The notes under the pieces: generated by a model
Database searches by the model: none
The model's input: the letters and a program-made list of their open reading frames with translations, nothing else
Told to the model about the DNA's origin: nothing
Translations under genes and position numbers: made by a program
DNA from: a virus
Direction: 5' to 3' (one strand)
Length of the DNA: 64,000 bases
Virus record (IMG/VR): IMGVR_UViG_3300010367_000378
Coordinates: 21,636-85,635 of that record
Part shown: positions 1-64,000 of the stretch, in pieces
Layout: each line of letters starts with the position of its first letter
Position numbering within the stretch: position 1 is the stretch's first letter

Positions 1-162
1 GCTGCCGTCCTCCACCCACTCTCCGACGCCGACGCCGGCGCCGTCGATCTCCACCTCGACAAAACGTCCGCTCTGGTGGCCCGGAGGTCCGTCGAAGCGA
101 ATGTCGAGGATGCGGCCGGCGCCGCCCCCCGGCGCCTCCGCGGTGTTCTTGGTATCGGTCAT
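1..162 (-). CDS. Hypothetical phage protein (3'-truncated by window edge)
   Basis: ATG at 162 overlaps stop of 159..350; translates MTDTKNTAEAPGGGAGRILDIRFDGPPGHQSGRFVEVEIDG and stays open to base 1. Confidence 0.7.
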   Translation of the reverse strand, partial: MTDTKNTAEAPGGGAGRILDIRFDGPPGHQSGRFVEVEIDGAGVGVGEWVEDGS

Positions 163-350
163 TTCTTCGGTTCCTTCCTGCTGCGTGTCTTGGGTTGCCG
201 ACGGCTCGCAGCGGCGCCGTCGCCCTTGATTTCCTCCTGTCGTGGCGCGGCTGGCCGTTGCCGCGCCTGGTGTTGCTCGAACGCCCGGACCAGGTCTTCG
301 AGCGAGTCGGGGAGCCCCTCCCTACCGCGCTCTATGGCCACGGGGATCAC
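159..350 (-). CDS. Hypothetical protein, 63 aa
   Basis: ORF track; co-oriented with and coupled to neighbours. Confidence 0.55.
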   Translation of the reverse strand: MIPVAIERGREGLPDSLEDLVRAFEQHQARQRPAAPRQEEIKGDGAAASRRQPKTRSRKEPKK

Positions 351-426
351 CGTGCTCCCCCGCCGTCGCGGATCTGTTCGTCAAGGACGAAGACCCGGAT
401 CTTACGCCCATCGCTGCGCCGGCCGG

Positions 427-966
427 TCATGATGCAACCCGCCGGCGCCGCGAGGCGCTCCTGCCTGCAGGTTGGGGGAAGCGGATCTCCTGGATGTGCC
501 CGAGCTCCGCGAGAGCCCGGTTCGTCGCGTAGAAGTGGTCCCCCCGCTCTTTGTCGTACCGCGTACTGAGAACCGTGAGCGAGGCCAGCGCCTCGTCCAG
601 GAGGTCGCGCTCGCTGGCTGGCCCCAGAGAGGAGATCCGGTCGGATATCCCGAACTGGGATTTTGGGGGCATCAGCACCAGCACCCAGGAGCCCGCGGCA
701 TCCTCCAGCGGCTGCGCGCCGGCGGCGAAGAATTCGCGGCCCTGGATCTCGATCGGCCGGCCCAGAGTCAGGAGGCGGGGACGCTCGAAGAGATCCTCGA
801 GCTTGCCCGCCAGGATCAGCACCTCATCGGCGACGTCCGCGCCGGCCCAGAAGATCCAGTCCCCGTCCTCTCCCACCCGACTCTCGATCTTCGACGGCTG
901 TCCGGCTTCGGCGACCGCACGCCACTGCCCTCCCTGCGCATCGCGCCAGCGGTGCTCGCGCTTCAC
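427..966 (-). CDS. Hypothetical protein
   Basis: GTG at 966 overlaps stop of the upstream ATPase (GTGA); GC3-rich frame. Confidence 0.7.
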   Translation of the reverse strand: MKREHRWRDAQGGQWRAVAEAGQPSKIESRVGEDGDWIFWAGADVADEVLILAGKLEDLFERPRLLTLGRPIEIQGREFFAAGAQPLEDAAGSWVLVLMPPKSQFGISDRISSLGPASERDLLDEALASLTVLSTRYDKERGDHFYATNRALAELGHIQEIRFPQPAGRSASRRRRVAS

Positions 967-3056
967 GAGACCGCCTCCTCGTAGAGGGGCTCCATGTACT
1001 CGAGGACCAGATTCTCTGGATCGCTCTCCCACCGCGGGCGCTCGGAGAAGACCACCAGCCCGGCCTTCGCCGCCCAGCCGGAGAAGATCCGCCGGCGCCG
1101 GAAGTCCAGCGGGTGCAGGACCCGGCCGGGGACCACCAGGATGCCGCCCAGCTTCTCCCTCTTCTGGAGCATCAGCTTCAGGCAGGCCTCGTGGAGCTCG
1201 GCCTCGCTGATGGCGTCCTGGTCGTCAAGATCGCGGACCTCCGCGGGCTCGTCGAAGCTCTGGCGCAGGCGCATCGTGGTCTTGGAGTAGTGGAGCTTGA
1301 TCCGCATCCCCTCGACGGTGAGCCAGGGCAGGGACAGGGACTCGGTGACGATCGCCCCCAGGTGGGACCAGCTCTCGCCGGCGGCCTTGCGATAGTCGGC
1401 GGCGACCCCCTCGAACCAGCGGAAGATCTCTTCCTCCTGGTCGTGCGCCGCGGCGGCCCGCTGGTAGTCCTGCGCGGCACGGTAGAGCTCGTCATCCGCC
1501 TCGAGGTCCCGGACCCGCTGCTCGGCCGCGGCGACGTCCTCCTGCGTGGCGCCGGGGATCGGAGCGGCAAGGAGCCCCTCGGTCTCGCCCCACTTGCGGG
1601 CGCGCTCGACGACGTCGTCCACCTCCGCTTCCCGCGCGAGAGCCAGCTCCGCGGCCTCCGCCGCCGCGGCCTCGGCCTGTTGGAGCTGCTCGGCCAGGCG
1701 GGTGACCTCCGCCTCCCGCGCAGCGACCGCGGCGACGTCGGCCTGGCCGCCGGCGACCATCTCGACCAAGACCTCGAGGCGCTGGCGCTCGGCCGCCACC
1801 TTCTCGCGGAGCAGCTCGACGTCCGGCACCTTGAAGACGTCCTCGATCTCGTTTCCGCCCGGCTGATCCAGCCCGAAGCAGGTGTCGATCGCGCCCAGGG
1901 AGTCGTTCCAGAGGTTGTATCCCTCCATGACGCGGCTGGTGAGGCTCGCGGTCCGGTCGTGGGTATCGTTGAGCGCCCGGCGCGCCGCGGCCAAGGCCTC
2001 GCCCGCCATCCTCACCCTCTCGTCGGCCGCGGTCTTGGCGAGCCGCGCCTTGGCCAGCAGCTCCTCGGCGGGGGCGGTGTCGGGCTTGGTGCCGTGGTTG
2101 GCGCGGAGGGCGTCTCGCCGCTGCTCTTCCTGGGCACGGCCCCGCAGCTCGGTGCGCTTCGTCGCCACCTCCACCCGAGCCTGCTGCAGGACCTCGCCGT
2201 CGGGGGCCGGCTTCCCGGCTCGGTCGCGAAGGCTGGAGACCAGGGCGGCGTCCACCTTCATGCCGAGGCGGCGAGCCACCGAGTCCAGCGTCTCCTTGAG
2301 GCGGCCGGCGGCCTCGGCGACGATGAACCGCTGCTGCGCCGCCGCCTTCTCGCCGCTGTTGCCCTGGCTGTTGAGCAGGTCGATCAGGGCGCCGTGATCG
2401 TCGAGCACGCCCTCGCGGTCCCGTGCGAGGAGGAAGACCAGGATCTCCTCCGTCGAGCGGAAGGGCTCGATCTTCACCCGCTTGTTTTCGCCCTTGGCCT
2501 TCTCGGTGAGCGTCGTCCAGAGCTTCCGGCGATCGGTGCCGGGGTCGATCTCGAAAGCGCGGCCCTCGAGCACCCGGGCCAGGCGGCGGACCATCTCCTC
2601 GGTCGAGGGGATGGGGGAGTAGAGGAGGAGGTTCTGCAGGCGGACTCGCGCGCGTCCCTCCTGGTTGTCGAGGCCGAGGTTGTTGGCGCTGATGATCAGG
2701 TCGATGGGCGCCGGCATCGTCTCGATCGGCGGCAGCGTGTCGAGCCCGGTGCGCTCCGGCTCCACGATCTCCCCCGTGGGCAACGACCGGAACGCGATCT
2801 TCGCGAGCGCGATCTCGAAGACGGCGTGCATCTCTCCGTGGGTGATGTCGGCGTCGGACCGGAAGACCCGGTCCTGCTGGAGGAGCTCGATCATGCGGAG
2901 GTGGTGGCTCTTTCCGCTGGCGTTCTCCCCGAGGAAGTTGTAGAGACCAGGTGCCCCCACCCGGCCCAGCAGATGGTCCCCGGCGGCGGGCCCGATGTTC
3001 TTTGATCGGACGTCGCCGCCCCCCCAGACTTCGAATCCCGTTGTCTCTGTGGTCAT
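963..3056 (-). CDS. SMC/Rad50/SbcC-like ATPase with long coiled coil
   Basis: N-terminal Walker A GENASGKS, long Ala/Glu/Arg coiled coil, C-terminal degenerate ABC head (AISEAE...ILVVPGRVLHPLD). Confidence 0.7.
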   Translation of the reverse strand: MTTETTGFEVWGGGDVRSKNIGPAAGDHLLGRVGAPGLYNFLGENASGKSHHLRMIELLQQDRVFRSDADITHGEMHAVFEIALAKIAFRSLPTGEIVEPERTGLDTLPPIETMPAPIDLIISANNLGLDNQEGRARVRLQNLLLYSPIPSTEEMVRRLARVLEGRAFEIDPGTDRRKLWTTLTEKAKGENKRVKIEPFRSTEEILVFLLARDREGVLDDHGALIDLLNSQGNSGEKAAAQQRFIVAEAAGRLKETLDSVARRLGMKVDAALVSSLRDRAGKPAPDGEVLQQARVEVATKRTELRGRAQEEQRRDALRANHGTKPDTAPAEELLAKARLAKTAADERVRMAGEALAAARRALNDTHDRTASLTSRVMEGYNLWNDSLGAIDTCFGLDQPGGNEIEDVFKVPDVELLREKVAAERQRLEVLVEMVAGGQADVAAVAAREAEVTRLAEQLQQAEAAAAEAAELALAREAEVDDVVERARKWGETEGLLAAPIPGATQEDVAAAEQRVRDLEADDELYRAAQDYQRAAAAHDQEEEIFRWFEGVAADYRKAAGESWSHLGAIVTESLSLPWLTVEGMRIKLHYSKTTMRLRQSFDEPAEVRDLDDQDAISEAELHEACLKLMLQKREKLGGILVVPGRVLHPLDFRRRRIFSGWAAKAGLVVFSERPRWESDPENLVLEYMEPLYEEAVS

Positions 3057-3082
3057 GGTGCCTTCGGCTTCCTTCCCCCCGG

Positions 3083-3517
3083 CTACGCCGGGACTTCTTC
3101 TGCCGGTTGTTGAAGGGTGGCAGCGGCACGGTGTCCCATCGCCACGAGACCAGCCTCAATGGTCTCGGTGAGCCTCTCGGCCCGCGCGATGAGCACCAGC
3201 TTGCCAATGGCGCCGACTTTGATCCCCCGTCGGTTGGCCACCTCTACGAGTCGCGTCTTCTCGGCGAGCGGAATGTGAAACCCTCTCGAGATCCTCTCCT
3301 CCCCCGGCCCTTGAGCACCCGCGAGGGCCTGGCCGACGGTGATCGCGTCGTCGAGATCCACGCCACGCATCAGGGCGACGAAGGCGGCCGTCTCAGACAC
3401 GTGGCTGCCGCCTCTGCTTCTGATCGATGTCCGGATTTCGTCGGCCGCCGCATCGAAGCGGTCGAGGACACCCTTGGGAATCTCATCGATCCGGTAGAAC
3501 TTCAGCTTCTCCGCCAT
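3083..3517 (-). CDS. Putative ribbon-helix-helix transcriptional regulator
   Basis: ISRGFHIPLAEKTRLVEVANRRGIKVGAIGKLVL fits an RHH pattern; first gene of the leftward arm at a divergent promoter. Confidence 0.5.
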   Translation of the reverse strand: MAEKLKFYRIDEIPKGVLDRFDAAADEIRTSIRSRGGSHVSETAAFVALMRGVDLDDAITVGQALAGAQGPGEERISRGFHIPLAEKTRLVEVANRRGIKVGAIGKLVLIARAERLTETIEAGLVAMGHRAAATLQQPAEEVPA

Positions 3518-3569
3518 GGTCCCGTCCTTTCCTTCTCCTCTGGGTCTCGGATGGGGGTTGATCCCCCCG

Positions 3570-3610
3570 GTTGAGATACTCTATACAAATCTATCGGGCT
3601 TGTATAGACT
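3570..3610. promoter_or_regulatory. Divergent overlapping promoters and inverted-repeat operator
   Basis: ACTCTATACAA (3578-3588) and TTGTATAGACT (3600-3610) are a 10/11 inverted repeat; each strand reads TATACA-N17-TAGA(C/G)T; AT-rich island between divergent genes. Confidence 0.65.
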
Positions 3611-3641
3611 AACCGCAGTTGAGCCCGGAAGGAGGGGCCAG

Positions 3642-3914
3642 ATGGCGAATTCAACGGAGGAACAGCGCGTCGTGGCGTACCGGGTCGGGCAGCTTCTGAT
3701 AGGCGCCCGGAATCCGGAGGAGGCGGTCGAAGGCTATCGCCTCTACACCGGCGAGAGGACGGACTCTGTCCCTGAGCCGGAGCCGGCGGACGCGTCCGCG
3801 CCCTGGCCGCCGGATGGCTCGACCCGCTTGACGATCGGGAGCCTGCTCGAGGAGGCGCTCGCGGAGAAGCCGAACCCGCCGCTGTGGCTGGCGTCGTTCG
3901 AAGATCTCCAGTAA
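3642..3914 (+). CDS. Hypothetical protein, first gene of the rightward arm
   Basis: Strong RBS GGAAGGAGG before ATG 3642. Confidence 0.7.
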   Translation: MANSTEEQRVVAYRVGQLLIGARNPEEAVEGYRLYTGERTDSVPEPEPADASAPWPPDGSTRLTIGSLLEEALAEKPNPPLWLASFEDLQ

Positions 3915-4117
3915 AGGAAGGAGGCCAGCGTCACCCGTTCGAGGCAAACGGGGAGAGGCTGGCCGCCGAAGGCTTTGCAGTTGAGCCGGGGGGCCGGCTC
4001 TTCCACACCCTGGATGGTAGGTCCCCTGGACAGTTGGCGTCAACCGAGATTCGGGCCGTCCCCGGGGGCGCGGCTCGACATCCACGTCTATGCCCCCGGA
4101 CTGCGAAAGGAGAGGCG

Positions 4118-5761
4118 ATGCCGAAAGAAGGCGATCGCAAGACGTCCAAGGGCCTGCTCAAGGCCAGGGACAAGACCGAGGACATCATGGCTACCCTGGC
4201 CAACATCGACGCCGAGTCGGACATGGTGGCCACCGAGGTCCGGCGCTCCCGGGGCCTGGCCGCCGCGATGAAGAAGCAGCTCTTCCGGCTCGACGAGGTG
4301 ATCCAGCACGAAGCGCAGGGCCGGACCGCGCCGCAGATGAGCCTCGAGGAGGTCCTGCAAGGGGCGTTCGTCAACATGCCCGGGCTGCGCGATGACGAAC
4401 GGGCGGCGATCCGCGCCGCGGCGAAGCGGGGCGAGGAGATGCCCGACGATCCGGACGAGGAGGAAGAGGAGGACGGCGAGGAGGATGGTGGCCGGCCGCC
4501 GCGGCCGAGCCGCTCCCCGTCAGCCGACAACGCCGAGGTCTTCTTCGCAGCGCCGGCGGTGGTGGCGGAAGCGCTCGCCGCCGCCGGCCGGCCTATCCCC
4601 GAGACGTTTATCTCGATTTGGCCGGGGGACGCTCGCTCCTCGGCCCTTGCCTGGGCGCGGAAGAAGCAGGAGGGGGGCGACCCTCCGCAGCCGCCCGTGC
4701 TCCAGAAGCGCTACCTCGAGGACCTCGACCTTTCCGCTCCCGGGGAGGGCCGGCGCGAGCTCGCCGGCTGGATGCGCCTCCCCCTGGCCCTGGGTGACGA
4801 CGAGGAGGCCTGGGCGATCCTCGGCGAGTGGATGGTGACGGCTCACCGCCGCGATCGCGGCGAGCGCGGCGTCCACATGGTCGAGCTGCCGGACATCATG
4901 CTCCCGAGCGTCGAGTTGCTGGCCGAGGTGAAGCAGTCGATCTGCACGTTCCACGGCAACCGCCTGCAGGTGGTGGAGCGCTTCCTTCCCCAGGGGCTTC
5001 TCGCCGCGGCGAGGGTGGGCTTCTCGATCGACACGCTGCTCGCGGCCTCCGAGCTCACTCTGGGTGACGACGGCGAGCTGGTGACCGGCCGGCCGGATCT
5101 GGTCGACCCTCCGGAGCGGCTCATGATCCGCGCCCGGCACGTGCTCGATCGCGGCGGCAACTTGCCGCAGCAGGGCGAGGGCGGCGAGGCTGAAGGAGAG
5201 GAGTCGGCTGCCGCTCCCGAGGAGGAGCCGAGGGTTTCCTACCGCGAGGCCAGGATCGCCGACCTCCGGGTCCCCTTCGTCGACGATGAGGAGGGCGTCC
5301 TCCCGGTGGTGCTGAGGTTCTCCGGCGAGAAGCGCTTGCCCGAACAGATCACCGGCGTGGCGCTCCTCGAGGTCGGCGGAACCTACGAAGGGGTCCGCGA
5401 CAACTCGGCCCTCACCTACCTCGAGGACCCGGTCATCCTGGCGAGGGTCGCCGAGTCCTACGGCAGCCTCATGAGCTGGGAGGAGGCGCAGGCCGCCGGC
5501 CAGGAGGAGCCCGATGTCGAGGAGGAGGGTCTCGACCAAGAGCCGGCGGAGGTGGTGGAGGAGCCGACGGCCGAGGAGCGAGAGCAGCTCGACGAGGAGA
5601 CGGTGGCCGAAGAAGCACCGCCGCCGGTGCCGGGCCCGAACCCCTGGGCCGGGACCGAAGGCGCCGAGGCTTGGGAAGGGCAGGGTGAGGAGGAGGTCGA
5701 GCCCCAGCCGGTCGAGCCCACCCCGATCACTCGGCCGCGGCGGCGCCGGGGGGCCATCTAA
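4118..5761 (+). CDS. Large acidic hypothetical protein
   Basis: RBS AAAGGAGAGG before ATG 4118 (MPKEGDRK); Glu/Asp-rich low-complexity tracts. Confidence 0.8.
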   Translation: MPKEGDRKTSKGLLKARDKTEDIMATLANIDAESDMVATEVRRSRGLAAAMKKQLFRLDEVIQHEAQGRTAPQMSLEEVLQGAFVNMPGLRDDERAAIRAAAKRGEEMPDDPDEEEEEDGEEDGGRPPRPSRSPSADNAEVFFAAPAVVAEALAAAGRPIPETFISIWPGDARSSALAWARKKQEGGDPPQPPVLQKRYLEDLDLSAPGEGRRELAGWMRLPLALGDDEEAWAILGEWMVTAHRRDRGERGVHMVELPDIMLPSVELLAEVKQSICTFHGNRLQVVERFLPQGLLAAARVGFSIDTLLAASELTLGDDGELVTGRPDLVDPPERLMIRARHVLDRGGNLPQQGEGGEAEGEESAAAPEEEPRVSYREARIADLRVPFVDDEEGVLPVVLRFSGEKRLPEQITGVALLEVGGTYEGVRDNSALTYLEDPVILARVAESYGSLMSWEEAQAAGQEEPDVEEEGLDQEPAEVVEEPTAEEREQLDEETVAEEAPPPVPGPNPWAGTEGAEAWEGQGEEEVEPQPVEPTPITRPRRRRGAI

Positions 5762-5764
5762 CCC

Positions 5765-6520
5765 ATGGCCACCGGGAAGAAGCGGGAACGGCCAGGCGAA
5801 GACTTCGAGGCGCAATTTCTGGCCTCGGTGCCTCGAGGGGTCTACCGGCGCAAGCTGCGGACCCCTACGCCACCGGCCTATGAGGCGCCGCGGCTGGTGA
5901 GCCTGGTGGAGGAGCTCTGCCAGCGGCTCCGTGAGCCGGCACCGGACTGGGTCAAGTCGGCCCTGCGCTGGGTCCGGTTCACCTCCAAGGCGGGATACGA
6001 CATCCTCCTGGCCGTTCCCGCTCCCTTCTCTGCCGGCGCCATCGACCTGCAGGACCACCTCGGGCGTTCCGCGCCGCTCAAGGTGCAGCCGGTGATCACC
6101 TTCGCTCTGGAGCTCAAGAGCGTGGACGGGATCTCTCTCCCCTTCAGCAACGTCGAGCCCAACCAGGAGAAGGCGCTGCGCGAGGCAGCGGACGAAGGAC
6201 TGCTCGCGGGCTTCGTGATCGAGTTCCGGAAGGCGGGCGAGGTGTGGTTCGTGCCGATCGGCGCCTGGACCGAGATCCGGGCGGTGACCGACCGCGCGAG
6301 CCTCCCCCTCGAGGCCGCCCGCCGGGTAGGCATGGAGATCCTGCCCGACCCCTACCGCGGCACCAGCCGCGCCTATTGGAACGTCACCGAGTGGCTCGTC
6401 CGGTGCGGAGGACTGATCCCGGACCGACCCAAGAAGAAGCGGGGGCAGAAGGATGCTCCCGCGCCGAAGGCAAGACCGTCAACGACCGCGGGCCCGGTGG
6501 TCCGCGGCCTATTCGACTAG
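5765..6520 (+). CDS. RecU-like Holliday junction resolvase (PD-(D/E)XK)
   Basis: GEDFE...GYDIL...ALELKSVDGISLPFSNVEPNQEKAL...AGFVIEF matches the RecU motif order. Confidence 0.75.
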   Translation: MATGKKRERPGEDFEAQFLASVPRGVYRRKLRTPTPPAYEAPRLVSLVEELCQRLREPAPDWVKSALRWVRFTSKAGYDILLAVPAPFSAGAIDLQDHLGRSAPLKVQPVITFALELKSVDGISLPFSNVEPNQEKALREAADEGLLAGFVIEFRKAGEVWFVPIGAWTEIRAVTDRASLPLEAARRVGMEILPDPYRGTSRAYWNVTEWLVRCGGLIPDRPKKKRGQKDAPAPKARPSTTAGPVVRGLFD

Positions 6521-6529
6521 GGGGGCAAC

Positions 6530-7249
6530 ATGCGACATGCGAGAGACGACTACAACCGTATCCAAGACCCGGCCGCGCATCCCGACGTTCACATCCACCG
6601 CTTCCTCGGCGAGCTCGCCGACGCCTTCGAGTCCGAGAACCGGCAGGAGGCGATCCTCTCGGCGGTGGTGGGCTTCTTCGGGGTGAACCCTGCGCGCGCC
6701 GAGCAGCGCCTGGCGGTGGCTCGGGCCTTCGCAGCCCGGGCGATCCTGGGGGAGACCTCCACGGCCTTCGGCAACGACGAGCCGGTCTTCCTGATCAGGG
6801 GTCAGGACATCTGCGCGCCGGCGGCGATCGCCACCTACGCCGAGATGGCGCGCCTGGCCGGTTCGGCGGAGATCGCGGACCGCGCGGCCGAGTGGGCAGA
6901 TCGCGTCCGGGCCTGGCAGGCCTCGCCCGAGGGCCGCATCCGCCGTCCGGACCTGCCGTTCGAAGGTGAGCACCGCGGTTCCAGAGCGGTCCCTCCGCCG
7001 GCGCCGGCGGCCTCGCTCGACGAGGATGCCAAGGAGCGGGTCGAGGCGCTGGTGCTCGGCTACGATCCCTTCGACGCCGACGGCAAGGAGATCCTGTCCC
7101 GGCGGACGATCTTCGAGGGCGGCCGGTGGCTGGCCCGCTACGGGCTCCAGGACGAGGGCGAGCCGGTCCTCGTCTATGAGGTGTTCATCGCAAGCAACGG
7201 CGCCGGCATCAACGACACCGGCCTCGATCTGCGGAGGGTGGACCGGTGA
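6530..7249 (+). CDS. Hypothetical phage protein
   Basis: Contains DEPVFLIRGQDICAPAAI, a motif type I recognise from phage hypotheticals. Confidence 0.7.
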   Translation: MRHARDDYNRIQDPAAHPDVHIHRFLGELADAFESENRQEAILSAVVGFFGVNPARAEQRLAVARAFAARAILGETSTAFGNDEPVFLIRGQDICAPAAIATYAEMARLAGSAEIADRAAEWADRVRAWQASPEGRIRRPDLPFEGEHRGSRAVPPPAPAASLDEDAKERVEALVLGYDPFDADGKEILSRRTIFEGGRWLARYGLQDEGEPVLVYEVFIASNGAGINDTGLDLRRVDR

Positions 7250-7587
7250 TCGGCCTCGAGGACTCCACCGGCACCCTCGGCATCCTCAACGTCGGCGCCG
7301 GCGACCTGAAGCTCGACCTCGGGCCCGGCGTTCCGGACGAGCAGCGCGCCACCGCGGCGAAGATGGTGGAGGACCTGCTGCGCAACGGCTACTCGATCAT
7401 GGTCGAGATGCCGGATGGCACCTGCAGCCGGGCCACGGCGTTCGACCCCGCCGCTCTCGCCTACGTGATCTCGGAGCCCAAGCCCGCCGGCCGCCGCCGG
7501 GGAAGGCCTCGCAAGGCGACCCCGACGGCGATGGTTCCGGCGGCCACCACCAGAGCGACCGCTGTCGCTCGCTCGGCGGGAGGGTGA
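7246..7587 (+). CDS. Hypothetical protein
   Basis: GTGA-coupled ORF; GILNVGAGDLKL...LLRNGYSIMVEM. Confidence 0.75.
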   Translation: MIGLEDSTGTLGILNVGAGDLKLDLGPGVPDEQRATAAKMVEDLLRNGYSIMVEMPDGTCSRATAFDPAALAYVISEPKPAGRRRGRPRKATPTAMVPAATTRATAVARSAGG

Positions 7588-8342
7588 TCATGCCGCCGGT
7601 CACCTGGGAAGAAGCGGTCGCAACGATCCAGACGGCGGCGATCGAGATGGGCGAGCTCGCCGGAGTTCCGATTCCTGTTCACGACCACCGGATTGCTATG
7701 GCCGAAGGTCACCGCCGGGCCCGGGACTGGGAGGGAGCTACGTTGGGGGTCACCGAGCCCTCCCTCCGGGTTTGCTCCTCTACGGACGTCGACGAGCAAC
7801 TGCAGGTCCGGAACACCTGGTGGTCGGCGCGGCTCAAGACCACGATCACGATTCTCTGGCACGGCAAGCCCGGGGCGCCGGGCTTCAAGGTCGAGAGTGT
7901 CTACAACCGCTGGGGGGTCCATCTCGACGGGCTGAACCGCTGGCGCATGCTGCTCGACACGATGCACGCGGGTCTCCAGACCTGGGATCTCGAAGCCGAG
8001 GCGCGCGCCATGATGCTGCTGGGTGGGCTGGTGAGCGAGCACCAGATGAAGAGCTATTGCCTGACCGGCTGCTTCATGGAGAGCTCGCGGCGGAGCCGAG
8101 CCGTGTACCTCTTCCGCCGGCTGCGGCCGACGGTGGTCCTTCTCCCCGGTTCCGAAGGCAGCTATCACCCCTCCTGCACGCTCTGCTTGCACCCGCTCGC
8201 CTACTACCACGGCACCTTCGCCGGCGCCATGGTCCCCACCGACGAGGTGGTGGCCCACCTCCTCCTGATGCGCGGCGATGAGCCCGGCTTCTGGCGGCGG
8301 GCCAACCAGCACTCGATCGACCGGAAGGAGGCGGGACTGTGA
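7584..8342 (+). CDS. Hypothetical protein (start 7584 or 7590)
   Basis: C-terminal CLHPLAYY...GAMVPTDEVVAHLLLMRGDEPGFWRRANQH block; coupled to both neighbours. Confidence 0.75.
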   Translation: MIMPPVTWEEAVATIQTAAIEMGELAGVPIPVHDHRIAMAEGHRRARDWEGATLGVTEPSLRVCSSTDVDEQLQVRNTWWSARLKTTITILWHGKPGAPGFKVESVYNRWGVHLDGLNRWRMLLDTMHAGLQTWDLEAEARAMMLLGGLVSEHQMKSYCLTGCFMESSRRSRAVYLFRRLRPTVVLLPGSEGSYHPSCTLCLHPLAYYHGTFAGAMVPTDEVVAHLLLMRGDEPGFWRRANQHSIDRKEAGL

Positions 8343-8779
8343 TCTCGGACGTGGACCTGATCTGGGCGGCCGGCCTCTTCGAGGGTGAGGGCACGATCAC
8401 GCTCGCCGTCCGAAATCAGGACGAGACCTACAGACTGTTGGTCATCGTGGGAAACACCGACCGCCAGATCCTGGACTTTTTTCAGGAGCGATGGCCAGGG
8501 TGGCTCCAGCCCGCCTACGGCAAGCGCCCCAGACGGCAGCCGGCGTGGACTTGGACGCTCGCGGCGGGCAAGGCCGAGGCCTTCCTCCGAGCGATTGAAC
8601 CCTACCTGCGCACCGACCGGGTGAAGGACAAGCTGCGTCTCGCCCTGGAGTTCCGTTCTTTTCAGACCACCAAGAAGCGGGAGTGGGGCCGGCCTGAGTA
8701 TCGAGCCAGGCAGCGGAAGCTTTACGCCGCCATGCGGGTGCTCAACCGGCGAGGCATCCCCGAGGAGGCAGCGGCATGA
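8339..8779 (+). CDS. Free-standing single-motif LAGLIDADG homing endonuclease
   Basis: N-terminal DLIWAAGLFEGEGTITL helix, then beta-rich saddle and W-x-W strand. Confidence 0.8.
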   Translation: MISDVDLIWAAGLFEGEGTITLAVRNQDETYRLLVIVGNTDRQILDFFQERWPGWLQPAYGKRPRRQPAWTWTLAAGKAEAFLRAIEPYLRTDRVKDKLRLALEFRSFQTTKKREWGRPEYRARQRKLYAAMRVLNRRGIPEEAAA

Positions 8780-10545
8780 AGAGCCGGGATCTGAAGGTTT
8801 CTGAAGACCTCTCATTGCCTATGGAGGCGGTGACGGAGACGTTCGCGCTCCTCGCTGTCAAGGGGGCAGGCAAGACCAATGCTGGACGCGTCATGGCGGA
8901 GGAGATGTTCGCCGCCGGCGCGCCATTCGTCGTCATCGACCCGGTGGGCTCCTGGTGGGGCCTCCGCGCCGGCCGCGAGCCCGGTGACCCGGGGCTCCCC
9001 ATCCCGATCTTTGGCGGCCGTCACGGAGATGTTCCCCTGGAGCGCGGCGGAGGGACCGTCATCGCGGACCTGGTCGTAGACCAGAGGGTCTCCTGCGTCA
9101 TCGACCTCTCCGACTTCGAGAACGAGGCGCCCAAGAAACAGTTCCTCCTCGATTTTTCCCGGCGCCTCTACCACCGCAACACCGAGCCGCTTCACCTCTT
9201 CCTCGAAGAGGCCGACGACTACGTGCCCCAGACGATGCGGGGGGCGACTTCCGAGAAGGGGGTCGAGCCTCAGCTCCTGCGCGCGATGGAGAACATCGTT
9301 CGCCGCGGCCGGGCCCGCGGGTTGGGAATCACGATGATCACCCAGCGCAGCGCCTCGATCAACAAGAGCGTCCTGACCCAGGCGGGAACCCTGATCGCCA
9401 TGCAGGCGACGTCTCCCCAGGACCGGAAGGCGATTGAAGACTGGGTCAAGTATCACGGCGAGAAGGAAGAGATTCTGGCCTCCCTCTCCTCGCTCAACAA
9501 GGGAGAGGCATGGATCTGGTCCCCCCTCTTCCTCGGTAAGACGGTCCGCATCAGGTTCCGCCTCTCGCATACCTTCGATTCGGGCCAGACCCCTCGCCTG
9601 CGCAAGAGCGCCGCGACTCAGCGGGCGGCGACCCTGGCGGACGTCAACCTGGAGCAGATCCGCTCCAAGATGGCAGAGACGATCGAGAAGGCGAAGGCCG
9701 ATGACCCCAAGGAGCTCCGGGCCCGCATCAGGGAGCTGGAGGCGCAGGCCTCCCGGGACCGGCGCCGAATCGAGACGCTGGAGCGGCAGCTCGAGGCGGT
9801 GCCGAAGAAGCAGCCCGGCCGGCCGGCGGGGCCGCTCCACCCCGGCACCATCCACGACCTGGAGATGCGAGGCCGAGCGATGCAGAACCTCGGCCGGGAG
9901 CTCGAGGAGAGGGGCAAGGATCTCGAAGGCCTGGCTGGCCGCCTCCGGAAGGAAACCGCGTCGGCTGAAGGTACGCCCCCTGCTGCTGCGCCCGCCTCAG
10001 CGCCCGCTGCGCCATCTCCACGGCCGGCTCCTCCTCCACCTCGATCCTCACCCCCGCTGCTCCCCCGCGGGGACGGCGCCAAGCTCGGCAAGTGCGAGAT
10101 CGCGGTCCTCGGCGTGCTCGCCCAGAATCCGGACGGCGCCGACAAGGGGAAGCTCTCGCTCCTCGCCGGCTACCGCTACAGCGGGGGGTTCCGCAACTCC
10201 CTGAGCTCCCTCCGCTCGAGCGGCCTGATCGTCGGCGGCAACGAGGAGGTGATGAAGATCACCGACGCGGGGCTGGCCGCGGCCGACGGGCTCTACGACG
10301 AGCTGCCGCGTGGCGAGGAGCTGGTGGCCTACTGGCTCAACCACCCCTCCCTGGGCAAAGCGGAGCGCGCCGTTCTGCGGACGCTGATCGACCGCGGCCC
10401 GATGAACGGCCAGGACCTCGCGGCTGCCACCGGCTATGGGTACAGCGGGGGGTTCCGCAACGCGCTGTCTGCGCTTCGGACCGCCGGGCTGCTGCTGGGG
10501 AAGAACACGGAGACGATGTCCGTCAACCCGGACCTTCTAGCCTAG
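8776..10545 (+). CDS. HerA/FtsK-superfamily (DUF87/DUF853-like) ATPase with coiled coil and two C-terminal winged-helix repeats
   Basis: Walker A AVKGAGKT, VVIDPVG, Walker B LFLEEAD, RRGRARG..TQR motif; repeats LGKxExAVL..L...AGY.YSGGFRN.LS.LR..GL. Confidence 0.85.
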   Translation: MKSRDLKVSEDLSLPMEAVTETFALLAVKGAGKTNAGRVMAEEMFAAGAPFVVIDPVGSWWGLRAGREPGDPGLPIPIFGGRHGDVPLERGGGTVIADLVVDQRVSCVIDLSDFENEAPKKQFLLDFSRRLYHRNTEPLHLFLEEADDYVPQTMRGATSEKGVEPQLLRAMENIVRRGRARGLGITMITQRSASINKSVLTQAGTLIAMQATSPQDRKAIEDWVKYHGEKEEILASLSSLNKGEAWIWSPLFLGKTVRIRFRLSHTFDSGQTPRLRKSAATQRAATLADVNLEQIRSKMAETIEKAKADDPKELRARIRELEAQASRDRRRIETLERQLEAVPKKQPGRPAGPLHPGTIHDLEMRGRAMQNLGRELEERGKDLEGLAGRLRKETASAEGTPPAAAPASAPAAPSPRPAPPPPRSSPPLLPRGDGAKLGKCEIAVLGVLAQNPDGADKGKLSLLAGYRYSGGFRNSLSSLRSSGLIVGGNEEVMKITDAGLAAADGLYDELPRGEELVAYWLNHPSLGKAERAVLRTLIDRGPMNGQDLAAATGYGYSGGFRNALSALRTAGLLLGKNTETMSVNPDLLA

Positions 10546-10558
10546 AAAGGATTTATTC

Positions 10559-10891
10559 ATGGAACAAGAAAGGATTTCCGTTCCAAAGGAGCTGGTCGAC
10601 GGCAAGCCTGCCGAGCATTACGTGTTGCGGGTGATCGGCGACTCGATGATCGCGGAGGGCATCCTCGACGGAGACTTCGTGATCGTCCTGCGCCGGCCGG
10701 TGGCCGAGACGGGCGAGATGGTGGTGGCGCGGATCGGAGACGAGGCGACTCTGAGACGCTTCTATATCCACCACGACGGCAGGGTAAGGTTGATGTCGGC
10801 GCATCCGAAACTGGACCCCATCTATGTCGCTCCAGAGGAGCTCACCATCGACGGCATCGTGGTTGGCCTCATGCGGAGGTTGCGTCGATGA
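10559..10891 (+). CDS. LexA/UmuD-like S24 peptidase domain, stand-alone, catalytic Lys replaced by Arg
   Basis: YVLRVIGDSM...GDFVIV...VVARIGDEATLRRF aligns to the LexA C-terminal domain; no HTH. Confidence 0.85.
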   Translation: MEQERISVPKELVDGKPAEHYVLRVIGDSMIAEGILDGDFVIVLRRPVAETGEMVVARIGDEATLRRFYIHHDGRVRLMSAHPKLDPIYVAPEELTIDGIVVGLMRRLRR

Positions 10892-11172
10892 GAGAGCCCG
10901 GCCAGGACTCGATCGAGGACTACTGGCAGGTCGCGATCGACGAGCCGATCCCCGTCCCGACGCTGGGAACCGACCTCTGCGGTTGCCCGAAGAAGCCCCC
11001 TGGCTGCTGGGGGGCCTACGGCTTCCACCATCGACCAGACCCGCAGCACCCGGATTCCCTCTCCGCGGCCCAGGTCTACGAGAGGTGTCCCGCCTACAGT
11101 GCGGCTGTCGAGCGTTCCGGCGGGTACCAGAAGAAGGGCCGGGGCAGCAGCCGAAGCAAGAGGCGAAGGTGA
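10888..11172 (+). CDS. Small Cys-containing hypothetical protein
   Basis: ATGA-coupled ORF. Confidence 0.6.
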   Translation: MREPGQDSIEDYWQVAIDEPIPVPTLGTDLCGCPKKPPGCWGAYGFHHRPDPQHPDSLSAAQVYERCPAYSAAVERSGGYQKKGRGSSRSKRRR

Positions 11173-11363
11173 AGGTCCCCTGCCCGTTCTGCCGGACCGA
11201 CGTCCCTGTGCAGGGGGGGCGCCTCGCCGACCACCCCGCCATGAAGGGGAAGACCGCGTCCTGCCTCGGCTCCGGAGCACCGGTCGCCGAGATCCGGGCG
11301 CTCAACGAGGAGCACAGACAAACCCGGGAGCGGACCGACCGCATCACCGGGAGGAGGAGATAG
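11169..11363 (+). CDS. Small zinc-ribbon-like protein
   Basis: GTG start, CPFC...H...SC motif. Confidence 0.6.
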   Translation: MKVPCPFCRTDVPVQGGRLADHPAMKGKTASCLGSGAPVAEIRALNEEHRQTRERTDRITGRRR

Positions 11364-11365
11364 CG

Positions 11366-11569
11366 ATGGAGAGACATCCAGATCCTGAAGTGCAGGCGGC
11401 CATCACCCGTCTGCTCGATGCGCTCTGTACCTGGGAACGCAGCACCGGTCGTGGGTCCGTACTGATCCTCCGGGAAGCGGGAGGCTTCGAGGTCCGCGCC
11501 CAGGACGGCAAGCCGCTCTCGATCGACGTGCCGGACGACGTGCTGCTGGGGAGCGTGGGCCATGGGTGA
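11366..11569 (+). CDS. Hypothetical protein
   Basis: RBS GGAGGAGGA before ATG 11366. Confidence 0.65.
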   Translation: MERHPDPEVQAAITRLLDALCTWERSTGRGSVLILREAGGFEVRAQDGKPLSIDVPDDVLLGSVGHG

Positions 11570-12650
11570 GAAATCGGGGATCGGTTGGACCGACGCAACG
11601 TTCAACCCCTGGTGGGGATGCTGGCCGGTGAGCCCCGGCTGCGCCCTCTGCTACGCCGCCCGGGAGGCCGAGCGCTACGGCTGGACCGAGGGAGGCGGAT
11701 CAGGGCCGGACCTCTGGCAGAAGCAGGGACCCCGCCGGGTCTTCGGCGAGGCACATTGGAGCGGGAAGAACAGCCCGCGCCGGTGGGCGACGACGTTGCC
11801 GGCCGAACTCGGCCGCCGGCCCCGCGTCTTCACTGCCAGCATGGCAGACATCGGGGAGGATCACCCGATCGCCGAGCAGGAGCGGCCGAAGCTCTGGGCG
11901 CTGATCGAAGACACCCCCCAGCTCGACTGGCTGCTCCTGACGAAACGGGTTGAGACCGCTCGCCAGTGGCTCCCGGCCCGCTGGCTGGAGCCCGGCGGGT
12001 GGCCGGCGCATGCCTGGTTCCTCTTCAGCGCCGAGGATCAGCAGCGCTTCGACGAGCGCCTCCCCTATATCCTGGACATCCCCGCCCCGGTTCTGGGGTG
12101 CTCCTACGAGCCCTCCCTGGGAGGGATCGACTTTCGGGCCGGCCTGTCGATCGCCTGGCAGTGCTCTTTCTGCCGGCGCTACTTCCCGGGCCCCTACCAG
12201 AAGACCTGTCCCGCCTGCTCGCGCGAGTACGGCTGGAGCGGGTCCCACCGCTTCAACCCGCCCCGCGGCCAGCGCGGCCCGGGGTTGAACTGGATCATCG
12301 CCGGCGGGGAGAGCAGCCGGCCCCGCGATCGCGCTCGAGCGCCGCATCCCTCCTGGTTTAGATCGGCCCGCGACCAGGCGGTGGCGGCCGGCGTCGCATT
12401 CTTCTTCAAGCAATGGGGGGAGTTTGCCCCGCTGAACGAAGGGGCGACGGGGAGCTTCGGCGACGTATGGGTCTGCGACAACGGCAACGGCCAAGCGGTC
12501 CACCGGCAGAAGTGGGAGCCGGGAAGCCAGGGCGCGGAGCCCGGCAGGTGGGGCGCCGGCGACGTGTTGATGCGGCCGGTGGGGAAGCAGGCCGCCGGCG
12601 AGCACCTGGATGGCAAGCTCTGGCACCAGTTCCCGGGCGGTGCGCCGTGA
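11562..12650 (+). CDS. Phage Gp37/Gp68 (DUF5131) family protein with inserted Cys-rich ribbon
   Basis: IGWTDATFNPWWGCWPVSPGCALCYA, VFTASMAD, WLLLTKR, WIIAGGES, FFFKQWG; insert CSFC..CPAC. Confidence 0.92.
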   Translation: MGEKSGIGWTDATFNPWWGCWPVSPGCALCYAAREAERYGWTEGGGSGPDLWQKQGPRRVFGEAHWSGKNSPRRWATTLPAELGRRPRVFTASMADIGEDHPIAEQERPKLWALIEDTPQLDWLLLTKRVETARQWLPARWLEPGGWPAHAWFLFSAEDQQRFDERLPYILDIPAPVLGCSYEPSLGGIDFRAGLSIAWQCSFCRRYFPGPYQKTCPACSREYGWSGSHRFNPPRGQRGPGLNWIIAGGESSRPRDRARAPHPSWFRSARDQAVAAGVAFFFKQWGEFAPLNEGATGSFGDVWVCDNGNGQAVHRQKWEPGSQGAEPGRWGAGDVLMRPVGKQAAGEHLDGKLWHQFPGGAP

Positions 12651-12730
12651 CGTGGCCCGAGGCGGCGGTCCGGATCGTCCTGGTGATCGCGGTCGCCTAC
12701 ATCTTCACCCGCCCAGAGGAAGAGCCGTGA
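12647..12730 (+). CDS. 27-aa membrane peptide
   Basis: GTGA-coupled on both sides; MTWPEAAVRIVLVIAVAYIFTRPEEEP. Confidence 0.45.
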   Translation: MTWPEAAVRIVLVIAVAYIFTRPEEEP

Positions 12731-13428
12731 GCGCTTGCGGTCGCGAGGTCCCGATGCTCTTTTCGGCGCCGATGATCCGGGCGCTCCAGCGCCGTTGGAA
12801 GCTTCAAACCCGTCGGCTGGTGAAGGACGGCGGGCTTCCCTTCGTTCGGCTGGACGGCACCGGCAAGACCTGTTTCACCCCTGCCGGCAAACTCAGCATC
12901 CGTGGATGGACGGCTGCGGGAGAGTATGGGGAGAGCTTCCGCCGGCCGCCGTGCTGGGCCGGGGACACGCTCTGGGCGCGGGAAACGTGGGGAGCCCCTT
13001 TCGCTGATCACCCTCTATGCCCGGGAGGGCGGAAGCCAGCGCAGGGAGACCGGATCGTCTACCGGGCAGAACCAGGGGACGAGTACCAATGGACCGGCAC
13101 CAGCGGTTTTGCGTGGCGGCCGTCGATCTTCATGCCCAAGTGGGCGTGCCGCTTCCGGCTCCCGGTGACGCAGGTCCGCGCGGAGTTGCTGCTCGACATC
13201 ACCAACGAGGACGCCATGGCCGAAGGCATCCCCCAGACCGCCGGCGAAGCGCAGGAGTTGGGGTTGATCGACCTGGATCGCACCCCCGGCCATGAGTGGG
13301 ACAACCGGACCTCGCGGGAGAACTACCTGCGTCTCTGGGACACCATCAATCCGAAATATCCAGCGGCTTCCAACCCCGCGGTCTGGCGCCTGGAGTTCCG
13401 CTACTTCAACCCCGAGGAGAGACCATGA
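12727..13428 (+). CDS. ASCH/PUA-like phage protein
   Basis: MLFSAPMIRAL..KLQTRR, LWARETW, WRPSIFMPKWACR..L.DITNEDAMAEGI motifs. Confidence 0.75.
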   Translation: MSACGREVPMLFSAPMIRALQRRWKLQTRRLVKDGGLPFVRLDGTGKTCFTPAGKLSIRGWTAAGEYGESFRRPPCWAGDTLWARETWGAPFADHPLCPGGRKPAQGDRIVYRAEPGDEYQWTGTSGFAWRPSIFMPKWACRFRLPVTQVRAELLLDITNEDAMAEGIPQTAGEAQELGLIDLDRTPGHEWDNRTSRENYLRLWDTINPKYPAASNPAVWRLEFRYFNPEERP

Positions 13429-13745
13429 AGGACGTCGACGAAGTGGAGGTCGAGATCTGCCGCGCCGAGCTGGAGGAGGCCTCAGCCGCCTTCACCGCCG
13501 CGCAGCGACGTTTCACAGCAGCCCGGACCGCGCTCGCCGATGCGGCCTCGCCCTGGGCCCCGGGGGACTATGTGCGCCACCCCGAAGGCACCAGCTACCG
13601 CGTCGACGACGTGATCTTCGCCCCCGGTGACGAGCTCTACATGCTCCGTGTGGAGGATGAGACCGGCAGCGTCTTCACCCTGAAGAGCTCCACGGTCCTG
13701 GTGCCGGCGAACCCCTGGCCAGCGCCGGCGGAGGCCAGTCGATGA
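13425..13745 (+). CDS. Hypothetical protein
   Basis: RBS GAGGAGA before ATG 13425. Confidence 0.65.
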   Translation: MKDVDEVEVEICRAELEEASAAFTAAQRRFTAARTALADAASPWAPGDYVRHPEGTSYRVDDVIFAPGDELYMLRVEDETGSVFTLKSSTVLVPANPWPAPAEASR

Positions 13746-14230
13746 AGGCGGTGGCGATTCGTTCCGGGGTAGAAGATCCGGATGTCGACACCTCCAGCGA
13801 TCTCAAGATAGAGCCCGGTCCCGATCTCTTCCCCATCCGATCGGCAACCATCTCGTCGAACCGAGGCGGCTGGGTCCTGGGGCACGCCGAGATCTATTTC
13901 GAGCGGGTCGAGGTCCGGGCCCGGTGCCATTTCAACTCCGAGCTCCCGGCTCTCGACGAGCTCGTCGCGCGTGGCGGCCGCTCGGTCAAGAAGACCGGAG
14001 GCGGGGTCTTCGTCGCTCTCGTAAAAATCCTCCCCGGCTTCGTCTCGGTATCGATCGATGACCAGGAGCTGCCGATCATCTCGGTCACGGTCGAGATCAA
14101 ACCGGACGCGCCTGTCGAGGCGAACGTCGTCTTCCCAGATGCCCGCGAGCCTGGCGCATGGACTCCCAGCCTCTGCCGCCGCCTGCTCGAAGCCTGCGGG
14201 TGGGAGTTCTCCCCGGTGGGGGCTGTATGA
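13742..14230 (+). CDS. Hypothetical protein
   Basis: ATGA-coupled ORF. Confidence 0.6.
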   Translation: MKAVAIRSGVEDPDVDTSSDLKIEPGPDLFPIRSATISSNRGGWVLGHAEIYFERVEVRARCHFNSELPALDELVARGGRSVKKTGGGVFVALVKILPGFVSVSIDDQELPIISVTVEIKPDAPVEANVVFPDAREPGAWTPSLCRRLLEACGWEFSPVGAV

Positions 14231-15459
14231 ACTGGTCCGCCCTCTTCAGCAACCAGTTCTTCTCCGGCGGCATCGCCCTGGGCGCGATCGCCGCGCTCGT
14301 AGCGTTCGGCCGCCGCTACGTGGTGCTGCTCGCCGACGTCGTGCGCCGGCGCTTCGTGTCCGAGATCGAGGTCCGCGACGGCGACATGGTGGTGTGGCTC
14401 GGGCTCTGGCTCGCCCACACCCCCTATGGCATCGCCTGCAAGCGGCTCTCGACATATGTCCTCCACCAGGAGGGCGAGGGCGTGCCGCTCCTCTACTTCG
14501 AGCCGGGGATCGGCCCCCACGTCTTCCGGCACGAGGGGACCTTGCTGGTGATCGATCGCCGGCGAGATGAGCCCTCACCTGGTGCGTCGGTCTATCCGCG
14601 CGAGTGGTATGTCTTCCGGGCTTTCGCCCCCCGCGAGCGGGCCGCCGAGCTCCTGGACCAGGCGAAGGTCTTCTCCCGCGAGTTGCTCTCCCGGCGCCAC
14701 ACCGCCTTCCTCTCCGATGGCCGAGGCGGATGGGATCGGATCGGCGTCGGCGTTCCCCGCGAACTCTCCTCGGTAGTGCTCCCGGGCGAGACCATTGGGG
14801 AAATCGTGAAGCGCGTCCGTCTCTTCCAGGATCGGCGCGCCTGGTACGCCGAGCGCGGCATCCCCTGGCGGCTCGGGTTCGGCTTCTTCGGCCCGCCGCG
14901 CACCGGCAAGACCTCCCTCGTCCGCGCGATCGCCCACGACCTGAGCCTGCCGCTCTACGTCCTCGACCTCACCAGCAAGGAGTTCAGCGACAAGGACCTG
15001 ATCCTCACCCTTTCCAGGGTGCCGATCGGAGCCGTGCTCCTGATCGAGGACATCGACGAGCAGCTCGGCTCGAAGTCCTCCTTCGTCACCCTTTCGGGGA
15101 TGCTCAACGCGCTCGACGGACCGCTCGCCTCCGAGGGCCGGATCTTGTTCGTCACCTCGAACACCCCCGAGCGCTTGGATGCCGCGCTCCTGGGCGAGGG
15201 CCGGCTCGACGTCCACATCCACTTCGGGCTCGCCACCCGCGAGCAGGCCGGGCAGATGTTCCTCCGCTTCTTCCCCGGCCTCGAGAAGGAGGTTCAGGCC
15301 TTCGCCGCCGCCCTGCCGGAGGGAGTGATCCCTCCCGCAGCGATCCAGGAGCACCTGGCGGTCCGCTCGGACGATCCCGTCCGGGCGATCGCGGAGGCCT
15401 CGGCTCTCGCCGGCCGGACGTTCAAGGCGGTGGCCCGCGGGGAGGTGGCTGCTGCGTAG
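14227..15459 (+). CDS. Bcs1-like membrane-anchored AAA+ ATPase
   Basis: NQFFSGGIALG TM segment, WYAERGIPWRLGFGFFGPPRTGKT, LLIEDID, TLSGMLNALDG, TSNTPERLDAAL..GRLD. Confidence 0.85.
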   Translation: MNWSALFSNQFFSGGIALGAIAALVAFGRRYVVLLADVVRRRFVSEIEVRDGDMVVWLGLWLAHTPYGIACKRLSTYVLHQEGEGVPLLYFEPGIGPHVFRHEGTLLVIDRRRDEPSPGASVYPREWYVFRAFAPRERAAELLDQAKVFSRELLSRRHTAFLSDGRGGWDRIGVGVPRELSSVVLPGETIGEIVKRVRLFQDRRAWYAERGIPWRLGFGFFGPPRTGKTSLVRAIAHDLSLPLYVLDLTSKEFSDKDLILTLSRVPIGAVLLIEDIDEQLGSKSSFVTLSGMLNALDGPLASEGRILFVTSNTPERLDAALLGEGRLDVHIHFGLATREQAGQMFLRFFPGLEKEVQAFAAALPEGVIPPAAIQEHLAVRSDDPVRAIAEASALAGRTFKAVARGEVAAA

Positions 15460-15483
15460 GAACTTCCCGGTCCGGCTGGGGTG

Positions 15484-15512
15484 TTGACATACTCTATACG
15501 ATCGTATAGAGT
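15484..15512 (+). promoter_or_regulatory. Sigma70-type promoter overlapped by a perfect 22-bp palindrome
   Basis: TTGACA-N17-TAGAGT; ACTCTATACGATCGTATAGAGT (15491-15512) is self-complementary. Confidence 0.8.
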
Positions 15513-15561
15513 TGCCTTGTTCCGGTCGAACCGGGCCCTCGGGCCCAGAAAGGCAACGACG

Positions 15562-15942
15562 ATGAACACTCCCTCGATTAGCAGCCGCATCCTCCTCGCC
15601 CTTCTCCTGCTTTTCCCCCTGGCCGCGCCCGCGGCGGCCGAGGAGGACGCCTACTTCTCGATGGCGTTCCCGGACCTGGTGACGGCGCCGGCGAACGCCC
15701 ACATCCACACCCACCTCTGCGTGACCGGGTTCGTCCAGAAGACCCGGAAGGAGAAGGACGGCGACATCCACGTCCAGCTTTGCCAGGGAAGCCTCTGCAT
15801 GGTGCTGGAGATCATGCCGGAGCTGCCGGTGGCCCGCCCCCGGAAGGGCCAGAAGATCCAGGCCTGCGGGGTTGTCCGGTATGACGGCTGGCATTCCTGG
15901 TGGGAACTCCACCCGCTGGTCCGGTGGGAGGTGGCCCGGTGA
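15562..15942 (+). CDS. Secreted small protein, probable OB-like beta fold
   Basis: Signal peptide (R-ILLALLLLFPL-AAPAAA), EKDGDIHVQL...EIMP...WELHP; 4 Cys in the mature part. Confidence 0.75.
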   Translation: MNTPSISSRILLALLLLFPLAAPAAAEEDAYFSMAFPDLVTAPANAHIHTHLCVTGFVQKTRKEKDGDIHVQLCQGSLCMVLEIMPELPVARPRKGQKIQACGVVRYDGWHSWWELHPLVRWEVAR

Positions 15943-16097
15943 CGGGGCGGGAGCTGGCGATCACCGAGCTCCACGTCGACGAGCTCGCCCGGCGCCGGCG
16001 AGAGCTACTGGCGCTCCCCTCGCCGCTCGGCCTGGAGGACCGGCTGGCCCTGGAGGCTATCGACGAGGAGCTGGAGCTGCGCGGGGAAGAATCATGA
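15939..16097 (+). CDS. Small hypothetical protein
   Basis: GTGA/ATGA coupling on both sides. Confidence 0.6.
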   Translation: MTGRELAITELHVDELARRRRELLALPSPLGLEDRLALEAIDEELELRGEES

Positions 16098-16912
16098 TCT
16101 CCTGCCCGGAGCAGGCTGCAGCGTGCATCGCCGAGGGCGCCCTCTTCGTCGCCAACCATTCCGGTGGGAAGGACTCGCAGGCGATGCTGATCCGCCTCCT
16201 CGAGGTGGTGCCGCGCGAGCAGCTCCTCGTCGTCCACGCCTCGCTCGGTGAGATGGAGTGGCCCGGCGCGCTCGAGCACGCGCAGCAGCAGGCCACAGCG
16301 GCCGGGCTCCCCTTCCTCGTGGCCCGGGCCGGGCTCTCTCTCTTGGAGCTCGTAGAGCGCCGCTACAGCCGGCGGCCGGAGGTGCCAGCGTGGCCCTCCG
16401 CCTCGAACCGCCAATGCACCTCGGACCTCAAGCGGGACCCCATCATGCGCGAGGTCCGCCGCTACGCGAGGCAGGCCGGAGCGGAGACGGTGGTCACCTG
16501 CATGGGGATGCGCGCGGCCGAGAGCCCGCGGCGGTCCCGGATGGCCACCTGGTCGGTGAACAGCCGCGGCACGACGTCGCGACATCGCTGGTTCGACTGG
16601 CTGCCGATCCACGACCTCTCCACCGAGGAGGTCTTCGCCACGATTCGCGGCGCCGGCCAGGAGCCGCACCCCGCCTACGCTTCGGGGAACGAACGCCTCT
16701 CCTGCATCTTCTGCATCCTCGGCTCTCGCCAGGACGCCAGGAACGGCGCCATCCACCACCCCGACCTCTACGCCCGCTACGTCGCGCTCGAGGAGCGCAC
16801 CGGCTACACCGCCCACCAGTCCCGCGAGTCGCTGGTCCAGTTGACCGGGCTCACGGTAGAGGACGCATACCGATCTCACGAATCTCTTTCTGAGGAGGAT
16901 TCCCGTGCCTGA
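16094..16912 (+). CDS. PAPS-reductase-family (PP-loop) protein
   Basis: ANHSGGKDS PP-loop, CTSDLKR, MGMRAAESPRR, RLSCIFCI. Confidence 0.9.
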   Translation: MISCPEQAAACIAEGALFVANHSGGKDSQAMLIRLLEVVPREQLLVVHASLGEMEWPGALEHAQQQATAAGLPFLVARAGLSLLELVERRYSRRPEVPAWPSASNRQCTSDLKRDPIMREVRRYARQAGAETVVTCMGMRAAESPRRSRMATWSVNSRGTTSRHRWFDWLPIHDLSTEEVFATIRGAGQEPHPAYASGNERLSCIFCILGSRQDARNGAIHHPDLYARYVALEERTGYTAHQSRESLVQLTGLTVEDAYRSHESLSEEDSRA

Positions 16913-18938
16913 CTTCAAGCTCTTCAAGGCGGCCATCGCCAGCCAGTTCGCGCAGATGCAGCAGCAGCCCCTGTTCCAGGTGGAGATCGATGGCGATGCC
17001 CTCTGGACGACGTATCTCGCGAGCTTCCCGCCTGGCACCAACCCCATCTTCCGGGAGCGCACGGAATACGACTGTAGCTGCTGCCGCCACTTCATCCGGA
17101 CCGCCGGCGCCGTCGTCTCGATAGTGGACGGCAAGCTCGTCTCGCTGTGGGACATCGAGGTCGAGGAGCCCGCCTACGCCGCCGTCGCGGCGGCCCTCTC
17201 GACCCTCGTGAAGAGCAAGCCGCTGGCGGGCCCGTTCGTCCACTACGAGGCGACGGCAGGGATCGACAAGAACGTCGAGCTGGTCGGCTCCGACAACCCC
17301 GAGCCCACCAGGACCTGGAACCACTTCTTCGTCAACATCGACCGGCGCCACGTGCGAGCCAAGGACGGGATCGCCGCCTGGCTCGGCGAGCAGCGCGCGC
17401 GGCACGACGTTCTCCTCCGGAGCCTGCGCGAGATCGGCGCGGCCGAGGTTGAGACTGTCCTCGACCTGATTGCCCAGGGTTCCCTCTACCGGGGCGAGGA
17501 ACACCGGGTGGCCATCACGCAGTTCCGCGACCTCAAGGCCCGCTTCGATGCCCTCGCTGGCAACGAGACCGCCGAGGACGTCTTCGCCTGGACGGCTGAT
17601 GTCTCGGGTGCCGTTTCCCGCTTCCGCAACACGGCGATCGGGTCACTGCTCGTAGACCTGAGCGAGGGCAAGGAGTTGGAGGCGGCCGTCGCTTCCTTCG
17701 AGGCAAAGGTCGCGCCCATGAACTACAAGCGCCCCACCGCGCTCGTCACCCCGGCCATGGTAGCCGCGGCCAAGGAGACCCTCGCGGGGCTCGGCCTGCT
17801 CTCAGCCCTCGACCGGCGTTTCGCGACCGCCCGCGATGTTGGCGTGGATGCCGTCCTCTTCGCCGATCGCTCGGCCCGGCCGGTTGCCAGCGACGTATTC
17901 GACGACGTGGCGCAGGAGGCCGGCGCACGCGCCGGGAAGAAGACCCTGGACAAGGTCGAGGAAGTCCCGGTGGACCGCTTCCTGGCCGAGATCGTCCCGC
18001 GGGCGGAGTCGATCGAGGTGTTGGTCGAGAACCGCCACCTGGGGAATTTCGTCAGCCTGATCGCTCCCTGCGATCCGACCGCCGGCCGGATCTTCAAGTG
18101 GGGCAACCTCTTCTCGTGGAGCTACGCCGGCGAACTGGCCGACGCGATCCGCGAGCGGGTCAAGCGGGCGGGCGGGAACGTGACCGGCGACCTCTGCTGC
18201 AGGTTGGCGTGGCGGAACACGGACGATCTCGACTTCCACATGCAGGAGCCCGGGCGGTACGAGATCTCCTTCCAGACCCGGGGCTCGACCTCGCCCTCCG
18301 GGGGCCGCCTCGACGTGGACATGAATGTGAGCGGAGAGACCCGCGAGCCGGTCGAGAACATCTGTTACGCCAGCCGGAGCCGCATGCGGGAGGGGGACTA
18401 CAGGCTCTTCGTCCACCAGTATCGCTACCGCGAGGCGGTCGACCCCGGCTTCGAGGTCGAGATTGACTACCTGGGCGAGGTGCGCCGCTACGCCTATCCC
18501 CAGGTCGTGAAGCACGGGCATGAGGTAGAGGTCGCTCGGTTCCGCTACACGCATGCCGGCGGCGTCGAGATCATCAGTTCGCTCCCCGAGAGCCAGGCTG
18601 GCCGCCTCGCCTGGGGGCTCCAGACCCAGAGCTTCCACCGGGTCCGCCTCCTCATGCACTCCCCCAACTTCTGGGAAGGCCAGGCGGTCGGCAACCGGCA
18701 CCTGTTCTTCATGCTCGAAGGCTGCCGCAACGACGGGAGCGCCCGCCCCTTCTTCAACGAATTCCTCCGCCCCGACTTGGAGCCCCACCGCAAGGTCTTT
18801 GAGGTCGTCGGCGCCCGCATGAAGCCGGCCGACTCGGACGAGCAGTTGAGCGGGCTCGGCTTCTCATCGACCCGCCGCGATTCGGTCACCTGCCGAGTCC
18901 GGGGGAGCTTCACCCGCACGATCAAGGTCACGTTCTAG
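16905..18938 (+). CDS. Large conserved phage protein with YfaP/DUF2135-like segment
   Basis: YDCSCCRHFI near the N-terminus; DDLDFH...GGRLDVDMN...PVENI. Confidence 0.7.
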   Translation: MPDFKLFKAAIASQFAQMQQQPLFQVEIDGDALWTTYLASFPPGTNPIFRERTEYDCSCCRHFIRTAGAVVSIVDGKLVSLWDIEVEEPAYAAVAAALSTLVKSKPLAGPFVHYEATAGIDKNVELVGSDNPEPTRTWNHFFVNIDRRHVRAKDGIAAWLGEQRARHDVLLRSLREIGAAEVETVLDLIAQGSLYRGEEHRVAITQFRDLKARFDALAGNETAEDVFAWTADVSGAVSRFRNTAIGSLLVDLSEGKELEAAVASFEAKVAPMNYKRPTALVTPAMVAAAKETLAGLGLLSALDRRFATARDVGVDAVLFADRSARPVASDVFDDVAQEAGARAGKKTLDKVEEVPVDRFLAEIVPRAESIEVLVENRHLGNFVSLIAPCDPTAGRIFKWGNLFSWSYAGELADAIRERVKRAGGNVTGDLCCRLAWRNTDDLDFHMQEPGRYEISFQTRGSTSPSGGRLDVDMNVSGETREPVENICYASRSRMREGDYRLFVHQYRYREAVDPGFEVEIDYLGEVRRYAYPQVVKHGHEVEVARFRYTHAGGVEIISSLPESQAGRLAWGLQTQSFHRVRLLMHSPNFWEGQAVGNRHLFFMLEGCRNDGSARPFFNEFLRPDLEPHRKVFEVVGARMKPADSDEQLSGLGFSSTRRDSVTCRVRGSFTRTIKVTF

Positions 18939-19000
18939 ACCAGCAGGGACCCGCCGGGATGACCTCGGCGGGAGAGCGATACCAGAGAGGAGCCTTACCC

Positions 19001-19444
19001 ATGTCCGAGCCCATCACCGCCCCCGCCGCGACCTTCACCACCGCCCCTGACTTCGAGCGGGCCAGCCGCCTCAAGCTGCGCTTCGACTCCCCTAAGGGCC
19101 AGCTCACCGTCGAGGATCTCTGGGATCTCCCCCTGACGTCCGCGACCAACCGCGCCAACCTCGACAGCATCGCCGTCGCGCTCCATCGCCAGACCCGGGA
19201 GGCGGCCGAGGTGGTCTCCTTTGTCGACAAGACCGCGCCGACCGGCAGCGACGAGCTGCTGCTCAAGTTCGAGATCGTCCGCCACGTGATCCGCGTCCGG
19301 GTCGCCGAGCGTGACGCTGCTCGGGACCTCGCCGATCGGGCGGAGAAGAAGAAGCGCATCCTCGCCCTCATCGAGCAGAAGAAGGACGAGGCGCTCGCCG
19401 GCAAGTCGGTCGAGGAGCTGCTCGCCCTGGCGGAGTCGCTGTAA
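19001..19444 (+). CDS. Conserved phage coiled-coil protein
   Basis: FERASRLKLRFDSPKGQLTVEDLWDLPL...LKFEIVRHVI; RBS GAGAGGAG. Confidence 0.75.
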   Translation: MSEPITAPAATFTTAPDFERASRLKLRFDSPKGQLTVEDLWDLPLTSATNRANLDSIAVALHRQTREAAEVVSFVDKTAPTGSDELLLKFEIVRHVIRVRVAERDAARDLADRAEKKKRILALIEQKKDEALAGKSVEELLALAESL

Positions 19445-20311
19445 GTGAGCCAGGTGCTGTGCCAGGCGTGCGGCGAGCGGCCGGTGATCCCGCCCGTGCT
19501 CTCCTGCTGGTTCTGTCGGCAGAAGCCGGCTGATCGCCGTCGCCGGTACGGCGCCTGGCACCGCACCCAGATCATCGAGACCTACAAGGCAACCTCCTCG
19601 ACGGCGAAGGCCGCGGCAGCGGCGGGGACGAGCGCTTCCTACGCCTGGCACATCCTCGACGACGAGGGGTTGATCACCAACCGCACCCCGGAGTATCCGG
19701 CCGAGGTGGTCGAGGAGGCGCTGCGGCTCTACATCGACGAGCGGCTTTCCTGCCGCGGCGTCGAGGCTCGCCTCCGGGAGAAACACTCGCCGGCGCCGAG
19801 CCAGGAATCGATTCACCAGTGGGTGAAAGCCCACGGGTTGCTCCGGACGAAGAGTCAGGCCGACGTCATCCAGAACAGCCGCCGGAACGGTCGAGACTAC
19901 GAGGGCGAGGTGGGACCCCGCGCCCAGGAGCTCGCCACGCGCAAGCTGAGCGTCCGGAGGATTGCCCGCGAGCTCGGGGTGAGCCGCCAGGCCGTGAAGC
20001 GCCACCTCAGCGAGGAAGACCGCCCGGGCCCGGCCATGGCCACGATCCGCCAGGCCTGGGAGGCTGACACCCCCGAGGCACGCGCCCGCCGGGCCCGGCG
20101 CGACCAGGTGGTGGTCATGCGCCATGACGGCGCCACCTATCCTGAGATCGAAGAGGAGAGCGGGCTGTCCACCGCCACCGTCTACCTGTACCTCAAGGGC
20201 GCGGGGTTGGTGGCCGACGAGGACCTGCCAGAGGACGTCCGCGCGGTCGTGCGCCAGCTCGCCGGCCTGCGCAAGGTGATCCGCCGACACTCCAAGGAGG
20301 CACGGGGCTGA
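19445..20311 (+). CDS. Multi-HTH DNA-binding protein with N-terminal Cys4 finger
   Basis: CQAC..CWFC; up to four HTH-like units including LSVRRIARELGVSRQAVKRHL and ATYPEIEEESGLSTATVYLYL. Confidence 0.75.
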   Translation: MSQVLCQACGERPVIPPVLSCWFCRQKPADRRRRYGAWHRTQIIETYKATSSTAKAAAAAGTSASYAWHILDDEGLITNRTPEYPAEVVEEALRLYIDERLSCRGVEARLREKHSPAPSQESIHQWVKAHGLLRTKSQADVIQNSRRNGRDYEGEVGPRAQELATRKLSVRRIARELGVSRQAVKRHLSEEDRPGPAMATIRQAWEADTPEARARRARRDQVVVMRHDGATYPEIEEESGLSTATVYLYLKGAGLVADEDLPEDVRAVVRQLAGLRKVIRRHSKEARG

Positions 20312-21186
20312 TGAAGACCCCCCTCTGCAGCGCCTGCGGCAAGAACCCGGTCATCTGGCCGATCCTGGTCTGCTGGTGGTGCCGGCAGGCCGGAGTGCCG
20401 GTGCCGAAGGCGCCCAGGCGCCGGGGGAAGAAGCGGCCCTACGCATCGCGGAAGCGCTGGACGCCGGCGGACGACGAGCTGCTCCGGCGCACCTATGCCG
20501 ACACCTCCTCGACCGAGCTCCTGAAGCTCTTCCCGGGGCGGCCGATCGGCTCCATCTACCAGCACGCCGCCAGTCTGGGGCTGAAGAAGAGCCGGGCCTA
20601 CCTGACCGACCAGCGCCGGGAGGAGGTTCGACGCCTGCGCGAGCACGGACAGGCCTATCGATTTCCCAAGGGGCACGTCCCCGCCAACAAGGGGAAGAAG
20701 GGCCGGCCCTCGACCGGCCGCATGGCCGAGACGCAGTTCAAGAAGGGGAACAAGCCACACACCTGGCTGCCCGTGGGGACCACCCGCTTCGACAAGGACG
20801 GCTACCTGCAGCGCAAGGTGAGCGACACCGGCTATCCGCCCCGGGACTGGCGCAATGTCCACGTCCTGCTCTGGGAGGAGGCGCACGGGCCCGTCCCGCC
20901 GAAGCACCGGGTGGTCTTCCGCAACGGCGACAAGACGGACATTCGCCTGGAGAACCTGGAGCTCATCTCCTTCGCCGAGGCGATGCGCCGCAACACCATC
21001 CACCGAGCCGAGATGCCCGAGGAGATCCGCAGCGTGCTGCGGCAGATCGGAGGCCTTCGGCGCCGAATCACGATGAAGGAGAGGAAACATGGCAAAGAAC
21101 GAGACGGGGAAGACGATCGAGGACCTGAGGGGCCTGCTGTTCAAGACGGCCGAGCGGCTGGACGCGGCGACGCCGGAGCAGCTTGA
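20311..21186 (+). CDS. HNH endonuclease with N-terminal Cys4 finger
   Basis: FKKGNKPHTWLPVG..DKDGY..KV..WRNVHVLLWEEAHGPVP..VVFRNGDKTDIRLENLELI. Confidence 0.85.
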   Translation: MKTPLCSACGKNPVIWPILVCWWCRQAGVPVPKAPRRRGKKRPYASRKRWTPADDELLRRTYADTSSTELLKLFPGRPIGSIYQHAASLGLKKSRAYLTDQRREEVRRLREHGQAYRFPKGHVPANKGKKGRPSTGRMAETQFKKGNKPHTWLPVGTTRFDKDGYLQRKVSDTGYPPRDWRNVHVLLWEEAHGPVPPKHRVVFRNGDKTDIRLENLELISFAEAMRRNTIHRAEMPEEIRSVLRQIGGLRRRITMKERKHGKERDGEDDRGPEGPAVQDGRAAGRGDAGAA

Positions 21187-21424
21187 CGTCGAGCTGCTGC
21201 GGGCTCGGGGCATCGGCGACATCGCCAAGGTCCTCGTGGACACGGCGCGGGTCGAGGTGGCCCGGGAGAAGGCGACGGGGCAGCACAGCGGGAGCGGATT
21301 CTTGCCTTCGCGGGGCGAGCTCCCGCCGGTAGAAGGAGAGAAGACGAAACCCCGGTTGGTGGGAAATTCCGGGGGGGGGGGTAAATTCGCGTCTATCGGT
21401 AACGAACAGGAGACGTTGAAATGA
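21089..21424 (+). CDS. Small protein accompanying the HNH gene
   Basis: RBS GGAGAGGA; DLRGLLFKTAERL...IAKVLVDTARVEV; overlaps the HNH 3' end. Confidence 0.65.
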   Translation: MAKNETGKTIEDLRGLLFKTAERLDAATPEQLDVELLRARGIGDIAKVLVDTARVEVAREKATGQHSGSGFLPSRGELPPVEGEKTKPRLVGNSGGGGKFASIGNEQETLK

Positions 21425-22103
21425 ACGAAGAAGACGAGGGAGAGATCGGCTACGTCGAGGGGAAGCGCCGAGCGTTGTTGGGGGTACTCCGTCACGTCCT
21501 CGGCGAGTTGGGAGTAAAGGACCCCGAGGCGGGCAAGGTGCGGTGGGTGATCGAGCGCCAGGAGACGGTCGCCCAACTTCGCGCGGTCTGCGCCGATCAC
21601 GGCGACAACGACTGGGACGAGGACCTCCACCTCGGCGATGTCATCGAGAAGCACCTCGCTGACCCCCTCCGCGAGGCGGTGGAAGCGGACGAGATTCCCG
21701 ACCTGGTAGCAAACAGCCGTGTAAGGCTGGCCGGGTTCGTCTACCGGCTCACCTGGGGGAATCCCGACCGTGCCGACGAGAGGACTCGCTGGGTTCTCGT
21801 CCCGGATGGACCCGAGTCGCCGGCGGACTTCTTCGCCGCGGCCGAGGAACTGGCGGCTGCAGGTAGGACGGTGATGGCCCGGGCCTGGGTCGAGAAGCAG
21901 AAGGGACCGCTCCTGGACGCGTTGATGGAGTGCCTCGCCAGGGTCGACTGCCGCGCCGCAGCCGAGGATGTCGAAGCTCAGCGGAACGCGAGGCAAGTCC
22001 TCTCCGACCTGGGGATTGAGGTCCCGAGCTTGACCTACCCCGACAACGTTCTCGGCGGCGCCGGAAGAGCGAGGTCGCCTTCGCCGAGGAGCCCTCCGAA
22101 TGA
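21421..22103 (+). CDS. Hypothetical protein (apparent 1-nt deletion near 22063)
   Basis: Adding one G gives ...GKSEVAFAEEPSE* whose TGA overlaps the next ATG at 22100. Confidence 0.55.
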
Positions 22104-22581
22104 GCGACCAGCGGACCGCCTACCCCGACGCCCCCCTGACCCTCCCGGCCGAGGACGTCGCCGCGCTGCTCCGGAGGGTCCTCGCTGGCGAGCTCATATT
22201 CGCCTCCTCCTCGACGACGTCGACTTCCAGACGGCCTACTGCAACTCGGTCCTCTTCGCCGTCGACGTCCGCGAGGGCCGCTGGCTCCTCTCGGTCTTCA
22301 ACGACTGCGCCGAGGTCGACTACGTCGAGGTCGCGGTCGCTCCCGACGGGCGGTCCGGCGAGTTCGACCTCTGGGCGGACTCGCTCCCCGAGGTAGGGAT
22401 CGCAGCCGGCCCGCTCGACCTCCTGACCGAGGAGGAGCAGGGCCGGCTCGAAGAAGTCGTCTTCGCCCTCGCCCCGGCCGGGCGGCCGAAGTGCCCGAAG
22501 TGCGGCTCCTTCGCCCATCTTGAGCGGGCCGGGCTCTGGTTCGCGTGCGAGAAGCGGCACGCCGCGGAGGAGGAGCCTTGA
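22100..22581 (+). CDS. Hypothetical protein (apparent 1-nt deletion near 22196)
   Basis: MSDQRTAYPDAPLTL..LAGEL joins IRLLLDDVDFQTAYCN.. with one added base; ends in a CPKC ribbon. Confidence 0.55.
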
Positions 22582-22796
22582 GCGTCCAGCCGCAGTGCCG
22601 CGAGTTCTTCCTCGTCGGCGCCGACGTCTTCGTCCGACCGACCGGCTCCCGAGCTCGGCCCTGGTGAGGTGGTCGTCCATAGCATCGGCAGCCGGTTCCC
22701 GCTGATCGTCGAGGGTCGGATCGAGGTCGAGTATGAGGCCCCCGGGCCGCGCCCAGGACGAGGACCCCGCGACTACTTCCCGGACAGGAGGAGATC

Positions 22797-22973
22797 GTGA
22801 GGTGGATCGGTCCGAGGGAGGAGGACCTCGACGCCAGCGGCGTCCGCCTCCTCCGCCCAGTTCCTCCCGAGCGCTGGCCCTACGGTCCGCCCGAGGACCA
22901 CCAGGACTGCTGCGGCCTCCGCGAGGGGGGCCTCTTCTGCGACTGCACGGCGAGCTCCGAGGAGGAGGGTTGA
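22797..22973 (+). CDS. Small Cys-rich hypothetical protein
   Basis: GTG start; HQDCC..FCDC; stop overlaps the next TTG. Confidence 0.45.
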   Translation: MRWIGPREEDLDASGVRLLRPVPPERWPYGPPEDHQDCCGLREGGLFCDCTASSEEEG

Positions 22974-23809
22974 CTCGTCGCTCCCCGGAACGCCCGACGT
23001 TCGCCTCGGAGCGCGCTCTCTGCGAGGCGTTCCTCGCCGGGGCTGCCGTCCCCGACGGCTGGACCGCCTATCCCGAGACCGACGGCTGGGACATCCTCCT
23101 GATCCGCGACCAGGTGCAGGTGGGCGTGCAGGCGAAGCTCCGGCCCTCGCTCGAGGTGCTGGCGCAGGCAGCTCGGCCGCTCCGACGCTGGCGTGATGCT
23201 CGTGGCCCCCATTACATCGCCGTCTTGGTTCCCTGGACCGAGGGCAATTTCTCTGACCTGGCCGAGATCCTGGGGCTCGTCGTGTTGCGGCCCTGGTTGC
23301 GGCAGCACCGAGGGCGGGATGGCGAGCAGGTCTTGACCTGGCACCCTGTCTCGCAGGCGATCGCAGGACTTCCGCCGCTTCACTTCGAGGCGCCAGCGTG
23401 GGTGCCGCCGGTGGTGCCCGATGTCCCCGCCGGCGTCCCGTCACCGGTCCAGCTCACCGAGTGGAAGATCCGTGCTCTGCGCTTCATGGCCCGCCTGGAA
23501 GTCCGAGGCTACGTCACGGTCCACGATCTGCGCGACTTCGGGATGACCTCCTCGCTCTGGTATCACCGCTGGCTCGTTCCGCAGGAGGGGCCTTCCCAGA
23601 ACCCGCCGCGGTGGGTGCGCAAGCCTGGGGTCGCGCTGGTAGATGCTCAGCACCCCGAGATCTTCGCGCAGTTCGTCCAGGCGACGAGGGAGGAGGGCAT
23701 CCCTGTATCAGAGCGGGAGCGCGTGGCGGCCGAGCGCCGGGAACGAAGCGATCAGCGCCTCCAATTGCTGCTCGATGGCCTGGCCTGGGCCGATGGCTCA
23801 GGAACCTAG
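22970..23809 (+). CDS. PD-(D/E)XK-like phage protein
   Basis: TTG start after GGAGGAGG; ERALCEAF...YPETDGWDILL...VGVQAKL. Confidence 0.6.
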   Translation: MTRRSPERPTFASERALCEAFLAGAAVPDGWTAYPETDGWDILLIRDQVQVGVQAKLRPSLEVLAQAARPLRRWRDARGPHYIAVLVPWTEGNFSDLAEILGLVVLRPWLRQHRGRDGEQVLTWHPVSQAIAGLPPLHFEAPAWVPPVVPDVPAGVPSPVQLTEWKIRALRFMARLEVRGYVTVHDLRDFGMTSSLWYHRWLVPQEGPSQNPPRWVRKPGVALVDAQHPEIFAQFVQATREEGIPVSERERVAAERRERSDQRLQLLLDGLAWADGSGT

Positions 23810-24450
23810 CCTGCCGTCCAGAGCGGCAGCAGGTAGGGCTTGCCGGCCTCGAACCGGGCCCGGACCTCCGCGAGCGACAGGCCGGTCGCCGCCTGGTGAT
23901 GCGGGAGGTCCTGCTTCTTCCCGGGCCAGAGGCCGCCCCATTCCAGCCCCGGGATCGTGCCCGAGATCTTGCCGGCGAGCCGGTAGGGGGGAAGATCCCC
24001 CGGCTGGTCGCCGTTGAGGTATCGGCCGCCGGCAAAGATGCCGAGGTCGACGGCGAGGCCGAAGTTGTGGTTCGACTGTCCCCCGCGGGCGTAGGTCACG
24101 ATGTCCCTGGGATCGCCGTTGCGACCCTGGCGGAACAGCTCGTCCTGTTCGGCGTAGTTCCGGGTGCCGCTGATGACCCGGGCATCGAGCCCCTCGACGT
24201 GGAGCTTGGCGAGTAGGTGTCGCATCAGCACCTGGGCGCCCGGCAGGAGGGTGCGCAGCAGTCCCTCGGTGCGCCCGTCGAGCTCGTTACCGGCGGCGGT
24301 CCGGATCGAGGCGAAGGCCTCGTCCCATGCCGCCTGGGCGCGGTCGGTCTTGGAGCCCCAGTCGCCGTCGAGCTTCCCGGTGTAGAACCCGGCGGCCGAG
24401 GCGAGGCGTTGGAAGTAGAGGACGTCGCCGGCGAAGAGGGGGGAGCTCAT
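23806..24450 (-). CDS. Endolysin: M15C-type (L-Ala-D-Glu) peptidase with N-terminal peptidoglycan-binding segment
   Basis: GFYTGKLDGDWGSKT; SGTRNYAEQDELF..GGQSNHNFGLAVD..WGG.W...DLPHHQ. Confidence 0.92.
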   Translation of the reverse strand: MSSPLFAGDVLYFQRLASAAGFYTGKLDGDWGSKTDRAQAAWDEAFASIRTAAGNELDGRTEGLLRTLLPGAQVLMRHLLAKLHVEGLDARVISGTRNYAEQDELFRQGRNGDPRDIVTYARGGQSNHNFGLAVDLGIFAGGRYLNGDQPGDLPPYRLAGKISGTIPGLEWGGLWPGKKQDLPHHQAATGLSLAEVRARFEAGKPYLLPLWTAG

Positions 24451-24905
24451 CGAGTGGCCTCCTTGGCGGTCAAGGGCTCCTCGCCGTGATCCACGTAGGA
24501 GATGGCGTGGGCATCGAGGAGAGCGGACATGCGGGTGAGGCGCCGGGTGAGCGCCGCGATCGTGATGTCGCGCTGCGCGACTTCGACCTGGTGCTCAGCG
24601 ACCGCCGCCCTCATCTCGGCCTGGTGGCGAGCCTGCCGCTCGCGGGCGAGCTCGTCGAAGGCCGCCTTCTCCCGGGCGTAAGCCTCGCGTCGCAGCTCGG
24701 CCGCTTCGTCGAACACCCGAACTTCCAAGGCCATCCCCTCCTGACGCTTTTCCCGGCGAGCCCGGAGCCATGCTGAAACCCATTTGACGAGCGCCCCGGA
24801 GCCAACGAGGCCGAGAAGGATCTGGGCGGCCTTGTCCGCCAGCCCCTCCATCTGGGCTGGAACGAACTGGACACGGTGGCCCGGAAGAGTCACAACTGCA
24901 CGCAT
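24447..24905 (-). CDS. Putative holin-like membrane protein (start may be 24851)
   Basis: One hydrophobic segment (AAQILLGLVGSGALVKWVSAW) plus coiled coil, directly upstream of the endolysin. Confidence 0.55.
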   Translation of the reverse strand: MRAVVTLPGHRVQFVPAQMEGLADKAAQILLGLVGSGALVKWVSAWLRARREKRQEGMALEVRVFDEAAELRREAYAREKAAFDELARERQARHQAEMRAAVAEHQVEVAQRDITIAALTRRLTRMSALLDAHAISYVDHGEEPLTAKEATR

Positions 24906-25014
24906 AGGCCAGATGCCCCCCGAGGGAGAAAGAGTCAGAAATTCTGAAGAAGAGGGTCCCCGATAGCGGGGGGGGGATCAACCGCGAAACGGCCAGGGAG
25001 GCCCTTCCGTGACG

Positions 25015-25473
25015 CTATTGAGGATCTTCTGGTTGCTTGCCGCCGAAGGAGAGGGTGGCGCCGAGAGCTGGATAGGGGTGCCGATCGATCCCGGAAGAGT
25101 CGTGCGAGGACACGAGGCCCAGGGCCACCGCGATCACGTGCGGGAACTGCGGGGTCGGCGAGTAGGCCCGCCAGGCGACCCCGACGCCGACCGTCTTGGA
25201 CCCGAGGACCGCGACCCAGGAGAGCCGCTTCCAGGAGAACAGGGAAACCCCGATCCCGACATCGCACCCCGGCCGTGAGGAGTCGGCGCGATGCGAGCCC
25301 ACCGTGCACCAGGTCGAGGCGATGAGCGGGGAAGATTCCGAGGGTGAGGGGGACGCCGCGGCGGGCTGGGGCTGCGGGGGCGGCTCGCCAGCCGCCGGCG
25401 AAGCGAGGGCCAGGAGGAGCGCACCGAGGGCGAGGCCGGCGAGGTTCCGGAGCTTCGAACGCTGGGGGTTCAT
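25015..25473 (-). CDS. Secreted beta-strand-rich protein
   Basis: Signal peptide ending PAAG, Pro/Ser linker, alternating amphipathic strands, 2 Cys. Confidence 0.7.
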   Translation of the reverse strand: MNPQRSKLRNLAGLALGALLLALASPAAGEPPPQPQPAAASPSPSESSPLIASTWCTVGSHRADSSRPGCDVGIGVSLFSWKRLSWVAVLGSKTVGVGVAWRAYSPTPQFPHVIAVALGLVSSHDSSGIDRHPYPALGATLSFGGKQPEDPQ

Positions 25474-25589
25474 GGCCCCCTATCCTACTCCTGGTCGATC
25501 CTGGGGCCGACGGAAGAGAAGATGGTGGGCCCCCGGGAGAGCCGACTGCACGCCTCCCGGGGGGGATGGGTCGCGGAGAGAGAGCGGAG

Positions 25590-26021
25590 TTACTGCGCGG
25601 GCGGAGCGAAGTATCCCTCGACGACGAGGGTCAGATCGATCGCGGTCGTGGAGCGGGCGGAGAGGTCGCGGAAGCACTCTCCGGCCGGCGCGCAGAGGCG
25701 GACGTCGGCGAAGCTGCTCGCCGTCCCCCCGCCGAAGGTCACGGCGCTGGCCGAGGACTGGGTGCCGTCGTACTCCCAGAGCTTCAGGGAACCGGCGCTG
25801 GTCGATGAGACGTGGACGGCCACGAGGACGGCGGTGGCCTCCTGCGGGATGTTGCAGGCGCCCCGGACCACCAGGTCCTGGTTGGAGTCGGCCGCCAGGC
25901 TGCCGCTGAAGAGCTGGCACGGCGCCAGCGCGGTGTGCAGCGAGGGGGCGGCGTTTGACTGCGCACCCGCGATGGAGGCGAGGGACAGAAGGCAGAGGGC
26001 CAGCAGGATGGTTTTCTTCAC
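25590..26021 (-). CDS. Secreted protein with an Acidobacteria-type PC..GAC.IP..A..V..V...GYF beta domain
   Basis: GTG 26021 with RBS AAAGGAG; MKKTILLALCLLSLASIAGA signal; LAPCQL..VRGACNIPQEATAVLVAV..LTLVVEGYF. Confidence 0.8.
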   Translation of the reverse strand: MKKTILLALCLLSLASIAGAQSNAAPSLHTALAPCQLFSGSLAADSNQDLVVRGACNIPQEATAVLVAVHVSSTSAGSLKLWEYDGTQSSASAVTFGGGTASSFADVRLCAPAGECFRDLSARSTTAIDLTLVVEGYFAPPAQ

Positions 26022-26056
26022 GGTCGGATTTCTCCTTTCTGGAACAGGCATGGATC

Positions 26057-26614
26057 TCACGGGGCGACGGCAGTCAGGTAGGTGGGGCCGGCCGACGTCG
26101 AAAGCTGGCAGTCGATGATGTCGCCGAGCAGGAACTCGCCGGCGACGGTGTTGTAGGTGTGCCAGGCGCCGGACGTGCCCTCGGAGCGCAGCTTCACATC
26201 GATCAACCCGTCGGCCGTGGAGATGAATCCGACGTTGCTCGGGATGCCTCCGGCGTTGACAATGTAGCCTTCCGTATAGCCTGGAGCGTTGCATTCATCC
26301 AGGCCGTAGGACCTCGTATAGCCACAGGTCTGGCTGTCGTCGATCGAGACGCTGGACGGCGCCTGGGCATCGGTCGGCAGGAGGATGTCGAGGACGCGCA
26401 GCGGGTAGTACTGCCCGTCCCGGACCCAGAAATCGCGGCCAGCGCCCGAGTCGTTCTTCAGGTGCAGGCGGACCCACCCGGTGCCGCTCGGGATGAAGCC
26501 GCAGTTGTCGGGTGGCGTGGCGGTGACGCCCGCAGTGGAGACCACGGTGGTGGCCATGGCGGGGAAGGACGACAGACACACGGCGAGCACCAGCAGCAGG
26601 ACTTTGCTTCTCAT
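26057..26614 (-). CDS. Secreted protein (moron-like, own promoter)
   Basis: RBS GGAGAGGAG; MRSKVLLLVLAVCLSSFPAMA signal; 4 Cys in the mature part. Confidence 0.8.
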   Translation of the reverse strand: MRSKVLLLVLAVCLSSFPAMATTVVSTAGVTATPPDNCGFIPSGTGWVRLHLKNDSGAGRDFWVRDGQYYPLRVLDILLPTDAQAPSSVSIDDSQTCGYTRSYGLDECNAPGYTEGYIVNAGGIPSNVGFISTADGLIDVKLRSEGTSGAWHTYNTVAGEFLLGDIIDCQLSTSAGPTYLTAVAP

Positions 26615-26718
26615 ACGGTTCTCCTCTCCTGTAAGAGATTGGTGGGCCAAGAGCGGCCCTCACCGGTCAATGTAGACCCGGTCCTTCCACAACTGTTTAG
26701 ACCATACAGGCGAGGTGA

Positions 26719-26748
26719 ACTATATACACCAGTATAGAAGCGCGTCAA
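26719..26748 (-). promoter_or_regulatory. Sigma70-type promoter with TATAC-N4-GTATA operator
   Basis: Minus strand TTGACG-N18-TATAGT; inverted repeat 26723-26736 in the spacer. Confidence 0.7.
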
Positions 26749-26772
26749 CATCCCGCGAGTGACATTCTTCTG

Positions 26773-29499
26773 TCAGAGTGCCACGCTCTCCAGCCAGAAT
26801 CCCGAAAGATCTGCCGACCTCGTACTGCTGGAGGTCTGCAAAACGATTGCTCCAGGGAAGACAGTCGCGCTCGGCCCGACGGAGGTGATCCCGTCCCCGT
26901 TGACGTGCGTCCCATTGATCGTCCAACTCCAGTCTCCGGGAGAGATGCCGCGGTCGATCTCCAGGCGCTGAAAGGTGGTGGTGGCCGTCACGCCGGTGTC
27001 TGCGCGGTTCACCAGCGAGCCGCCGGACCACACCTCTACCCACCAGTGGGTGTTTCCGCGCGCCGCGGAGTCCAGCACGAAGAACACGCTGTTGCTACCG
27101 AAGTGGGAGGTGTCGGCGGTGTCCACCCCGACACCCACAATGAGCCGCACGCCGGAGACAGTGGAGACTGGCCGCACGAGCCAGCCGAACAGGTCTATGT
27201 CTAGGGCCTTGATCCCGGACTGCAACGCTACGCCGCCGCCGGTCACGTCCGGGGTGACGCTGGTGATCCGCATAATGGTGGGGCGGCCGGTCTCCGGGGC
27301 CTGCATCGCTGGCGCGCTGCTGCCCTGGGGGGTCCACCCCAGTCGCCCAAAGGCCCCGGTCGCGTCATTCGTGGAGGAGTAGTAGAAGTCGTCGTACAGG
27401 GTGAAGCGCTGCCAGGGACGTGCGACGCGAACGTCCGTGGCGGTCACCACCTCGCCGGCCGTCGTTTCCCTGTTCGTGCTCAGGATCGCCGCGCCCTTCT
27501 GGGTGGTGCTCGCGTCCGGCACGTCCAAGTCCACCTTCTGGTTGCCGGAATCGAGGGTGACAGTGACCTTGGAGCTGGCCGCGTTGATCTTGCGGAACCG
27601 AAGGTCGACTCCGCCCTTGTTGTCGAACAGGCCGACGCCGGCCGTGCCAACGTTGGATGCGGTGTTCGCCTCCCCGGAGACCGCCACCCAGGTTTGGTCT
27701 CCCCGGAGGAAGGTGCTGCTGCTGGCGCTCCCGCTTCCGAGGCGCGCGGTACCGAGGGTGCCGCTGGAGATGTTGCTCGCGTTGGTCGTGTCCGTCGTAG
27801 CGCTCGCGGCGAGCCCTGTGACCCGGGCGACCGGGACCGTCCCGGCCGCGAGGCTCCCGGTGATATCCACATTCCACAGAGTCGATCCGCCAGCAGTCTT
27901 GAAGGTCTGGAAACTACCCGTCGGCGACGTATCCGTTGCGCGTGACATGGTGATTCCGGTGTCACCGTTGACCGCTTGGTTCACGGTCGCGTCCGTCAGG
28001 GTGGGTGAGGTGCCGAACAGCGCTGCGCCGGAACCGCTTTCGTCCGAAAGGACCCCGCGTAGGTCCGCAGAGGTCGATGCGGCCAGGTGCGAAATCCCAG
28101 CGTTGGTGCTCCAAGTCCCGGAAGAGACGCGCAGCACCCCGGAGGAAGCAGAGGTGTCCAGGCCGGTACCGCCCTTGGCGGCTGTGACGGTGGGAAGCTG
28201 GCTCACCGTGATCGCGCACAGGGAGACGCTGGTCGTACCGCCGCAAGTTCCCACGACTCTGTCCGCCGTCTGCGAGGTCGCGGCGGCCACGGTGATTGTC
28301 CCCGAGGTGGTGACCGGGGAGCCAGTTGCGGCGAGCCAGGACGGCACGGCGAGCCCAACGCTCGTGACGGTCCCGCTCCCGGCCGGAGTCGCCCAGGTGT
28401 TGTCCCCGCGGAGGAACGTCGAGGAGTTGGCCGTACCGCTTCCCAAGCGGGCCGTCCCCACGGTTCCCGAGGAGATGTTCGACGCGTTGGTGGTATCGGT
28501 GGTGGCCGAGGCCGCCAGACCGGAAACCCTCGCCGCCGGCACGGTCCCGGCCGAGAGCGAGCCCGTGATGTCGATCCCCCACAGGGTTGATCCCCCGGCC
28601 GACTTGAACAACTCGAAGCTCCCGGTGGGACTCGTGTCCGTTGCTCGCGTGAGCAGCAACGCGGTGTCCCCGTTCGAGGCCTGATTCACCGAGACGTCGC
28701 TCATCGTCGGCGACGTCGCGAAGACGGCGGCACCGCCGCTCCCCGTCTCGTCCGAGAGCACCGCCCGAAGGGCGGCGCTCGTCGAACTCGCCAGGTCGGA
28801 GAGCCCGGCCCCTACGGACCAGGTCCCGCTGGAGACCTTGGGCACACCGGTGCTGGAGGAGGTGCTGATCCCCGTCCCCCCCTTCGCCGCGCTGACCGTG
28901 GGAAGCTGGCTATTCGTCATGGCACACAGCCCAATGGACGTCGCTCCGTTGCAGGTGCCGATGACCTGGTCCGCGGTCTGGCCGCTGGCGGCTGAGATCG
29001 CGATCGTGCCGGTGCTAGTGATCGGACTGCCCGTCGCGGTCAACCAGCTCGGCACCGTGACGTTGACGCTGGTGACCGTCCCCCCGGAGCCGGCTGGTAC
29101 CCCCCATGTCGCATCTTCCCGAAGAAAGCGGGTGGTCCCCGCCGAGGAGCCAGGATCGGGAACGACTCCCGAGGCGTGGGACCCGCCGGACGCGCCGAAC
29201 GTCGAGGCCGAGAGCGTGAAGCCGCTGGCGAGCGAGTGCGAGGTCCCCCCGCCGCAGAGAAGCGGCGGCGAGCACGTGATCGTCGTCGATCCCAGCGCGT
29301 AGGAGGAGAGGCTGAGGTCGGCCTTGAGCGCGGCCCAGGTGACGTTCTTGGACCCGGCGCAGTTGGCGCTCGCCTCGAAGTGCAGGGTGTCGGCGACGGT
29401 CCCCGAGGGCAGGCTGCAGATGCTCTGGGCGCCCGCGGCGGTGGTGAGAACGAGGAGGAGCACGGCGGCGAGGCCGAGCGGAAGCTTCTTGACGTTCAT
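26773..29499 (-). CDS. Tail-fibre-like protein with N-terminal signal peptide
   Basis: Position after hub genes; TFLRGDxTW, GTVTSV, EANTASNVG..DLRFR and DASTTQKG fibre motifs; C-terminal beta domain; MNVKKLPLGLAAVLLLVLTTAAGA leader; RBS GAAAGGA. Confidence 0.8.
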   Translation of the reverse strand: MNVKKLPLGLAAVLLLVLTTAAGAQSICSLPSGTVADTLHFEASANCAGSKNVTWAALKADLSLSSYALGSTTITCSPPLLCGGGTSHSLASGFTLSASTFGASGGSHASGVVPDPGSSAGTTRFLREDATWGVPAGSGGTVTSVNVTVPSWLTATGSPITSTGTIAISAASGQTADQVIGTCNGATSIGLCAMTNSQLPTVSAAKGGTGISTSSSTGVPKVSSGTWSVGAGLSDLASSTSAALRAVLSDETGSGGAAVFATSPTMSDVSVNQASNGDTALLLTRATDTSPTGSFELFKSAGGSTLWGIDITGSLSAGTVPAARVSGLAASATTDTTNASNISSGTVGTARLGSGTANSSTFLRGDNTWATPAGSGTVTSVGLAVPSWLAATGSPVTTSGTITVAAATSQTADRVVGTCGGTTSVSLCAITVSQLPTVTAAKGGTGLDTSASSGVLRVSSGTWSTNAGISHLAASTSADLRGVLSDESGSGAALFGTSPTLTDATVNQAVNGDTGITMSRATDTSPTGSFQTFKTAGGSTLWNVDITGSLAAGTVPVARVTGLAASATTDTTNASNISSGTLGTARLGSGSASSSTFLRGDQTWVAVSGEANTASNVGTAGVGLFDNKGGVDLRFRKINAASSKVTVTLDSGNQKVDLDVPDASTTQKGAAILSTNRETTAGEVVTATDVRVARPWQRFTLYDDFYYSSTNDATGAFGRLGWTPQGSSAPAMQAPETGRPTIMRITSVTPDVTGGGVALQSGIKALDIDLFGWLVRPVSTVSGVRLIVGVGVDTADTSHFGSNSVFFVLDSAARGNTHWWVEVWSGGSLVNRADTGVTATTTFQRLEIDRGISPGDWSWTINGTHVNGDGITSVGPSATVFPGAIVLQTSSSTRSADLSGFWLESVAL
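27700..29135 (-). repeat. Tandem duplication of a ~235-aa fibre module
   Basis: Two copies bounded by FLRxDxTW; period 705 bp (27713 vs 28418); high protein similarity with many synonymous differences. Confidence 0.9.
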
Positions 29500-29510
29500 G
29501 GTGTCCTTTC

Positions 29511-29852
29511 TCAATCGAGGATTCTCAGGCCCTTCCAGCCGGACCCGCCGTTGACCTCGGTCTTCCCGGTCGAATCGACGCGGAAGACCGGTTGCATGAC
29601 GCCGGCGCGGAGGACGCTCACGACGATTCGAGCGCTCTCCGATCCCGGGGTCGAGTCGGTGAGCTCCACCGTGATCTGCGCCCCCAGCAGGCCGCCAGGG
29701 GCGGTGGTCAAGTTGACCGTAGGCGTGACGCTGGAGACCGCCGCCCCGATCGTGTTCAGAAAGGCGTTCGGGTGGCCAGCCGCGAGCGCCGCGTTGGCCT
29801 GGGCAAACTGCCCAGCTAGGATCAGGTTCAGAATCGTGACGTCGAATGCCAC
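29511..29852 (-). CDS. Small virion-associated or fibre accessory protein
   Basis: GTG start next to the upstream stop; located between tail genes. Confidence 0.6.
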   Translation of the reverse strand: MAFDVTILNLILAGQFAQANAALAAGHPNAFLNTIGAAVSSVTPTVNLTTAPGGLLGAQITVELTDSTPGSESARIVVSVLRAGVMQPVFRVDSTGKTEVNGGSGWKGLRILD

Positions 29853-29853
29853 C

Positions 29854-30804
29854 TTAGAAGGTCTCCTGCAGGGTAAAGCCGGCCAGCCCCGGCCATTCGA
29901 GGGTAGCCATCGTTGGCTTCGGCGGCTGCTCAATGCAGCAGACCATCGACGTGTCGTAGAAGAGCCAGCGCTGGGATGGTTCCGGCCAGAAGAAGATCCG
30001 GGCGAGCTCCCCGCGGCCCACGAGGAACCGCGTCATGACCTGGCGGAAGACTTCGATCCGGCCGCTCTCCGGTGTCTCAGGACCGAGTTGAGGCAGCTCG
30101 AAGGCCGCTGAGCGCTGCATCGATCGCGTCCGACCGAGCTTTGCCCCGCTCTCGGTCCGGACGACCTCGGAGCGGGGGATCAGCGGAAGCGACCAGCCGA
30201 GCGCCATGTTGATCGAAGGACGATAGCGGCGGCCGATCATGGGAAGGGCGAACTGCAGGAAGTTGCTCCCGTCGTTGGTGTGGCTCGAGGTATCGAAGGT
30301 GAGGACGACGCTCTTGACGCTCGGATAAGCCCCAACGGGAAAGGTCACGAAGGAGTCGAGCATGAATTCGGCCGTCGCATCTTCCAGCCATTCCGCGTCA
30401 GGCCCAAGGGTCCAGAGGAGGCTATCCCAGGGGAAATCGGAGAGGCTTGCGAGAACCACCGGTTCCGTCCAGGCGGAGACCGCGAGGCTGCCGCCGAGGG
30501 CATCCTTGAGCTCGACTTTGAAGGGGAGCCGGATGTTGCTCTTGTGGAAGGAAAGCCAGTCGACCGGCCGGACGCGGTTGAAAGTCCACGTCACCGAAAC
30601 GGTTGAAACCGCGGCGATCGATCCACTCCGCCATGGCGCAGAGAGATCCTCGTTGAGAAGGTTCTCGGCGGTCATCTCGGTCAAGGGATCGCCCGAAGAG
30701 ACAGCCGTCGACGAGGCTACGCAGGTCGTGCCATAGGCAGCCAGCGCCCAGTTTTCCAGGATCAGAAGAGCCTCGTAGGATTCGAGGGTCGGCTGTTCTG
30801 CCAT
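29854..30804 (-). CDS. Minor tail protein (distal-tail-like)
   Basis: ATG 30804 overlaps upstream TAA; TAENLL..D.S.PWRS and GRRYRPSINMALGW motifs typical of siphophage tail-tip proteins. Confidence 0.7.
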   Translation of the reverse strand: MAEQPTLESYEALLILENWALAAYGTTCVASSTAVSSGDPLTEMTAENLLNEDLSAPWRSGSIAAVSTVSVTWTFNRVRPVDWLSFHKSNIRLPFKVELKDALGGSLAVSAWTEPVVLASLSDFPWDSLLWTLGPDAEWLEDATAEFMLDSFVTFPVGAYPSVKSVVLTFDTSSHTNDGSNFLQFALPMIGRRYRPSINMALGWSLPLIPRSEVVRTESGAKLGRTRSMQRSAAFELPQLGPETPESGRIEVFRQVMTRFLVGRGELARIFFWPEPSQRWLFYDTSMVCCIEQPPKPTMATLEWPGLAGFTLQETF

Positions 30805-33374
30805 TACGTGAGGACCTCCAGGACCGTTTGATTGCTGCCCTTGTCGACCGAGACGCTCATGATCCGCGCCGAGGCCCCGTTCTCGAAGGTCCCCGTGGGA
30901 GGCTCGTAGACGAACTCGTGCTCGTCCCCCGCGCGGACGGCTGCCGCGATCCATGCCCCGGCCAGGGTCACCTCCCACCAGGATCGCTCCTCGAGAAAGA
31001 GCGGCGCGGCATAGTCGAGCCACGTTGACGCGGCGGCCGGATCGTCGAGGAGGTAAGTCTGGAACGGTTCAGTCCTCGGCTTCGCCTGGGGAAAGTTCTT
31101 CATCGTCGCCGATCCCGCAGAGCGGGGCAAAAGCTGATAGTCGGTGCTGAGCCGCGAGCGGAGATTCGCAGGGACGGAGCCCGGAATATTGCTTTTATCA
31201 ACGACGAGATAATTCTTTCCGTAGCCCACCGTGATTCGTGAAAATGGGTCCGTAGAAGAGAGATTGCGGATTGCAATGATCTCGGGCCGGAATCGCCGCG
31301 ACGGAGAGCCAACCGGCGGCCGGATCGTGATGAGACGAAAGCTTCCCGTCTCGTCTTCTACCCACCAAGCCATGGCCGACAGGGCGATCGAATCCAGGAC
31401 AGCCTTTCGAGTCGTCGAGGCATTGAGAAGGTGACCGACGGCGAGGTTGGGATTCCACAGGAGGCCGGAGGTGTCCACCGTGCTATCCGAGACCACGCCG
31501 AAGAGAGCGCTCGCCGTGTAGGCCCCGGCAGGGCCGCCTGTAGCGTCGATCCCGAAGGCGCCGGCCTGAGTGCTCACCAGCAGGGAGGCGGTCGAGTTCG
31601 GGAGGTCATAGGTGTACTGGCGGTCGGCTGCCAGAGTGCGGATGACCACTGGCGTCGGCGCGAGCAGGGTCTCGCTGATTAGGACCTCTTCGACCCGGAT
31701 ATCCCTGCCGTCCGGGGAAATAGCCGGCTGGCCTCCAGCGCCGTCCTTTGCGATCGTGAAGGTGCCGTTGTTCGATGATGTTCCCGTCACCGAGATCCGC
31801 TGGCCAGTCCGGTCCGGATCGAGTTGGCCGGGGACGAGACGCTTCGCGGTCATTGGCAGGCTGGTGTTGGCGTCCGTCCCACTGAGGGAGATGACGTGGG
31901 GGTCGTCGAAACCGAAGGAGATGCTCCCTGCCGCCCCGAGGGCGATTGTCTCGTCCGGCACCAACGGCACGCCGTTCGCTCGTAGGCGTCCCCAGATGTC
32001 GGTGGACGTGGCCAGGCCGGTGTTGATTTCCGGCGATCGCCAGCCATAGGTCCTCGTCTGGGTGTCGAGCAGGACGAGCGGGAAGTGGAAGACGGGGCCC
32101 CAGCAAGTCGGTTTGGTCTGCCCGAGAGGCCCGCCAGAGAACACCGCCGGATCATCGCCGTCCAGGCTGGGCTTCCAGCTTGCGGCTCCCTGTAGGGTCA
32201 GATCGACCCTCCTGAGCTCGGAGAGGGCGGTCGTGCCTTCGTCCTCCCCGAAGCGCCAGGCGTCCAGGATTCCGGTGACCCCTGCGCCGCCCGCAGGAAG
32301 GGGGCGGTCAGAGCTGGCGAGGAGGGTGTCGTAGTCCGGGGCCGCGGCGCGGAGGCGGATCTCCCAGACATGGAGGCCGACCGAACTGGTGCCGGCGCGG
32401 CCGACCAGCGGGATGCCGTGGTCCGGATCGGTCTTCGAGACTGCGACTGGCATGGTCAGAGTCCCCACGACGGTGAGCGCGCCGAGGGCGAAGCCGGCAG
32501 CTCCGACTGCCACTCCCGTGGTGCGGTTTGTGGCCCACACGGCGGCATAGAGCGTCACGCTGACACCGTCCGGGGCAACCACCCCGGCGAGGTAGATCGG
32601 GACGCCTGTGGGCGGCGTGTAGGCCGAGAAACGGATCGAGGAGGTGTCCGTTTCGGATGCGCCAGTCACGAACCCCAGCGCGCCGGCGGCGCTCAGGATC
32701 AGCCCGTAGAAGTTGGACACCTGGAACAGCGGCGCGAAGCCGGTCCCTGTGTGGGTCCCCAGGAGGACGCCGATCCATTCAATCGCCAGGGCGCCGGCGA
32801 CGTTGTGGTCCTCCGAAGCCGTGCCGATGAGCCGCGAGGTCCCATCGGCCGGCACAAGAACGCCCATGCCGTAGCCGTGGTAATAGTTCTGGACCAGCGG
32901 ATTGTCGAGAGAGGACTTCCTGCCGATCGCCGAAATCGAAATCTGGGTCGTCCCGGTGCACTGCACGGTAACCCCTGAGAAAAGCCGGAGATAATCGGAG
33001 AAGGCAACAACATCTCCGGCCGGTCCGCGAGGAGACCCCAGATAGACTTCGAAGGGCTGGTCTGCCCAGACAAGCCCCTTGAGGAAGGTCAGAGAACCGT
33101 CACTGTTTTCCAGGTCAAAGCTTGCCGTTTCAATCGAGCTCGGGCCCGTGAGGTTCCCGGAAGCCGCGACTGCTCTCTTGAGCTTCCAGGTCGGCATGAG
33201 GCGCGTGATGAAGCGGGCGTTCGGGGGGCTCTCCCCCGGGCCGGTGTAGAGCGCCCTGGCATCGGTGAACAGCAGCGTCCGCGCCGCCCCCGTCTCCCGG
33301 CTCTTGGGATGGAAGACGACGGCGAGCCAGGCGTCACCGCCCTCGCGCCAGACGTCGATTAGAGTCCTCGCCAT
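30804..33374 (-). CDS. Baseplate hub/tail-tip protein with inserted LamG-like lectin domain
   Basis: Follows the tape measure; KPTCWGPVFHFPLVLLD; LamG-like WEIRL..AWRFGEDEGTTA. Confidence 0.75.
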   Translation of the reverse strand: MARTLIDVWREGGDAWLAVVFHPKSRETGAARTLLFTDARALYTGPGESPPNARFITRLMPTWKLKRAVAASGNLTGPSSIETASFDLENSDGSLTFLKGLVWADQPFEVYLGSPRGPAGDVVAFSDYLRLFSGVTVQCTGTTQISISAIGRKSSLDNPLVQNYYHGYGMGVLVPADGTSRLIGTASEDHNVAGALAIEWIGVLLGTHTGTGFAPLFQVSNFYGLILSAAGALGFVTGASETDTSSIRFSAYTPPTGVPIYLAGVVAPDGVSVTLYAAVWATNRTTGVAVGAAGFALGALTVVGTLTMPVAVSKTDPDHGIPLVGRAGTSSVGLHVWEIRLRAAAPDYDTLLASSDRPLPAGGAGVTGILDAWRFGEDEGTTALSELRRVDLTLQGAASWKPSLDGDDPAVFSGGPLGQTKPTCWGPVFHFPLVLLDTQTRTYGWRSPEINTGLATSTDIWGRLRANGVPLVPDETIALGAAGSISFGFDDPHVISLSGTDANTSLPMTAKRLVPGQLDPDRTGQRISVTGTSSNNGTFTIAKDGAGGQPAISPDGRDIRVEEVLISETLLAPTPVVIRTLAADRQYTYDLPNSTASLLVSTQAGAFGIDATGGPAGAYTASALFGVVSDSTVDTSGLLWNPNLAVGHLLNASTTRKAVLDSIALSAMAWWVEDETGSFRLITIRPPVGSPSRRFRPEIIAIRNLSSTDPFSRITVGYGKNYLVVDKSNIPGSVPANLRSRLSTDYQLLPRSAGSATMKNFPQAKPRTEPFQTYLLDDPAAASTWLDYAAPLFLEERSWWEVTLAGAWIAAAVRAGDEHEFVYEPPTGTFENGASARIMSVSVDKGSNQTVLEVLT

Positions 33375-33397
33375 CGCCTCAGTTTCATCCCCACTTT

Positions 33398-36300
33398 TTA
33401 GGACAATCCGGCCGGATACTTCGCCTCGATCGCTCGAACGAGAGCGGCGACCTGGCCGACCAGGCTGGTGATCGCCGCCCGGTCAGCAGCCCTTTCCTGG
33501 GCTTCCGAGAGCGCCACCGTCGACCGACGGTTCTTCTCCTCGTTGAGCTTCTTCTGTCGTTCCTGCTCGTGAGCTTGACGCTTCCGCTCGATTTCTTCAA
33601 GCGCCCGAAGCACGGCGAGGAGCTCGGGGCCGCACCCCTCTCCACGTTCCGAGACCACCGAGGAAGCGGCCGGCGACGGGGACTCGGACCGAGCGGCCGA
33701 AGCCGTGGAGGGCTGGGAGGGGGAAGCGATGCTTTCGCTGGTCGCCGCCACGATCCTGCTGCCGGAGGAGGTGGTCGAAGCCGTATTGTCCCGGATCGCC
33801 GCGAGCAGGGAGTTGGACTGCTGCAGGTGGTTGACGATCGGGTTGTCGGTCCCGCTGAGGAGCGGGTTGCTCCCGGTGAGCGCCTGGATGGCGTGGGTGA
33901 TCTCGTCCACCACCGCGTTCGAGCCCACGCCGGCGCCGAGGAAGCTCTGGGCGGACGCCTGATAGTCCCGGCCGGCCTGCTCGAGCTGCGACAGGGCATC
34001 CAGATCTCCGGCCCGGGCCCGCGCCAGCAGGTCGCGGAAGTGATCACGCGAGGTCGTGAACTGGTCGGCGCTCGACGTCCGCGGGTCGTTGTGCTGGAGC
34101 TCCTGCAGGAAGGAGGTGAGCCCCGAGGTTGCCTGCCGCCAGAAGTCGTTCAGCGCGTTGACCCGCGCGGCCTCGTAGCGGGCCATATCCTGGGCCGAGA
34201 CCCCGAGCCGGAGGAGCGCGGTGTGAGCGTCGCCGAGCTGCTTCAGCAGGTCGCGGAGCTGGAGCTGGAGGGGGTTCTTGCCGAGGTCCTCCCACCCCTT
34301 CAGGGTCTGGTCGACGAAATTCTCGACGGCCGCCTGGCTGGCGGAGGCCAGTTGGGCGAACTGGTCGGCGCTCGCCCCCAGGGTCACGAGGGCCGCATGG
34401 GCATCGTCGAGCTTGTCCCGGAGATCCTGGGCGTCCTTGACCACTTGGGGGACCGGCAGGAGCCCGGCGATCGTGTCGGAGACGAACTTGTTGACGGCGA
34501 CCTGGTAGGCCGCCTGGAGCTGCGACATCGCCACGGTGAGCTTGCCGCCGGTCCATGCGAGGGCCGCCTCCTGTTTCGACAGGTCGGCCATCTTGTCCTT
34601 GAGGTCCTGCGCCCCCTTGGCCGCGGGCCCGAGGGAGAGCTGGTTCCACTCTTTGACCTGCTGGCCGATCGTGTCGATGAGGGTCGCCGCCTGCGTCCAC
34701 GGGTCGTCATTGCTCTGCTGAGCCTGGGGCCGCTGCGGCGCCGGCCTCGTGAAGTCGGGCTGGTTGGCGGGGTCGTTGATCTCCTTCCGGAGGTTCTCCA
34801 GATCGGCCTTCTGGGCGTCCGTCAGGATGCCGAGCTGCTCGTAGGAGTCGAGGAGGAAATTGAACTGGAGCACCTGCAGCTCGAAGTTCAGCTTGTCCGC
34901 CTCGCGCCGGGCCTTGTCCGCGTCGTCGAACTTGCCCTCCTGCTCCAGGAGGTCGGCCGCCTGGCTGAGCAGGTTCTGGGTCGCCTGCGTCCCGAGCTGG
35001 CTGATGACGTCGTTGAGCCGGCCGGCGGTGATCGCCCCCTTGGCGGCCGAGTCGCGCAGGAAGGCGACGGTGTCCCCGAGTCCCTTGACCTGCTGACGGG
35101 TCTGCTCCATCGGCAGGTTGAGCGAGGAGATCGCGTCTTCGGCGAGCCCGTTCAAGGCACGCAGCTCGGCCTGGTTGAGCTTCCAGAAGGCGATGGCCCG
35201 CTGGCCGGTCTCATCGAGGAGCTTCTGGTTCGCCGCCCGCGCCTCATCGAAGGTCTTTTCGATGTCCCCGGCCTTCGTCTGCCACTGCGACTGCCCGTAG
35301 GTGCCGCCGTCCCCGGGGCCGAGGTACTGGCGGACCGGGTCGAGGATCGTCTTCTTCGTCTGGTCGATCAGCGCCTGCCGGGCCGCGCGGAGCTGATCCT
35401 CCGAGATCTTCAGCTCCTTGGCCTTCTTCGCCATCTCAGCCAGCTTGTCGCCGAGATCGAGAACCGCCTGCACACTCGACGGCAGCCCGAGGCGGGTGTC
35501 GGCCTTGAGCTGGTCGAGGAAGTCCTGCTTGTCGGTGCTCTTGCCCCCTCCGTGGCCGGCGTTCGGCTTCTTGCCCGCGTCGTGCATCGCCGCGTTGTAG
35601 GCATCGGTCCACATGCCGGCGTACTTGTCCCACATGTCGAGGGCGACGAGCTGCATCTTGATCGCCTGGAACTCCAGGTCGACCTTCATCCGGGCGAATT
35701 CGACCCGCTGGGCCTCGTACTTTTGGCTCCCCTGGAGGTACTGGTAGAGCTGGTTGAAGACCGCCATCGACACTTCCTGCTCGGAGAGCGCCTGCGGGAT
35801 CTTGTCGAGCTCGGCCGTGTAATCGGCGATCTGCTGGCGCAGCCGCGCGATCCGCGAGTCCCACTCAGCCTGGGCCGATGCGCGGTCGTCATCGGTCATG
35901 CCGGGGCGGAGCCGGGGGCCGGTGCCCATGCTGTTGATGTCGCTCTGGGTAGCCGCGATCTCGTCCTCGAGCTGCTTCCGGGCGGACTCCCCGGCCTTCT
36001 TCATCTGGTCGTTGAAGGCGACGAGCCCTGCGAGGAAATCGGCGGTGCTGGTGTCGATCCCGAGTGCCTGATTCTTCAGAGACTGGACGGTGTCGGAGAA
36101 CTTCCTGGTGATGCTTTCGACGGCCTGGTCGAGCGCGGCGGCGTCGCCAGCGAAGGTCTTTTTCGCCTGCTCCAGATCGGAGAAATACTGCTGGGCAGCC
36201 GCGGCGACCTGCCCCGAGATGCCGGGGAGATTCTGGGTCGCCAGGCGCTGCGCGAATTCAATCTGGGCCTTGAATTCGTCGAGGTCCTTGCCGGCGTAGT

Positions 36301-39300
36301 CCTTGATCGCCGCGACGACGAGGGGGTCGAGCCCGATGGAGGAGGAGTGCTTGATCGCCTCGATCAGGGCGTAGCTCATCGCCGCCTCGGCGTCCTTGCC
36401 GAAGTTGGTGACGATCCCGTCGACGTAGACCTTCCACTCGGTGTTCTTGCCCTGCCCGCGCCTCTTGACGGCGATCGAGGCGTCCAAGCTCTGGAAGATC
36501 CCGCCGTAGGCGATGAAGAAGCCCTTGATCTCGTCGGCGAGCTTCTTGCCGGCCGTGATCAGCCCGTCGATGTGCTTGCCGCCCTTGTCCATCTGGACGT
36601 CGAGGGCCGAGTTGAAGGAGATGACGCTCTCCTCCGTCTTCTGGAGATGGGCGGAGAGCTTGTTGACCCCGATCGCGAAGACGGCCAGGACCACCACCCA
36701 CGCGGCCACCATGCCCGCGGCGCCGGCGGCGCCGGTACCAGAGAAGAGCCCCGCAACGCCAGAGCCGCTCCCCGCAGCCCCGGTTCCCGCGCTCCCCCAA
36801 AGACCGCCGAGGCCGCTCCCCGTTCCGCCACCGCCCCAGATGTGCCCCGCCTGGCCACCGATCGAGGTCAACCCGCCGGTGACACCCTGGCCCTTCGCGA
36901 GGCCAGCGTTCCCGGCTGCGGCATTTGCCGCCGCGGTTTGAAGGGCCACCGCCGTCGCGAGCTCATGGGCAGCGATCCAGCGGACCAGCCACTGCTCGAT
37001 GTACTGAAGGGCGGTCTTCAGGGCGCTCTGCCAGAAGGACTCCCAGTCGCCTTTTCCGGTTACCAGGGCATCGTTGAGGGTCGAGAGGAAGTTGCTGGAG
37101 ATGGTGCTCCAGGCCTCCTTGAACGGCTCCTCGAGCCACTGCTGGATTTCGGCGTCCGCCCACGTCTTGCGGATCTCGTCGATGAGCTGGTGCTGCTTCG
37201 TGATCTGGGCGGTGAGCTCCTGCTCGGTGAGCTTGTTGTCCTTGCGGTTCAGCGCCGCGGTGACCTCCATCTTGATCTGGAGGTCTTCCTGGGCGTGGCC
37301 GAGGAGCCCGTACTTTTCCAGGATTCCGGCGAGCCCGGCCCCGTAAGCCTTCACGGCGTCGACGTTTGCCTGCCAGTCGGAGAACTGGGCGGAGAGCTGG
37401 TCGCGCTGCTTTTCGGCTTCAGCGTCGAGGCGCAAGGCCTGGGTGTGCCTCGCGAGGGTGTCGGTCTCCCTCTGGTAGTTCTCGTCGGTCAGCTTGATGG
37501 AGGCGGCGAGCGGCAGCCCGGCGATCGCGTTCTGCGCCCGCTGGTCCTTCTCGATCTTGAGAGCCAGGGCGTTCGCCTGCGAGGCGAAGGTCGTCCGGTT
37601 GATGGCGTCCTGGAGCTCCGCTTCGGCGGTCCGGAGGGCGATGCTCTGCTCGTTGGCCGTCTTGATGGAGACGATCCGTCGCTCGATCTCGATCCGATCT
37701 TCAGCGACCGCCACCGCGTGGGCCTTCCAGGCCTGTCCCTCCCGGGAGAGCAGCTCGACCCCAGCAACGATCTGGACCAGCCCGAGCTTGCGGGCCTCCT
37801 GCTCGCCCTTGAAGGCGGCGGCGGCGAGGGTCGAGTTGATCGTGGTGCCGGCGAGCGCGTCCTGGATCTTGGCCTCGCCGTCGACGACCGCCTGGTCGTC
37901 CGAGATCCGCTGCTGCCGGAGAGCGGCGGCCTGGCGCTCGACCACCTGCGCGTCGGAGAGGGCTCGGATGCTCGACCTGATCCCGAGCTCCTCCTCTTTC
38001 GTGAGGGTGGTCTTGTCCTTCTTCGCCTTAGCGGTCGCTTCAATGACCGCCTTGTTCTGCTGCTCCAGGATGACCGCCTGCCGGACCGCCTCGTCCCCGA
38101 TGAGCTGGGCGGCAGCCTGCGCCAGGGTCCCCCGGGCCTCCTCGTTCTTGACGTCGATCTGCTTCTTGATCCAGTCGTGGAAGTTCTCGACGCTCTTGGC
38201 GGCCTTTTCCGTGGTCTCGGTCCCGACGCGCTGGGAGGCCGTCTGGAGGTCGAGCTCGGCCTCCAGGGCGGAAACCGCCTTCGTCGAGGTGGTGATCCGG
38301 TCGTTGTGGAGCTGGAGACTCTTCGCCAGGTTGTCGACGTCGCTCTTCGCGGCCCGCAGGTTCGCCTGGATTTCTGGCCCATACGCCTTCTTGTAGGAGT
38401 CCGACCCGCTCGCGGCGAGGCCGTCCGCGGCGGTCTTGGCGATGTCGAGCCGGCGCTTGGCGGTGTCGAGCAGGCTCTCGAGCTGGCCGGTCTTGGACTT
38501 CTCGTTCTCGATCGCCGCCTTCGAGTTCTCCACCAGCGCCCGGGTCTCCCCCTCGAGGGCAGCGGTCGAGCGGTCGCGCGCGATCTTGGCCGCCTCGAGG
38601 GCGACCTTGTTGGTGCCGGCGGCCTCGGTGGCCTTGGCGTAGGCGAGGTTGATGGAGTTGAGCTGGCCGAGGAAGTTGTCGGCCCCGGAATCCCGCAGCA
38701 CGATGGCCGAGTTGTCGGCCGCGCCGGCGCTCACCTTGGCGGGCCCGGTGATGAGACCCACCCCGCTCGCCCCGAGCGCCGCCTTTTTCGAGACCGCGAG
38801 GACGTCGTACTGCTTGGTGAGCTTCGACAGGGCGATGGCGTTCTCGTTCGCCGCCGCCACTTCGTTGAGGAACGCCTGGTCCCCTTCCTTGCTGGTGGTG
38901 ATGAAGTGGTTGAGCACCCCGAGCAGCACCAGGACGGCCGCCGCCGCGGCGCCGAAGGGATTGGCCTCGATCGCCGCCGTCAGGGACTCGATGCTCGCGA
39001 GGAGCCCCGTGCTGGAGGCGGCCAGGTCGATCTCGGCAGCCTCGGCGACCGTCAGGGACCCCGCGTAGGCCATCATGCCGGCGGAGAGCCCGGCGGTCTG
39101 GGTGATCAGGGCGAACTCGGCCGCGTCGGCCGCCGTGGCGCTCTCGGCGAACGCGAACATCCCGGCGGTCAAGGTGGTCTCGGAGGCCGTGAGGGTGGCG
39201 TTGGCGCCGGCCGCCGAGAGGGCGAACGCTGCGTAGGCGCCGAGGACGATCGGCAGGTTGCCCAGCACCAGCCCAAGCGCGTTCGTGATGAGCATCACGA

Positions 39301-41461
39301 CCCGGAAGGCGCCGGCGACCCCGTTGGCCCACGCCTGCAGGTCGCCGCTTTGGACGGCTCCCCGGATCTCCTCGGCGAGTTGGACGAGCTGCGGCAGGAG
39401 CCCGGAGACGATCTGGAGGGATGCCTCCTCGACCGCCGCCTTCATCTGCTTGAAGACGAACGCCGGATCGGCCTTGACCAGGGCGTAGGCCTCGTCGGTC
39501 GCGTGGCCGATCGAAGCGTTGACCCGGTCCTGGATGCCAACGTACTCCTCGCCCTGACTGGCGGCGGTCGACAGGATGTCGCGCAGCGCCCGGATGTTCG
39601 GCACGACCTTGGCGAGCGCGTCGTTGTTGCCGTCGAACCGCTGGACCAGGTCGAGGAGGGCCGCCGCGAGCCCCTTCTGCTGGATCTCGGTCCGGAGCGA
39701 AGCCACGGAAAGGCCGACCGTCTTGAGCGCCTCGTTGGCGGACTTGGCCCCCTTGACCTCCAGGGCCGAGAGGATGCCGGAGAGGCCGGTCGCGGCCTCT
39801 TGCGCGCTGACGCCGACGCGGGTGAAGGCGGCGATCGACCCGCCGAGATCCCCGAACTTGACCCCCACCGCCGCGGCGACACCGGTTACGCGGGCGAACG
39901 CACCGACGAGGCTGTCGACGGTGGTGTTGCCTTCCCTGGCGGTCGCGATGTAGACGTCGAGGGCCTGCTTGGCGGTGAGGGTGCCGGCCCCGTAGGCGGT
40001 CATCGCGGCCACGGCGCCGCGGGCGACGGTCGTCTGGTCACCGAGCCCGATCGCGGCCCCCTTGGCGCTCGCAGAGAGGGCATCGAGGGCAGCCTGGCCT
40101 CGCAGGCCCGAGGACTCGATGGCGAACGCCGCCTTGGCGTTCTCTGCGGCGCTCTGGCCGGTCTCCAGGGAGATCCCGTGGATCGCCTCCCGGACGCTCT
40201 GGACTTCCTGCGCGGAGGCGCCGACTAGCGTGCGGAGGCGGACCAGGGCGCTCTCGAACTCGATCGCCGCGGCGACGGCCTCCTTGAAGCCCTGGATCAG
40301 CTCGATGATCCCGCCGTAGACCGCCATGTACTTGAGGGCGGTCCCGATCTCACCGATCGCCCGGGAGAGCATTCCGGCGCCGGAGGAGGCCTTGCCGAGG
40401 GTGGCCTCCTGTTCGGCCCGGACCTGCGCCAGGACGGCGCGCTGGTCTTCGAGGGCGATGACCTCCTCGCGGATGGCCGCGGCGCCCTGCTGGTCGATCA
40501 CCACCAGCCGGCCGCGCTCGTTCATCTCGGCGACGCCGGCGGCGAGGAGCTGCGCCTGGATCTCCAACTGCTGGTTGAGGGTGGCCTCGGCGGCGGCCCC
40601 CTGCCGGGCGGCGGCCACCCGGTCGCCGGTCTGGTTGGTGCTGGTGCGGAGCTCGATCAGGACCTGCTGGAGCTTCCTTTCGGCCGCGGTCGCCTGCTCA
40701 GCGGCGGCGGTCTCGGCGGCCCGGTCGGCGCGCACCTTCTCCAGGGCGGTCGTGAGTTGTTGCCAAGCGCGGAACTCGTTGAGCACCGCCCCCGCGAGTC
40801 CGTCCTCGGCGGTGATCCCCGCCTTGACCAGGGCCTCCATTTCGAGGAGCCCCTGCTTGCGAGTTGCGATCGCGGCTGTACCCTCCCGCTCGGCCTGGAT
40901 GTCGAGCTGGAGCTCGGCGCTCAACTGCCGCATGGTCTGGATGTAGCTGAGGGCGCTTTCGCTCCCGAGGAGCGTCTCCTTCCCAAGGAGGCCGGCCCCC
41001 TCGGCCGCCGTCCTGAGCGAGGCGGCGAGCCCCTCGCTCGCCGACATCAGGGTCTCGGTGGATGTAGCCGCCGAGACCGCGCCGCTCGCGACCGACTCCA
41101 GGCCGGTCCCCATGGAACCGAGGGACCCTGCGGACTTCGCGATCGAGGAGTCGGCCGCCGCGACCGAGGAGGCGAGGGTGTCTGTGGACGCCGAGGCGCT
41201 CGCCACCGAGACCTGGGCGCGGCTGACGGAAGAAGCGAGGCTGCTGGAGGCGGAAGCGACCGAGGAAACCGAGCCGGCGACACTGCGGGTGGAGATGCCG
41301 AGGCGCTCGGCGGTCGCTACTACGCTGTCGAGCCTCGCCTGCAGGCGGTCAGCCTGCTCGCCGGTCTTGACGAGGTCGGACTGGAGGGCCTCGACTCCAG
41401 GCTTTGCGGCGCTGGAGTCGAGCCCTACCTTGAGATCGTACTGGGTACCGCCCTCGCTCAA
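33398..41461 (-). CDS. Tape measure protein, 2687 aa (TP901-like core)
   Basis: Length, Ala-rich helical content, FESALVRLRTLVGAS..LETGQSA..AFAIESSG core, position after the chaperones. Confidence 0.95.
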   Translation of the reverse strand: MSEGGTQYDLKVGLDSSAAKPGVEALQSDLVKTGEQADRLQARLDSVVATAERLGISTRSVAGSVSSVASASSSLASSVSRAQVSVASASASTDTLASSVAAADSSIAKSAGSLGSMGTGLESVASGAVSAATSTETLMSASEGLAASLRTAAEGAGLLGKETLLGSESALSYIQTMRQLSAELQLDIQAEREGTAAIATRKQGLLEMEALVKAGITAEDGLAGAVLNEFRAWQQLTTALEKVRADRAAETAAAEQATAAERKLQQVLIELRTSTNQTGDRVAAARQGAAAEATLNQQLEIQAQLLAAGVAEMNERGRLVVIDQQGAAAIREEVIALEDQRAVLAQVRAEQEATLGKASSGAGMLSRAIGEIGTALKYMAVYGGIIELIQGFKEAVAAAIEFESALVRLRTLVGASAQEVQSVREAIHGISLETGQSAAENAKAAFAIESSGLRGQAALDALSASAKGAAIGLGDQTTVARGAVAAMTAYGAGTLTAKQALDVYIATAREGNTTVDSLVGAFARVTGVAAAVGVKFGDLGGSIAAFTRVGVSAQEAATGLSGILSALEVKGAKSANEALKTVGLSVASLRTEIQQKGLAAALLDLVQRFDGNNDALAKVVPNIRALRDILSTAASQGEEYVGIQDRVNASIGHATDEAYALVKADPAFVFKQMKAAVEEASLQIVSGLLPQLVQLAEEIRGAVQSGDLQAWANGVAGAFRVVMLITNALGLVLGNLPIVLGAYAAFALSAAGANATLTASETTLTAGMFAFAESATAADAAEFALITQTAGLSAGMMAYAGSLTVAEAAEIDLAASSTGLLASIESLTAAIEANPFGAAAAAVLVLLGVLNHFITTSKEGDQAFLNEVAAANENAIALSKLTKQYDVLAVSKKAALGASGVGLITGPAKVSAGAADNSAIVLRDSGADNFLGQLNSINLAYAKATEAAGTNKVALEAAKIARDRSTAALEGETRALVENSKAAIENEKSKTGQLESLLDTAKRRLDIAKTAADGLAASGSDSYKKAYGPEIQANLRAAKSDVDNLAKSLQLHNDRITTSTKAVSALEAELDLQTASQRVGTETTEKAAKSVENFHDWIKKQIDVKNEEARGTLAQAAAQLIGDEAVRQAVILEQQNKAVIEATAKAKKDKTTLTKEEELGIRSSIRALSDAQVVERQAAALRQQRISDDQAVVDGEAKIQDALAGTTINSTLAAAAFKGEQEARKLGLVQIVAGVELLSREGQAWKAHAVAVAEDRIEIERRIVSIKTANEQSIALRTAEAELQDAINRTTFASQANALALKIEKDQRAQNAIAGLPLAASIKLTDENYQRETDTLARHTQALRLDAEAEKQRDQLSAQFSDWQANVDAVKAYGAGLAGILEKYGLLGHAQEDLQIKMEVTAALNRKDNKLTEQELTAQITKQHQLIDEIRKTWADAEIQQWLEEPFKEAWSTISSNFLSTLNDALVTGKGDWESFWQSALKTALQYIEQWLVRWIAAHELATAVALQTAAANAAAGNAGLAKGQGVTGGLTSIGGQAGHIWGGGGTGSGLGGLWGSAGTGAAGSGSGVAGLFSGTGAAGAAGMVAAWVVVLAVFAIGVNKLSAHLQKTEESVISFNSALDVQMDKGGKHIDGLITAGKKLADEIKGFFIAYGGIFQSLDASIAVKRRGQGKNTEWKVYVDGIVTNFGKDAEAAMSYALIEAIKHSSSIGLDPLVVAAIKDYAGKDLDEFKAQIEFAQRLATQNLPGISGQVAAAAQQYFSDLEQAKKTFAGDAAALDQAVESITRKFSDTVQSLKNQALGIDTSTADFLAGLVAFNDQMKKAGESARKQLEDEIAATQSDINSMGTGPRLRPGMTDDDRASAQAEWDSRIARLRQQIADYTAELDKIPQALSEQEVSMAVFNQLYQYLQGSQKYEAQRVEFARMKVDLEFQAIKMQLVALDMWDKYAGMWTDAYNAAMHDAGKKPNAGHGGGKSTDKQDFLDQLKADTRLGLPSSVQAVLDLGDKLAEMAKKAKELKISEDQLRAARQALIDQTKKTILDPVRQYLGPGDGGTYGQSQWQTKAGDIEKTFDEARAANQKLLDETGQRAIAFWKLNQAELRALNGLAEDAISSLNLPMEQTRQQVKGLGDTVAFLRDSAAKGAITAGRLNDVISQLGTQATQNLLSQAADLLEQEGKFDDADKARREADKLNFELQVLQFNFLLDSYEQLGILTDAQKADLENLRKEINDPANQPDFTRPAPQRPQAQQSNDDPWTQAATLIDTIGQQVKEWNQLSLGPAAKGAQDLKDKMADLSKQEAALAWTGGKLTVAMSQLQAAYQVAVNKFVSDTIAGLLPVPQVVKDAQDLRDKLDDAHAALVTLGASADQFAQLASASQAAVENFVDQTLKGWEDLGKNPLQLQLRDLLKQLGDAHTALLRLGVSAQDMARYEAARVNALNDFWRQATSGLTSFLQELQHNDPRTSSADQFTTSRDHFRDLLARARAGDLDALSQLEQAGRDYQASAQSFLGAGVGSNAVVDEITHAIQALTGSNPLLSGTDNPIVNHLQQSNSLLAAIRDNTASTTSSGSRIVAATSESIASPSQPSTASAARSESPSPAASSVVSERGEGCGPELLAVLRALEEIERKRQAHEQERQKKLNEEKNRRSTVALSEAQERAADRAAITSLVGQVAALVRAIEAKYPAGLS

Positions 41462-41467
41462 CGGCGA

Positions 41468-42525
41468 TCACTCCTCGTCGTCGTAGAGGGCCTCGGATCG
41501 CCCCATCCCCAGGAAACGCAGGACGAGGCGAGCGATCATCTGGCCCTCCGGGTCATCCACCCCGTAGGCCGTCAGCATGGCGTTGACGGCGACGGGGTCG
41601 TGGAAGCAACCGTTCTGGTCGAGGGCTCCGATCAACTCCTCGTCGATCGTCAGCCACCAGCGCATCTCGGGGGAGATCGGGACGGGGGCGTGCTCTGGTT
41701 CGAGCCCTCCCGGCGTCCCGGTCTCAGGATCAATTGGCCGGGTTTCCAGCCGCTTGATGTGGTCGTAGAGGTCCTTGTCCTTCGACCTCAGTCGGCCCAG
41801 TCGAATTCGCCGGGCCGCCCAAACTCGTAGGCTTCCCCCAGCTTGTAGATCTCCTCCTCCTTCACGCGCTGCAGCGCCTTGGAGGTCTGGAAGAGCTGGG
41901 TCAGCATGGTGATCGACGTCTCGAGCATGGGCGACAGGATCGTGCGCAGCTTCTCGGCGTTGCGGGCGCGGTCCTCCGACGAGCTCTTCTTCGGCAGGCG
42001 CTCGAAGTTGATGAGGATGAACCCGCCCTCCACCTCGTCGACCTTCAGCCCGTAGTCGCGGGCCTTCTGGAGCGCGCGGCGGCCCCCCTCGATCTGGGCG
42101 AGGATGTCCGGGTCCTGGCTCTCGACGCCGGGCTGGCCGACGTTGACCTGGCCCTCGATCTCGGTGATCGCCATCGTCACCGCGGCCCGCGTGATGCCGA
42201 TCTGCTCCTCCGCCGGGATGTCGTCGTTGTCGTTGAGGCCGAGACGCACACGGACCGCCCGCTCGGCAGCCTCGCGCTTCGCCACGACCGCGCCGACGTG
42301 GAAGGGGCGCAGGCGCACCTTCAGGCCGCCGAAGCGGGGCCCCAGGTTGCACCAGATCCCGAGGCCGAACTGCTTCTGGACGGCCTCGTGGACCACGAAG
42401 TTGAAATAGCGGGCGACGGGCCGCTTGCCGAGATCCTCGGCGGGCACGGCAGTCTCCGGGGTCCCGCCGTCGGGCCGCGCCCCGTCGCTGGGGTTGGGGG
42501 TCGTGGTGTCGGTGGTGAAATCCAT
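41468..42525 (-). CDS. Tail assembly chaperone frameshift product (gpGT-like)
   Basis: The -1 frame opens at the slippery site and reads GGSLRVWAARRIRL..LYDDEE* to 41468. Confidence 0.75.
41788..42525 (-). CDS. Tail assembly chaperone (gpG-like)
   Basis: Between tail tube and tape measure; RBS AGGAGAG. Confidence 0.8.
   Translation of the reverse strand: MDFTTDTTTPNPSDGARPDGGTPETAVPAEDLGKRPVARYFNFVVHEAVQKQFGLGIWCNLGPRFGGLKVRLRPFHVGAVVAKREAAERAVRVRLGLNDNDDIPAEEQIGITRAAVTMAITEIEGQVNVGQPGVESQDPDILAQIEGGRRALQKARDYGLKVDEVEGGFILINFERLPKKSSSEDRARNAEKLRTILSPMLETSITMLTQLFQTSKALQRVKEEEIYKLGEAYEFGRPGEFDWAD
41833..41839 (-). other. Programmed -1 frameshift heptamer G GGG GAA
   Basis: In-frame CTG GGG GAA about 15 codons before the gpG stop; same heptamer as reported for mycobacteriophage L5. 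Confidence 0.8.
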
Positions 42526-42542
42526 TCGTTCTCTCCTTTGGC

Positions 42543-42592
42543 AAAAAAGCGGGGGGGACGACCAGCCCGGGAAGCTGGCCGCCTCCCCCGGA
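42543..42592 (-). terminator. Rho-independent terminator after the tail tube gene
   Basis: GGGGGAGGCGGCCAGC/GCTGGTCGTCCCCCC stem followed by TTTTTT on the minus strand. Confidence 0.75.
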
Positions 42593-42656
42593 AAACCACC
42601 ACCGGAAGAAGGCGATCAGGCCCGGCCCCGGGCTGGCTCCTTGGGTCCCGCGTCGA

Positions 42657-43946
42657 TTACGTGCCGCTGGCGCTGAAGCGCTGCCAGATGAAAGTCCGAG
42701 CCGTGTTCGGCCCGAGCTGCGTCTTGAAGTTGATCGAGTTGTCCGTCCGGCTGTTCTTCGCGCCCGGCTTCGGGGCATTGGGCTCGAAGAGAGCCAGCGG
42801 GTGACGACCCCAGTAGAAGTTCCCGGCCGGGTCGATGATCTTGAAGTCGATCGGAACCCGGTTGCCGTTGCGTCCGAGGGTCACCAGGACGGCCGAGAGG
42901 GCCTTCTTGTGGTAGACCTTGAGGCTTCCCGTGTAGTCGATGTCGCCGACCGTGATCCCGGGGCGGAACCGGCTGCCCGAGGTGTCGTCGATACCGGAGG
43001 CGTTGCCGTTGCCGTTGGTGTCGAAGGACGTCAGGTTGTCCCCGGAGAGGACCGTGATGCCGCCGATCGCGAAGTAGGCGAGGTCCTCGCCGGCCGTCAT
43101 CACGTCGTTGCCGAGGTAGGGGTTGGGGGTCTCGCCGCTCCCCACGCTGGCGCTCGCCTCGTCGTTGTAGTCGAGGGCGTCGTAGCTGAAGGAGAGGTCG
43201 ATGTTCGCTTTTCCGGTGATCCCGAGCTTCATCGACTTCGACGTGCAGCCCTTCACCAGGAAGAAGTCACCGCCCGGCTGGTCGGTGTGGGAGAACTCGA
43301 AGTTGGTGGAGCGGATGTTCTGGATGCCCCGGTTCTTCAGCCACCGGCCGAGACGGATCGTTCCGCTCTTGCCGGTCTCCGTGACGAGCTGCTCCCGGAA
43401 CGCGCCCGCCAGCGCCGAGGCGTATGCCGGGATGATGTCGATCTGGCTGCCGTCGGACTTGACGTCCTTGATCGCCCGGGGCCACTTGTTGGCGGCGTTG
43501 ATCGCCGCTCCGGAGACCTCCATCATCAGGCCGTGGTAGTCGCCAGTCGTATAGAGACTGGTGAAGGTCCCGCCGGTGGCCGTGATGACCGGGCCGGTCG
43601 TGCCGTCGACGTGAGTGCCGGCCTGGTTGAACCCGAAGCTGCCGGCGATCGTGACCTCGCTGACCGGCCACGAATCGCGCATGAAGTCCTCGAACTCCTT
43701 GTCGTTCAGGCCGAACACCAGTTGCGACGGGAAGTCGACCATCGCCGCCCGCAGGCCGGGACGGACCGACTGCACACCGCCCGAGCCCGTGTTGATCCCG
43801 GAGGTGTTGGTGTTGCCGGAGGGCGCCCACGTCGGGGCGGTTCCATAGGTCCGGTACCGCGCCCCGCCGACGACGGTTCCGGGGGTGACCTCGTCTTCGC
43901 GGGTCACCGTGACTAGATCGTTCTGGGAGAACCTGCCTCCACTCAT
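42657..43946 (-). CDS. Major tail tube protein
   Basis: Position, beta-rich composition, FEFSH..GC...M.L......SF and GDI..TGSL.VY pattern, own terminator. Confidence 0.85.
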   Translation of the reverse strand: MSGGRFSQNDLVTVTREDEVTPGTVVGGARYRTYGTAPTWAPSGNTNTSGINTGSGGVQSVRPGLRAAMVDFPSQLVFGLNDKEFEDFMRDSWPVSEVTIAGSFGFNQAGTHVDGTTGPVITATGGTFTSLYTTGDYHGLMMEVSGAAINAANKWPRAIKDVKSDGSQIDIIPAYASALAGAFREQLVTETGKSGTIRLGRWLKNRGIQNIRSTNFEFSHTDQPGGDFFLVKGCTSKSMKLGITGKANIDLSFSYDALDYNDEASASVGSGETPNPYLGNDVMTAGEDLAYFAIGGITVLSGDNLTSFDTNGNGNASGIDDTSGSRFRPGITVGDIDYTGSLKVYHKKALSAVLVTLGRNGNRVPIDFKIIDPAGNFYWGRHPLALFEPNAPKPGAKNSRTDNSINFKTQLGPNTARTFIWQRFSASGT

Positions 43947-44767
43947 GGTAGGGCGACCTCCTGGGCGCCAGCGTGCGGTCTGCGGACTCGGATCTGGACC
44001 TGGACCGTCAGGTAGGACCGTCTCCAGGTGCCGTCGTCGGCCCCCTCGCGCTTGACCGTGGGGAACCGGGCGTGGTTGCGGATCGAGAGGACGTCGGTCC
44101 CCTCGGGATAGATGGCGAGCCCCTTGAAGAGGCTCTCGATCTCGAAGCGCCGGAGCTCGGCCGTGGTGGTGGTATCCGACGCCTTCGAGGGGAGCAGAAC
44201 GATGAAATCGAGAGCGACCTGGATGAACTCGCCCGAGACGATCCGTTCCGATCCAGGGGGCCCTTCCGAGGTGGCGGTCAGCCCGTCGTCGGCGCGGGCC
44301 AGCTCGCGGAACCGCAGGACGACGTAGCCGACTGTCGAGCGGACCTGGTCGACCGTCCAGGGGGCGACATCCTCCGCGTTCTCAGCGTCGAAGGAGACCT
44401 CGCCCGGGAGCGCCACCGGGCAGTCGAGCCAGGCCTCCAGGAAGTAGGTGGCGAGGAGACGCCGATAGACGGTCTCCGGGGGGATCGGCGCGCCAGACAC
44501 CGAATAGACCGGGAAGTAGGCGTAGGAGGAAGCTCCCGCGTCGACCAGCAGCGACAGGTAGAGCCGCCGCGAGCCGGTCGGGACCGTCAGGGAGATGGGA
44601 GCGCCCGGCGCGAGCGCGGTCCGCGCCAGGACATCGCAGTCGCCCGCCGAGGTGCCGGCCAGCGCGATCGCCCCGATGGTGCCGACCGGCGCCGTCCAGG
44701 AGAACATCGCCGGGCCCACGGGCACCGAAGAGCCCGGAACCGGTACCAGCGCGACGTCAGGCCGCAT
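43943..44767 (-). CDS. Tail terminator/completion-like protein
   Basis: ATG 44767 overlaps upstream stop; C-half SFDAEN..YVVLRF..QVALDFIV..WRRSYLTV. Confidence 0.6.
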   Translation of the reverse strand: MRPDVALVPVPGSSVPVGPAMFSWTAPVGTIGAIALAGTSAGDCDVLARTALAPGAPISLTVPTGSRRLYLSLLVDAGASSYAYFPVYSVSGAPIPPETVYRRLLATYFLEAWLDCPVALPGEVSFDAENAEDVAPWTVDQVRSTVGYVVLRFRELARADDGLTATSEGPPGSERIVSGEFIQVALDFIVLLPSKASDTTTTAELRRFEIESLFKGLAIYPEGTDVLSIRNHARFPTVKREGADDGTWRRSYLTVQVQIRVRRPHAGAQEVALP

Positions 44768-45233
44768 TCTGCAGGTACCTCCAGTGCGCCATCCGCGCCA
44801 CGGCCACGTCGATCCCCAGGTGGACCCACCCATCGGGGGCCTGCTCGGACCCGATGGGGCGGCCATTCTTGTCGACCGTGCGACCCTTCTCGATGATGTT
44901 GGCGTAGGGCGCCGTCCACCGTTCCCAGAGGGTGTCGCCGATCTGGAAGCCGCCGAGCTGTACGGCGCGGCGGACATCGGCCTCGGTGGTCAGCGGGAAG
45001 GGGCCGCCGTGCTGGCGCGGATTGCTGATCCCCTCGTCGGCGTTCGGGACGCCGACGGAGATCTCGAGGCTCCCCCGCAGGTTGCCGGTGTCGATCGGAG
45101 CGGGCGGCGCGCCGTCCATCCCGAGGTTGTTGGCGTTGACGATCTCGACCCCGAGCTGGATGGTCCCTGCGAGGACGAAATTCTCGACGCTCGAGGCGGC
45201 GCGCAGCATGATCTCCTGGTTGGTGTTACCCAC
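44757..45233 (-). CDS. HK97 gp10-like neck/tail completion protein
   Basis: APIDTGNLRGS..YANIIEKG..QAPDGWV. Confidence 0.85.
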   Translation of the reverse strand: MGNTNQEIMLRAASSVENFVLAGTIQLGVEIVNANNLGMDGAPPAPIDTGNLRGSLEISVGVPNADEGISNPRQHGGPFPLTTEADVRRAVQLGGFQIGDTLWERWTAPYANIIEKGRTVDKNGRPIGSEQAPDGWVHLGIDVAVARMAHWRYLQNAA

Positions 45234-45588
45234 GGGTCACCGTCCCTTCCCAGGACGTCGAATCGTCCCCGAGGGTGATGTCGGTGATCGAACACCAGGC
45301 GCCGTCGAGGAGCACCTTGAAGTCGGAGGAGAGGCCGCCGAAGGGGACGAACGGCTCGTATTCGACCTCGATCCGCTCCTCCCGCGCCCAGAGCCCGTCG
45401 GCCTTGCGGCGGGTCTCCATGTTGACGGAGGCCCGCGCCGGGACAGGATCGCCAGCCGCAGACCACTCCTCGATCCCCGCCTTCTTGTCTTTGACGGCGG
45501 TGAAGCGCTGGAAGGTCGTCAGCTCCCCCAGATGGAAGAGCATGCGGCCCGCCGAGGCGCGGAAGCGGGAGAGCGCGGGCGAATTCAT
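45226..45588 (-). CDS. Head closure (stopper) protein
   Basis: Size, position, beta-strand pattern ending WCSITDI..WEGTV. Confidence 0.65.
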   Translation of the reverse strand: MNSPALSRFRASAGRMLFHLGELTTFQRFTAVKDKKAGIEEWSAAGDPVPARASVNMETRRKADGLWAREERIEVEYEPFVPFGGLSSDFKVLLDGAWCSITDITLGDDSTSWEGTVTRG

Positions 45589-46085
45589 AGCTGGGGAATG
45601 ACGAAGGAGATCTTCGACCAGGCCTCGGAATGATTGGCGGCCAAAGAGCCCGGATTTACGCCCTGGCGATAGGTGATAGACCCCCGACGCGACGACTCGC
45701 TCGCGATGTTGAGTGGGGTCTTTGCGACCTGCATGAACGTGCCGGCGATGATCTCCGCGGCGAGGAGGAAGATGCCCTGGCGATAGATCAGCGGACGCTC
45801 GTTCTCCTCCATCAGCCGTCCGGAGGAGTCGTAGGCTCCAACGCCAGGGAAGAGAAGGGCCTGCGTGGGCTCGAAGTGAACGAGACGCACATGCTGGCGA
45901 ATGGCATCCTCGGCGGCGTCCGTCGCTCGGACGAGCGCCGCCTTCTGGACATCCTCATCCGCCAGGCCGAAGGCGGTCAGCCCTCGCCGGTCGAGCCAGG
46001 CCTTCGCCGCGTCCACGTTGTCGTAGACGATGGCGGTGGACCGCCCGGTCCCGTCCTCTACCTCCTCTGGAGCAAAGCCGGCCAT
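45585..46085 (-). CDS. Head-tail adaptor (DnaT-like family)
   Basis: YDNVDAAKAWL..RG..QKAALVRATD..QALLFP. Confidence 0.75.
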   Translation of the reverse strand: MAGFAPEEVEDGTGRSTAIVYDNVDAAKAWLDRRGLTAFGLADEDVQKAALVRATDAAEDAIRQHVRLVHFEPTQALLFPGVGAYDSSGRLMEENERPLIYRQGIFLLAAEIIAGTFMQVAKTPLNIASESSRRGSITYRQGVNPGSLAANHSEAWSKISFVIPQL

Positions 46086-46093
46086 GACGTCCC

Positions 46094-46747
46094 TTAGCTG
46101 GTCGGCGCCGTGAACTGCTCGTAGAAGACCGTGCAGCGGATCGCGCCGGCGCCGGGGGTTCCGGTCGTCGTGATCACCAGCGGCGCCGCGGCGGCCTGGG
46201 TGGGACCCGCAGCCGTGGTGGTGACGTTCCCCGCCATGTGGGCGAGCCCCACCACGGTGGTGCCCGCCGTCATCGTCGAGTTGGAAGCGGAGAAGCGAGC
46301 CGCGGTCGTGCCGTCCCCCACCTGCCAGGCGGTCGCCGTCGTGATCGTGGTGGTGACGCGGCAGACCACCGCCTTGATCAGGGAGTTGGCCGGCAGGAGG
46401 TTCCCGGAGCTCGTGGTGGTGGTGCCGGAGGTCGAGAGGGTGATCAGCTCCGTCGAGTAGCTGCGCGTGTCGGCCGCCCCGTTGGTAGCCGCGAGCGTGC
46501 TGGTCAGGGCGGAAACCCAGGCGCCGGAATGCCAGACCCAGATCGCCCCCGTGTCGGTGGCCTCCCGGATCTCTCCCTCGTGGCGGCCCGGGGTGGACGA
46601 GAAGGCCGACGTCGCGATCGGCTCCCTGAAGGTGGTGTTGCCGAAGCAGAGCGGCGCGAGGCCGCAGACCTGGGCCGCGGCCGGCGCGGCGGTCAGGATC
46701 AGGAAGAAGGCGAGCACCAGGCCCGCAGCTCGAACGTGGGTCTTCAT
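46094..46747 (-). CDS. Signal-peptide-bearing head decoration/fibre-like protein
   Basis: MKTHVRAAGLVLAFFLILTAAPAAA leader; Thr-rich beta domain (LLPANSLIKAV..TTTIT..QVGDG); 4 Cys; inside the head module. Confidence 0.7.
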   Translation of the reverse strand: MKTHVRAAGLVLAFFLILTAAPAAAQVCGLAPLCFGNTTFREPIATSAFSSTPGRHEGEIREATDTGAIWVWHSGAWVSALTSTLAATNGAADTRSYSTELITLSTSGTTTTSSGNLLPANSLIKAVVCRVTTTITTATAWQVGDGTTAARFSASNSTMTAGTTVVGLAHMAGNVTTTAAGPTQAAAAPLVITTTGTPGAGAIRCTVFYEQFTAPTS

Positions 46748-46751
46748 CTGG

Positions 46752-47759
46752 TCAGGCTCCCGTAGTAGGGGTCGGGGTTTCGGTGACCACTTCGTCGGCG
46801 ACGGTGGCCGGTTCGTTCGCCGTCGTCTCGGCGCCACCGGCCTCGGCCGGCTCCGTGGTCTTCGACAGCGGCTCGACGACAGGCGTGACGGGGACCGGGG
46901 TCGGCGTCGACGCATCGGGCTCGAACTGCTCGCCCTCAAGCGCGGCGACGAACGCCTCACCGGTCTCGATCTGAGAGAGGGTCCACTGGGCGGCGAGAAC
47001 CGCGCGCAGCAGCCCCTCGACCGCGGCCTGGGGCGGCGGCTTGATGGCGGTGAAGCGCTGGAGCGAGCCGCCGAGGGCGGAATAGACCGTCCCGCCGGCG
47101 TCGACCACCGGCAGGCCGGCAATCAGGGCCGCAAGGCCGAGGGGACTGGAGTGGGTGACGGTCAGCCAGGAGCGGTCGAAGGCCTCCGTCGCCGAGGAGC
47201 CGGCGGGCAGGATCTCGTCGACTTCCTCGGTGCCCCGGGAGTCGTCCTCCGCCGCCGGCAGGTAGACGATCCGCGAGTCGCAGACCCGGCGAAGGGTGGA
47301 GACGGTCTCGTCGAACCACTCGGCGAGCTCCACGCGGGTCACGGTGGCGGAGGCCGGCTGGCCGAGGACCAGAACGACCTGCGCCTTGACCCGCTTCTTC
47401 ACCGCGACCTCGATGCCGAGAGCCTCGAGGCGCTCGGCGCTGTCCGGGGCCTCGGCGGCCGGGAGCCAGCCGGGGAGATCCCCCCGGACCACGAGGCGAC
47501 GACCCTCCTCGTGGAGGAGCGGCTCGCCGATCTGGAGGACAGGAACCTCAGCCTCACCGTAGTGCTGGGCGATCTCCGCCAGCTTCCCCCTCGTCCCGCA
47601 GGTCACGATGGCGTCGAAGCCGCCGGCGACGTTCCCCGCGGAGAAGGTGGCATGGTAGAGGTGCTCCGGCCGGTGACCGATGGTCTCCAGACCCTCCAGG
47701 ACGGCCGCCACGAGGGCGCTACCGTTGGGTCCGTAGACCCCGATCTTTAGCCTTTGCAT
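46752..47759 (-). CDS. Degenerate GT-B glycosyltransferase-like protein with Pro/Thr/Glu tail
   Basis: VVLVLGQP..IVYLPAA..LTVTHSSPLGLAALIAGLPVV resembles capsule-biosynthesis GT-B C-domains. Confidence 0.55.
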   Translation of the reverse strand: MQRLKIGVYGPNGSALVAAVLEGLETIGHRPEHLYHATFSAGNVAGGFDAIVTCGTRGKLAEIAQHYGEAEVPVLQIGEPLLHEEGRRLVVRGDLPGWLPAAEAPDSAERLEALGIEVAVKKRVKAQVVLVLGQPASATVTRVELAEWFDETVSTLRRVCDSRIVYLPAAEDDSRGTEEVDEILPAGSSATEAFDRSWLTVTHSSPLGLAALIAGLPVVDAGGTVYSALGGSLQRFTAIKPPPQAAVEGLLRAVLAAQWTLSQIETGEAFVAALEGEQFEPDASTPTPVPVTPVVEPLSKTTEPAEAGGAETTANEPATVADEVVTETPTPTTGA

Positions 47760-47793
47760 TTCCTGTCCCTCCTCTTGGTTTCCCGGGTTCCGC

Positions 47794-48864
47794 TTACGTG
47801 CTCCGGATGATCACGCCGGGCCCGAGCTTCGAGCTGGTCACCGCCTGGGTCCAGTTGCCGGCGGTGGCGAGGCCTGAGGAGTCGGGGTTGTCGGTCGCGG
47901 AGGAGTAGCTCATCCCCTTGACCTTGAGGGTGTAGGCCCAGTTCACCTGCAGGCGCCAGGTGATGTTGGCGGGGGCCGCGGCGACGGCGCCGGTGACGGG
48001 CCCAAAGACCCGGGCCTCGGGCTCGGTGTCCTCCACGTGGACCGCATCCGGGACGAGGCCCATCGTCAGGTAGTTGTCCGGGTTCGGGGTGGCGTCGAAC
48101 AGGCTGGGGTCGTCCGTGACGACCGGCACCCGGCCGCCCGTCCGCGTGGTGCCCTCGTAGATGGCGAGCTGGCCGGCGGCGAAGTTCTGGTTGACGATCG
48201 CGTCGCCGATCAGGTCGTGCCAGGGCTTGGAGTGCATGAAAAGGGAGACGATGCTGCTGCTGTGGTCGCCCAGCTTCGCGTACCCCGAGTTGAGGGCCGG
48301 GTGGTTGAGGGTCGGCGTGGCCGCGCCCGAGATGTCGAGGGTGACGGCAGAGCCGATGGCGCCGAACGCGCCGATGAGGGCGGCCAGGGCGGTGTTGAGC
48401 ATGTCCTTCGCCTTGAACTCGCCGAACTGGATGCCGGCGAGGCGCTGCCCCTCCTCGGTCCCGAGACCCAGGTCCAGGAAGTCCTGGTTGGTCCAGTCGT
48501 GGACGAACGAGCGGTAGACCTTGATGTCGGTGTACCCGACGTTCGAGAACAGCGCGGGGGTCACCGTGCCGGCCGAAGACGGGTCGCGGCGGGTGACCGG
48601 GGAAGAACCGGGGGCCGTGAAGAAGGTCGACTTCCGCCGGCGGCCGACAGCCGAGCCGCCGACCAGCCGGATGGCCCCACCGCCCGTGGCGTCGAAGCCA
48701 GTGATGATCTGGGACTGCCCCTCGTAGGAGCCGCCGCCGAACTGCTCGTCATAGAACACGAAGCCGGAGGGGCTCGCGCCGCGCGGGCGGGGAGAGCTCA
48801 GGTTCAGGCGGGCCGGCCACCGGCCGTTGCCACGGGAAAGCTGCTTCTGCATACGGGTCTCCAT
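47794..48864 (-). CDS. Major capsid protein
   Basis: RBS GGGGAGGA; FVFYDE..GAIRL..STFF..LNHPALNSGYAKLGD..MHSKPWHDL..GRVPVVTDDP..WAYTLKVKG..W pattern; follows the scaffold. Confidence 0.9.
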   Translation of the reverse strand: METRMQKQLSRGNGRWPARLNLSSPRPRGASPSGFVFYDEQFGGGSYEGQSQIITGFDATGGGAIRLVGGSAVGRRRKSTFFTAPGSSPVTRRDPSSAGTVTPALFSNVGYTDIKVYRSFVHDWTNQDFLDLGLGTEEGQRLAGIQFGEFKAKDMLNTALAALIGAFGAIGSAVTLDISGAATPTLNHPALNSGYAKLGDHSSSIVSLFMHSKPWHDLIGDAIVNQNFAAGQLAIYEGTTRTGGRVPVVTDDPSLFDATPNPDNYLTMGLVPDAVHVEDTEPEARVFGPVTGAVAAAPANITWRLQVNWAYTLKVKGMSYSSATDNPDSSGLATAGNWTQAVTSSKLGPGVIIRST

Positions 48865-48911
48865 CTGTCGATTCCTCCCCGGGCGCTCGCCGGCGACCGG
48901 TCGTTTGGGGT

Positions 48912-49877
48912 TTAAGCCGCCCGCCGGCCCGTCGCCGCCTGGGCGCGCTCGAGCAGGTCGTCGTCGACCATCTTCTGGGCGGCCTTCGCATCGGTCCGCC
49001 ACATCTCGCTCTTCTGCTTGTCGTCGAGTTGGGACCACTTGCGCCCCGCGTTGGGGTTCGTGGTGTTGACCGTCTCCGTCCCGCTACCCTGGCCCGCCGA
49101 GCGGAACAGGTACGAGAGCTTCGCGAGCGGCCCCTTGCCCTGGCGGGTGAGGAGCATCAGCTCCGCCGGGGTCATCATCCCGTCGGGGCTCGGGAGGACG
49201 CCGGTGGTGGGGAGCAGCGTGCCGTTGACGACGATCCGGGCCACCTGGCCCTCGATGCCGTCGACGGTGCGGGGCTCAATGATGCTCTGCATCGCCGAGA
49301 CGAGCTGGTCCCACGCACCCGGGTGGACGACCTGTGCGCTCTCCGGGATCGTGGCCAGAACGAGCTGGGCCTCCGTCCAGGCGCGCCGGTTGGCCTGCTT
49401 GAGATTCTCGATCTCCGTCGTGGCCGCCGTGAGCTTGTCCTCGCGGTCCTTGAGAACCAGCTTGTGCTCCTCCTCGAAGACCTTGTGCTTGGCCTGGGCG
49501 GCGGAGTCGACGTCGGCCTGGTACTTTTCGGGCTCCACGCCGTGCTCTCCCGCCTTGGTCTTGGTGCGGACGCCTTCCAGTTCAGCTTTCAGGCGGTCCC
49601 GCTCCTCGGCCGCGGCCTTCTTCTCGGCGAGGATCTGTTCCTTGTTGGCGAGGATCTTGGCCTTCTCATCCTCCGCCGTGGTCCGGGCTGCCGTAACCGC
49701 CGCGGTGATCAGCGCCTGCACCGCCGGGTTCGACGCGTCGATCACAGGCGTCGAAGGCTCGGCCGGGGGCTGCTGCTCACCCTCACCGCGAGGAAAGGGG
49801 AGCGTGAAAGACGGCCACTGGCCGGGCTTTCGGGAAACCGGATGGACGGGGCGATCGGCTAGGGTCCTGTTCAACAT
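48912..49877 (-). CDS. Capsid scaffolding protein
   Basis: RBS AGGAGG; coiled coil, acidic/basic, ends GQGSG..W..DDKQKSEM; directly upstream of the capsid gene. Confidence 0.85.
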   Translation of the reverse strand: MLNRTLADRPVHPVSRKPGQWPSFTLPFPRGEGEQQPPAEPSTPVIDASNPAVQALITAAVTAARTTAEDEKAKILANKEQILAEKKAAAEERDRLKAELEGVRTKTKAGEHGVEPEKYQADVDSAAQAKHKVFEEEHKLVLKDREDKLTAATTEIENLKQANRRAWTEAQLVLATIPESAQVVHPGAWDQLVSAMQSIIEPRTVDGIEGQVARIVVNGTLLPTTGVLPSPDGMMTPAELMLLTRQGKGPLAKLSYLFRSAGQGSGTETVNTTNPNAGRKWSQLDDKQKSEMWRTDAKAAQKMVDDDLLERAQAATGRRAA

Positions 49878-50094
49878 CTGCACACCTCCTGTAGCCGGCA
49901 CAGCCGACCTACAGATCCGGGGGACCGCGTCAGGAGCACCGCTCCTCCTCCCCCCTGGGTCACCAATTGCTGCCGGCCACAAGGCCGACGGTCGTTGTTC
50001 CGGTGGGAGATTCGCGAGGTCGCCCACCACTGAGATGAATTTCCCCAAGAATCCACTGCCCCGGGCGGCGAGACAACCGCGAAAACGAGAGTTG

Positions 50095-50457
50095 ATGTAC
50101 TCTTTTGTCCCAGACATGGAGAAAAGATCCTCGGGGAGGAAGTTGGAGCGGTCCAAGAGGGCAGCCCTGTCAGAGGCGCTCGCGAATGCGCGTGCCGCAA
50201 AGGGTTGGTCCCAGGACCGTGTCGCCGAGGAGGCAACGTCTGCTCTCCGGCTGGCCGCCATCAATGAGCCCGAAGCCTCGGTCGAGGAACGGGAGATGTG
50301 GGCCAGCATCGAAGTGACCCGGCACCACGTCTTCAAGGTGGAGAACTCGCCCGCCAACCCGATCAGCACCCTCGAGCGCCGGGCCCGGCTCCTCGGGCTG
50401 ACGTTGGCGCTCGGGGTCGACCGCAGCCTGATCAACCGGCTTGCCGGGGGGCTCTGA
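50095..50457 (+). CDS. XRE-family HTH regulator (start 50095 or 50116)
   Basis: LSEALANARAAKGWSQDRVAE..VTRHHVFKVEN..LGLTLALGV. Confidence 0.75.
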   Translation: MYSFVPDMEKRSSGRKLERSKRAALSEALANARAAKGWSQDRVAEEATSALRLAAINEPEASVEEREMWASIEVTRHHVFKVENSPANPISTLERRARLLGLTLALGVDRSLINRLAGGL

Positions 50458-50458
50458 A

Positions 50459-50648
50459 GATGGGATGGCGGATTCTCTGGCTATGGCATTTCTTCGTCTC
50501 CTGCATCGATCGGGAAGGACAGCCGCGGGCGTGGGCCAGCGGCGCTTCTCAGGGCGGGAGGAGGCTCTTCTGGATCTGCGAATGCGGAAGATCCCATGAA
50601 GGTGCTCCCCCAGCCTGGCCAGAACGGCTGGGGTCCCCTTCCTCGTGA
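50459..50648 (+). CDS. Small Trp/Cys-rich protein
   Basis: ATG next to the XRE stop; MGWRILWLWHFFVSC..WICECG. Confidence 0.45.
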
Positions 50649-50746
50649 GCGTCCGAGCACGCGTCCGGTGGTGGAAGACCGGGCACGTCCGGCGCCGGCC
50701 ATGGTGGGCCTGGCGCGCCGAATACCTGCGCAGGGAAATCGGATGA
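50645..50746 (+). CDS. 33-aa Arg/Trp-rich peptide
   Basis: GTGA and ATGA coupling; MSVRARVRWWKTGHVRRRPWWAWRAEYLRREIG. Confidence 0.4.
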   Translation: MSVRARVRWWKTGHVRRRPWWAWRAEYLRREIG

Positions 50747-51174
50747 AGCCCGTCAACCAGACGCTCCACGGGGAGGTCGGGAACTGCTTCGCTGCCTGCC
50801 TGGCGTCCCTCCTAGAGCTCCCCATCTCCGAGGTCCCCAACCTGGCCGTGGACGGCCTGCCGCCCTTCGATCCTGACGATCATCTCCGGTGGGCAAGGGC
50901 CTTCTACCAGAACGTCAACCGCTGGCTGGAGCCCCGGGGCCTTTTCTATTTCGAGGTCGGTTCACACGGCGGGGTCCCCCAAGAGATCTGGGAGGCGATT
51001 CCACCGGACGGCTACTGGATCGGGATTGATCCAGAATATGGGCCTCATGGGCACGCCGTTGTAATGCAGGGCCGGGAGATGGTCCACGATCCGCACCCCA
51101 GCCGGGCCGGGGTTCGGGAAATCTGGTCGGTTGGGCTCTTGATCCCTTTGGACCCGGCGAGAACTCGGGCTTGA
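50743..51174 (+). CDS. Papain-like (C39-like) cysteine peptidase-fold protein
   Basis: NQ..GNCFAACLASLL..GHAVVM..VHDP gives the Q/C/H/D order. Confidence 0.65.
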   Translation: MKPVNQTLHGEVGNCFAACLASLLELPISEVPNLAVDGLPPFDPDDHLRWARAFYQNVNRWLEPRGLFYFEVGSHGGVPQEIWEAIPPDGYWIGIDPEYGPHGHAVVMQGREMVHDPHPSRAGVREIWSVGLLIPLDPARTRA

Positions 51175-51708
51175 GCCTGGAAGCGCCGACGCTGGTCCGC
51201 CGCCCTCGCCTTCCCGGCCTCCCCAAGGGCTGGCACACGAAGATCTCGATCCACCCGTGGAAGATCCCGAAGCCATTTCTTCCGAAAGGCCACCAGCCGG
51301 AGGTCTTCCTCGTGGTGCGGGTCTACGATGACCCGGAGGCCATGTATAGAGCCTTCCGCAAGCTCTCGAAGAAATGGAGCAGAAAATCCGGCCGCGATGA
51401 CTTCGCGGGGGCCGTGATCCCGACGCCGCGCCGGCGATCCGGACGCCTTCTCCATCAAAAAGCCGTTCGCGGAAGTCTTTCTCCTCCGGTCGGCATTGTG
51501 CTCGGAGGTCATCGCCCACGAGAGCGTCCACGCGGCCACCGCTTACCTGCGGGGTCTCCGCTGGGTGCGCGGGAAGGGGATCGAGCTCTCCGTCGGGCCC
51601 TGCGGTGGTTTTCCGCGCGAGGAGAGAGTCGCCTACCTGGCGGGGCAGTTCGCCGGCGCAATCCAGTCCGCGCTGGTAGAGGCTCGGGTGTGGAGCGGCC
51701 GGCCATAG
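51171..51708 (+). CDS. HExxH zinc metallopeptidase-like protein (frameshift between ~51418 and 51470)
   Basis: N-half from TTG 51171; +1 frame gives FAEVFLLRSALCSEVIAHESVH..EERVAYLAG. Confidence 0.55.
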
Positions 51709-51752
51709 AGGAGAGGCGTATACTCTGGCCCGTCGACCCCAAGGAGATCGCG

Positions 51753-51875
51753 ATGAAGAAGAAGCCGCTGTTCGGGGGCAAGAAAGCCGCCCCCTTCGGG
51801 AAGGGTGGTGGCCGGAAAGGGAGTCACCCCAACACGGCCAAGGGGACGCCGCGAAAGAGCAAGGCCAAGAAGTAG
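51753..51875 (+). CDS. 40-aa Lys/Gly-rich basic peptide
   Basis: RBS AAGGAG; MKKKPLFGGKKAAPFGKGGGRKGSHPNTAKGTPRKSKAKK. Confidence 0.65.
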   Translation: MKKKPLFGGKKAAPFGKGGGRKGSHPNTAKGTPRKSKAKK

Positions 51876-51887
51876 GTCAGCAAGCCG

Positions 51888-51907
51888 CCCTCGTCAGACC
51901 ACGAGGG
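51888..51907 (-). promoter_or_regulatory. Candidate bacterial SECIS hairpin (alternative: terminator)
   Basis: CCCUCGU-GGUCUG-ACGAGGG; apical loop begins 21 nt after the UGA. Confidence 0.5.
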
Positions 51908-52757
51908 TTTCCCAGCAGCGTCAGCCATAGTCCAGGCTTGGCGGGTGCTGGACCTTCATGATCTGGAACAACGCCTCGAGCGGGATCGGTCCGACCGCGG
52001 CCTGCGCCCGGTGAAGCGGCCGGACACGTCCATCGCCCTGTGTCCTCCAGACCTTCTTCGCCGTCGGAGGAATGCTTCCTGTCTTCTTCGCCTCGAGCCA
52101 GCTCTGATGCCGGCCGAAAGAAACCGATTCGATGAGCCCGCGGTCGGCAATGGCCTGCGCCCGCAACGCCTTCCCGGCAGCCGCTCGTTCAGCGACGCCG
52201 GCTGATACCTGCTCTGGAGTCAAAGAGCTCGCAGAGGCTCCAGCCCGCCAAGCTTCGACGCGGGCCGCCTGCTTCGGGGTGAGCCCGATGACAGAACGGA
52301 TTTCTTCCCGCAGTCGGCGCAGCGTCTTGAGGCTTTGATTTCCGACATACTCCTGGGCCGCTCGGCCGATCGACTGGCGGATGCCCGCCCTGGTCACGGC
52401 GTCTATCCCCTCGGCCAGGTCAACCGCCAATTGCCGGCCGAACTCCGAGGCGAGCTCCCCGACCCTGGCGCTGAGGGCTGGTGCTGCTGCAGAAGGAAGA
52501 AGGGCGATTCCCTGTTCGAGTCCGGTCTCGACGAGGCTGTGTTCCACCGCCGAGAGCGCCGCTTCGAGACGGGAGCGGGCTGCGATCCATTGCGGGCTGT
52601 TCGTGAGGGGGTTGGGGGAACCCGTCTTAATCCCTGCGTCAATCCGGGCCGCTTTGACGTCCGCCTCGAGGCTGGAGGTGTAGTCCTCGATCGCCGCTGC
52701 CAGGGTGGTCAGCTCATCCTCCAGGCCGGCGTAGGGGTCCTCCTCGACGGCGGACAT
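51894..52757 (-). CDS. MuF/SPP1 gp7-like head morphogenesis protein with in-frame TGA at 51921-51923 (candidate selenocysteine)
   Basis: KKVWRTQGDGRVRPLH..HPPSLDYG-TGA-RCWETLVV-TGA; read-through restores the family CRC motif. Confidence 0.75.
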
Positions 52758-52762
52758 TCAAC

Positions 52763-54442
52763 TCACGTCCCGATGAAGGATTGAGTCCTGGCCAGCGCCG
52801 AGTTGTCCGCCGCGGCAGCAGGATCAGCACCCCCCGGGCCACCCAAGGCCGCCCTGTTGGCGGCGTCCCACGCCAGCTCCGAGGCAACGTCGAACGTCTG
52901 CTGGTCCACGTCGCCGGCGCGCTTCGCCTCGGCCCAGTAGTTCTTCGGGCTCATCTTGTCGGCCACGAAGAGGGCATGGAGCCTCTCCATCCCGGTGTTG
53001 GGCAGGCCGAAATCGTGAGGGATCGAGACGGCGCCCCGCTTGGGGAGCCCTCCCAAGAGCGCCATGAGGTCGAGAATCCTCTTCCAGGCCTGCTCTTGAA
53101 AGATCACCCACATCTCCAGCGCGGAGGAGGCCTGCACCCCCTGGAGGGTGATCTCGCGGGCGGTGACGGGCCCCGTGGGGCGTTCGACCTGGATCTGGTG
53201 GTGAGCCTTCTCGATGAGGGCGATCTTCCACTCGACGACTTCCATCACGGACTTCAGCGCCGTCCCCTGCATCTCGGCGATCGTCAGCGTTGCAGCCGCC
53301 TCCGTGGAGACGAAGAACCGAGTTCCCCTGGTATCCGGCAGCAGCGGCTTCTTCGTAACAGGATCGAGCCCGACACCGCTCTGGTGGACGAACGCGATCG
53401 TCGCTTCCCGGGCCAGGTTGAGCAACTCGCTGTTGTGGTTCCAGATCGTGTTCTGGGTCCACGCCGTGTCGAGGAAGGGACAGTGGCCGCGGTAGGGTCC
53501 CTTGCGGTCGGTGTAGTGGGGAACCAGCGGGATATCGAGGAGCTCATCCAAGGGGTTGTCGGGGAGGATGAAGCCGCGCTTGGTCGTGTCCTCAACCCAC
53601 TCCCCCTTCGAATTCTTGACGTAGAGTTGGGTCCTGACCTTCCGTTCGTCGCTCCCCTTCTCGGCATCTGGATTACCGGCCGTCACCACCTTGCAGGCGG
53701 GCGTCGCGTCGTCCACCCAGGCGTCGGGGTCCGCAACGTCGACGGTCGTGATCGGCTGGTCGAGAACGATCTGCTTCAGGCGCGGGACTCCGTTGCGGGT
53801 CTCGAGCGTGATGCGCCGAACATGACAGCGCCGGAATTTCGTGACCCGCGGTTGCGCCCCTGCTGCTCGCCGGCTTGCGGGATCGGGAAACTGCCGGGGG
53901 TCGTTGTCGACGAAAGAGAACACGACCCCCTCAAAGAGCGCGTCGGCGAAGGTCTCGGCGGCGTACTCGTCCAGGTTCTGCCCCTCGGCCGTCAGGGTAT
54001 CGACCCACCCAGGCGTCCGATGCACCAGCTCCCCAGAGGGTCCCATCTCGGACTTGCCGGCAAGCTCCTCGTCGTAGCCGGCGATGGTGATCCGGGAGCG
54101 GAAGGGGAGGCGAGCCGTCGATCGGATCGACTCGGCCCAGGGGTTCGGCATGTCCGAGCGGTTGACCCGGCGGAAGTAGAGGGTGTCGGTGAGCCCTGAT
54201 ACGGCAGAGGCGGAGCTCACGGCGCCAGCCGTCGCCGATGGGCCTCCGCCGACCGTGATCACTTCCATCTCGCCCGGGTTCGGCCACATGAAGCGGAAGC
54301 CGCGGGCGTGCTCCCGCATAGCGGTTACGCCCTCCCTCAACGCCACGGCGAGGAGGTGCGCCTCTTCGTCCTTCCGAATCCAATCGCTCTGTTCATCGAC
54401 ACGGCGACGGACCGGACCGTCGGCAGCCTTTGGAGTTTTCAC
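52763..54442 (-). CDS. Portal protein (DUF4055-like)
   Basis: Follows TerL; DAEGQNLDEYA..ALFEGVVFSFVD..IPLVPHY..CPFLDTA..IWNHNSE. Confidence 0.9.
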   Translation of the reverse strand: MKTPKAADGPVRRRVDEQSDWIRKDEEAHLLAVALREGVTAMREHARGFRFMWPNPGEMEVITVGGGPSATAGAVSSASAVSGLTDTLYFRRVNRSDMPNPWAESIRSTARLPFRSRITIAGYDEELAGKSEMGPSGELVHRTPGWVDTLTAEGQNLDEYAAETFADALFEGVVFSFVDNDPRQFPDPASRRAAGAQPRVTKFRRCHVRRITLETRNGVPRLKQIVLDQPITTVDVADPDAWVDDATPACKVVTAGNPDAEKGSDERKVRTQLYVKNSKGEWVEDTTKRGFILPDNPLDELLDIPLVPHYTDRKGPYRGHCPFLDTAWTQNTIWNHNSELLNLAREATIAFVHQSGVGLDPVTKKPLLPDTRGTRFFVSTEAAATLTIAEMQGTALKSVMEVVEWKIALIEKAHHQIQVERPTGPVTAREITLQGVQASSALEMWVIFQEQAWKRILDLMALLGGLPKRGAVSIPHDFGLPNTGMERLHALFVADKMSPKNYWAEAKRAGDVDQQTFDVASELAWDAANRAALGGPGGADPAAAADNSALARTQSFIGT

Positions 54443-54457
54443 GATGGGTGAATGGTA

Positions 54458-56707
54458 TCACCACCCCGGAGGACGCGGCATGGCGGCCGACTGCGCAGGG
54501 GGAGGGGGCTCCTCATAGACCTCCTCGTAGGCGTCGACCGTCGCGTCGACGTCGTCGTCGATGCGCCCCTCGTCCCCGGTGAACGACTGCAGGATCTGGA
54601 GCCAGAACGTCCACCAGTCGCCAGCGAAGAGGGCTCCCTTCGCCGCGATCTCCCTGAGCTCCGGGTGGGCCGAGACCTTCTCGCTCCAGTTTTCGACCAG
54701 GTGGGAGATGGCCGGTTCCCAGGAGGCGCCGACGAACTGGATGCCCCCGGGGATGTCCGGCGCCGGCGGTTGGGCCCTGCTCCGGAAGGCGTCGGCGCGC
54801 GCGGCCTTCGCCGACAGGGTCGCCGTCGCCGCCCGGCGTGGGCGCTTGCAGATGATCTCCGGGACCGGCATCCCTACCCAGCCCGCCACCTCCCGGAGAT
54901 AGCGGACGATCTCATCCGCCCACCCCTCGCCGCCGGTGGCGGGGTCGATCGGGATGCGGATCTTGACCCCCGGGCCATCGAGCAGCATCGCCGCGGCGAT
55001 GAGTTGCTTCACGCCACGCGGAGCGAACTGGCCCCGGACGACGTGGCGGAGAATGATGTCGCCGCCAGCCTTCGTTCGACCCATCTTCGAGCCGACCGTG
55101 AAGTCGCCGCCGCCCTCGGTCGAGGCGAGGTCCCAGGCCCGGACGCAGATCTCGTAGATGTCCTCGTTCGCTACGAGCCCGGCGATCGCGGGGTCCCGGT
55201 CGAGGCGGACGAACCACTCCGACTCGAAGTTGCCGCCGCGCTCGACGCCCTTCGGATTCTGCTGGCACTCGCAGGCCGCGATGATCGGCCCCCGGATCTT
55301 GAAGACGACCCGCCATGCGTCGGCGCTCCGGCGCTCTGGCCAGAGCGGGGTCCCCGGCTCGGTCCGGAAGTCCGGCAGGATCTCGAAGAGGGGATACATC
55401 TCCCGGTAGCCGTCGAGCACGGCCGGGTCATAGACCGCGGAGAGGGCGAGGATGCCCCACTTCTCATCGGCCGTGGGGTTTTCGGCGAGGGCGGCGTGGC
55501 TGAGGCCCATGGCGTAGCCGATGAGGTCGCCTTTGTCCCAGCGCGTGACCGTCGCGCAGAGCTTCTGGCGGCGCATCTCGGCGGCGAACATCGACTCGCG
55601 GGCGCGGAGGACGCTGCCGTAGCGGGTCCGTTTCTTCTCCTGGGCACTCTTGTTGACGGCGTCCGCCCAGTCCTGATCCGGATCGTCGGGGAAGACCCAG
55701 GAGGCCGGGTTTCCTGTCTGGCCAGCAGCCATGCCGGCCGACCAGCAGCCGCCTCCTGCCTTCGTCTTCCACTCCTGGACCGCCTGGCGGCCGGGCTCGA
55801 ACTCGCCACCGGACTTCTTGAAGTTGGCCCGGGCGTCCGCGCTCCTCTTGTTCGCGATCTTGGTGTTGTAGGAGACGATCGAGCACCAGTCGCTGGGGAA
55901 CCGGTGGAGGATGTAGGGGACGGCATGACGCGGGCCGGCCTCGGTCTTGCCGTGCTGGGACGGGATAAAGATCGCGAGGTGATCGAAGGCGCCGTCGATC
56001 CAGCGGTCGACGGCGCCGACGATCGAGGGGGTGTGGGGGGCCCAGATGAACTTCCCGCCGAAGTGGCGCTCCAGCCACTCCCGGTAGGATGGGAAGGCCG
56101 GGCGCTTGATCAGCTCGGGGTCGAGATCTTTCGGGTCGAGAAGGAAGACGCGGCGGCCAGAGCTGCCGTTGACGCTCCAGTGTCGAGACACCCAGCCGGG
56201 CTCCAAGGCCGATCGAGCAGCAGCGACGACCCTCCGGAGTGGGTGAGGGCTTGCGAGAGTCGCGTCGCGGAGGAGAGTGAAGACGTGCTCCGAGACGTCC
56301 TCGGCCTGGTCGACGAGCAGCACGTCGGGGCGGCGGTCGAGCGCCTTGAGAGCTTCCGACTCCCGGTTGCAGCCGATCCAACGGATTGAGGAACCATTCC
56401 TGAACCGGATCTCGCCTTGAAGAGCCTCGGCGAAGCCGTGGGACTGCATCTCCCGGACCATCGAGAGAAGGCCGTCCTGGCCGCCGACGTGGTCGCGGTA
56501 GACGTCCGTCTCATCTTTCTGGAGGATCAGGACCGAGGTCCCGTCTCGGGATGTACAGGCCCGGAGCGCCATGGCGCGCAGCAGGTACGACGCTCCGGCC
56601 GGGACACCGCGGGCGGCGCTCGACAGGAGGAGCTCCGGAACACCATCGAGGCGGAGTGCCTCGAACTGCCCGCGGAACAGGCGGAAGATCGATCTTGGAC
56701 GGGCCAC
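54458..56707 (-). CDS. Terminase large subunit with an extra N-terminal degenerate ATPase domain
   Basis: Intact module IFIPSQHGKT..FPDDP..TRWDKGDLIG and RNase H nuclease RAWDLAS..GDFTVG..DDDVDA; first ~200 aa resemble a second terminase ATPase. Confidence 0.92.
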   Translation of the reverse strand: MARPRSIFRLFRGQFEALRLDGVPELLLSSAARGVPAGASYLLRAMALRACTSRDGTSVLILQKDETDVYRDHVGGQDGLLSMVREMQSHGFAEALQGEIRFRNGSSIRWIGCNRESEALKALDRRPDVLLVDQAEDVSEHVFTLLRDATLASPHPLRRVVAAARSALEPGWVSRHWSVNGSSGRRVFLLDPKDLDPELIKRPAFPSYREWLERHFGGKFIWAPHTPSIVGAVDRWIDGAFDHLAIFIPSQHGKTEAGPRHAVPYILHRFPSDWCSIVSYNTKIANKRSADARANFKKSGGEFEPGRQAVQEWKTKAGGGCWSAGMAAGQTGNPASWVFPDDPDQDWADAVNKSAQEKKRTRYGSVLRARESMFAAEMRRQKLCATVTRWDKGDLIGYAMGLSHAALAENPTADEKWGILALSAVYDPAVLDGYREMYPLFEILPDFRTEPGTPLWPERRSADAWRVVFKIRGPIIAACECQQNPKGVERGGNFESEWFVRLDRDPAIAGLVANEDIYEICVRAWDLASTEGGGDFTVGSKMGRTKAGGDIILRHVVRGQFAPRGVKQLIAAAMLLDGPGVKIRIPIDPATGGEGWADEIVRYLREVAGWVGMPVPEIICKRPRRAATATLSAKAARADAFRSRAQPPAPDIPGGIQFVGASWEPAISHLVENWSEKVSAHPELREIAAKGALFAGDWWTFWLQILQSFTGDEGRIDDDVDATVDAYEEVYEEPPPPAQSAAMPRPPGW

Positions 56708-56844
56708 GTTTGTTTCAAATGGTACGCGATCAGCTTGGAACTTCTAACCTGCCGCGAGTAGAATCCACGCCTGGAGCCCCCTGGGGCCGGATCGGTCACG
56801 TTGACACGTGGTTGAAGCGATGGTGGTGGGGGGCTTCTTTCGAT

Positions 56845-56921
56845 AGCGGGATGGCGCAGCCTGGTAGCGCGGCGGACTCATAATCCGCAGGTCGCGGGTT
56901 CAAGTCCCGCTCCCGCAACCA
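56845..56921 (+). tRNA. tRNA-Met(CAU), initiator-like, CCA encoded
   Basis: Full cloverleaf: AGCGGGA/TCCCGCA acceptor, GCGC D-stem, GCGGA-CTCATAA-TCCGC, GCGGG-TTCAAGT-CCCGC, ACCA. Confidence 0.95.
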
Positions 56922-57162
56922 GTTCTTTTCCGATACACCCGCGTGCACCGCGGCCCGGGCCTCCTCCTTCTAGCCGAGGCGGGGGTCTTGGCCGCCGGTC
57001 AAGTCATGCCAGTCCCGGGGCAGTGTGGAGGGTGAACCTGGGGCCGAAGCGAGCCGATGCCTGCTGGAGAAGGCGGCTCGCGGGTGATGGTGGGACTCCA
57101 CGGCCGGCACTTCATGCGTAGGGCCCCCGGGGCTGTTCTCCAGCAGCTCCGGGGCTTTCCAG

Positions 57163-57312
57163 CTACCGTTTCCACAACCTCGACAGCAGCCAGCGGATGA
57201 TCCCCAGGCTCCGACGACCCTGGTGGCGGCGATGGCTGCGCAGCCAGACCCGGCGCCGGCTCCCTCTTCGAGCCGCCATCCTCCACCACCGGGAGACCGT
57301 GTCCGCTTTCAT
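57163..57312 (-). CDS. 49-aa Arg/Trp-rich peptide
   Basis: MKADTVSRWWRMAARRGSRRRVWLRSHRRHQGRRSLGIIRWLLSRLWKR; weak RBS. Confidence 0.35.
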   Translation of the reverse strand: MKADTVSRWWRMAARRGSRRRVWLRSHRRHQGRRSLGIIRWLLSRLWKR

Positions 57313-57341
57313 CGCGCCCATCGCCCCAGGTGCGCGCGCCT

Positions 57342-57739
57342 TCAGTTCGACAGCTCGTCTTCGTCGACGTCTGCCACGGTAGCCGGGGGAGAGGGTGCAG
57401 CACCACCACCGAGGGCGGTGTCGATCGCCGCCTCGATGGTGGCGATAAGCCGCTCTTTGGCGGCTTGCTCCGCAGTTGGAAGCCGTTGACCACGTCCATA
57501 GCCATCCGGACGAGATCCTCGGCGGCTTGCTGGCGTTCCACGGTCGGTTCGAGAGACGGCTTGCCGATCCTCCACCCGGTCCGGGTCATCCAGGTCGTGC
57601 AGCCGTCGGAGACCGCGCGCAGCGCGTCCATGGCGTCGAGCACGATCTGCGTGAGGGCCCCGGCCTTGGCGACCAGCGGCAGCCTCGCGGTCTCGGACTC
57701 GTCGAGCGCCTGGCAGAGGACCTCGCCCCATTCCTTCAC
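57342..57739 (-). CDS. Hypothetical protein (apparent 1-nt deletion near 57478)
   Basis: MKEWGEVL..VVNGF joins PTAEQAAKERL..DELSN if one C is added. Confidence 0.55.
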
Positions 57740-57753
57740 CCAGTCCTCGGGGT

Positions 57754-57954
57754 CTAGGACGTTGAGATCCTCTCTCGGGCGCGCCTCGCCGTTACGCTGC
57801 TGGCGCCCTGTTGTGGCGCAGCGGCCCCGGCCAGAGGCGGGATCAGCGACCAGCCGGCACGCTTGAGCACGTCGACGATCGAGGAGGAGGCCGAGACCCG
57901 CCGTTGTAGGCGACCATCCGGCGAATAGAGGACGATCTTCTTTTTATTCAGCAT
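57754..57954 (-). CDS. Small hypothetical protein
   Basis: RBS GGAGAGGA before ATG 57954. Confidence 0.6.
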   Translation of the reverse strand: MLNKKKIVLYSPDGRLQRRVSASSSIVDVLKRAGWSLIPPLAGAAAPQQGASSVTARRARERISTS

Positions 57955-59035
57955 TTTCCTCTCCATTCTCCCGCGGCGTGAATTCCGCCTCGAGGAACAC
58001 CACCTCCATGCTTCGCGCCTTCCCTTCCTCCACAACGGCGCCGGGCAGGCGCAGATACTCCCGGATCTGGTTGGCCTTCTGCTGGACCCGCTGCGCCCGG
58101 ATGCGGTCGAGCGCCGCCACCTCGCTGGTGACGGGGAGGTGGTCGGCTCGATCGAGGAGGGCGATCTCGCGCCCCAGCAGGCCCAGGACCGCCTCCTGCG
58201 CCTGAGCGGGGTCCTGGAGCTTCGTGAGGAGCTGAGCGAAGGTCTCGTCCCCCTCGGCCGCCGGCAGCATGTCGCGGCCGAACTTCACCATCCGCTGTTC
58301 CGCCCGCAGCTTCAGCCGGAGCTTGGCGTTCTCCTGCACCCGGCCCCAGAGCTCGGCGCGTCCGGCGGCTTCGTCCTGGCGGTAGGAGAGGATCTGGGTG
58401 GGCTGCGGAGGGCCACCGTTCGCCGCGCTGCCGCGGGTCACCGACTTGCGCACCACCCGGGAGCGGGCCAGGTCCTCGAGGATCATCTCGTCCATCTGGT
58501 AGGTCCAGGAGATCTCCTCCTGAATCGAGGCGAGCTGCTCGTCGAGGAAGGCGGCGCCGTTGGCGAGGGACCCCTGGCGCAGATCGTTCCAGACGACCCG
58601 CATGTCCCCCCGCACCGTCTGGACGCTGAGGCGGGCCGCTTCCGCCGCGGCGTCGGCCTCGGAAGCCGAGACCCCGCGCGCCAGCGCCTGCTCACGGGCC
58701 CGGGCGGAACGGCGTTCGTTGAGAAGCTTCCAGCCCTCGACCGCCGTGAATTTCGGTCCAGCCTGCCGGGCGAGATTCAGCAGGAAGGCGCGGTCATCCT
58801 CCCGCTCCAGGTCGTTCCGTTCTATGCGTGCCATCTGGTGCTCATCAGGATAGCCGGGAAGCTCTACGGCTGCCAGTTCCGGGGGGGGGGGCAAAGTATC
58901 CCACTCAGGGAACTCCAGCCCTTCCATTCCGGCCGCCAGCTCGTCGGCCAGTTTCTCAAAGGCCTGGGGGTCGAACCCTTCCAGGTCGTGGTGCTCGTCG
59001 ATGCGCGGGACCTCCAGTAGATGAGGTAGCCGCAC
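57944..59035 (-). CDS. Putative terminase small subunit
   Basis: HTH-like LSVQTVRGDM, helical acidic body, about 1.2 kb upstream of TerL. Confidence 0.5.
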   Translation of the reverse strand: MRLPHLLEVPRIDEHHDLEGFDPQAFEKLADELAAGMEGLEFPEWDTLPPPPELAAVELPGYPDEHQMARIERNDLEREDDRAFLLNLARQAGPKFTAVEGWKLLNERRSARAREQALARGVSASEADAAAEAARLSVQTVRGDMRVVWNDLRQGSLANGAAFLDEQLASIQEEISWTYQMDEMILEDLARSRVVRKSVTRGSAANGGPPQPTQILSYRQDEAAGRAELWGRVQENAKLRLKLRAEQRMVKFGRDMLPAAEGDETFAQLLTKLQDPAQAQEAVLGLLGREIALLDRADHLPVTSEVAALDRIRAQRVQQKANQIREYLRLPGAVVEEGKARSMEVVFLEAEFTPRENGEENAE

Positions 59036-59098
59036 GCCTGGTTAATGGGACGACAGCAGACCGTGAAGTGCCGGGGGTGCGAAGGCATTATGCACCCT

Positions 59099-59275
59099 TC
59101 AGCGTTGCAGCAGGCAGGCATTGAGCGTCGAGGCGATCGAGCGCGCCACCTCCTCCCGATGGTAGCGGTTGGGCGCGGCCGACGTCGGTCGGCCCTCCCG
59201 GGCCTCGAATCGCCGGCCGGTCCACACCACCTTCCAGGTCTCTCCGGGCGGGGGGAGGAGGAGCTGCTCGCGCAT
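59099..59275 (-). CDS. Small hypothetical protein
   Basis: ATG overlaps the methyltransferase stop (TGATG). Confidence 0.5.
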   Translation of the reverse strand: MREQLLLPPPGETWKVVWTGRRFEAREGRPTSAAPNRYHREEVARSIASTLNACLLQR

Positions 59276-60884
59276 CAGGCGCCGAACGCCTCGAAGAGAA
59301 GCCCCTGGCCAGCGTCATCGGTCACCAGGGCAGGGCGGCGGCGCCGGAAGAGGACCGGGGCCTCCAGGGTGTGCTCGATCTCCCCCCGGTCGACGAGCCG
59401 CCACAGGGCGGCGTTGACGGGGGTGGTGAACAAGACGTCGGCCGTGAGGTCGAAGATCTCGACCCCCAGCCGGTTGAAGGTGCGCGGCTCGCCGTCGGCG
59501 AGGCCTTCGAGGAGCAGCTCCTCCAGCTCGGCCGCCGGCCTCTTGGCGAGGGTCCGGTGCGGAGCTCGATCCTGGTGGCCACCCTTCGGCCGTGGGGTCC
59601 GCTGGGGATCGCCTGGCGCGCGCACCAGGTGGGTGTAGGCGGCCAGCCCTTCGCGATCGGCGACGGCGCCAAAGACCCAGGTCAGGATGCCGGTCGCCGC
59701 CGGCTGGTTCGCCGAGATCCCGCTCGTGGTGCTGGCGGCCTCCGCCGCTTCCTCCTGGAGCCGCCCCTGCAGGTGCTCGATGACCTCGTCCCAGTCCACC
59801 CCGTAGCAGGAGCCCCCGGTCTTCCCGATCACCGGCGCCACCACCTCGCGCATCTCCTCCGGATCGGTGATCTCGCTCGCCTGCTCCAGCAGCTCTTGGC
59901 GGTGCTCGATCGTGAAGACGGCGTTCGCGGTGCTGTGGTTCGAGAATCCGCAGACCTCGGGCTCGGACCCGCGCAGCTCGCGGTCCAGGGTGGCGAAGGT
60001 GACCTCGATGCCCGTACCGTATTCGCGGAAGGCATTCTTCTCGATCATCTCCCAGGTGGCGGAGATGCAGCCCGGGAGCTCCAGCGCGCAGCGGGTCAGC
60101 AGGTCACCCAGCCCGTTGGGGCCGAGGGTGACGATCCGGCCGCCGGGTGCCAGCAGGCTCCAGGCGTGCTCGATGTGCCGCACGTAGGTGTTCCGGGAGA
60201 AGGGCGGGTTCATGACGATCCGGTCGTAGAGAACAGCCGGCCGATAGGAGAGGAAGTCTTCCCCCACCAGGTGGGCCTCGCCGGCGGCGAGCAGCCGCTC
60301 GCGGGCCGCGGCGTCCGTCTCGCAGACGTCGATCTGCTCGGCGCCGGCCAAGCGGAGGAGGTGCACGAGGCGTCCGTCGCCGGCGCTGGGCTCCAGGTAG
60401 CGCATGGAGGGGAGGGCGGGCCCTGCCTCGCGGACCATGGCCTCGCCCACCTCCATCGGGGTGTAGAAGGCCTGGCGCGCCTTCCGCTGGGCCTTCGCGT
60501 CCAGGACCTCGTTGACCGGCTGGAACGTCACGGTCGCCCCGGGGGACACGTGGGGCGCTTCGTGCTCCACCGCGAGAGCGCCGAGTCGATCGAGTAGCGA
60601 GGAGACGGCGCGCCCTGCCGGCGCTGCCGGCGATGGGTCCCGCAGTGGCGGCAGGCAGCCAGGTCCTCAAAGACGAGGTCGAGATCCGCCACCTCGCCGG
60701 CGAGCTTCTGGACGGGGTCCCAGCGGTGCCGGGAAACGTTCTCGCCCCCGAGTGCGCGGACGATCTCCTTCCGGTTCTCGTCGTTCTCTACTGCCTCCCC
60801 TTCGCCCTGCTCGATCAGCCAGTCAACATCGCAGAGCTCGCATTCACCGGCTGGCCGGAGATCCTCATGGCCACAGGCTCTCAT
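59275..60884 (-). CDS. N6-adenine DNA methyltransferase (class I SAM) with N- and C-terminal extensions; apparent 1-nt deletion near 60636
   Basis: FYTP, YLEPSAGDG, DFL, YDRIVMNPPF, LAPGGRIV; 60528..60884 ORF joins in frame if one C is added. Confidence 0.85.
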
Positions 60885-61237
60885 GGGACTGCTGCTTCCT
60901 TTGGTAGGTCGGCTGTGGCCAGGACCTCGCGGATTGGCGCGGCGATCCGGTCGAGGGCCTCGCGGGCTTCCCGGTCGTAACCCATCGACCAGAGGAGGTG
61001 GAGCGTCGCGAGCGCCTCGCCAAGGTCCTCGAAGCCGGCGTCGTCGGCCATTTCCTCAGCGTGGGAGAGGAACTCGCCGACGTTGGCCCGGGCGACGTCC
61101 TCGCCGGCGATCGGCTCGTCTCCATCCGGCCAGGCACGAGCGGCGGTCCAGCCGTGGAAGCGGGTCGCCCACGGCTTCCCGGTGAGGAGGAGAGGGTGGG
61201 CGACCAGGTTGTGGACGAGCTGCCAGAAGAAGCGCAT
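60881..61237 (-). CDS. Hypothetical protein
   Basis: ORF track; coupled to the downstream gene. Confidence 0.65.
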   Translation of the reverse strand: MRFFWQLVHNLVAHPLLLTGKPWATRFHGWTAARAWPDGDEPIAGEDVARANVGEFLSHAEEMADDAGFEDLGEALATLHLLWSMGYDREAREALDRIAAPIREVLATADLPKEAAVP

Positions 61238-61247
61238 CGGGGTCTCC

Positions 61248-61508
61248 TCAGAAAGTAGCGATCCAGACCCGGGCCCGATCGGCCCAGGCGTAGATCAGGT
61301 TCCAGGCGTCGTCGAAGGCTTCGACGTCGTCGCCGTCTTCCTCGTCCGCGAGCTCACGGAGGGGCTCCAGCAGGTGCTCCGGGGGCTTCACCCGCAGAGC
61401 CTCGAAGCGCTCGACGATCCCCTTGCACAGGGCGCCGAGGGTGATCTCTTCCTCCTCCTTCGCCGCCCAGAGGTCGGCGATCTCCAGGCGGGCTTCCCAG
61501 TGAGGCAC
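61248..61508 (-). CDS. Hypothetical protein
   Basis: Ends FDDAWNLIYAWADRARVWI, a phage-type motif. Confidence 0.7.
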   Translation of the reverse strand: MPHWEARLEIADLWAAKEEEEITLGALCKGIVERFEALRVKPPEHLLEPLRELADEEDGDDVEAFDDAWNLIYAWADRARVWIATF

Positions 61509-61511
61509 GGC

Positions 61512-62093
61512 TCACACCTCCAGCCGCGTCAGGCCGCGGCGCTTGATCTCATCGTCGAAGTGGTCGATGAACGGGGAGACGGGCGCTTCGAGGACCTCGG
61601 CGAACTCCGCGTCGAAGGCTTCCTGGGCGGCGTCCCCGTTGGGGCCAGGGCCGGTCAGGTAGGCGCGCAGGATGCGCGGTCCGATGGCCCCCTTGCGCCG
61701 GAGCATCCGGTCCGCGGCCAGCAGGTGGTGGTCCTCCATGGCGGTGACGTGGATGTCCTCGCCCTCGCGGGTCGTCCAGATCCCCGCGGCGGCCTTCGCT
61801 TCCAGGTCCTGGCGTGTTGCCGTACCCATCCTCGGGTCTCCTTCCTTGGGGGCCAGCGGCCCGTAGATGTCGCAGGTGGCGCAGCGCCCGCACCTCGAGC
61901 AGGTGCCACGCGGTTCTCCGTGCAGGGTGCAGGTGATCGGCAGGGAGACGCCGAAGAAGCAGTTGCCGCTCCGGCGGTGGGTCATGCCGGCGTGCTCGGG
62001 CTTCCGCGGCCAGCCGAAGGAACAGCGGCAGCTATCGCGGTCCGGGTTGCCGCACCGGGAGTGGTGGACGAGGCCGGCGGCGTCAGTCCTCAC
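61512..62093 (-). CDS. Hypothetical protein with Cys/His-rich N-half
   Basis: ORF track; WTTREGEDIHVTAMEDHHL C-half. Confidence 0.6.
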   Translation of the reverse strand: MRTDAAGLVHHSRCGNPDRDSCRCSFGWPRKPEHAGMTHRRSGNCFFGVSLPITCTLHGEPRGTCSRCGRCATCDIYGPLAPKEGDPRMGTATRQDLEAKAAAGIWTTREGEDIHVTAMEDHHLLAADRMLRRKGAIGPRILRAYLTGPGPNGDAAQEAFDAEFAEVLEAPVSPFIDHFDDEIKRRGLTRLEV

Positions 62094-62406
62094 GCAGCCG
62101 CCTCGCCCTCGGTCTTGATCTCGACCGGGTCATCCCACTTCAACCGGTAGGTGGACTCGCCGGCGGAGAGGACCTCGTCGCCCGCTGCGGCGGTCCGGCG
62201 GCTCACCACGAACCGGGCGAACTGCTCGGCGCTCAGCCGGACCCGGACGCTCTGGCCGTGCGTGAGCTTCGAGGCGACCGCCTGGCCGGGGCATCCGCAG
62301 CCAGCCCCAGCGAGTTGCGGAAGATGTCCGCGAGGCGAGCAACGACCTTCGCCGAGTTGGGGGCGTTGGGGGTGACGATCCGGAAGGTGATCTCGTAGGC
62401 GGTCAT
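62090..62406 (-). CDS. Hypothetical protein (apparent 1-nt deletion near 62301)
   Basis: RBS GGAGAGGAG; MTAYEITF..NSLGL joins GCGCPGQAVASKL.. with one added G. Confidence 0.55.
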
Positions 62407-62427
62407 AGGCGGCTCCTCTCCGTTACG

Positions 62428-62454
62428 ATTCATACTCTATATAGGCTACGTCAA
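62428..62454 (-). promoter_or_regulatory. Promoter-like AT-rich element with CATACTCTATATAG operator-like motif
   Basis: TTGACG on the minus strand (62449-62454); shares ATACTCTATA with the 3577 and 15489 sites; -10 spacing not ideal. Confidence 0.5.
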
Positions 62455-62507
62455 CAGGCGAGCCGCGATCCACCGAGAGTTGCGCCCAGTGCAGGCGATA
62501 CGCGCTG

Positions 62508-62765
62508 CTAGGAATACCACCCGGCGTGGAGCTCACGGACGTCGTCAAAGAGGATCACCACCTGGGCGCCGCCCACCGTGCGCCCTCTCGCGATGTGGTC
62601 GTCGAGGCTTTCCAGCCAGACCGCGACCCTGCGCGGCGGATCGTCGGGATCTCCCGGAGGCCTGCTGATGATCGTCACCCGTTCGTTGAGCCTCTTGCGC
62701 AGCCAACTCCTGGCGACATAGCCGGCGGGGGAGAGGTGGACGTCCTTCTCCTCGAGGAGGCTCAC
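62508..62765 (-). CDS. Hypothetical protein
   Basis: GTG start overlapping upstream stop. Confidence 0.55.
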   Translation of the reverse strand: MSLLEEKDVHLSPAGYVARSWLRKRLNERVTIISRPPGDPDDPPRRVAVWLESLDDHIARGRTVGGAQVVILFDDVRELHAGWYS

Positions 62766-62974
62766 AGGCTGCCTCCCGGGTGCGTGGCGCGGCGGATGTC
62801 GTCGAGCAGCTCCCCCATCTCCCGACGGGCCTCGAGCAACTCCTGGTCCCATCTCTTGCGGCGCTGGCTTTTGGCCGCGGGCTCCAGGTCGGAGTCCCCA
62901 ACGATCCGCTGGATCTGGTGGTTGGCCTCCGCGATCCGAGCGAGGATCGCGTCGTTGCGTTCGTTGAAGGTCAC
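62762..62974 (-). CDS. Small coiled-coil protein
   Basis: GTG start overlapping upstream stop. Confidence 0.55.
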   Translation of the reverse strand: MTFNERNDAILARIAEANHQIQRIVGDSDLEPAAKSQRRKRWDQELLEARREMGELLDDIRRATHPGGSL

Positions 62975-63672
62975 AGATACCTCCAGTCGATCTGCACCAG
63001 CTCCCGGGGGGTGGAGCGGGTGTGGAAGCGCTCCCAACGAGCAGGATCGAAGTCGGGCCCGGCTTTAAGCGGGGAGACGATGCACAACGCCGTCAGCTCG
63101 ACGACAGCGAGGCCCGCCGGCCGGACCCCCTTCTCCCGAGTCTCGCGCGCGGGCCGCGAGCGGTCCGTGAGGATCACGGTCCTGTTTTTGGTCATCCACT
63201 TGGGGATCGCGTCCCGATAGAGCCGGGTCGCCTGCCGCCTCCGGATCTCGCTGGCGAGTTCCCCGGCGTTCAGGTGAGCGAGGTAGGGGAGGCGGACGTC
63301 GTGGGTGGTGGCCACCTCGGCCGCGAGGCCATGGATGAAGCTGGTGGAGGGGATCACGTGGTCGAGGCGGACGAACGGCGCCTCGGCCGGTTTCACCCGG
63401 CAGAGGCCCGGCTTCCCTGCCGCCCCCCTGGGGAGGACGTAGACCAGCATCCGCTCGGGCAGAGCGGCGAGCTCGGCCGCGTCCAGGGGGCGGTCCTTCA
63501 TCGCCCACTGGCCGTGGGAGAGCAGGTGCCGCAGGGCGGGGTCGAAGCTGCGGGGGGACCGGTGTGGTCCCTTCCGGCCAACCGGCCCGGGCCCCGCTGC
63601 TGGGGAGATGCCGTCGGCCGCCAGCCGGCGCGCCACCTCGAGGAACAGATCATCTCCGTCGCGCTGGCTCAT
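62971..63672 (-). CDS. Hypothetical protein
   Basis: ORF track; coupled downstream. Confidence 0.65.
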   Translation of the reverse strand: MSQRDGDDLFLEVARRLAADGISPAAGPGPVGRKGPHRSPRSFDPALRHLLSHGQWAMKDRPLDAAELAALPERMLVYVLPRGAAGKPGLCRVKPAEAPFVRLDHVIPSTSFIHGLAAEVATTHDVRLPYLAHLNAGELASEIRRRQATRLYRDAIPKWMTKNRTVILTDRSRPARETREKGVRPAGLAVVELTALCIVSPLKAGPDFDPARWERFHTRSTPRELVQIDWRYL

Positions 63673-63694
63673 TCGCAGATCTCCAGGATGCCAT

Positions 63695-64000
63695 TCATGT
63701 GGCTGCTGCTACTGGACTGCCGAGTTGAAGGTCGAACTCTTCGCCCGAAACGGCAGAGAGAACGATGTTGCGAAGAGAGTCGTGCATGTGGTACCCCCCC
63801 CCCCCCTGTTCGTGAGCAAGTTCTTACTTACCAGATCCTCCCCGATTCTGCCGAAAGGACGGTGGGTGCGATCGCGCGCCACCATCGTCAACTCGTAGAA
63901 GTGGAGAGGCTCGGAGACGATGAGATCCCGAAGGATCATCATGGTGGTGGCGACGAGGGGCTCGGCCTCCTCGCTGCCGTTCTTCAGCCGCAGGACCTTC
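63695..64000 (-). CDS. Hypothetical protein, 5'-truncated; frameshift in the C13 run at 63794-63806
   Basis: ..FYELTMVARD..LLTNR-(G)n-YHMHDSLRNIVLSAVSGEEFDLQLGSPV* reads through if the run is 14 nt. Confidence 0.6.

What the first reader, a model, noticed from the sequence alone, without database searches (positions are those of the whole stretch)
51888..52757. Candidate phage selenoprotein: MuF head protein with UGA at the conserved Cys and a SECIS-like hairpin
Seen: the ORF ends ..RVRPLH..HPPSLDYG-TGA-CGC-TGC-TGG-GAA-ACC-CTC-GTG-GTC-TGA, so read-through gives G-U-R-C exactly where MuF/SPP1 gp7 proteins have their terminal C-R-C. Immediately 3' is a perfect 7-bp stem CCCUCGU/ACGAGGG with loop GGUCUG starting 21 nt after the UGA. 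Known: bacterial SECIS elements lie just downstream of the UGA, with a G early in the apical loop; the E. coli fdhF element contains GCAGGUCUGC. Inference: the phage borrows host SelAB/tRNA-Sec to put Sec in a virion protein, tying particle maturation to selenium status. I know of no described selenoprotein among phage structural proteins. Alternatives: TGC-to-TGA nonsense mutation or base-call error, with the hairpin being the terminator between convergent genes (plus strand is followed only by TTT).
Basis: partly seen in the sequence, partly recalled or inferred. Interest (0 to 1): 0.85.

Follow-up and report, generated by a model that had tools for sequence, protein, structure and literature searches.

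The report
Phage head protein family using selenocysteine
A phage minor head (MuF-like) gene has an in-frame UGA exactly at an otherwise invariant cysteine, and four other distantly related phages have the same UGA there with a hairpin behind it. This is the standard genomic signature of a selenoprotein, and I found no report of one in a bacteriophage.

Summary
The minus-strand gene 52757..51921 lies directly downstream of terminase and portal and stops at TGA (51923..51921). The frame then continues R-C-W-E-T-L-V-V to a second TGA, and a perfect 7-bp hairpin (51907..51888) follows.

The single-error alternative fails. An exhaustive profile search found four more cluster representatives that end at the same glycine. 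Their DNA reads G-TGA-CGN-TGC-TGG, and the conserved tail stays in frame. All 29 other aligned subfamily members have Cys there. On a maximum-likelihood tree the five TGA forms are scattered and need at least 4 independent switches.

Each TGA form has a compact stem-loop with its loop 20-26 nt after the UGA and a G in the first two loop positions. This is the published bacterial SECIS geometry. None of 10 Cys-form loci has one. In two phages the hairpin lies well inside the ORF, so it is not a terminator. TGA is the commonest ordinary stop codon in all these contigs.

Caveats:
- The host is unknown, so its Sec machinery is untested.
- The contig carries no selA, selB, selD or tRNA-Sec.
- Hairpin statistics in GC-rich DNA are only moderate.
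- Selenium incorporation has not been shown.

The parts
51897..52757 (-). MuF-like minor head / head-morphogenesis gene read through the UGA: 287 codons with residue 279 = UGA (proposed Sec). Gene callers stop at 278 aa (51921..52757).
   Evidence: PHROG 3517 E 3.4e-15 when read through; alignment A2; AF2 model pLDDT 96, pTM 0.91
51921..51923 (-). In-frame UGA (codon 279) aligned to an invariant Cys, the first Cys of C-R-C; context GGC UGA CGC UGC UGG
   Evidence: C279 invariant in 29 Cys forms; same TGA in L012, L013, L014, L015
51897..51920 (-). Eight conserved codons after the UGA (R-C-W-E-T-L-V-V), including invariant Cys281 (TGC 51917..51915)
51894..51896 (-). True stop codon (TGA) of the read-through ORF; it spans the last loop base and the first two bases of the 3' arm of the hairpin
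   Evidence: family members end at the same place
51888..51907 (-). Upper stem-loop of the proposed bacterial SECIS: 7-bp perfect stem (51907..51901 / 51894..51888) and 6-nt loop GGUCUG (51900..51895), 20 nt after the UGA; local energy -11.8 kcal/mol
51880..51919 (-). Extended stem-loop, in which a lower helix pairs the UGC-UGG codons with sequence 3' of the upper stem; -16.6 kcal/mol
52763..54442 (-). Portal protein gene immediately upstream (context)
   Evidence: PHROG 145 E 9e-26
54458..56707 (-). Large terminase gene (context)
   Evidence: PHROG 38 E 3e-38
51753..51875 (+). Convergent 40-aa Lys/Gly-rich ORF with an AAGGAG ribosome-binding site. It ends 13 nt short of the hairpin, so it does not overlap the conserved post-UGA codons.

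Best explanation
The gene encodes a selenoprotein form of a MuF-like phage minor head protein. During infection, the host's SelB with Sec-tRNA(Sec) is recruited by the stem-loop that begins about 13 nt after the UGA. The UGA at codon 279 is then decoded as selenocysteine, giving a 287-residue protein that ends G-U-R-C-W-E-T-L-V-V. Ribosomes that fail to recode release a 278-residue product lacking the last strand and both Cys/Sec residues.

Sec replaces the first Cys of the family's invariant C-x-C. In this subfamily that motif sits with invariant His249, where canonical MuF proteins have a CxxC knuckle. Sec would therefore be either a metal ligand or one half of a selenenylsulfide redox pair.

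Shown:
- UGA recurs at the Cys codon in five divergent phages.
- The downstream frame is conserved.
- The hairpins are associated with the TGA forms.
- TGA is used as a normal stop elsewhere in these contigs.

Inferred:
- The inserted residue is Sec.
- SelB recognises these hairpins.
- The hosts use Sec.
- The chemical role of the residue.
For: (1) Cys/UGA pair. Codon 279 aligns with a Cys that is invariant in 29 subfamily homologues. All Cys-form DNA examined has TGC there.

(2) TGA-containing homologues elsewhere. Four of the 34 best cluster representatives (E <= 2e-27) end exactly at the preceding Gly. Their DNA reads GGN TGA CGN TGC TGG, followed by 9-23 further open, family-typical codons. 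One of them recurs base for base in a second assembly, whose contig name states about 33x coverage. Another was seen in both an ENA and a Logan assembly.

(3) Scattered distribution. The IQ-TREE tree needs 5 changes, well-supported branches force at least 4, and each TGA form's nearest relatives are Cys forms.

(4) Hairpins.
- All five satisfy the published bSECIS model: loop 3-9 nt, G in the first two loop positions, 16-37 nt spacing, MFE <= -7.5 kcal/mol. The model is quoted from PMC13188914; the measurements are.
- A stricter compact-hairpin test gives 5/5 TGA forms against 0/10 Cys loci. The background is 9-16% per position, so the joint chance is 1.5e-5.
- Local hairpin energies run from -5.1 to -11.8 kcal/mol for TGA forms and from 0 to -9.3 for Cys forms, Mann-Whitney p = 0.005-0.011.
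- The hairpin tracks the UGA, not the gene end. In L013 and L014 it is internal to the ORF.
- It is not terminator-like, because there is no T-run.

(5) No global recoding. TGA is the commonest stop: 54 of 94 ORFs in this contig and 7-14 genes per related locus. No suppressor tRNA was found.
Against: - The host is unknown, so the presence of selA, selB, selC and selD could not be tested.
- The 87.9-kb contig carries no selA, selB, selD or tRNA-Sec.
- Whole-region folding is unremarkable for 3 of 5 loci: z-scores are -1.0, -3.2, -1.6, -0.05 and 0.0.
- The loose published bSECIS criteria are also met downstream of the Cys codon in 4 of 6 independent Cys lineages.
- My stricter hairpin criterion was set after I had seen the data.
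- The five hairpins share no sequence and lie in two registers, with loops at nt 24 or at nt 29-30.
- Sec at what may be a structural metal site is atypical, since most bacterial selenoproteins are oxidoreductases.
- There are only five instances, all from metagenome assemblies.
Confidence: 0.75

Rival explanations
1. Sec-independent programmed or leaky read-through. UGA followed by C is a weak terminator, perhaps helped by the hairpin, and lets a near-cognate tRNA (Trp, Cys or Arg) insert a standard residue in a fraction of ribosomes. This would give a fixed ratio of the 278-aa and 287-aa isoforms.
For: All five sites have UGA-C. UGA-C is the weakest termination context in E. coli (my recollection of Poole et al. 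1995, not checked here). Host Sec machinery is unverified. Global fold z-scores are weak for 3 of 5 loci.
Against: The stop always replaces the invariant Cys codon. It never replaces nearby one-step codons such as W282 (TGG), R280 (CGA in L012) or E283 (GAA), which points to a residue-specific rather than a position-tolerant event. Inserting Trp or Arg at an invariant Cys would destroy the motif. The hairpin geometry fits SECIS.
Confidence: 0.12
2. Recurrent inactivating nonsense mutations at a mutable codon, as in defective phages or pseudogenes, or a truncated 278-aa protein that is fully functional. The downstream conservation would then reflect only how recent the mutations are.
For: TGC to TGA is a single transversion. 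All instances come from uncultured metagenomic contigs, so the viability of these phages is unknown.
Against: Five independent lineages are hit at the same codon and nowhere else in about 285 codons. All five keep CGN-TGC-TGG and an open, family-typical tail, and hairpins are associated with them. Neighbouring head genes are intact. The two residues lost by truncation are invariant in the family.
Confidence: 0.06
3. A single sequencing or assembly error or private mutation in this contig, with the hairpin serving as a terminator between convergent genes.
For: The window contig is a single metagenomic assembly, no near-identical relative was found, and 2.2% of TGAs in the contig have such a hairpin by chance.
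Against: The same TGA occurs in four other phages, and two of them were seen in two assemblies each. There is no T-run on either strand, so the terminator scan does not call it. Close Cys-form tails such as L010 encode almost the same peptide without any hairpin.
Confidence: 0.03

Closest known systems
Bacterial selenoprotein genes with an in-ORF SECIS (prototype E. coli fdhF)
   Same: An in-frame UGA aligns with Cys in homologues. A stem-loop lies just 3' of the UGA with G-G/U at the start of a small apical loop. The spacing is 20-26 nt, against 18 nt in fdhF. The window loop GGUCUG shares the hexamer found in fdhF. The lower helix starts right after the UGA.
   Different: The gene is carried by a phage and encodes a virion-assembly protein, not an oxidoreductase. 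The UGA is only 8-23 codons from the end, so the SECIS overlaps or passes the stop codon in three of the five. There is no bulged U in the window's upper stem. No cognate SelB is known.
Phage Mu gpF / SPP1 gp7 minor head proteins (Pfam PF04233 Phage_Mu_F)
   Same: The gene sits directly after portal and terminase. It has the C-terminal P-P..C-R-C motif and PHROG 'head morphogenesis' matches. 15 of 34 subfamily members hit PF04233.
   Different: This is a divergent subfamily, and the window protein is below the Pfam cut-off. The canonical CxxC knuckle is replaced by R246..H249. The first Cys of C-R-C is UGA in five members.
Poxvirus selenoproteins (molluscum contagiosum and fowlpox glutathione peroxidases)
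   Same: A virus-encoded gene depends on the host's Sec-insertion machinery. In fowlpox the SECIS lies in the coding region (PMC8310308).
   Different: Those are captured cellular GPx genes of eukaryotic viruses with a eukaryotic SECIS. Here the gene is a native phage structural-module gene with a bacterial-type SECIS and repeated Cys/Sec switching.
MuF-fused polymorphic toxins of temperate phages
   Same: Several Cys-form relatives (P0006-P0009, P0011, P0016, P0019; 488-654 aa) carry long C-terminal extensions after the MuF domain.
   Different: All five TGA forms are short, with the MuF domain only. The extensions have no Pfam match, so a toxin role is not shown.

Membership tests
Bacterial selenoprotein gene (Sec-UGA with bSECIS) | In-frame UGA aligned with a conserved Cys in homologues (Cys/Sec pair) | tested here: met
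   C279 is invariant in 29 Cys forms, and TGA occupies that codon in the window
Bacterial selenoprotein gene (Sec-UGA with bSECIS) | Reading frame stays open and conserved downstream of the UGA | tested here: met
   R-C-W-[EM]-x-[LI].. in all five, ending where family members end
Bacterial selenoprotein gene (Sec-UGA with bSECIS) | TGA-containing homologues in other organisms | tested here: met
   L012, L013 (= L027), L014 and L015 are 30-37% identical to the window protein and scattered on the tree
Bacterial selenoprotein gene (Sec-UGA with bSECIS) | Stem-loop fitting the bSECIS model: loop 3-9 nt, upper stem 4-16 bp, G in the first two loop positions, 16-37 nt from the UGA, MFE <= -7.5 kcal/mol | tested here: met
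   All five fit, but the model has low specificity here, since 4 of 6 Cys lineages also fit. The stricter test gives 5/5 against 0/10, and local energy gives p = 0.005-0.011.
Bacterial selenoprotein gene (Sec-UGA with bSECIS) | Sec machinery (selA, selB, selC, selD) available in the translating cell | not testable with these tools
   The host is unknown. The genes are absent from the phage contig. No prophage copy was found in genome contigs or in 401 Actinomycetota genomes.
Bacterial selenoprotein gene (Sec-UGA with bSECIS) | Selenium actually incorporated at the UGA | not testable with these tools
   Needs 75Se labelling or mass spectrometry
Phage_Mu_F / SPP1 gp7 minor head protein (PF04233) | Match to the family HMM above the curated cut-off | tested here: inconclusive
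   The window protein scores 16.1 bits against a cut-off of 29.6. 15 of 34 subfamily members match at E <= 0.01, best 2.3e-7. PHROG 3517 scores E 3e-15.
Phage_Mu_F / SPP1 gp7 minor head protein (PF04233) | Position in the head module directly after the portal gene | tested here: met
   The order is TerL, portal, then this gene, and it is the same in L011 and L012
Phage_Mu_F / SPP1 gp7 minor head protein (PF04233) | C-terminal P-P..(H-P-x)-C-R-C motif with an upstream CxxC | tested here: inconclusive
   P-P and [U/C]-R-C are present. The upstream CxxC is replaced by R246..H249 across the whole subfamily.
Intrinsic (rho-independent) terminator | GC-rich hairpin followed by a T-run | tested here: not met
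   The scan does not call it on either strand. The tails are CGGCTTGC on the minus strand and TTTCCCAG on the plus strand.
Stop-codon reassignment (TGA as a sense codon genome-wide) | TGA avoided as a stop and frequent inside genes | tested here: not met
   TGA terminates 54 of 94 ORFs in this contig and is the commonest stop codon in each related locus

The most novel reading that the evidence does not exclude
Bacteriophages encode their own selenoproteins. A subfamily of MuF-like minor head proteins has switched between Cys and Sec at one invariant position at least four times, each time with a different host-matched SECIS hairpin. Virion assembly or the ejected head protein would then depend on the host's selenocysteine machinery and on selenium supply. 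This would be the first selenoprotein family of phages and one of the few outside redox enzymes.
Probability: 0.7. Interest if true: 0.88.

Novelty: new variant of a known kind. Interest (0 to 1): 0.82.

Why it matters
As far as I could find, selenoproteins have been described in cells and in two poxviruses, but not in bacteriophages. A 2026 review of the prokaryotic selenoproteome does not mention phage or virus at all. A review of viral recoding lists only the poxviral glutathione peroxidases.

- **Reach of Sec recoding.** A phage head protein that needs Sec would show that phages can use the host's UGA-recoding system.
- **A host-range marker.** TGA-form phages should infect only Sec-using bacteria.
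- **A test system for SECIS evolution.** The family offers several independent hairpins on one protein scaffold for studying how SECIS elements arise.
- **An annotation problem.** Gene callers truncate these proteins, and all five are stored as shortened ORFs. Other phage selenoproteins may be hidden in the same way.

Tried and rejected
- **Related-loci scans.** Scans with alignment A1 found nothing in genome contigs or metagenome contigs.
- **DNA patterns specific to the TGA form.** These found nothing in viral contigs or metagenome contigs. The one match in genome contigs (L016, an Actinomycetes MAG) has a 13-nt, out-of-frame gap. I read it as a chance match in another reading frame, not a MuF gene. 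The tRNA-Sec search of that MAG is therefore irrelevant.
- **Other homology searches.** The word-based search with A2 added nothing. tblastn against 50,697 cultured phage records gave no MuF relative. TerL is under 30% identical to any cultured phage, so no host can be inferred. A six-frame search of 401 Actinomycetota genomes with A2 gave no match.
- **Structure.** The Foldseek PDB search of the AF2 model gave no significant match. The profile search against PDB sequences found no homologue.
- **RNA alignment.** RNAalifold on the five upper stem-loops failed because MAFFT cannot align hairpins that share no sequence. No covariation count is therefore offered.
- **Other recoded genes.** A screen of the contig for further in-frame TGA candidates gave only adjacent genes or wrong-frame ORFs.
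- **Frame error.** In one search the small convergent ORF was submitted one base out of frame. The corrected translation is, and its family search was not repeated.
- **Loci outside held records.** Records behind the Logan and ENA loci could not be searched as whole records.

Full report
**What is there.** The window is part of an 87.9-kb linear IMG/VR viral contig (CheckV completeness 81%, 68% GC). On the minus strand lie a large terminase (56707..54458), a portal (54442..52763) and then the gene in question (52757..51921).
- The gene ends ..HPPSLDYG-TGA, with the TGA at 51923..51921.
- The same frame continues CGC TGC TGG GAA ACC CTC GTG GTC, and a second TGA follows at 51896..51894.
- A perfect 7-bp stem with loop GGUCUG occupies 51907..51888. 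Its loop starts 20 nt after the UGA.
- A convergent 40-aa Lys/Gly-rich ORF ends at 51875 and does not overlap these codons.
Its fdhF comparison was verified on E. coli K-12: GGUCUG lies at nt 22-27 after the UGA there and at nt 24-29 here.

**Family.** The protein matches PHROG 3517 'head morphogenesis' at E 2.7e-13. This improves to 3.4e-15, and the match extends further into the profile, when the UGA is read through. Pfam Phage_Mu_F is below its cut-off for this protein but matches 15 of 34 subfamily members. The gene is therefore a divergent MuF/gp7-like minor head gene in the usual position after the portal.

**First pass.** Four protein homologues and seven IMG/VR loci all have G-C-R-C with TGC at the corresponding codon and no equivalent hairpin. 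At that stage a single TGC-to-TGA change was the simplest reading.

**The turn.** An exhaustive profile search of 1.84 billion cluster representatives gave 2841 hits.
- Among the 34 best (E <= 2e-27), four (P0020, P0023, P0026, P0036) end exactly at the Gly before the C-R-C.
- Their contigs (L012 at 47% GC; L013, L014 and L015 at 63-67% GC) all read GGN TGA CGN TGC TGG, that is G-U-R-C-W.
- The frame then stays open for 9-23 family-typical codons.
- None of the other 116 listed hits ends at the Gly before the C-R-C.
- L013's gene recurs base for base in a second assembly, NODE_9 of 69 kb, whose contig name states a coverage of 32.9.
- L014's protein is recorded in both an ENA and a Logan assembly.
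- In a 34-sequence alignment the UGA column is otherwise an invariant Cys. The other invariant residues are R199, K235, R246, H249, P273 and C281.

**Phylogeny.** An IQ-TREE tree was built with the Sec/Cys column removed. It places the five TGA forms in different, partly well-supported clades among Cys forms. Five changes are needed, and supported branches force at least four. The direction of change, gain or loss of Sec, cannot be read from an unrooted tree.

**No code change.** TGA is the commonest stop codon in this contig, at 54 of 94 ORFs, and in the four related loci. No suppressor tRNA or tRNA-Sec is present in the contig or the loci.

**The hairpins.** The five stem-loops are as follows.

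| Locus | 5' arm | Loop | 3' arm | Loop starts at nt |
|---|---|---|---|---|
| window | CCCUCGU | GGUCUG | ACGAGGG | 24 |
| L013 | UCUGGC | CGUGUU | GCCAGA | 24 |
| L014 | GUCCUUC | CGGGA | GAAGGGC | 29 |
| L015 | CAUCGCGC | CGGGC | GCGUGAUG | 29 |
| L012 | UUGGU(U)CC | GUGA | GGAUCAA | 30 |

- L012 also has a 9-bp lower helix that pairs the R-C-W codons.
- All five meet the published bacterial SECIS model: loop 3-9 nt, G in the first two loop positions, 16-37 nt spacing and MFE <= -7.5 kcal/mol (PMC13188914).
- That model is permissive in GC-rich DNA. It is also satisfied downstream of the Cys codon in 4 of 6 independent Cys lineages.
- 65-nt fold z-scores are unremarkable for three of the five.
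- A stricter test requires a compact stem of 6 bp or more, a loop of 3-8 nt and 16-30 nt spacing. It gives 5/5 against 0/10, with a 9-16% per-position background and a joint chance of 1.5e-5. I chose this criterion after seeing the data.
- Local hairpin energy separates the groups at p = 0.005, or 0.011 counting independent lineages only.
- The hairpin follows the UGA, not the gene end. In L013 and L014 it is internal to the ORF.
- The window hairpin has no T-run and is not called as a terminator.
- Cys forms that encode nearly the same tail, such as L010 with G-C-R-C-W-D-I-L-V-V-R, have no hairpin. The coding sequence therefore does not force the structure.

**Interpretation.** The standard computational criteria for a new bacterial selenoprotein gene are a Cys/Sec pair, TGA-containing homologues in other organisms and a candidate SECIS, and all three are met.
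- I conclude at about 0.75 confidence that the UGA is decoded as selenocysteine by host SelB.
- The main rival, at about 0.12, is Sec-independent read-through at the weak UGA-C context.
- Recurrent inactivation or a private error are unlikely, given five hits on one codon with conserved tails.

**Mechanistic notes (inferred).**
- Canonical MuF proteins have CxxC ... H-P-x-C-R-C.
- In this subfamily the CxxC positions are R246 and H249. The site is therefore H249 plus U/C279 plus C281. It could be a three-ligand metal site or a U-x-C redox pair.
- The AF2 model is confident (pLDDT 96). It shows long helices and a small C-terminal sheet that includes the last strand, residues 282-286. That strand would be missing from the truncated product.
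- The model has no PDB relative.
- MuF/gp7-type proteins are low-copy virion components (general knowledge), so inefficient recoding could suffice.

**What is missing.** The host is unknown. No prophage copy or cultured relative was found. The contig carries no selA, selB, selD or tRNA-Sec. The dependence on host Sec machinery and the insertion of selenium are therefore untested.

**Novelty.** Searches of the literature library found no phage selenoprotein. A 2026 review of prokaryotic selenoproteomes never mentions phage or virus. Known viral selenoproteins are the poxviral glutathione peroxidases. I rate this as a new variant of a known kind: a Sec-UGA with a bacterial SECIS, in a phage structural-module protein.

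Noticed in passing
window 51753..51875 (+): A 40-aa Lys/Gly-rich ORF (starting MKKKPLFGGKK) with a strong AAGGAG ribosome-binding site, convergent on the MuF gene inside the head module. It has no family match, and the one family search ran on a frame-shifted reference.
   Followed up: partly
window 33398..41461 (-): A 2687-aa ORF with a PhageMin_Tail domain (E 1e-23). It is probably an unusually long tape-measure protein, which would imply a very long tail.
   Followed up: no
window 14158..15459 (+) and 8776..10545 (+): A BCS1-like AAA ATPase (BCS1_N, AAA and lid domains) and a HerA-like ATPase are encoded on the phage contig.
   Followed up: no
window 56845..56921 (+): A single tRNA-Met (CAT) lies just beyond the terminase gene. 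It is the only tRNA on the 87.9-kb contig and was the sub-threshold 'tRNA-Sec' hit (28 bits).
   Followed up: yes
L009 5517..6131 (-); contigs of P0003 and P0017: In three Cys-form relatives an HNH endonuclease gene lies convergent immediately after the MuF gene (NUMOD4 plus HNH_3 in two, HNH_3 alone in one). In L011 a methyltransferase cassette lies a few hundred bases downstream. The site after MuF looks like an insertion hot spot, and in the window it holds the small basic ORF.
   Followed up: no
P0006-P0009, P0011, P0016, P0019 (Cys-form relatives): These relatives carry 200-360-aa C-terminal extensions after the MuF domain with no Pfam match. The architecture recalls MuF-fused polymorphic toxins. 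All five TGA forms are short, with no extension.
   Followed up: partly
L015 1127..5154: The TGA-form gene of L015 sits in a different head module (Terminase_2 small subunit, Terminase_6N, Phage_portal PF04860) from the window's. The Sec-form MuF is therefore not tied to one packaging-module type.
   Followed up: no
L012 6829..6888: In the 47% GC phage, the three codons after the UGA (CGA UGC UGG) pair perfectly with CCAGCAUCG about 50 nt downstream. This forms a 9-bp lower helix under the apical hairpin (MFE -21.6 kcal/mol, z = -3.2) and is the most fdhF-like overall architecture of the five.
   Followed up: partly
L014 4901..5605 (-) and L015 6861..7418 (+): Gene callers placed neighbouring ORFs that overlap the read-through tails. 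These calls may be artefacts of the truncated MuF annotation, or real overlaps that limit the tail.
   Followed up: no
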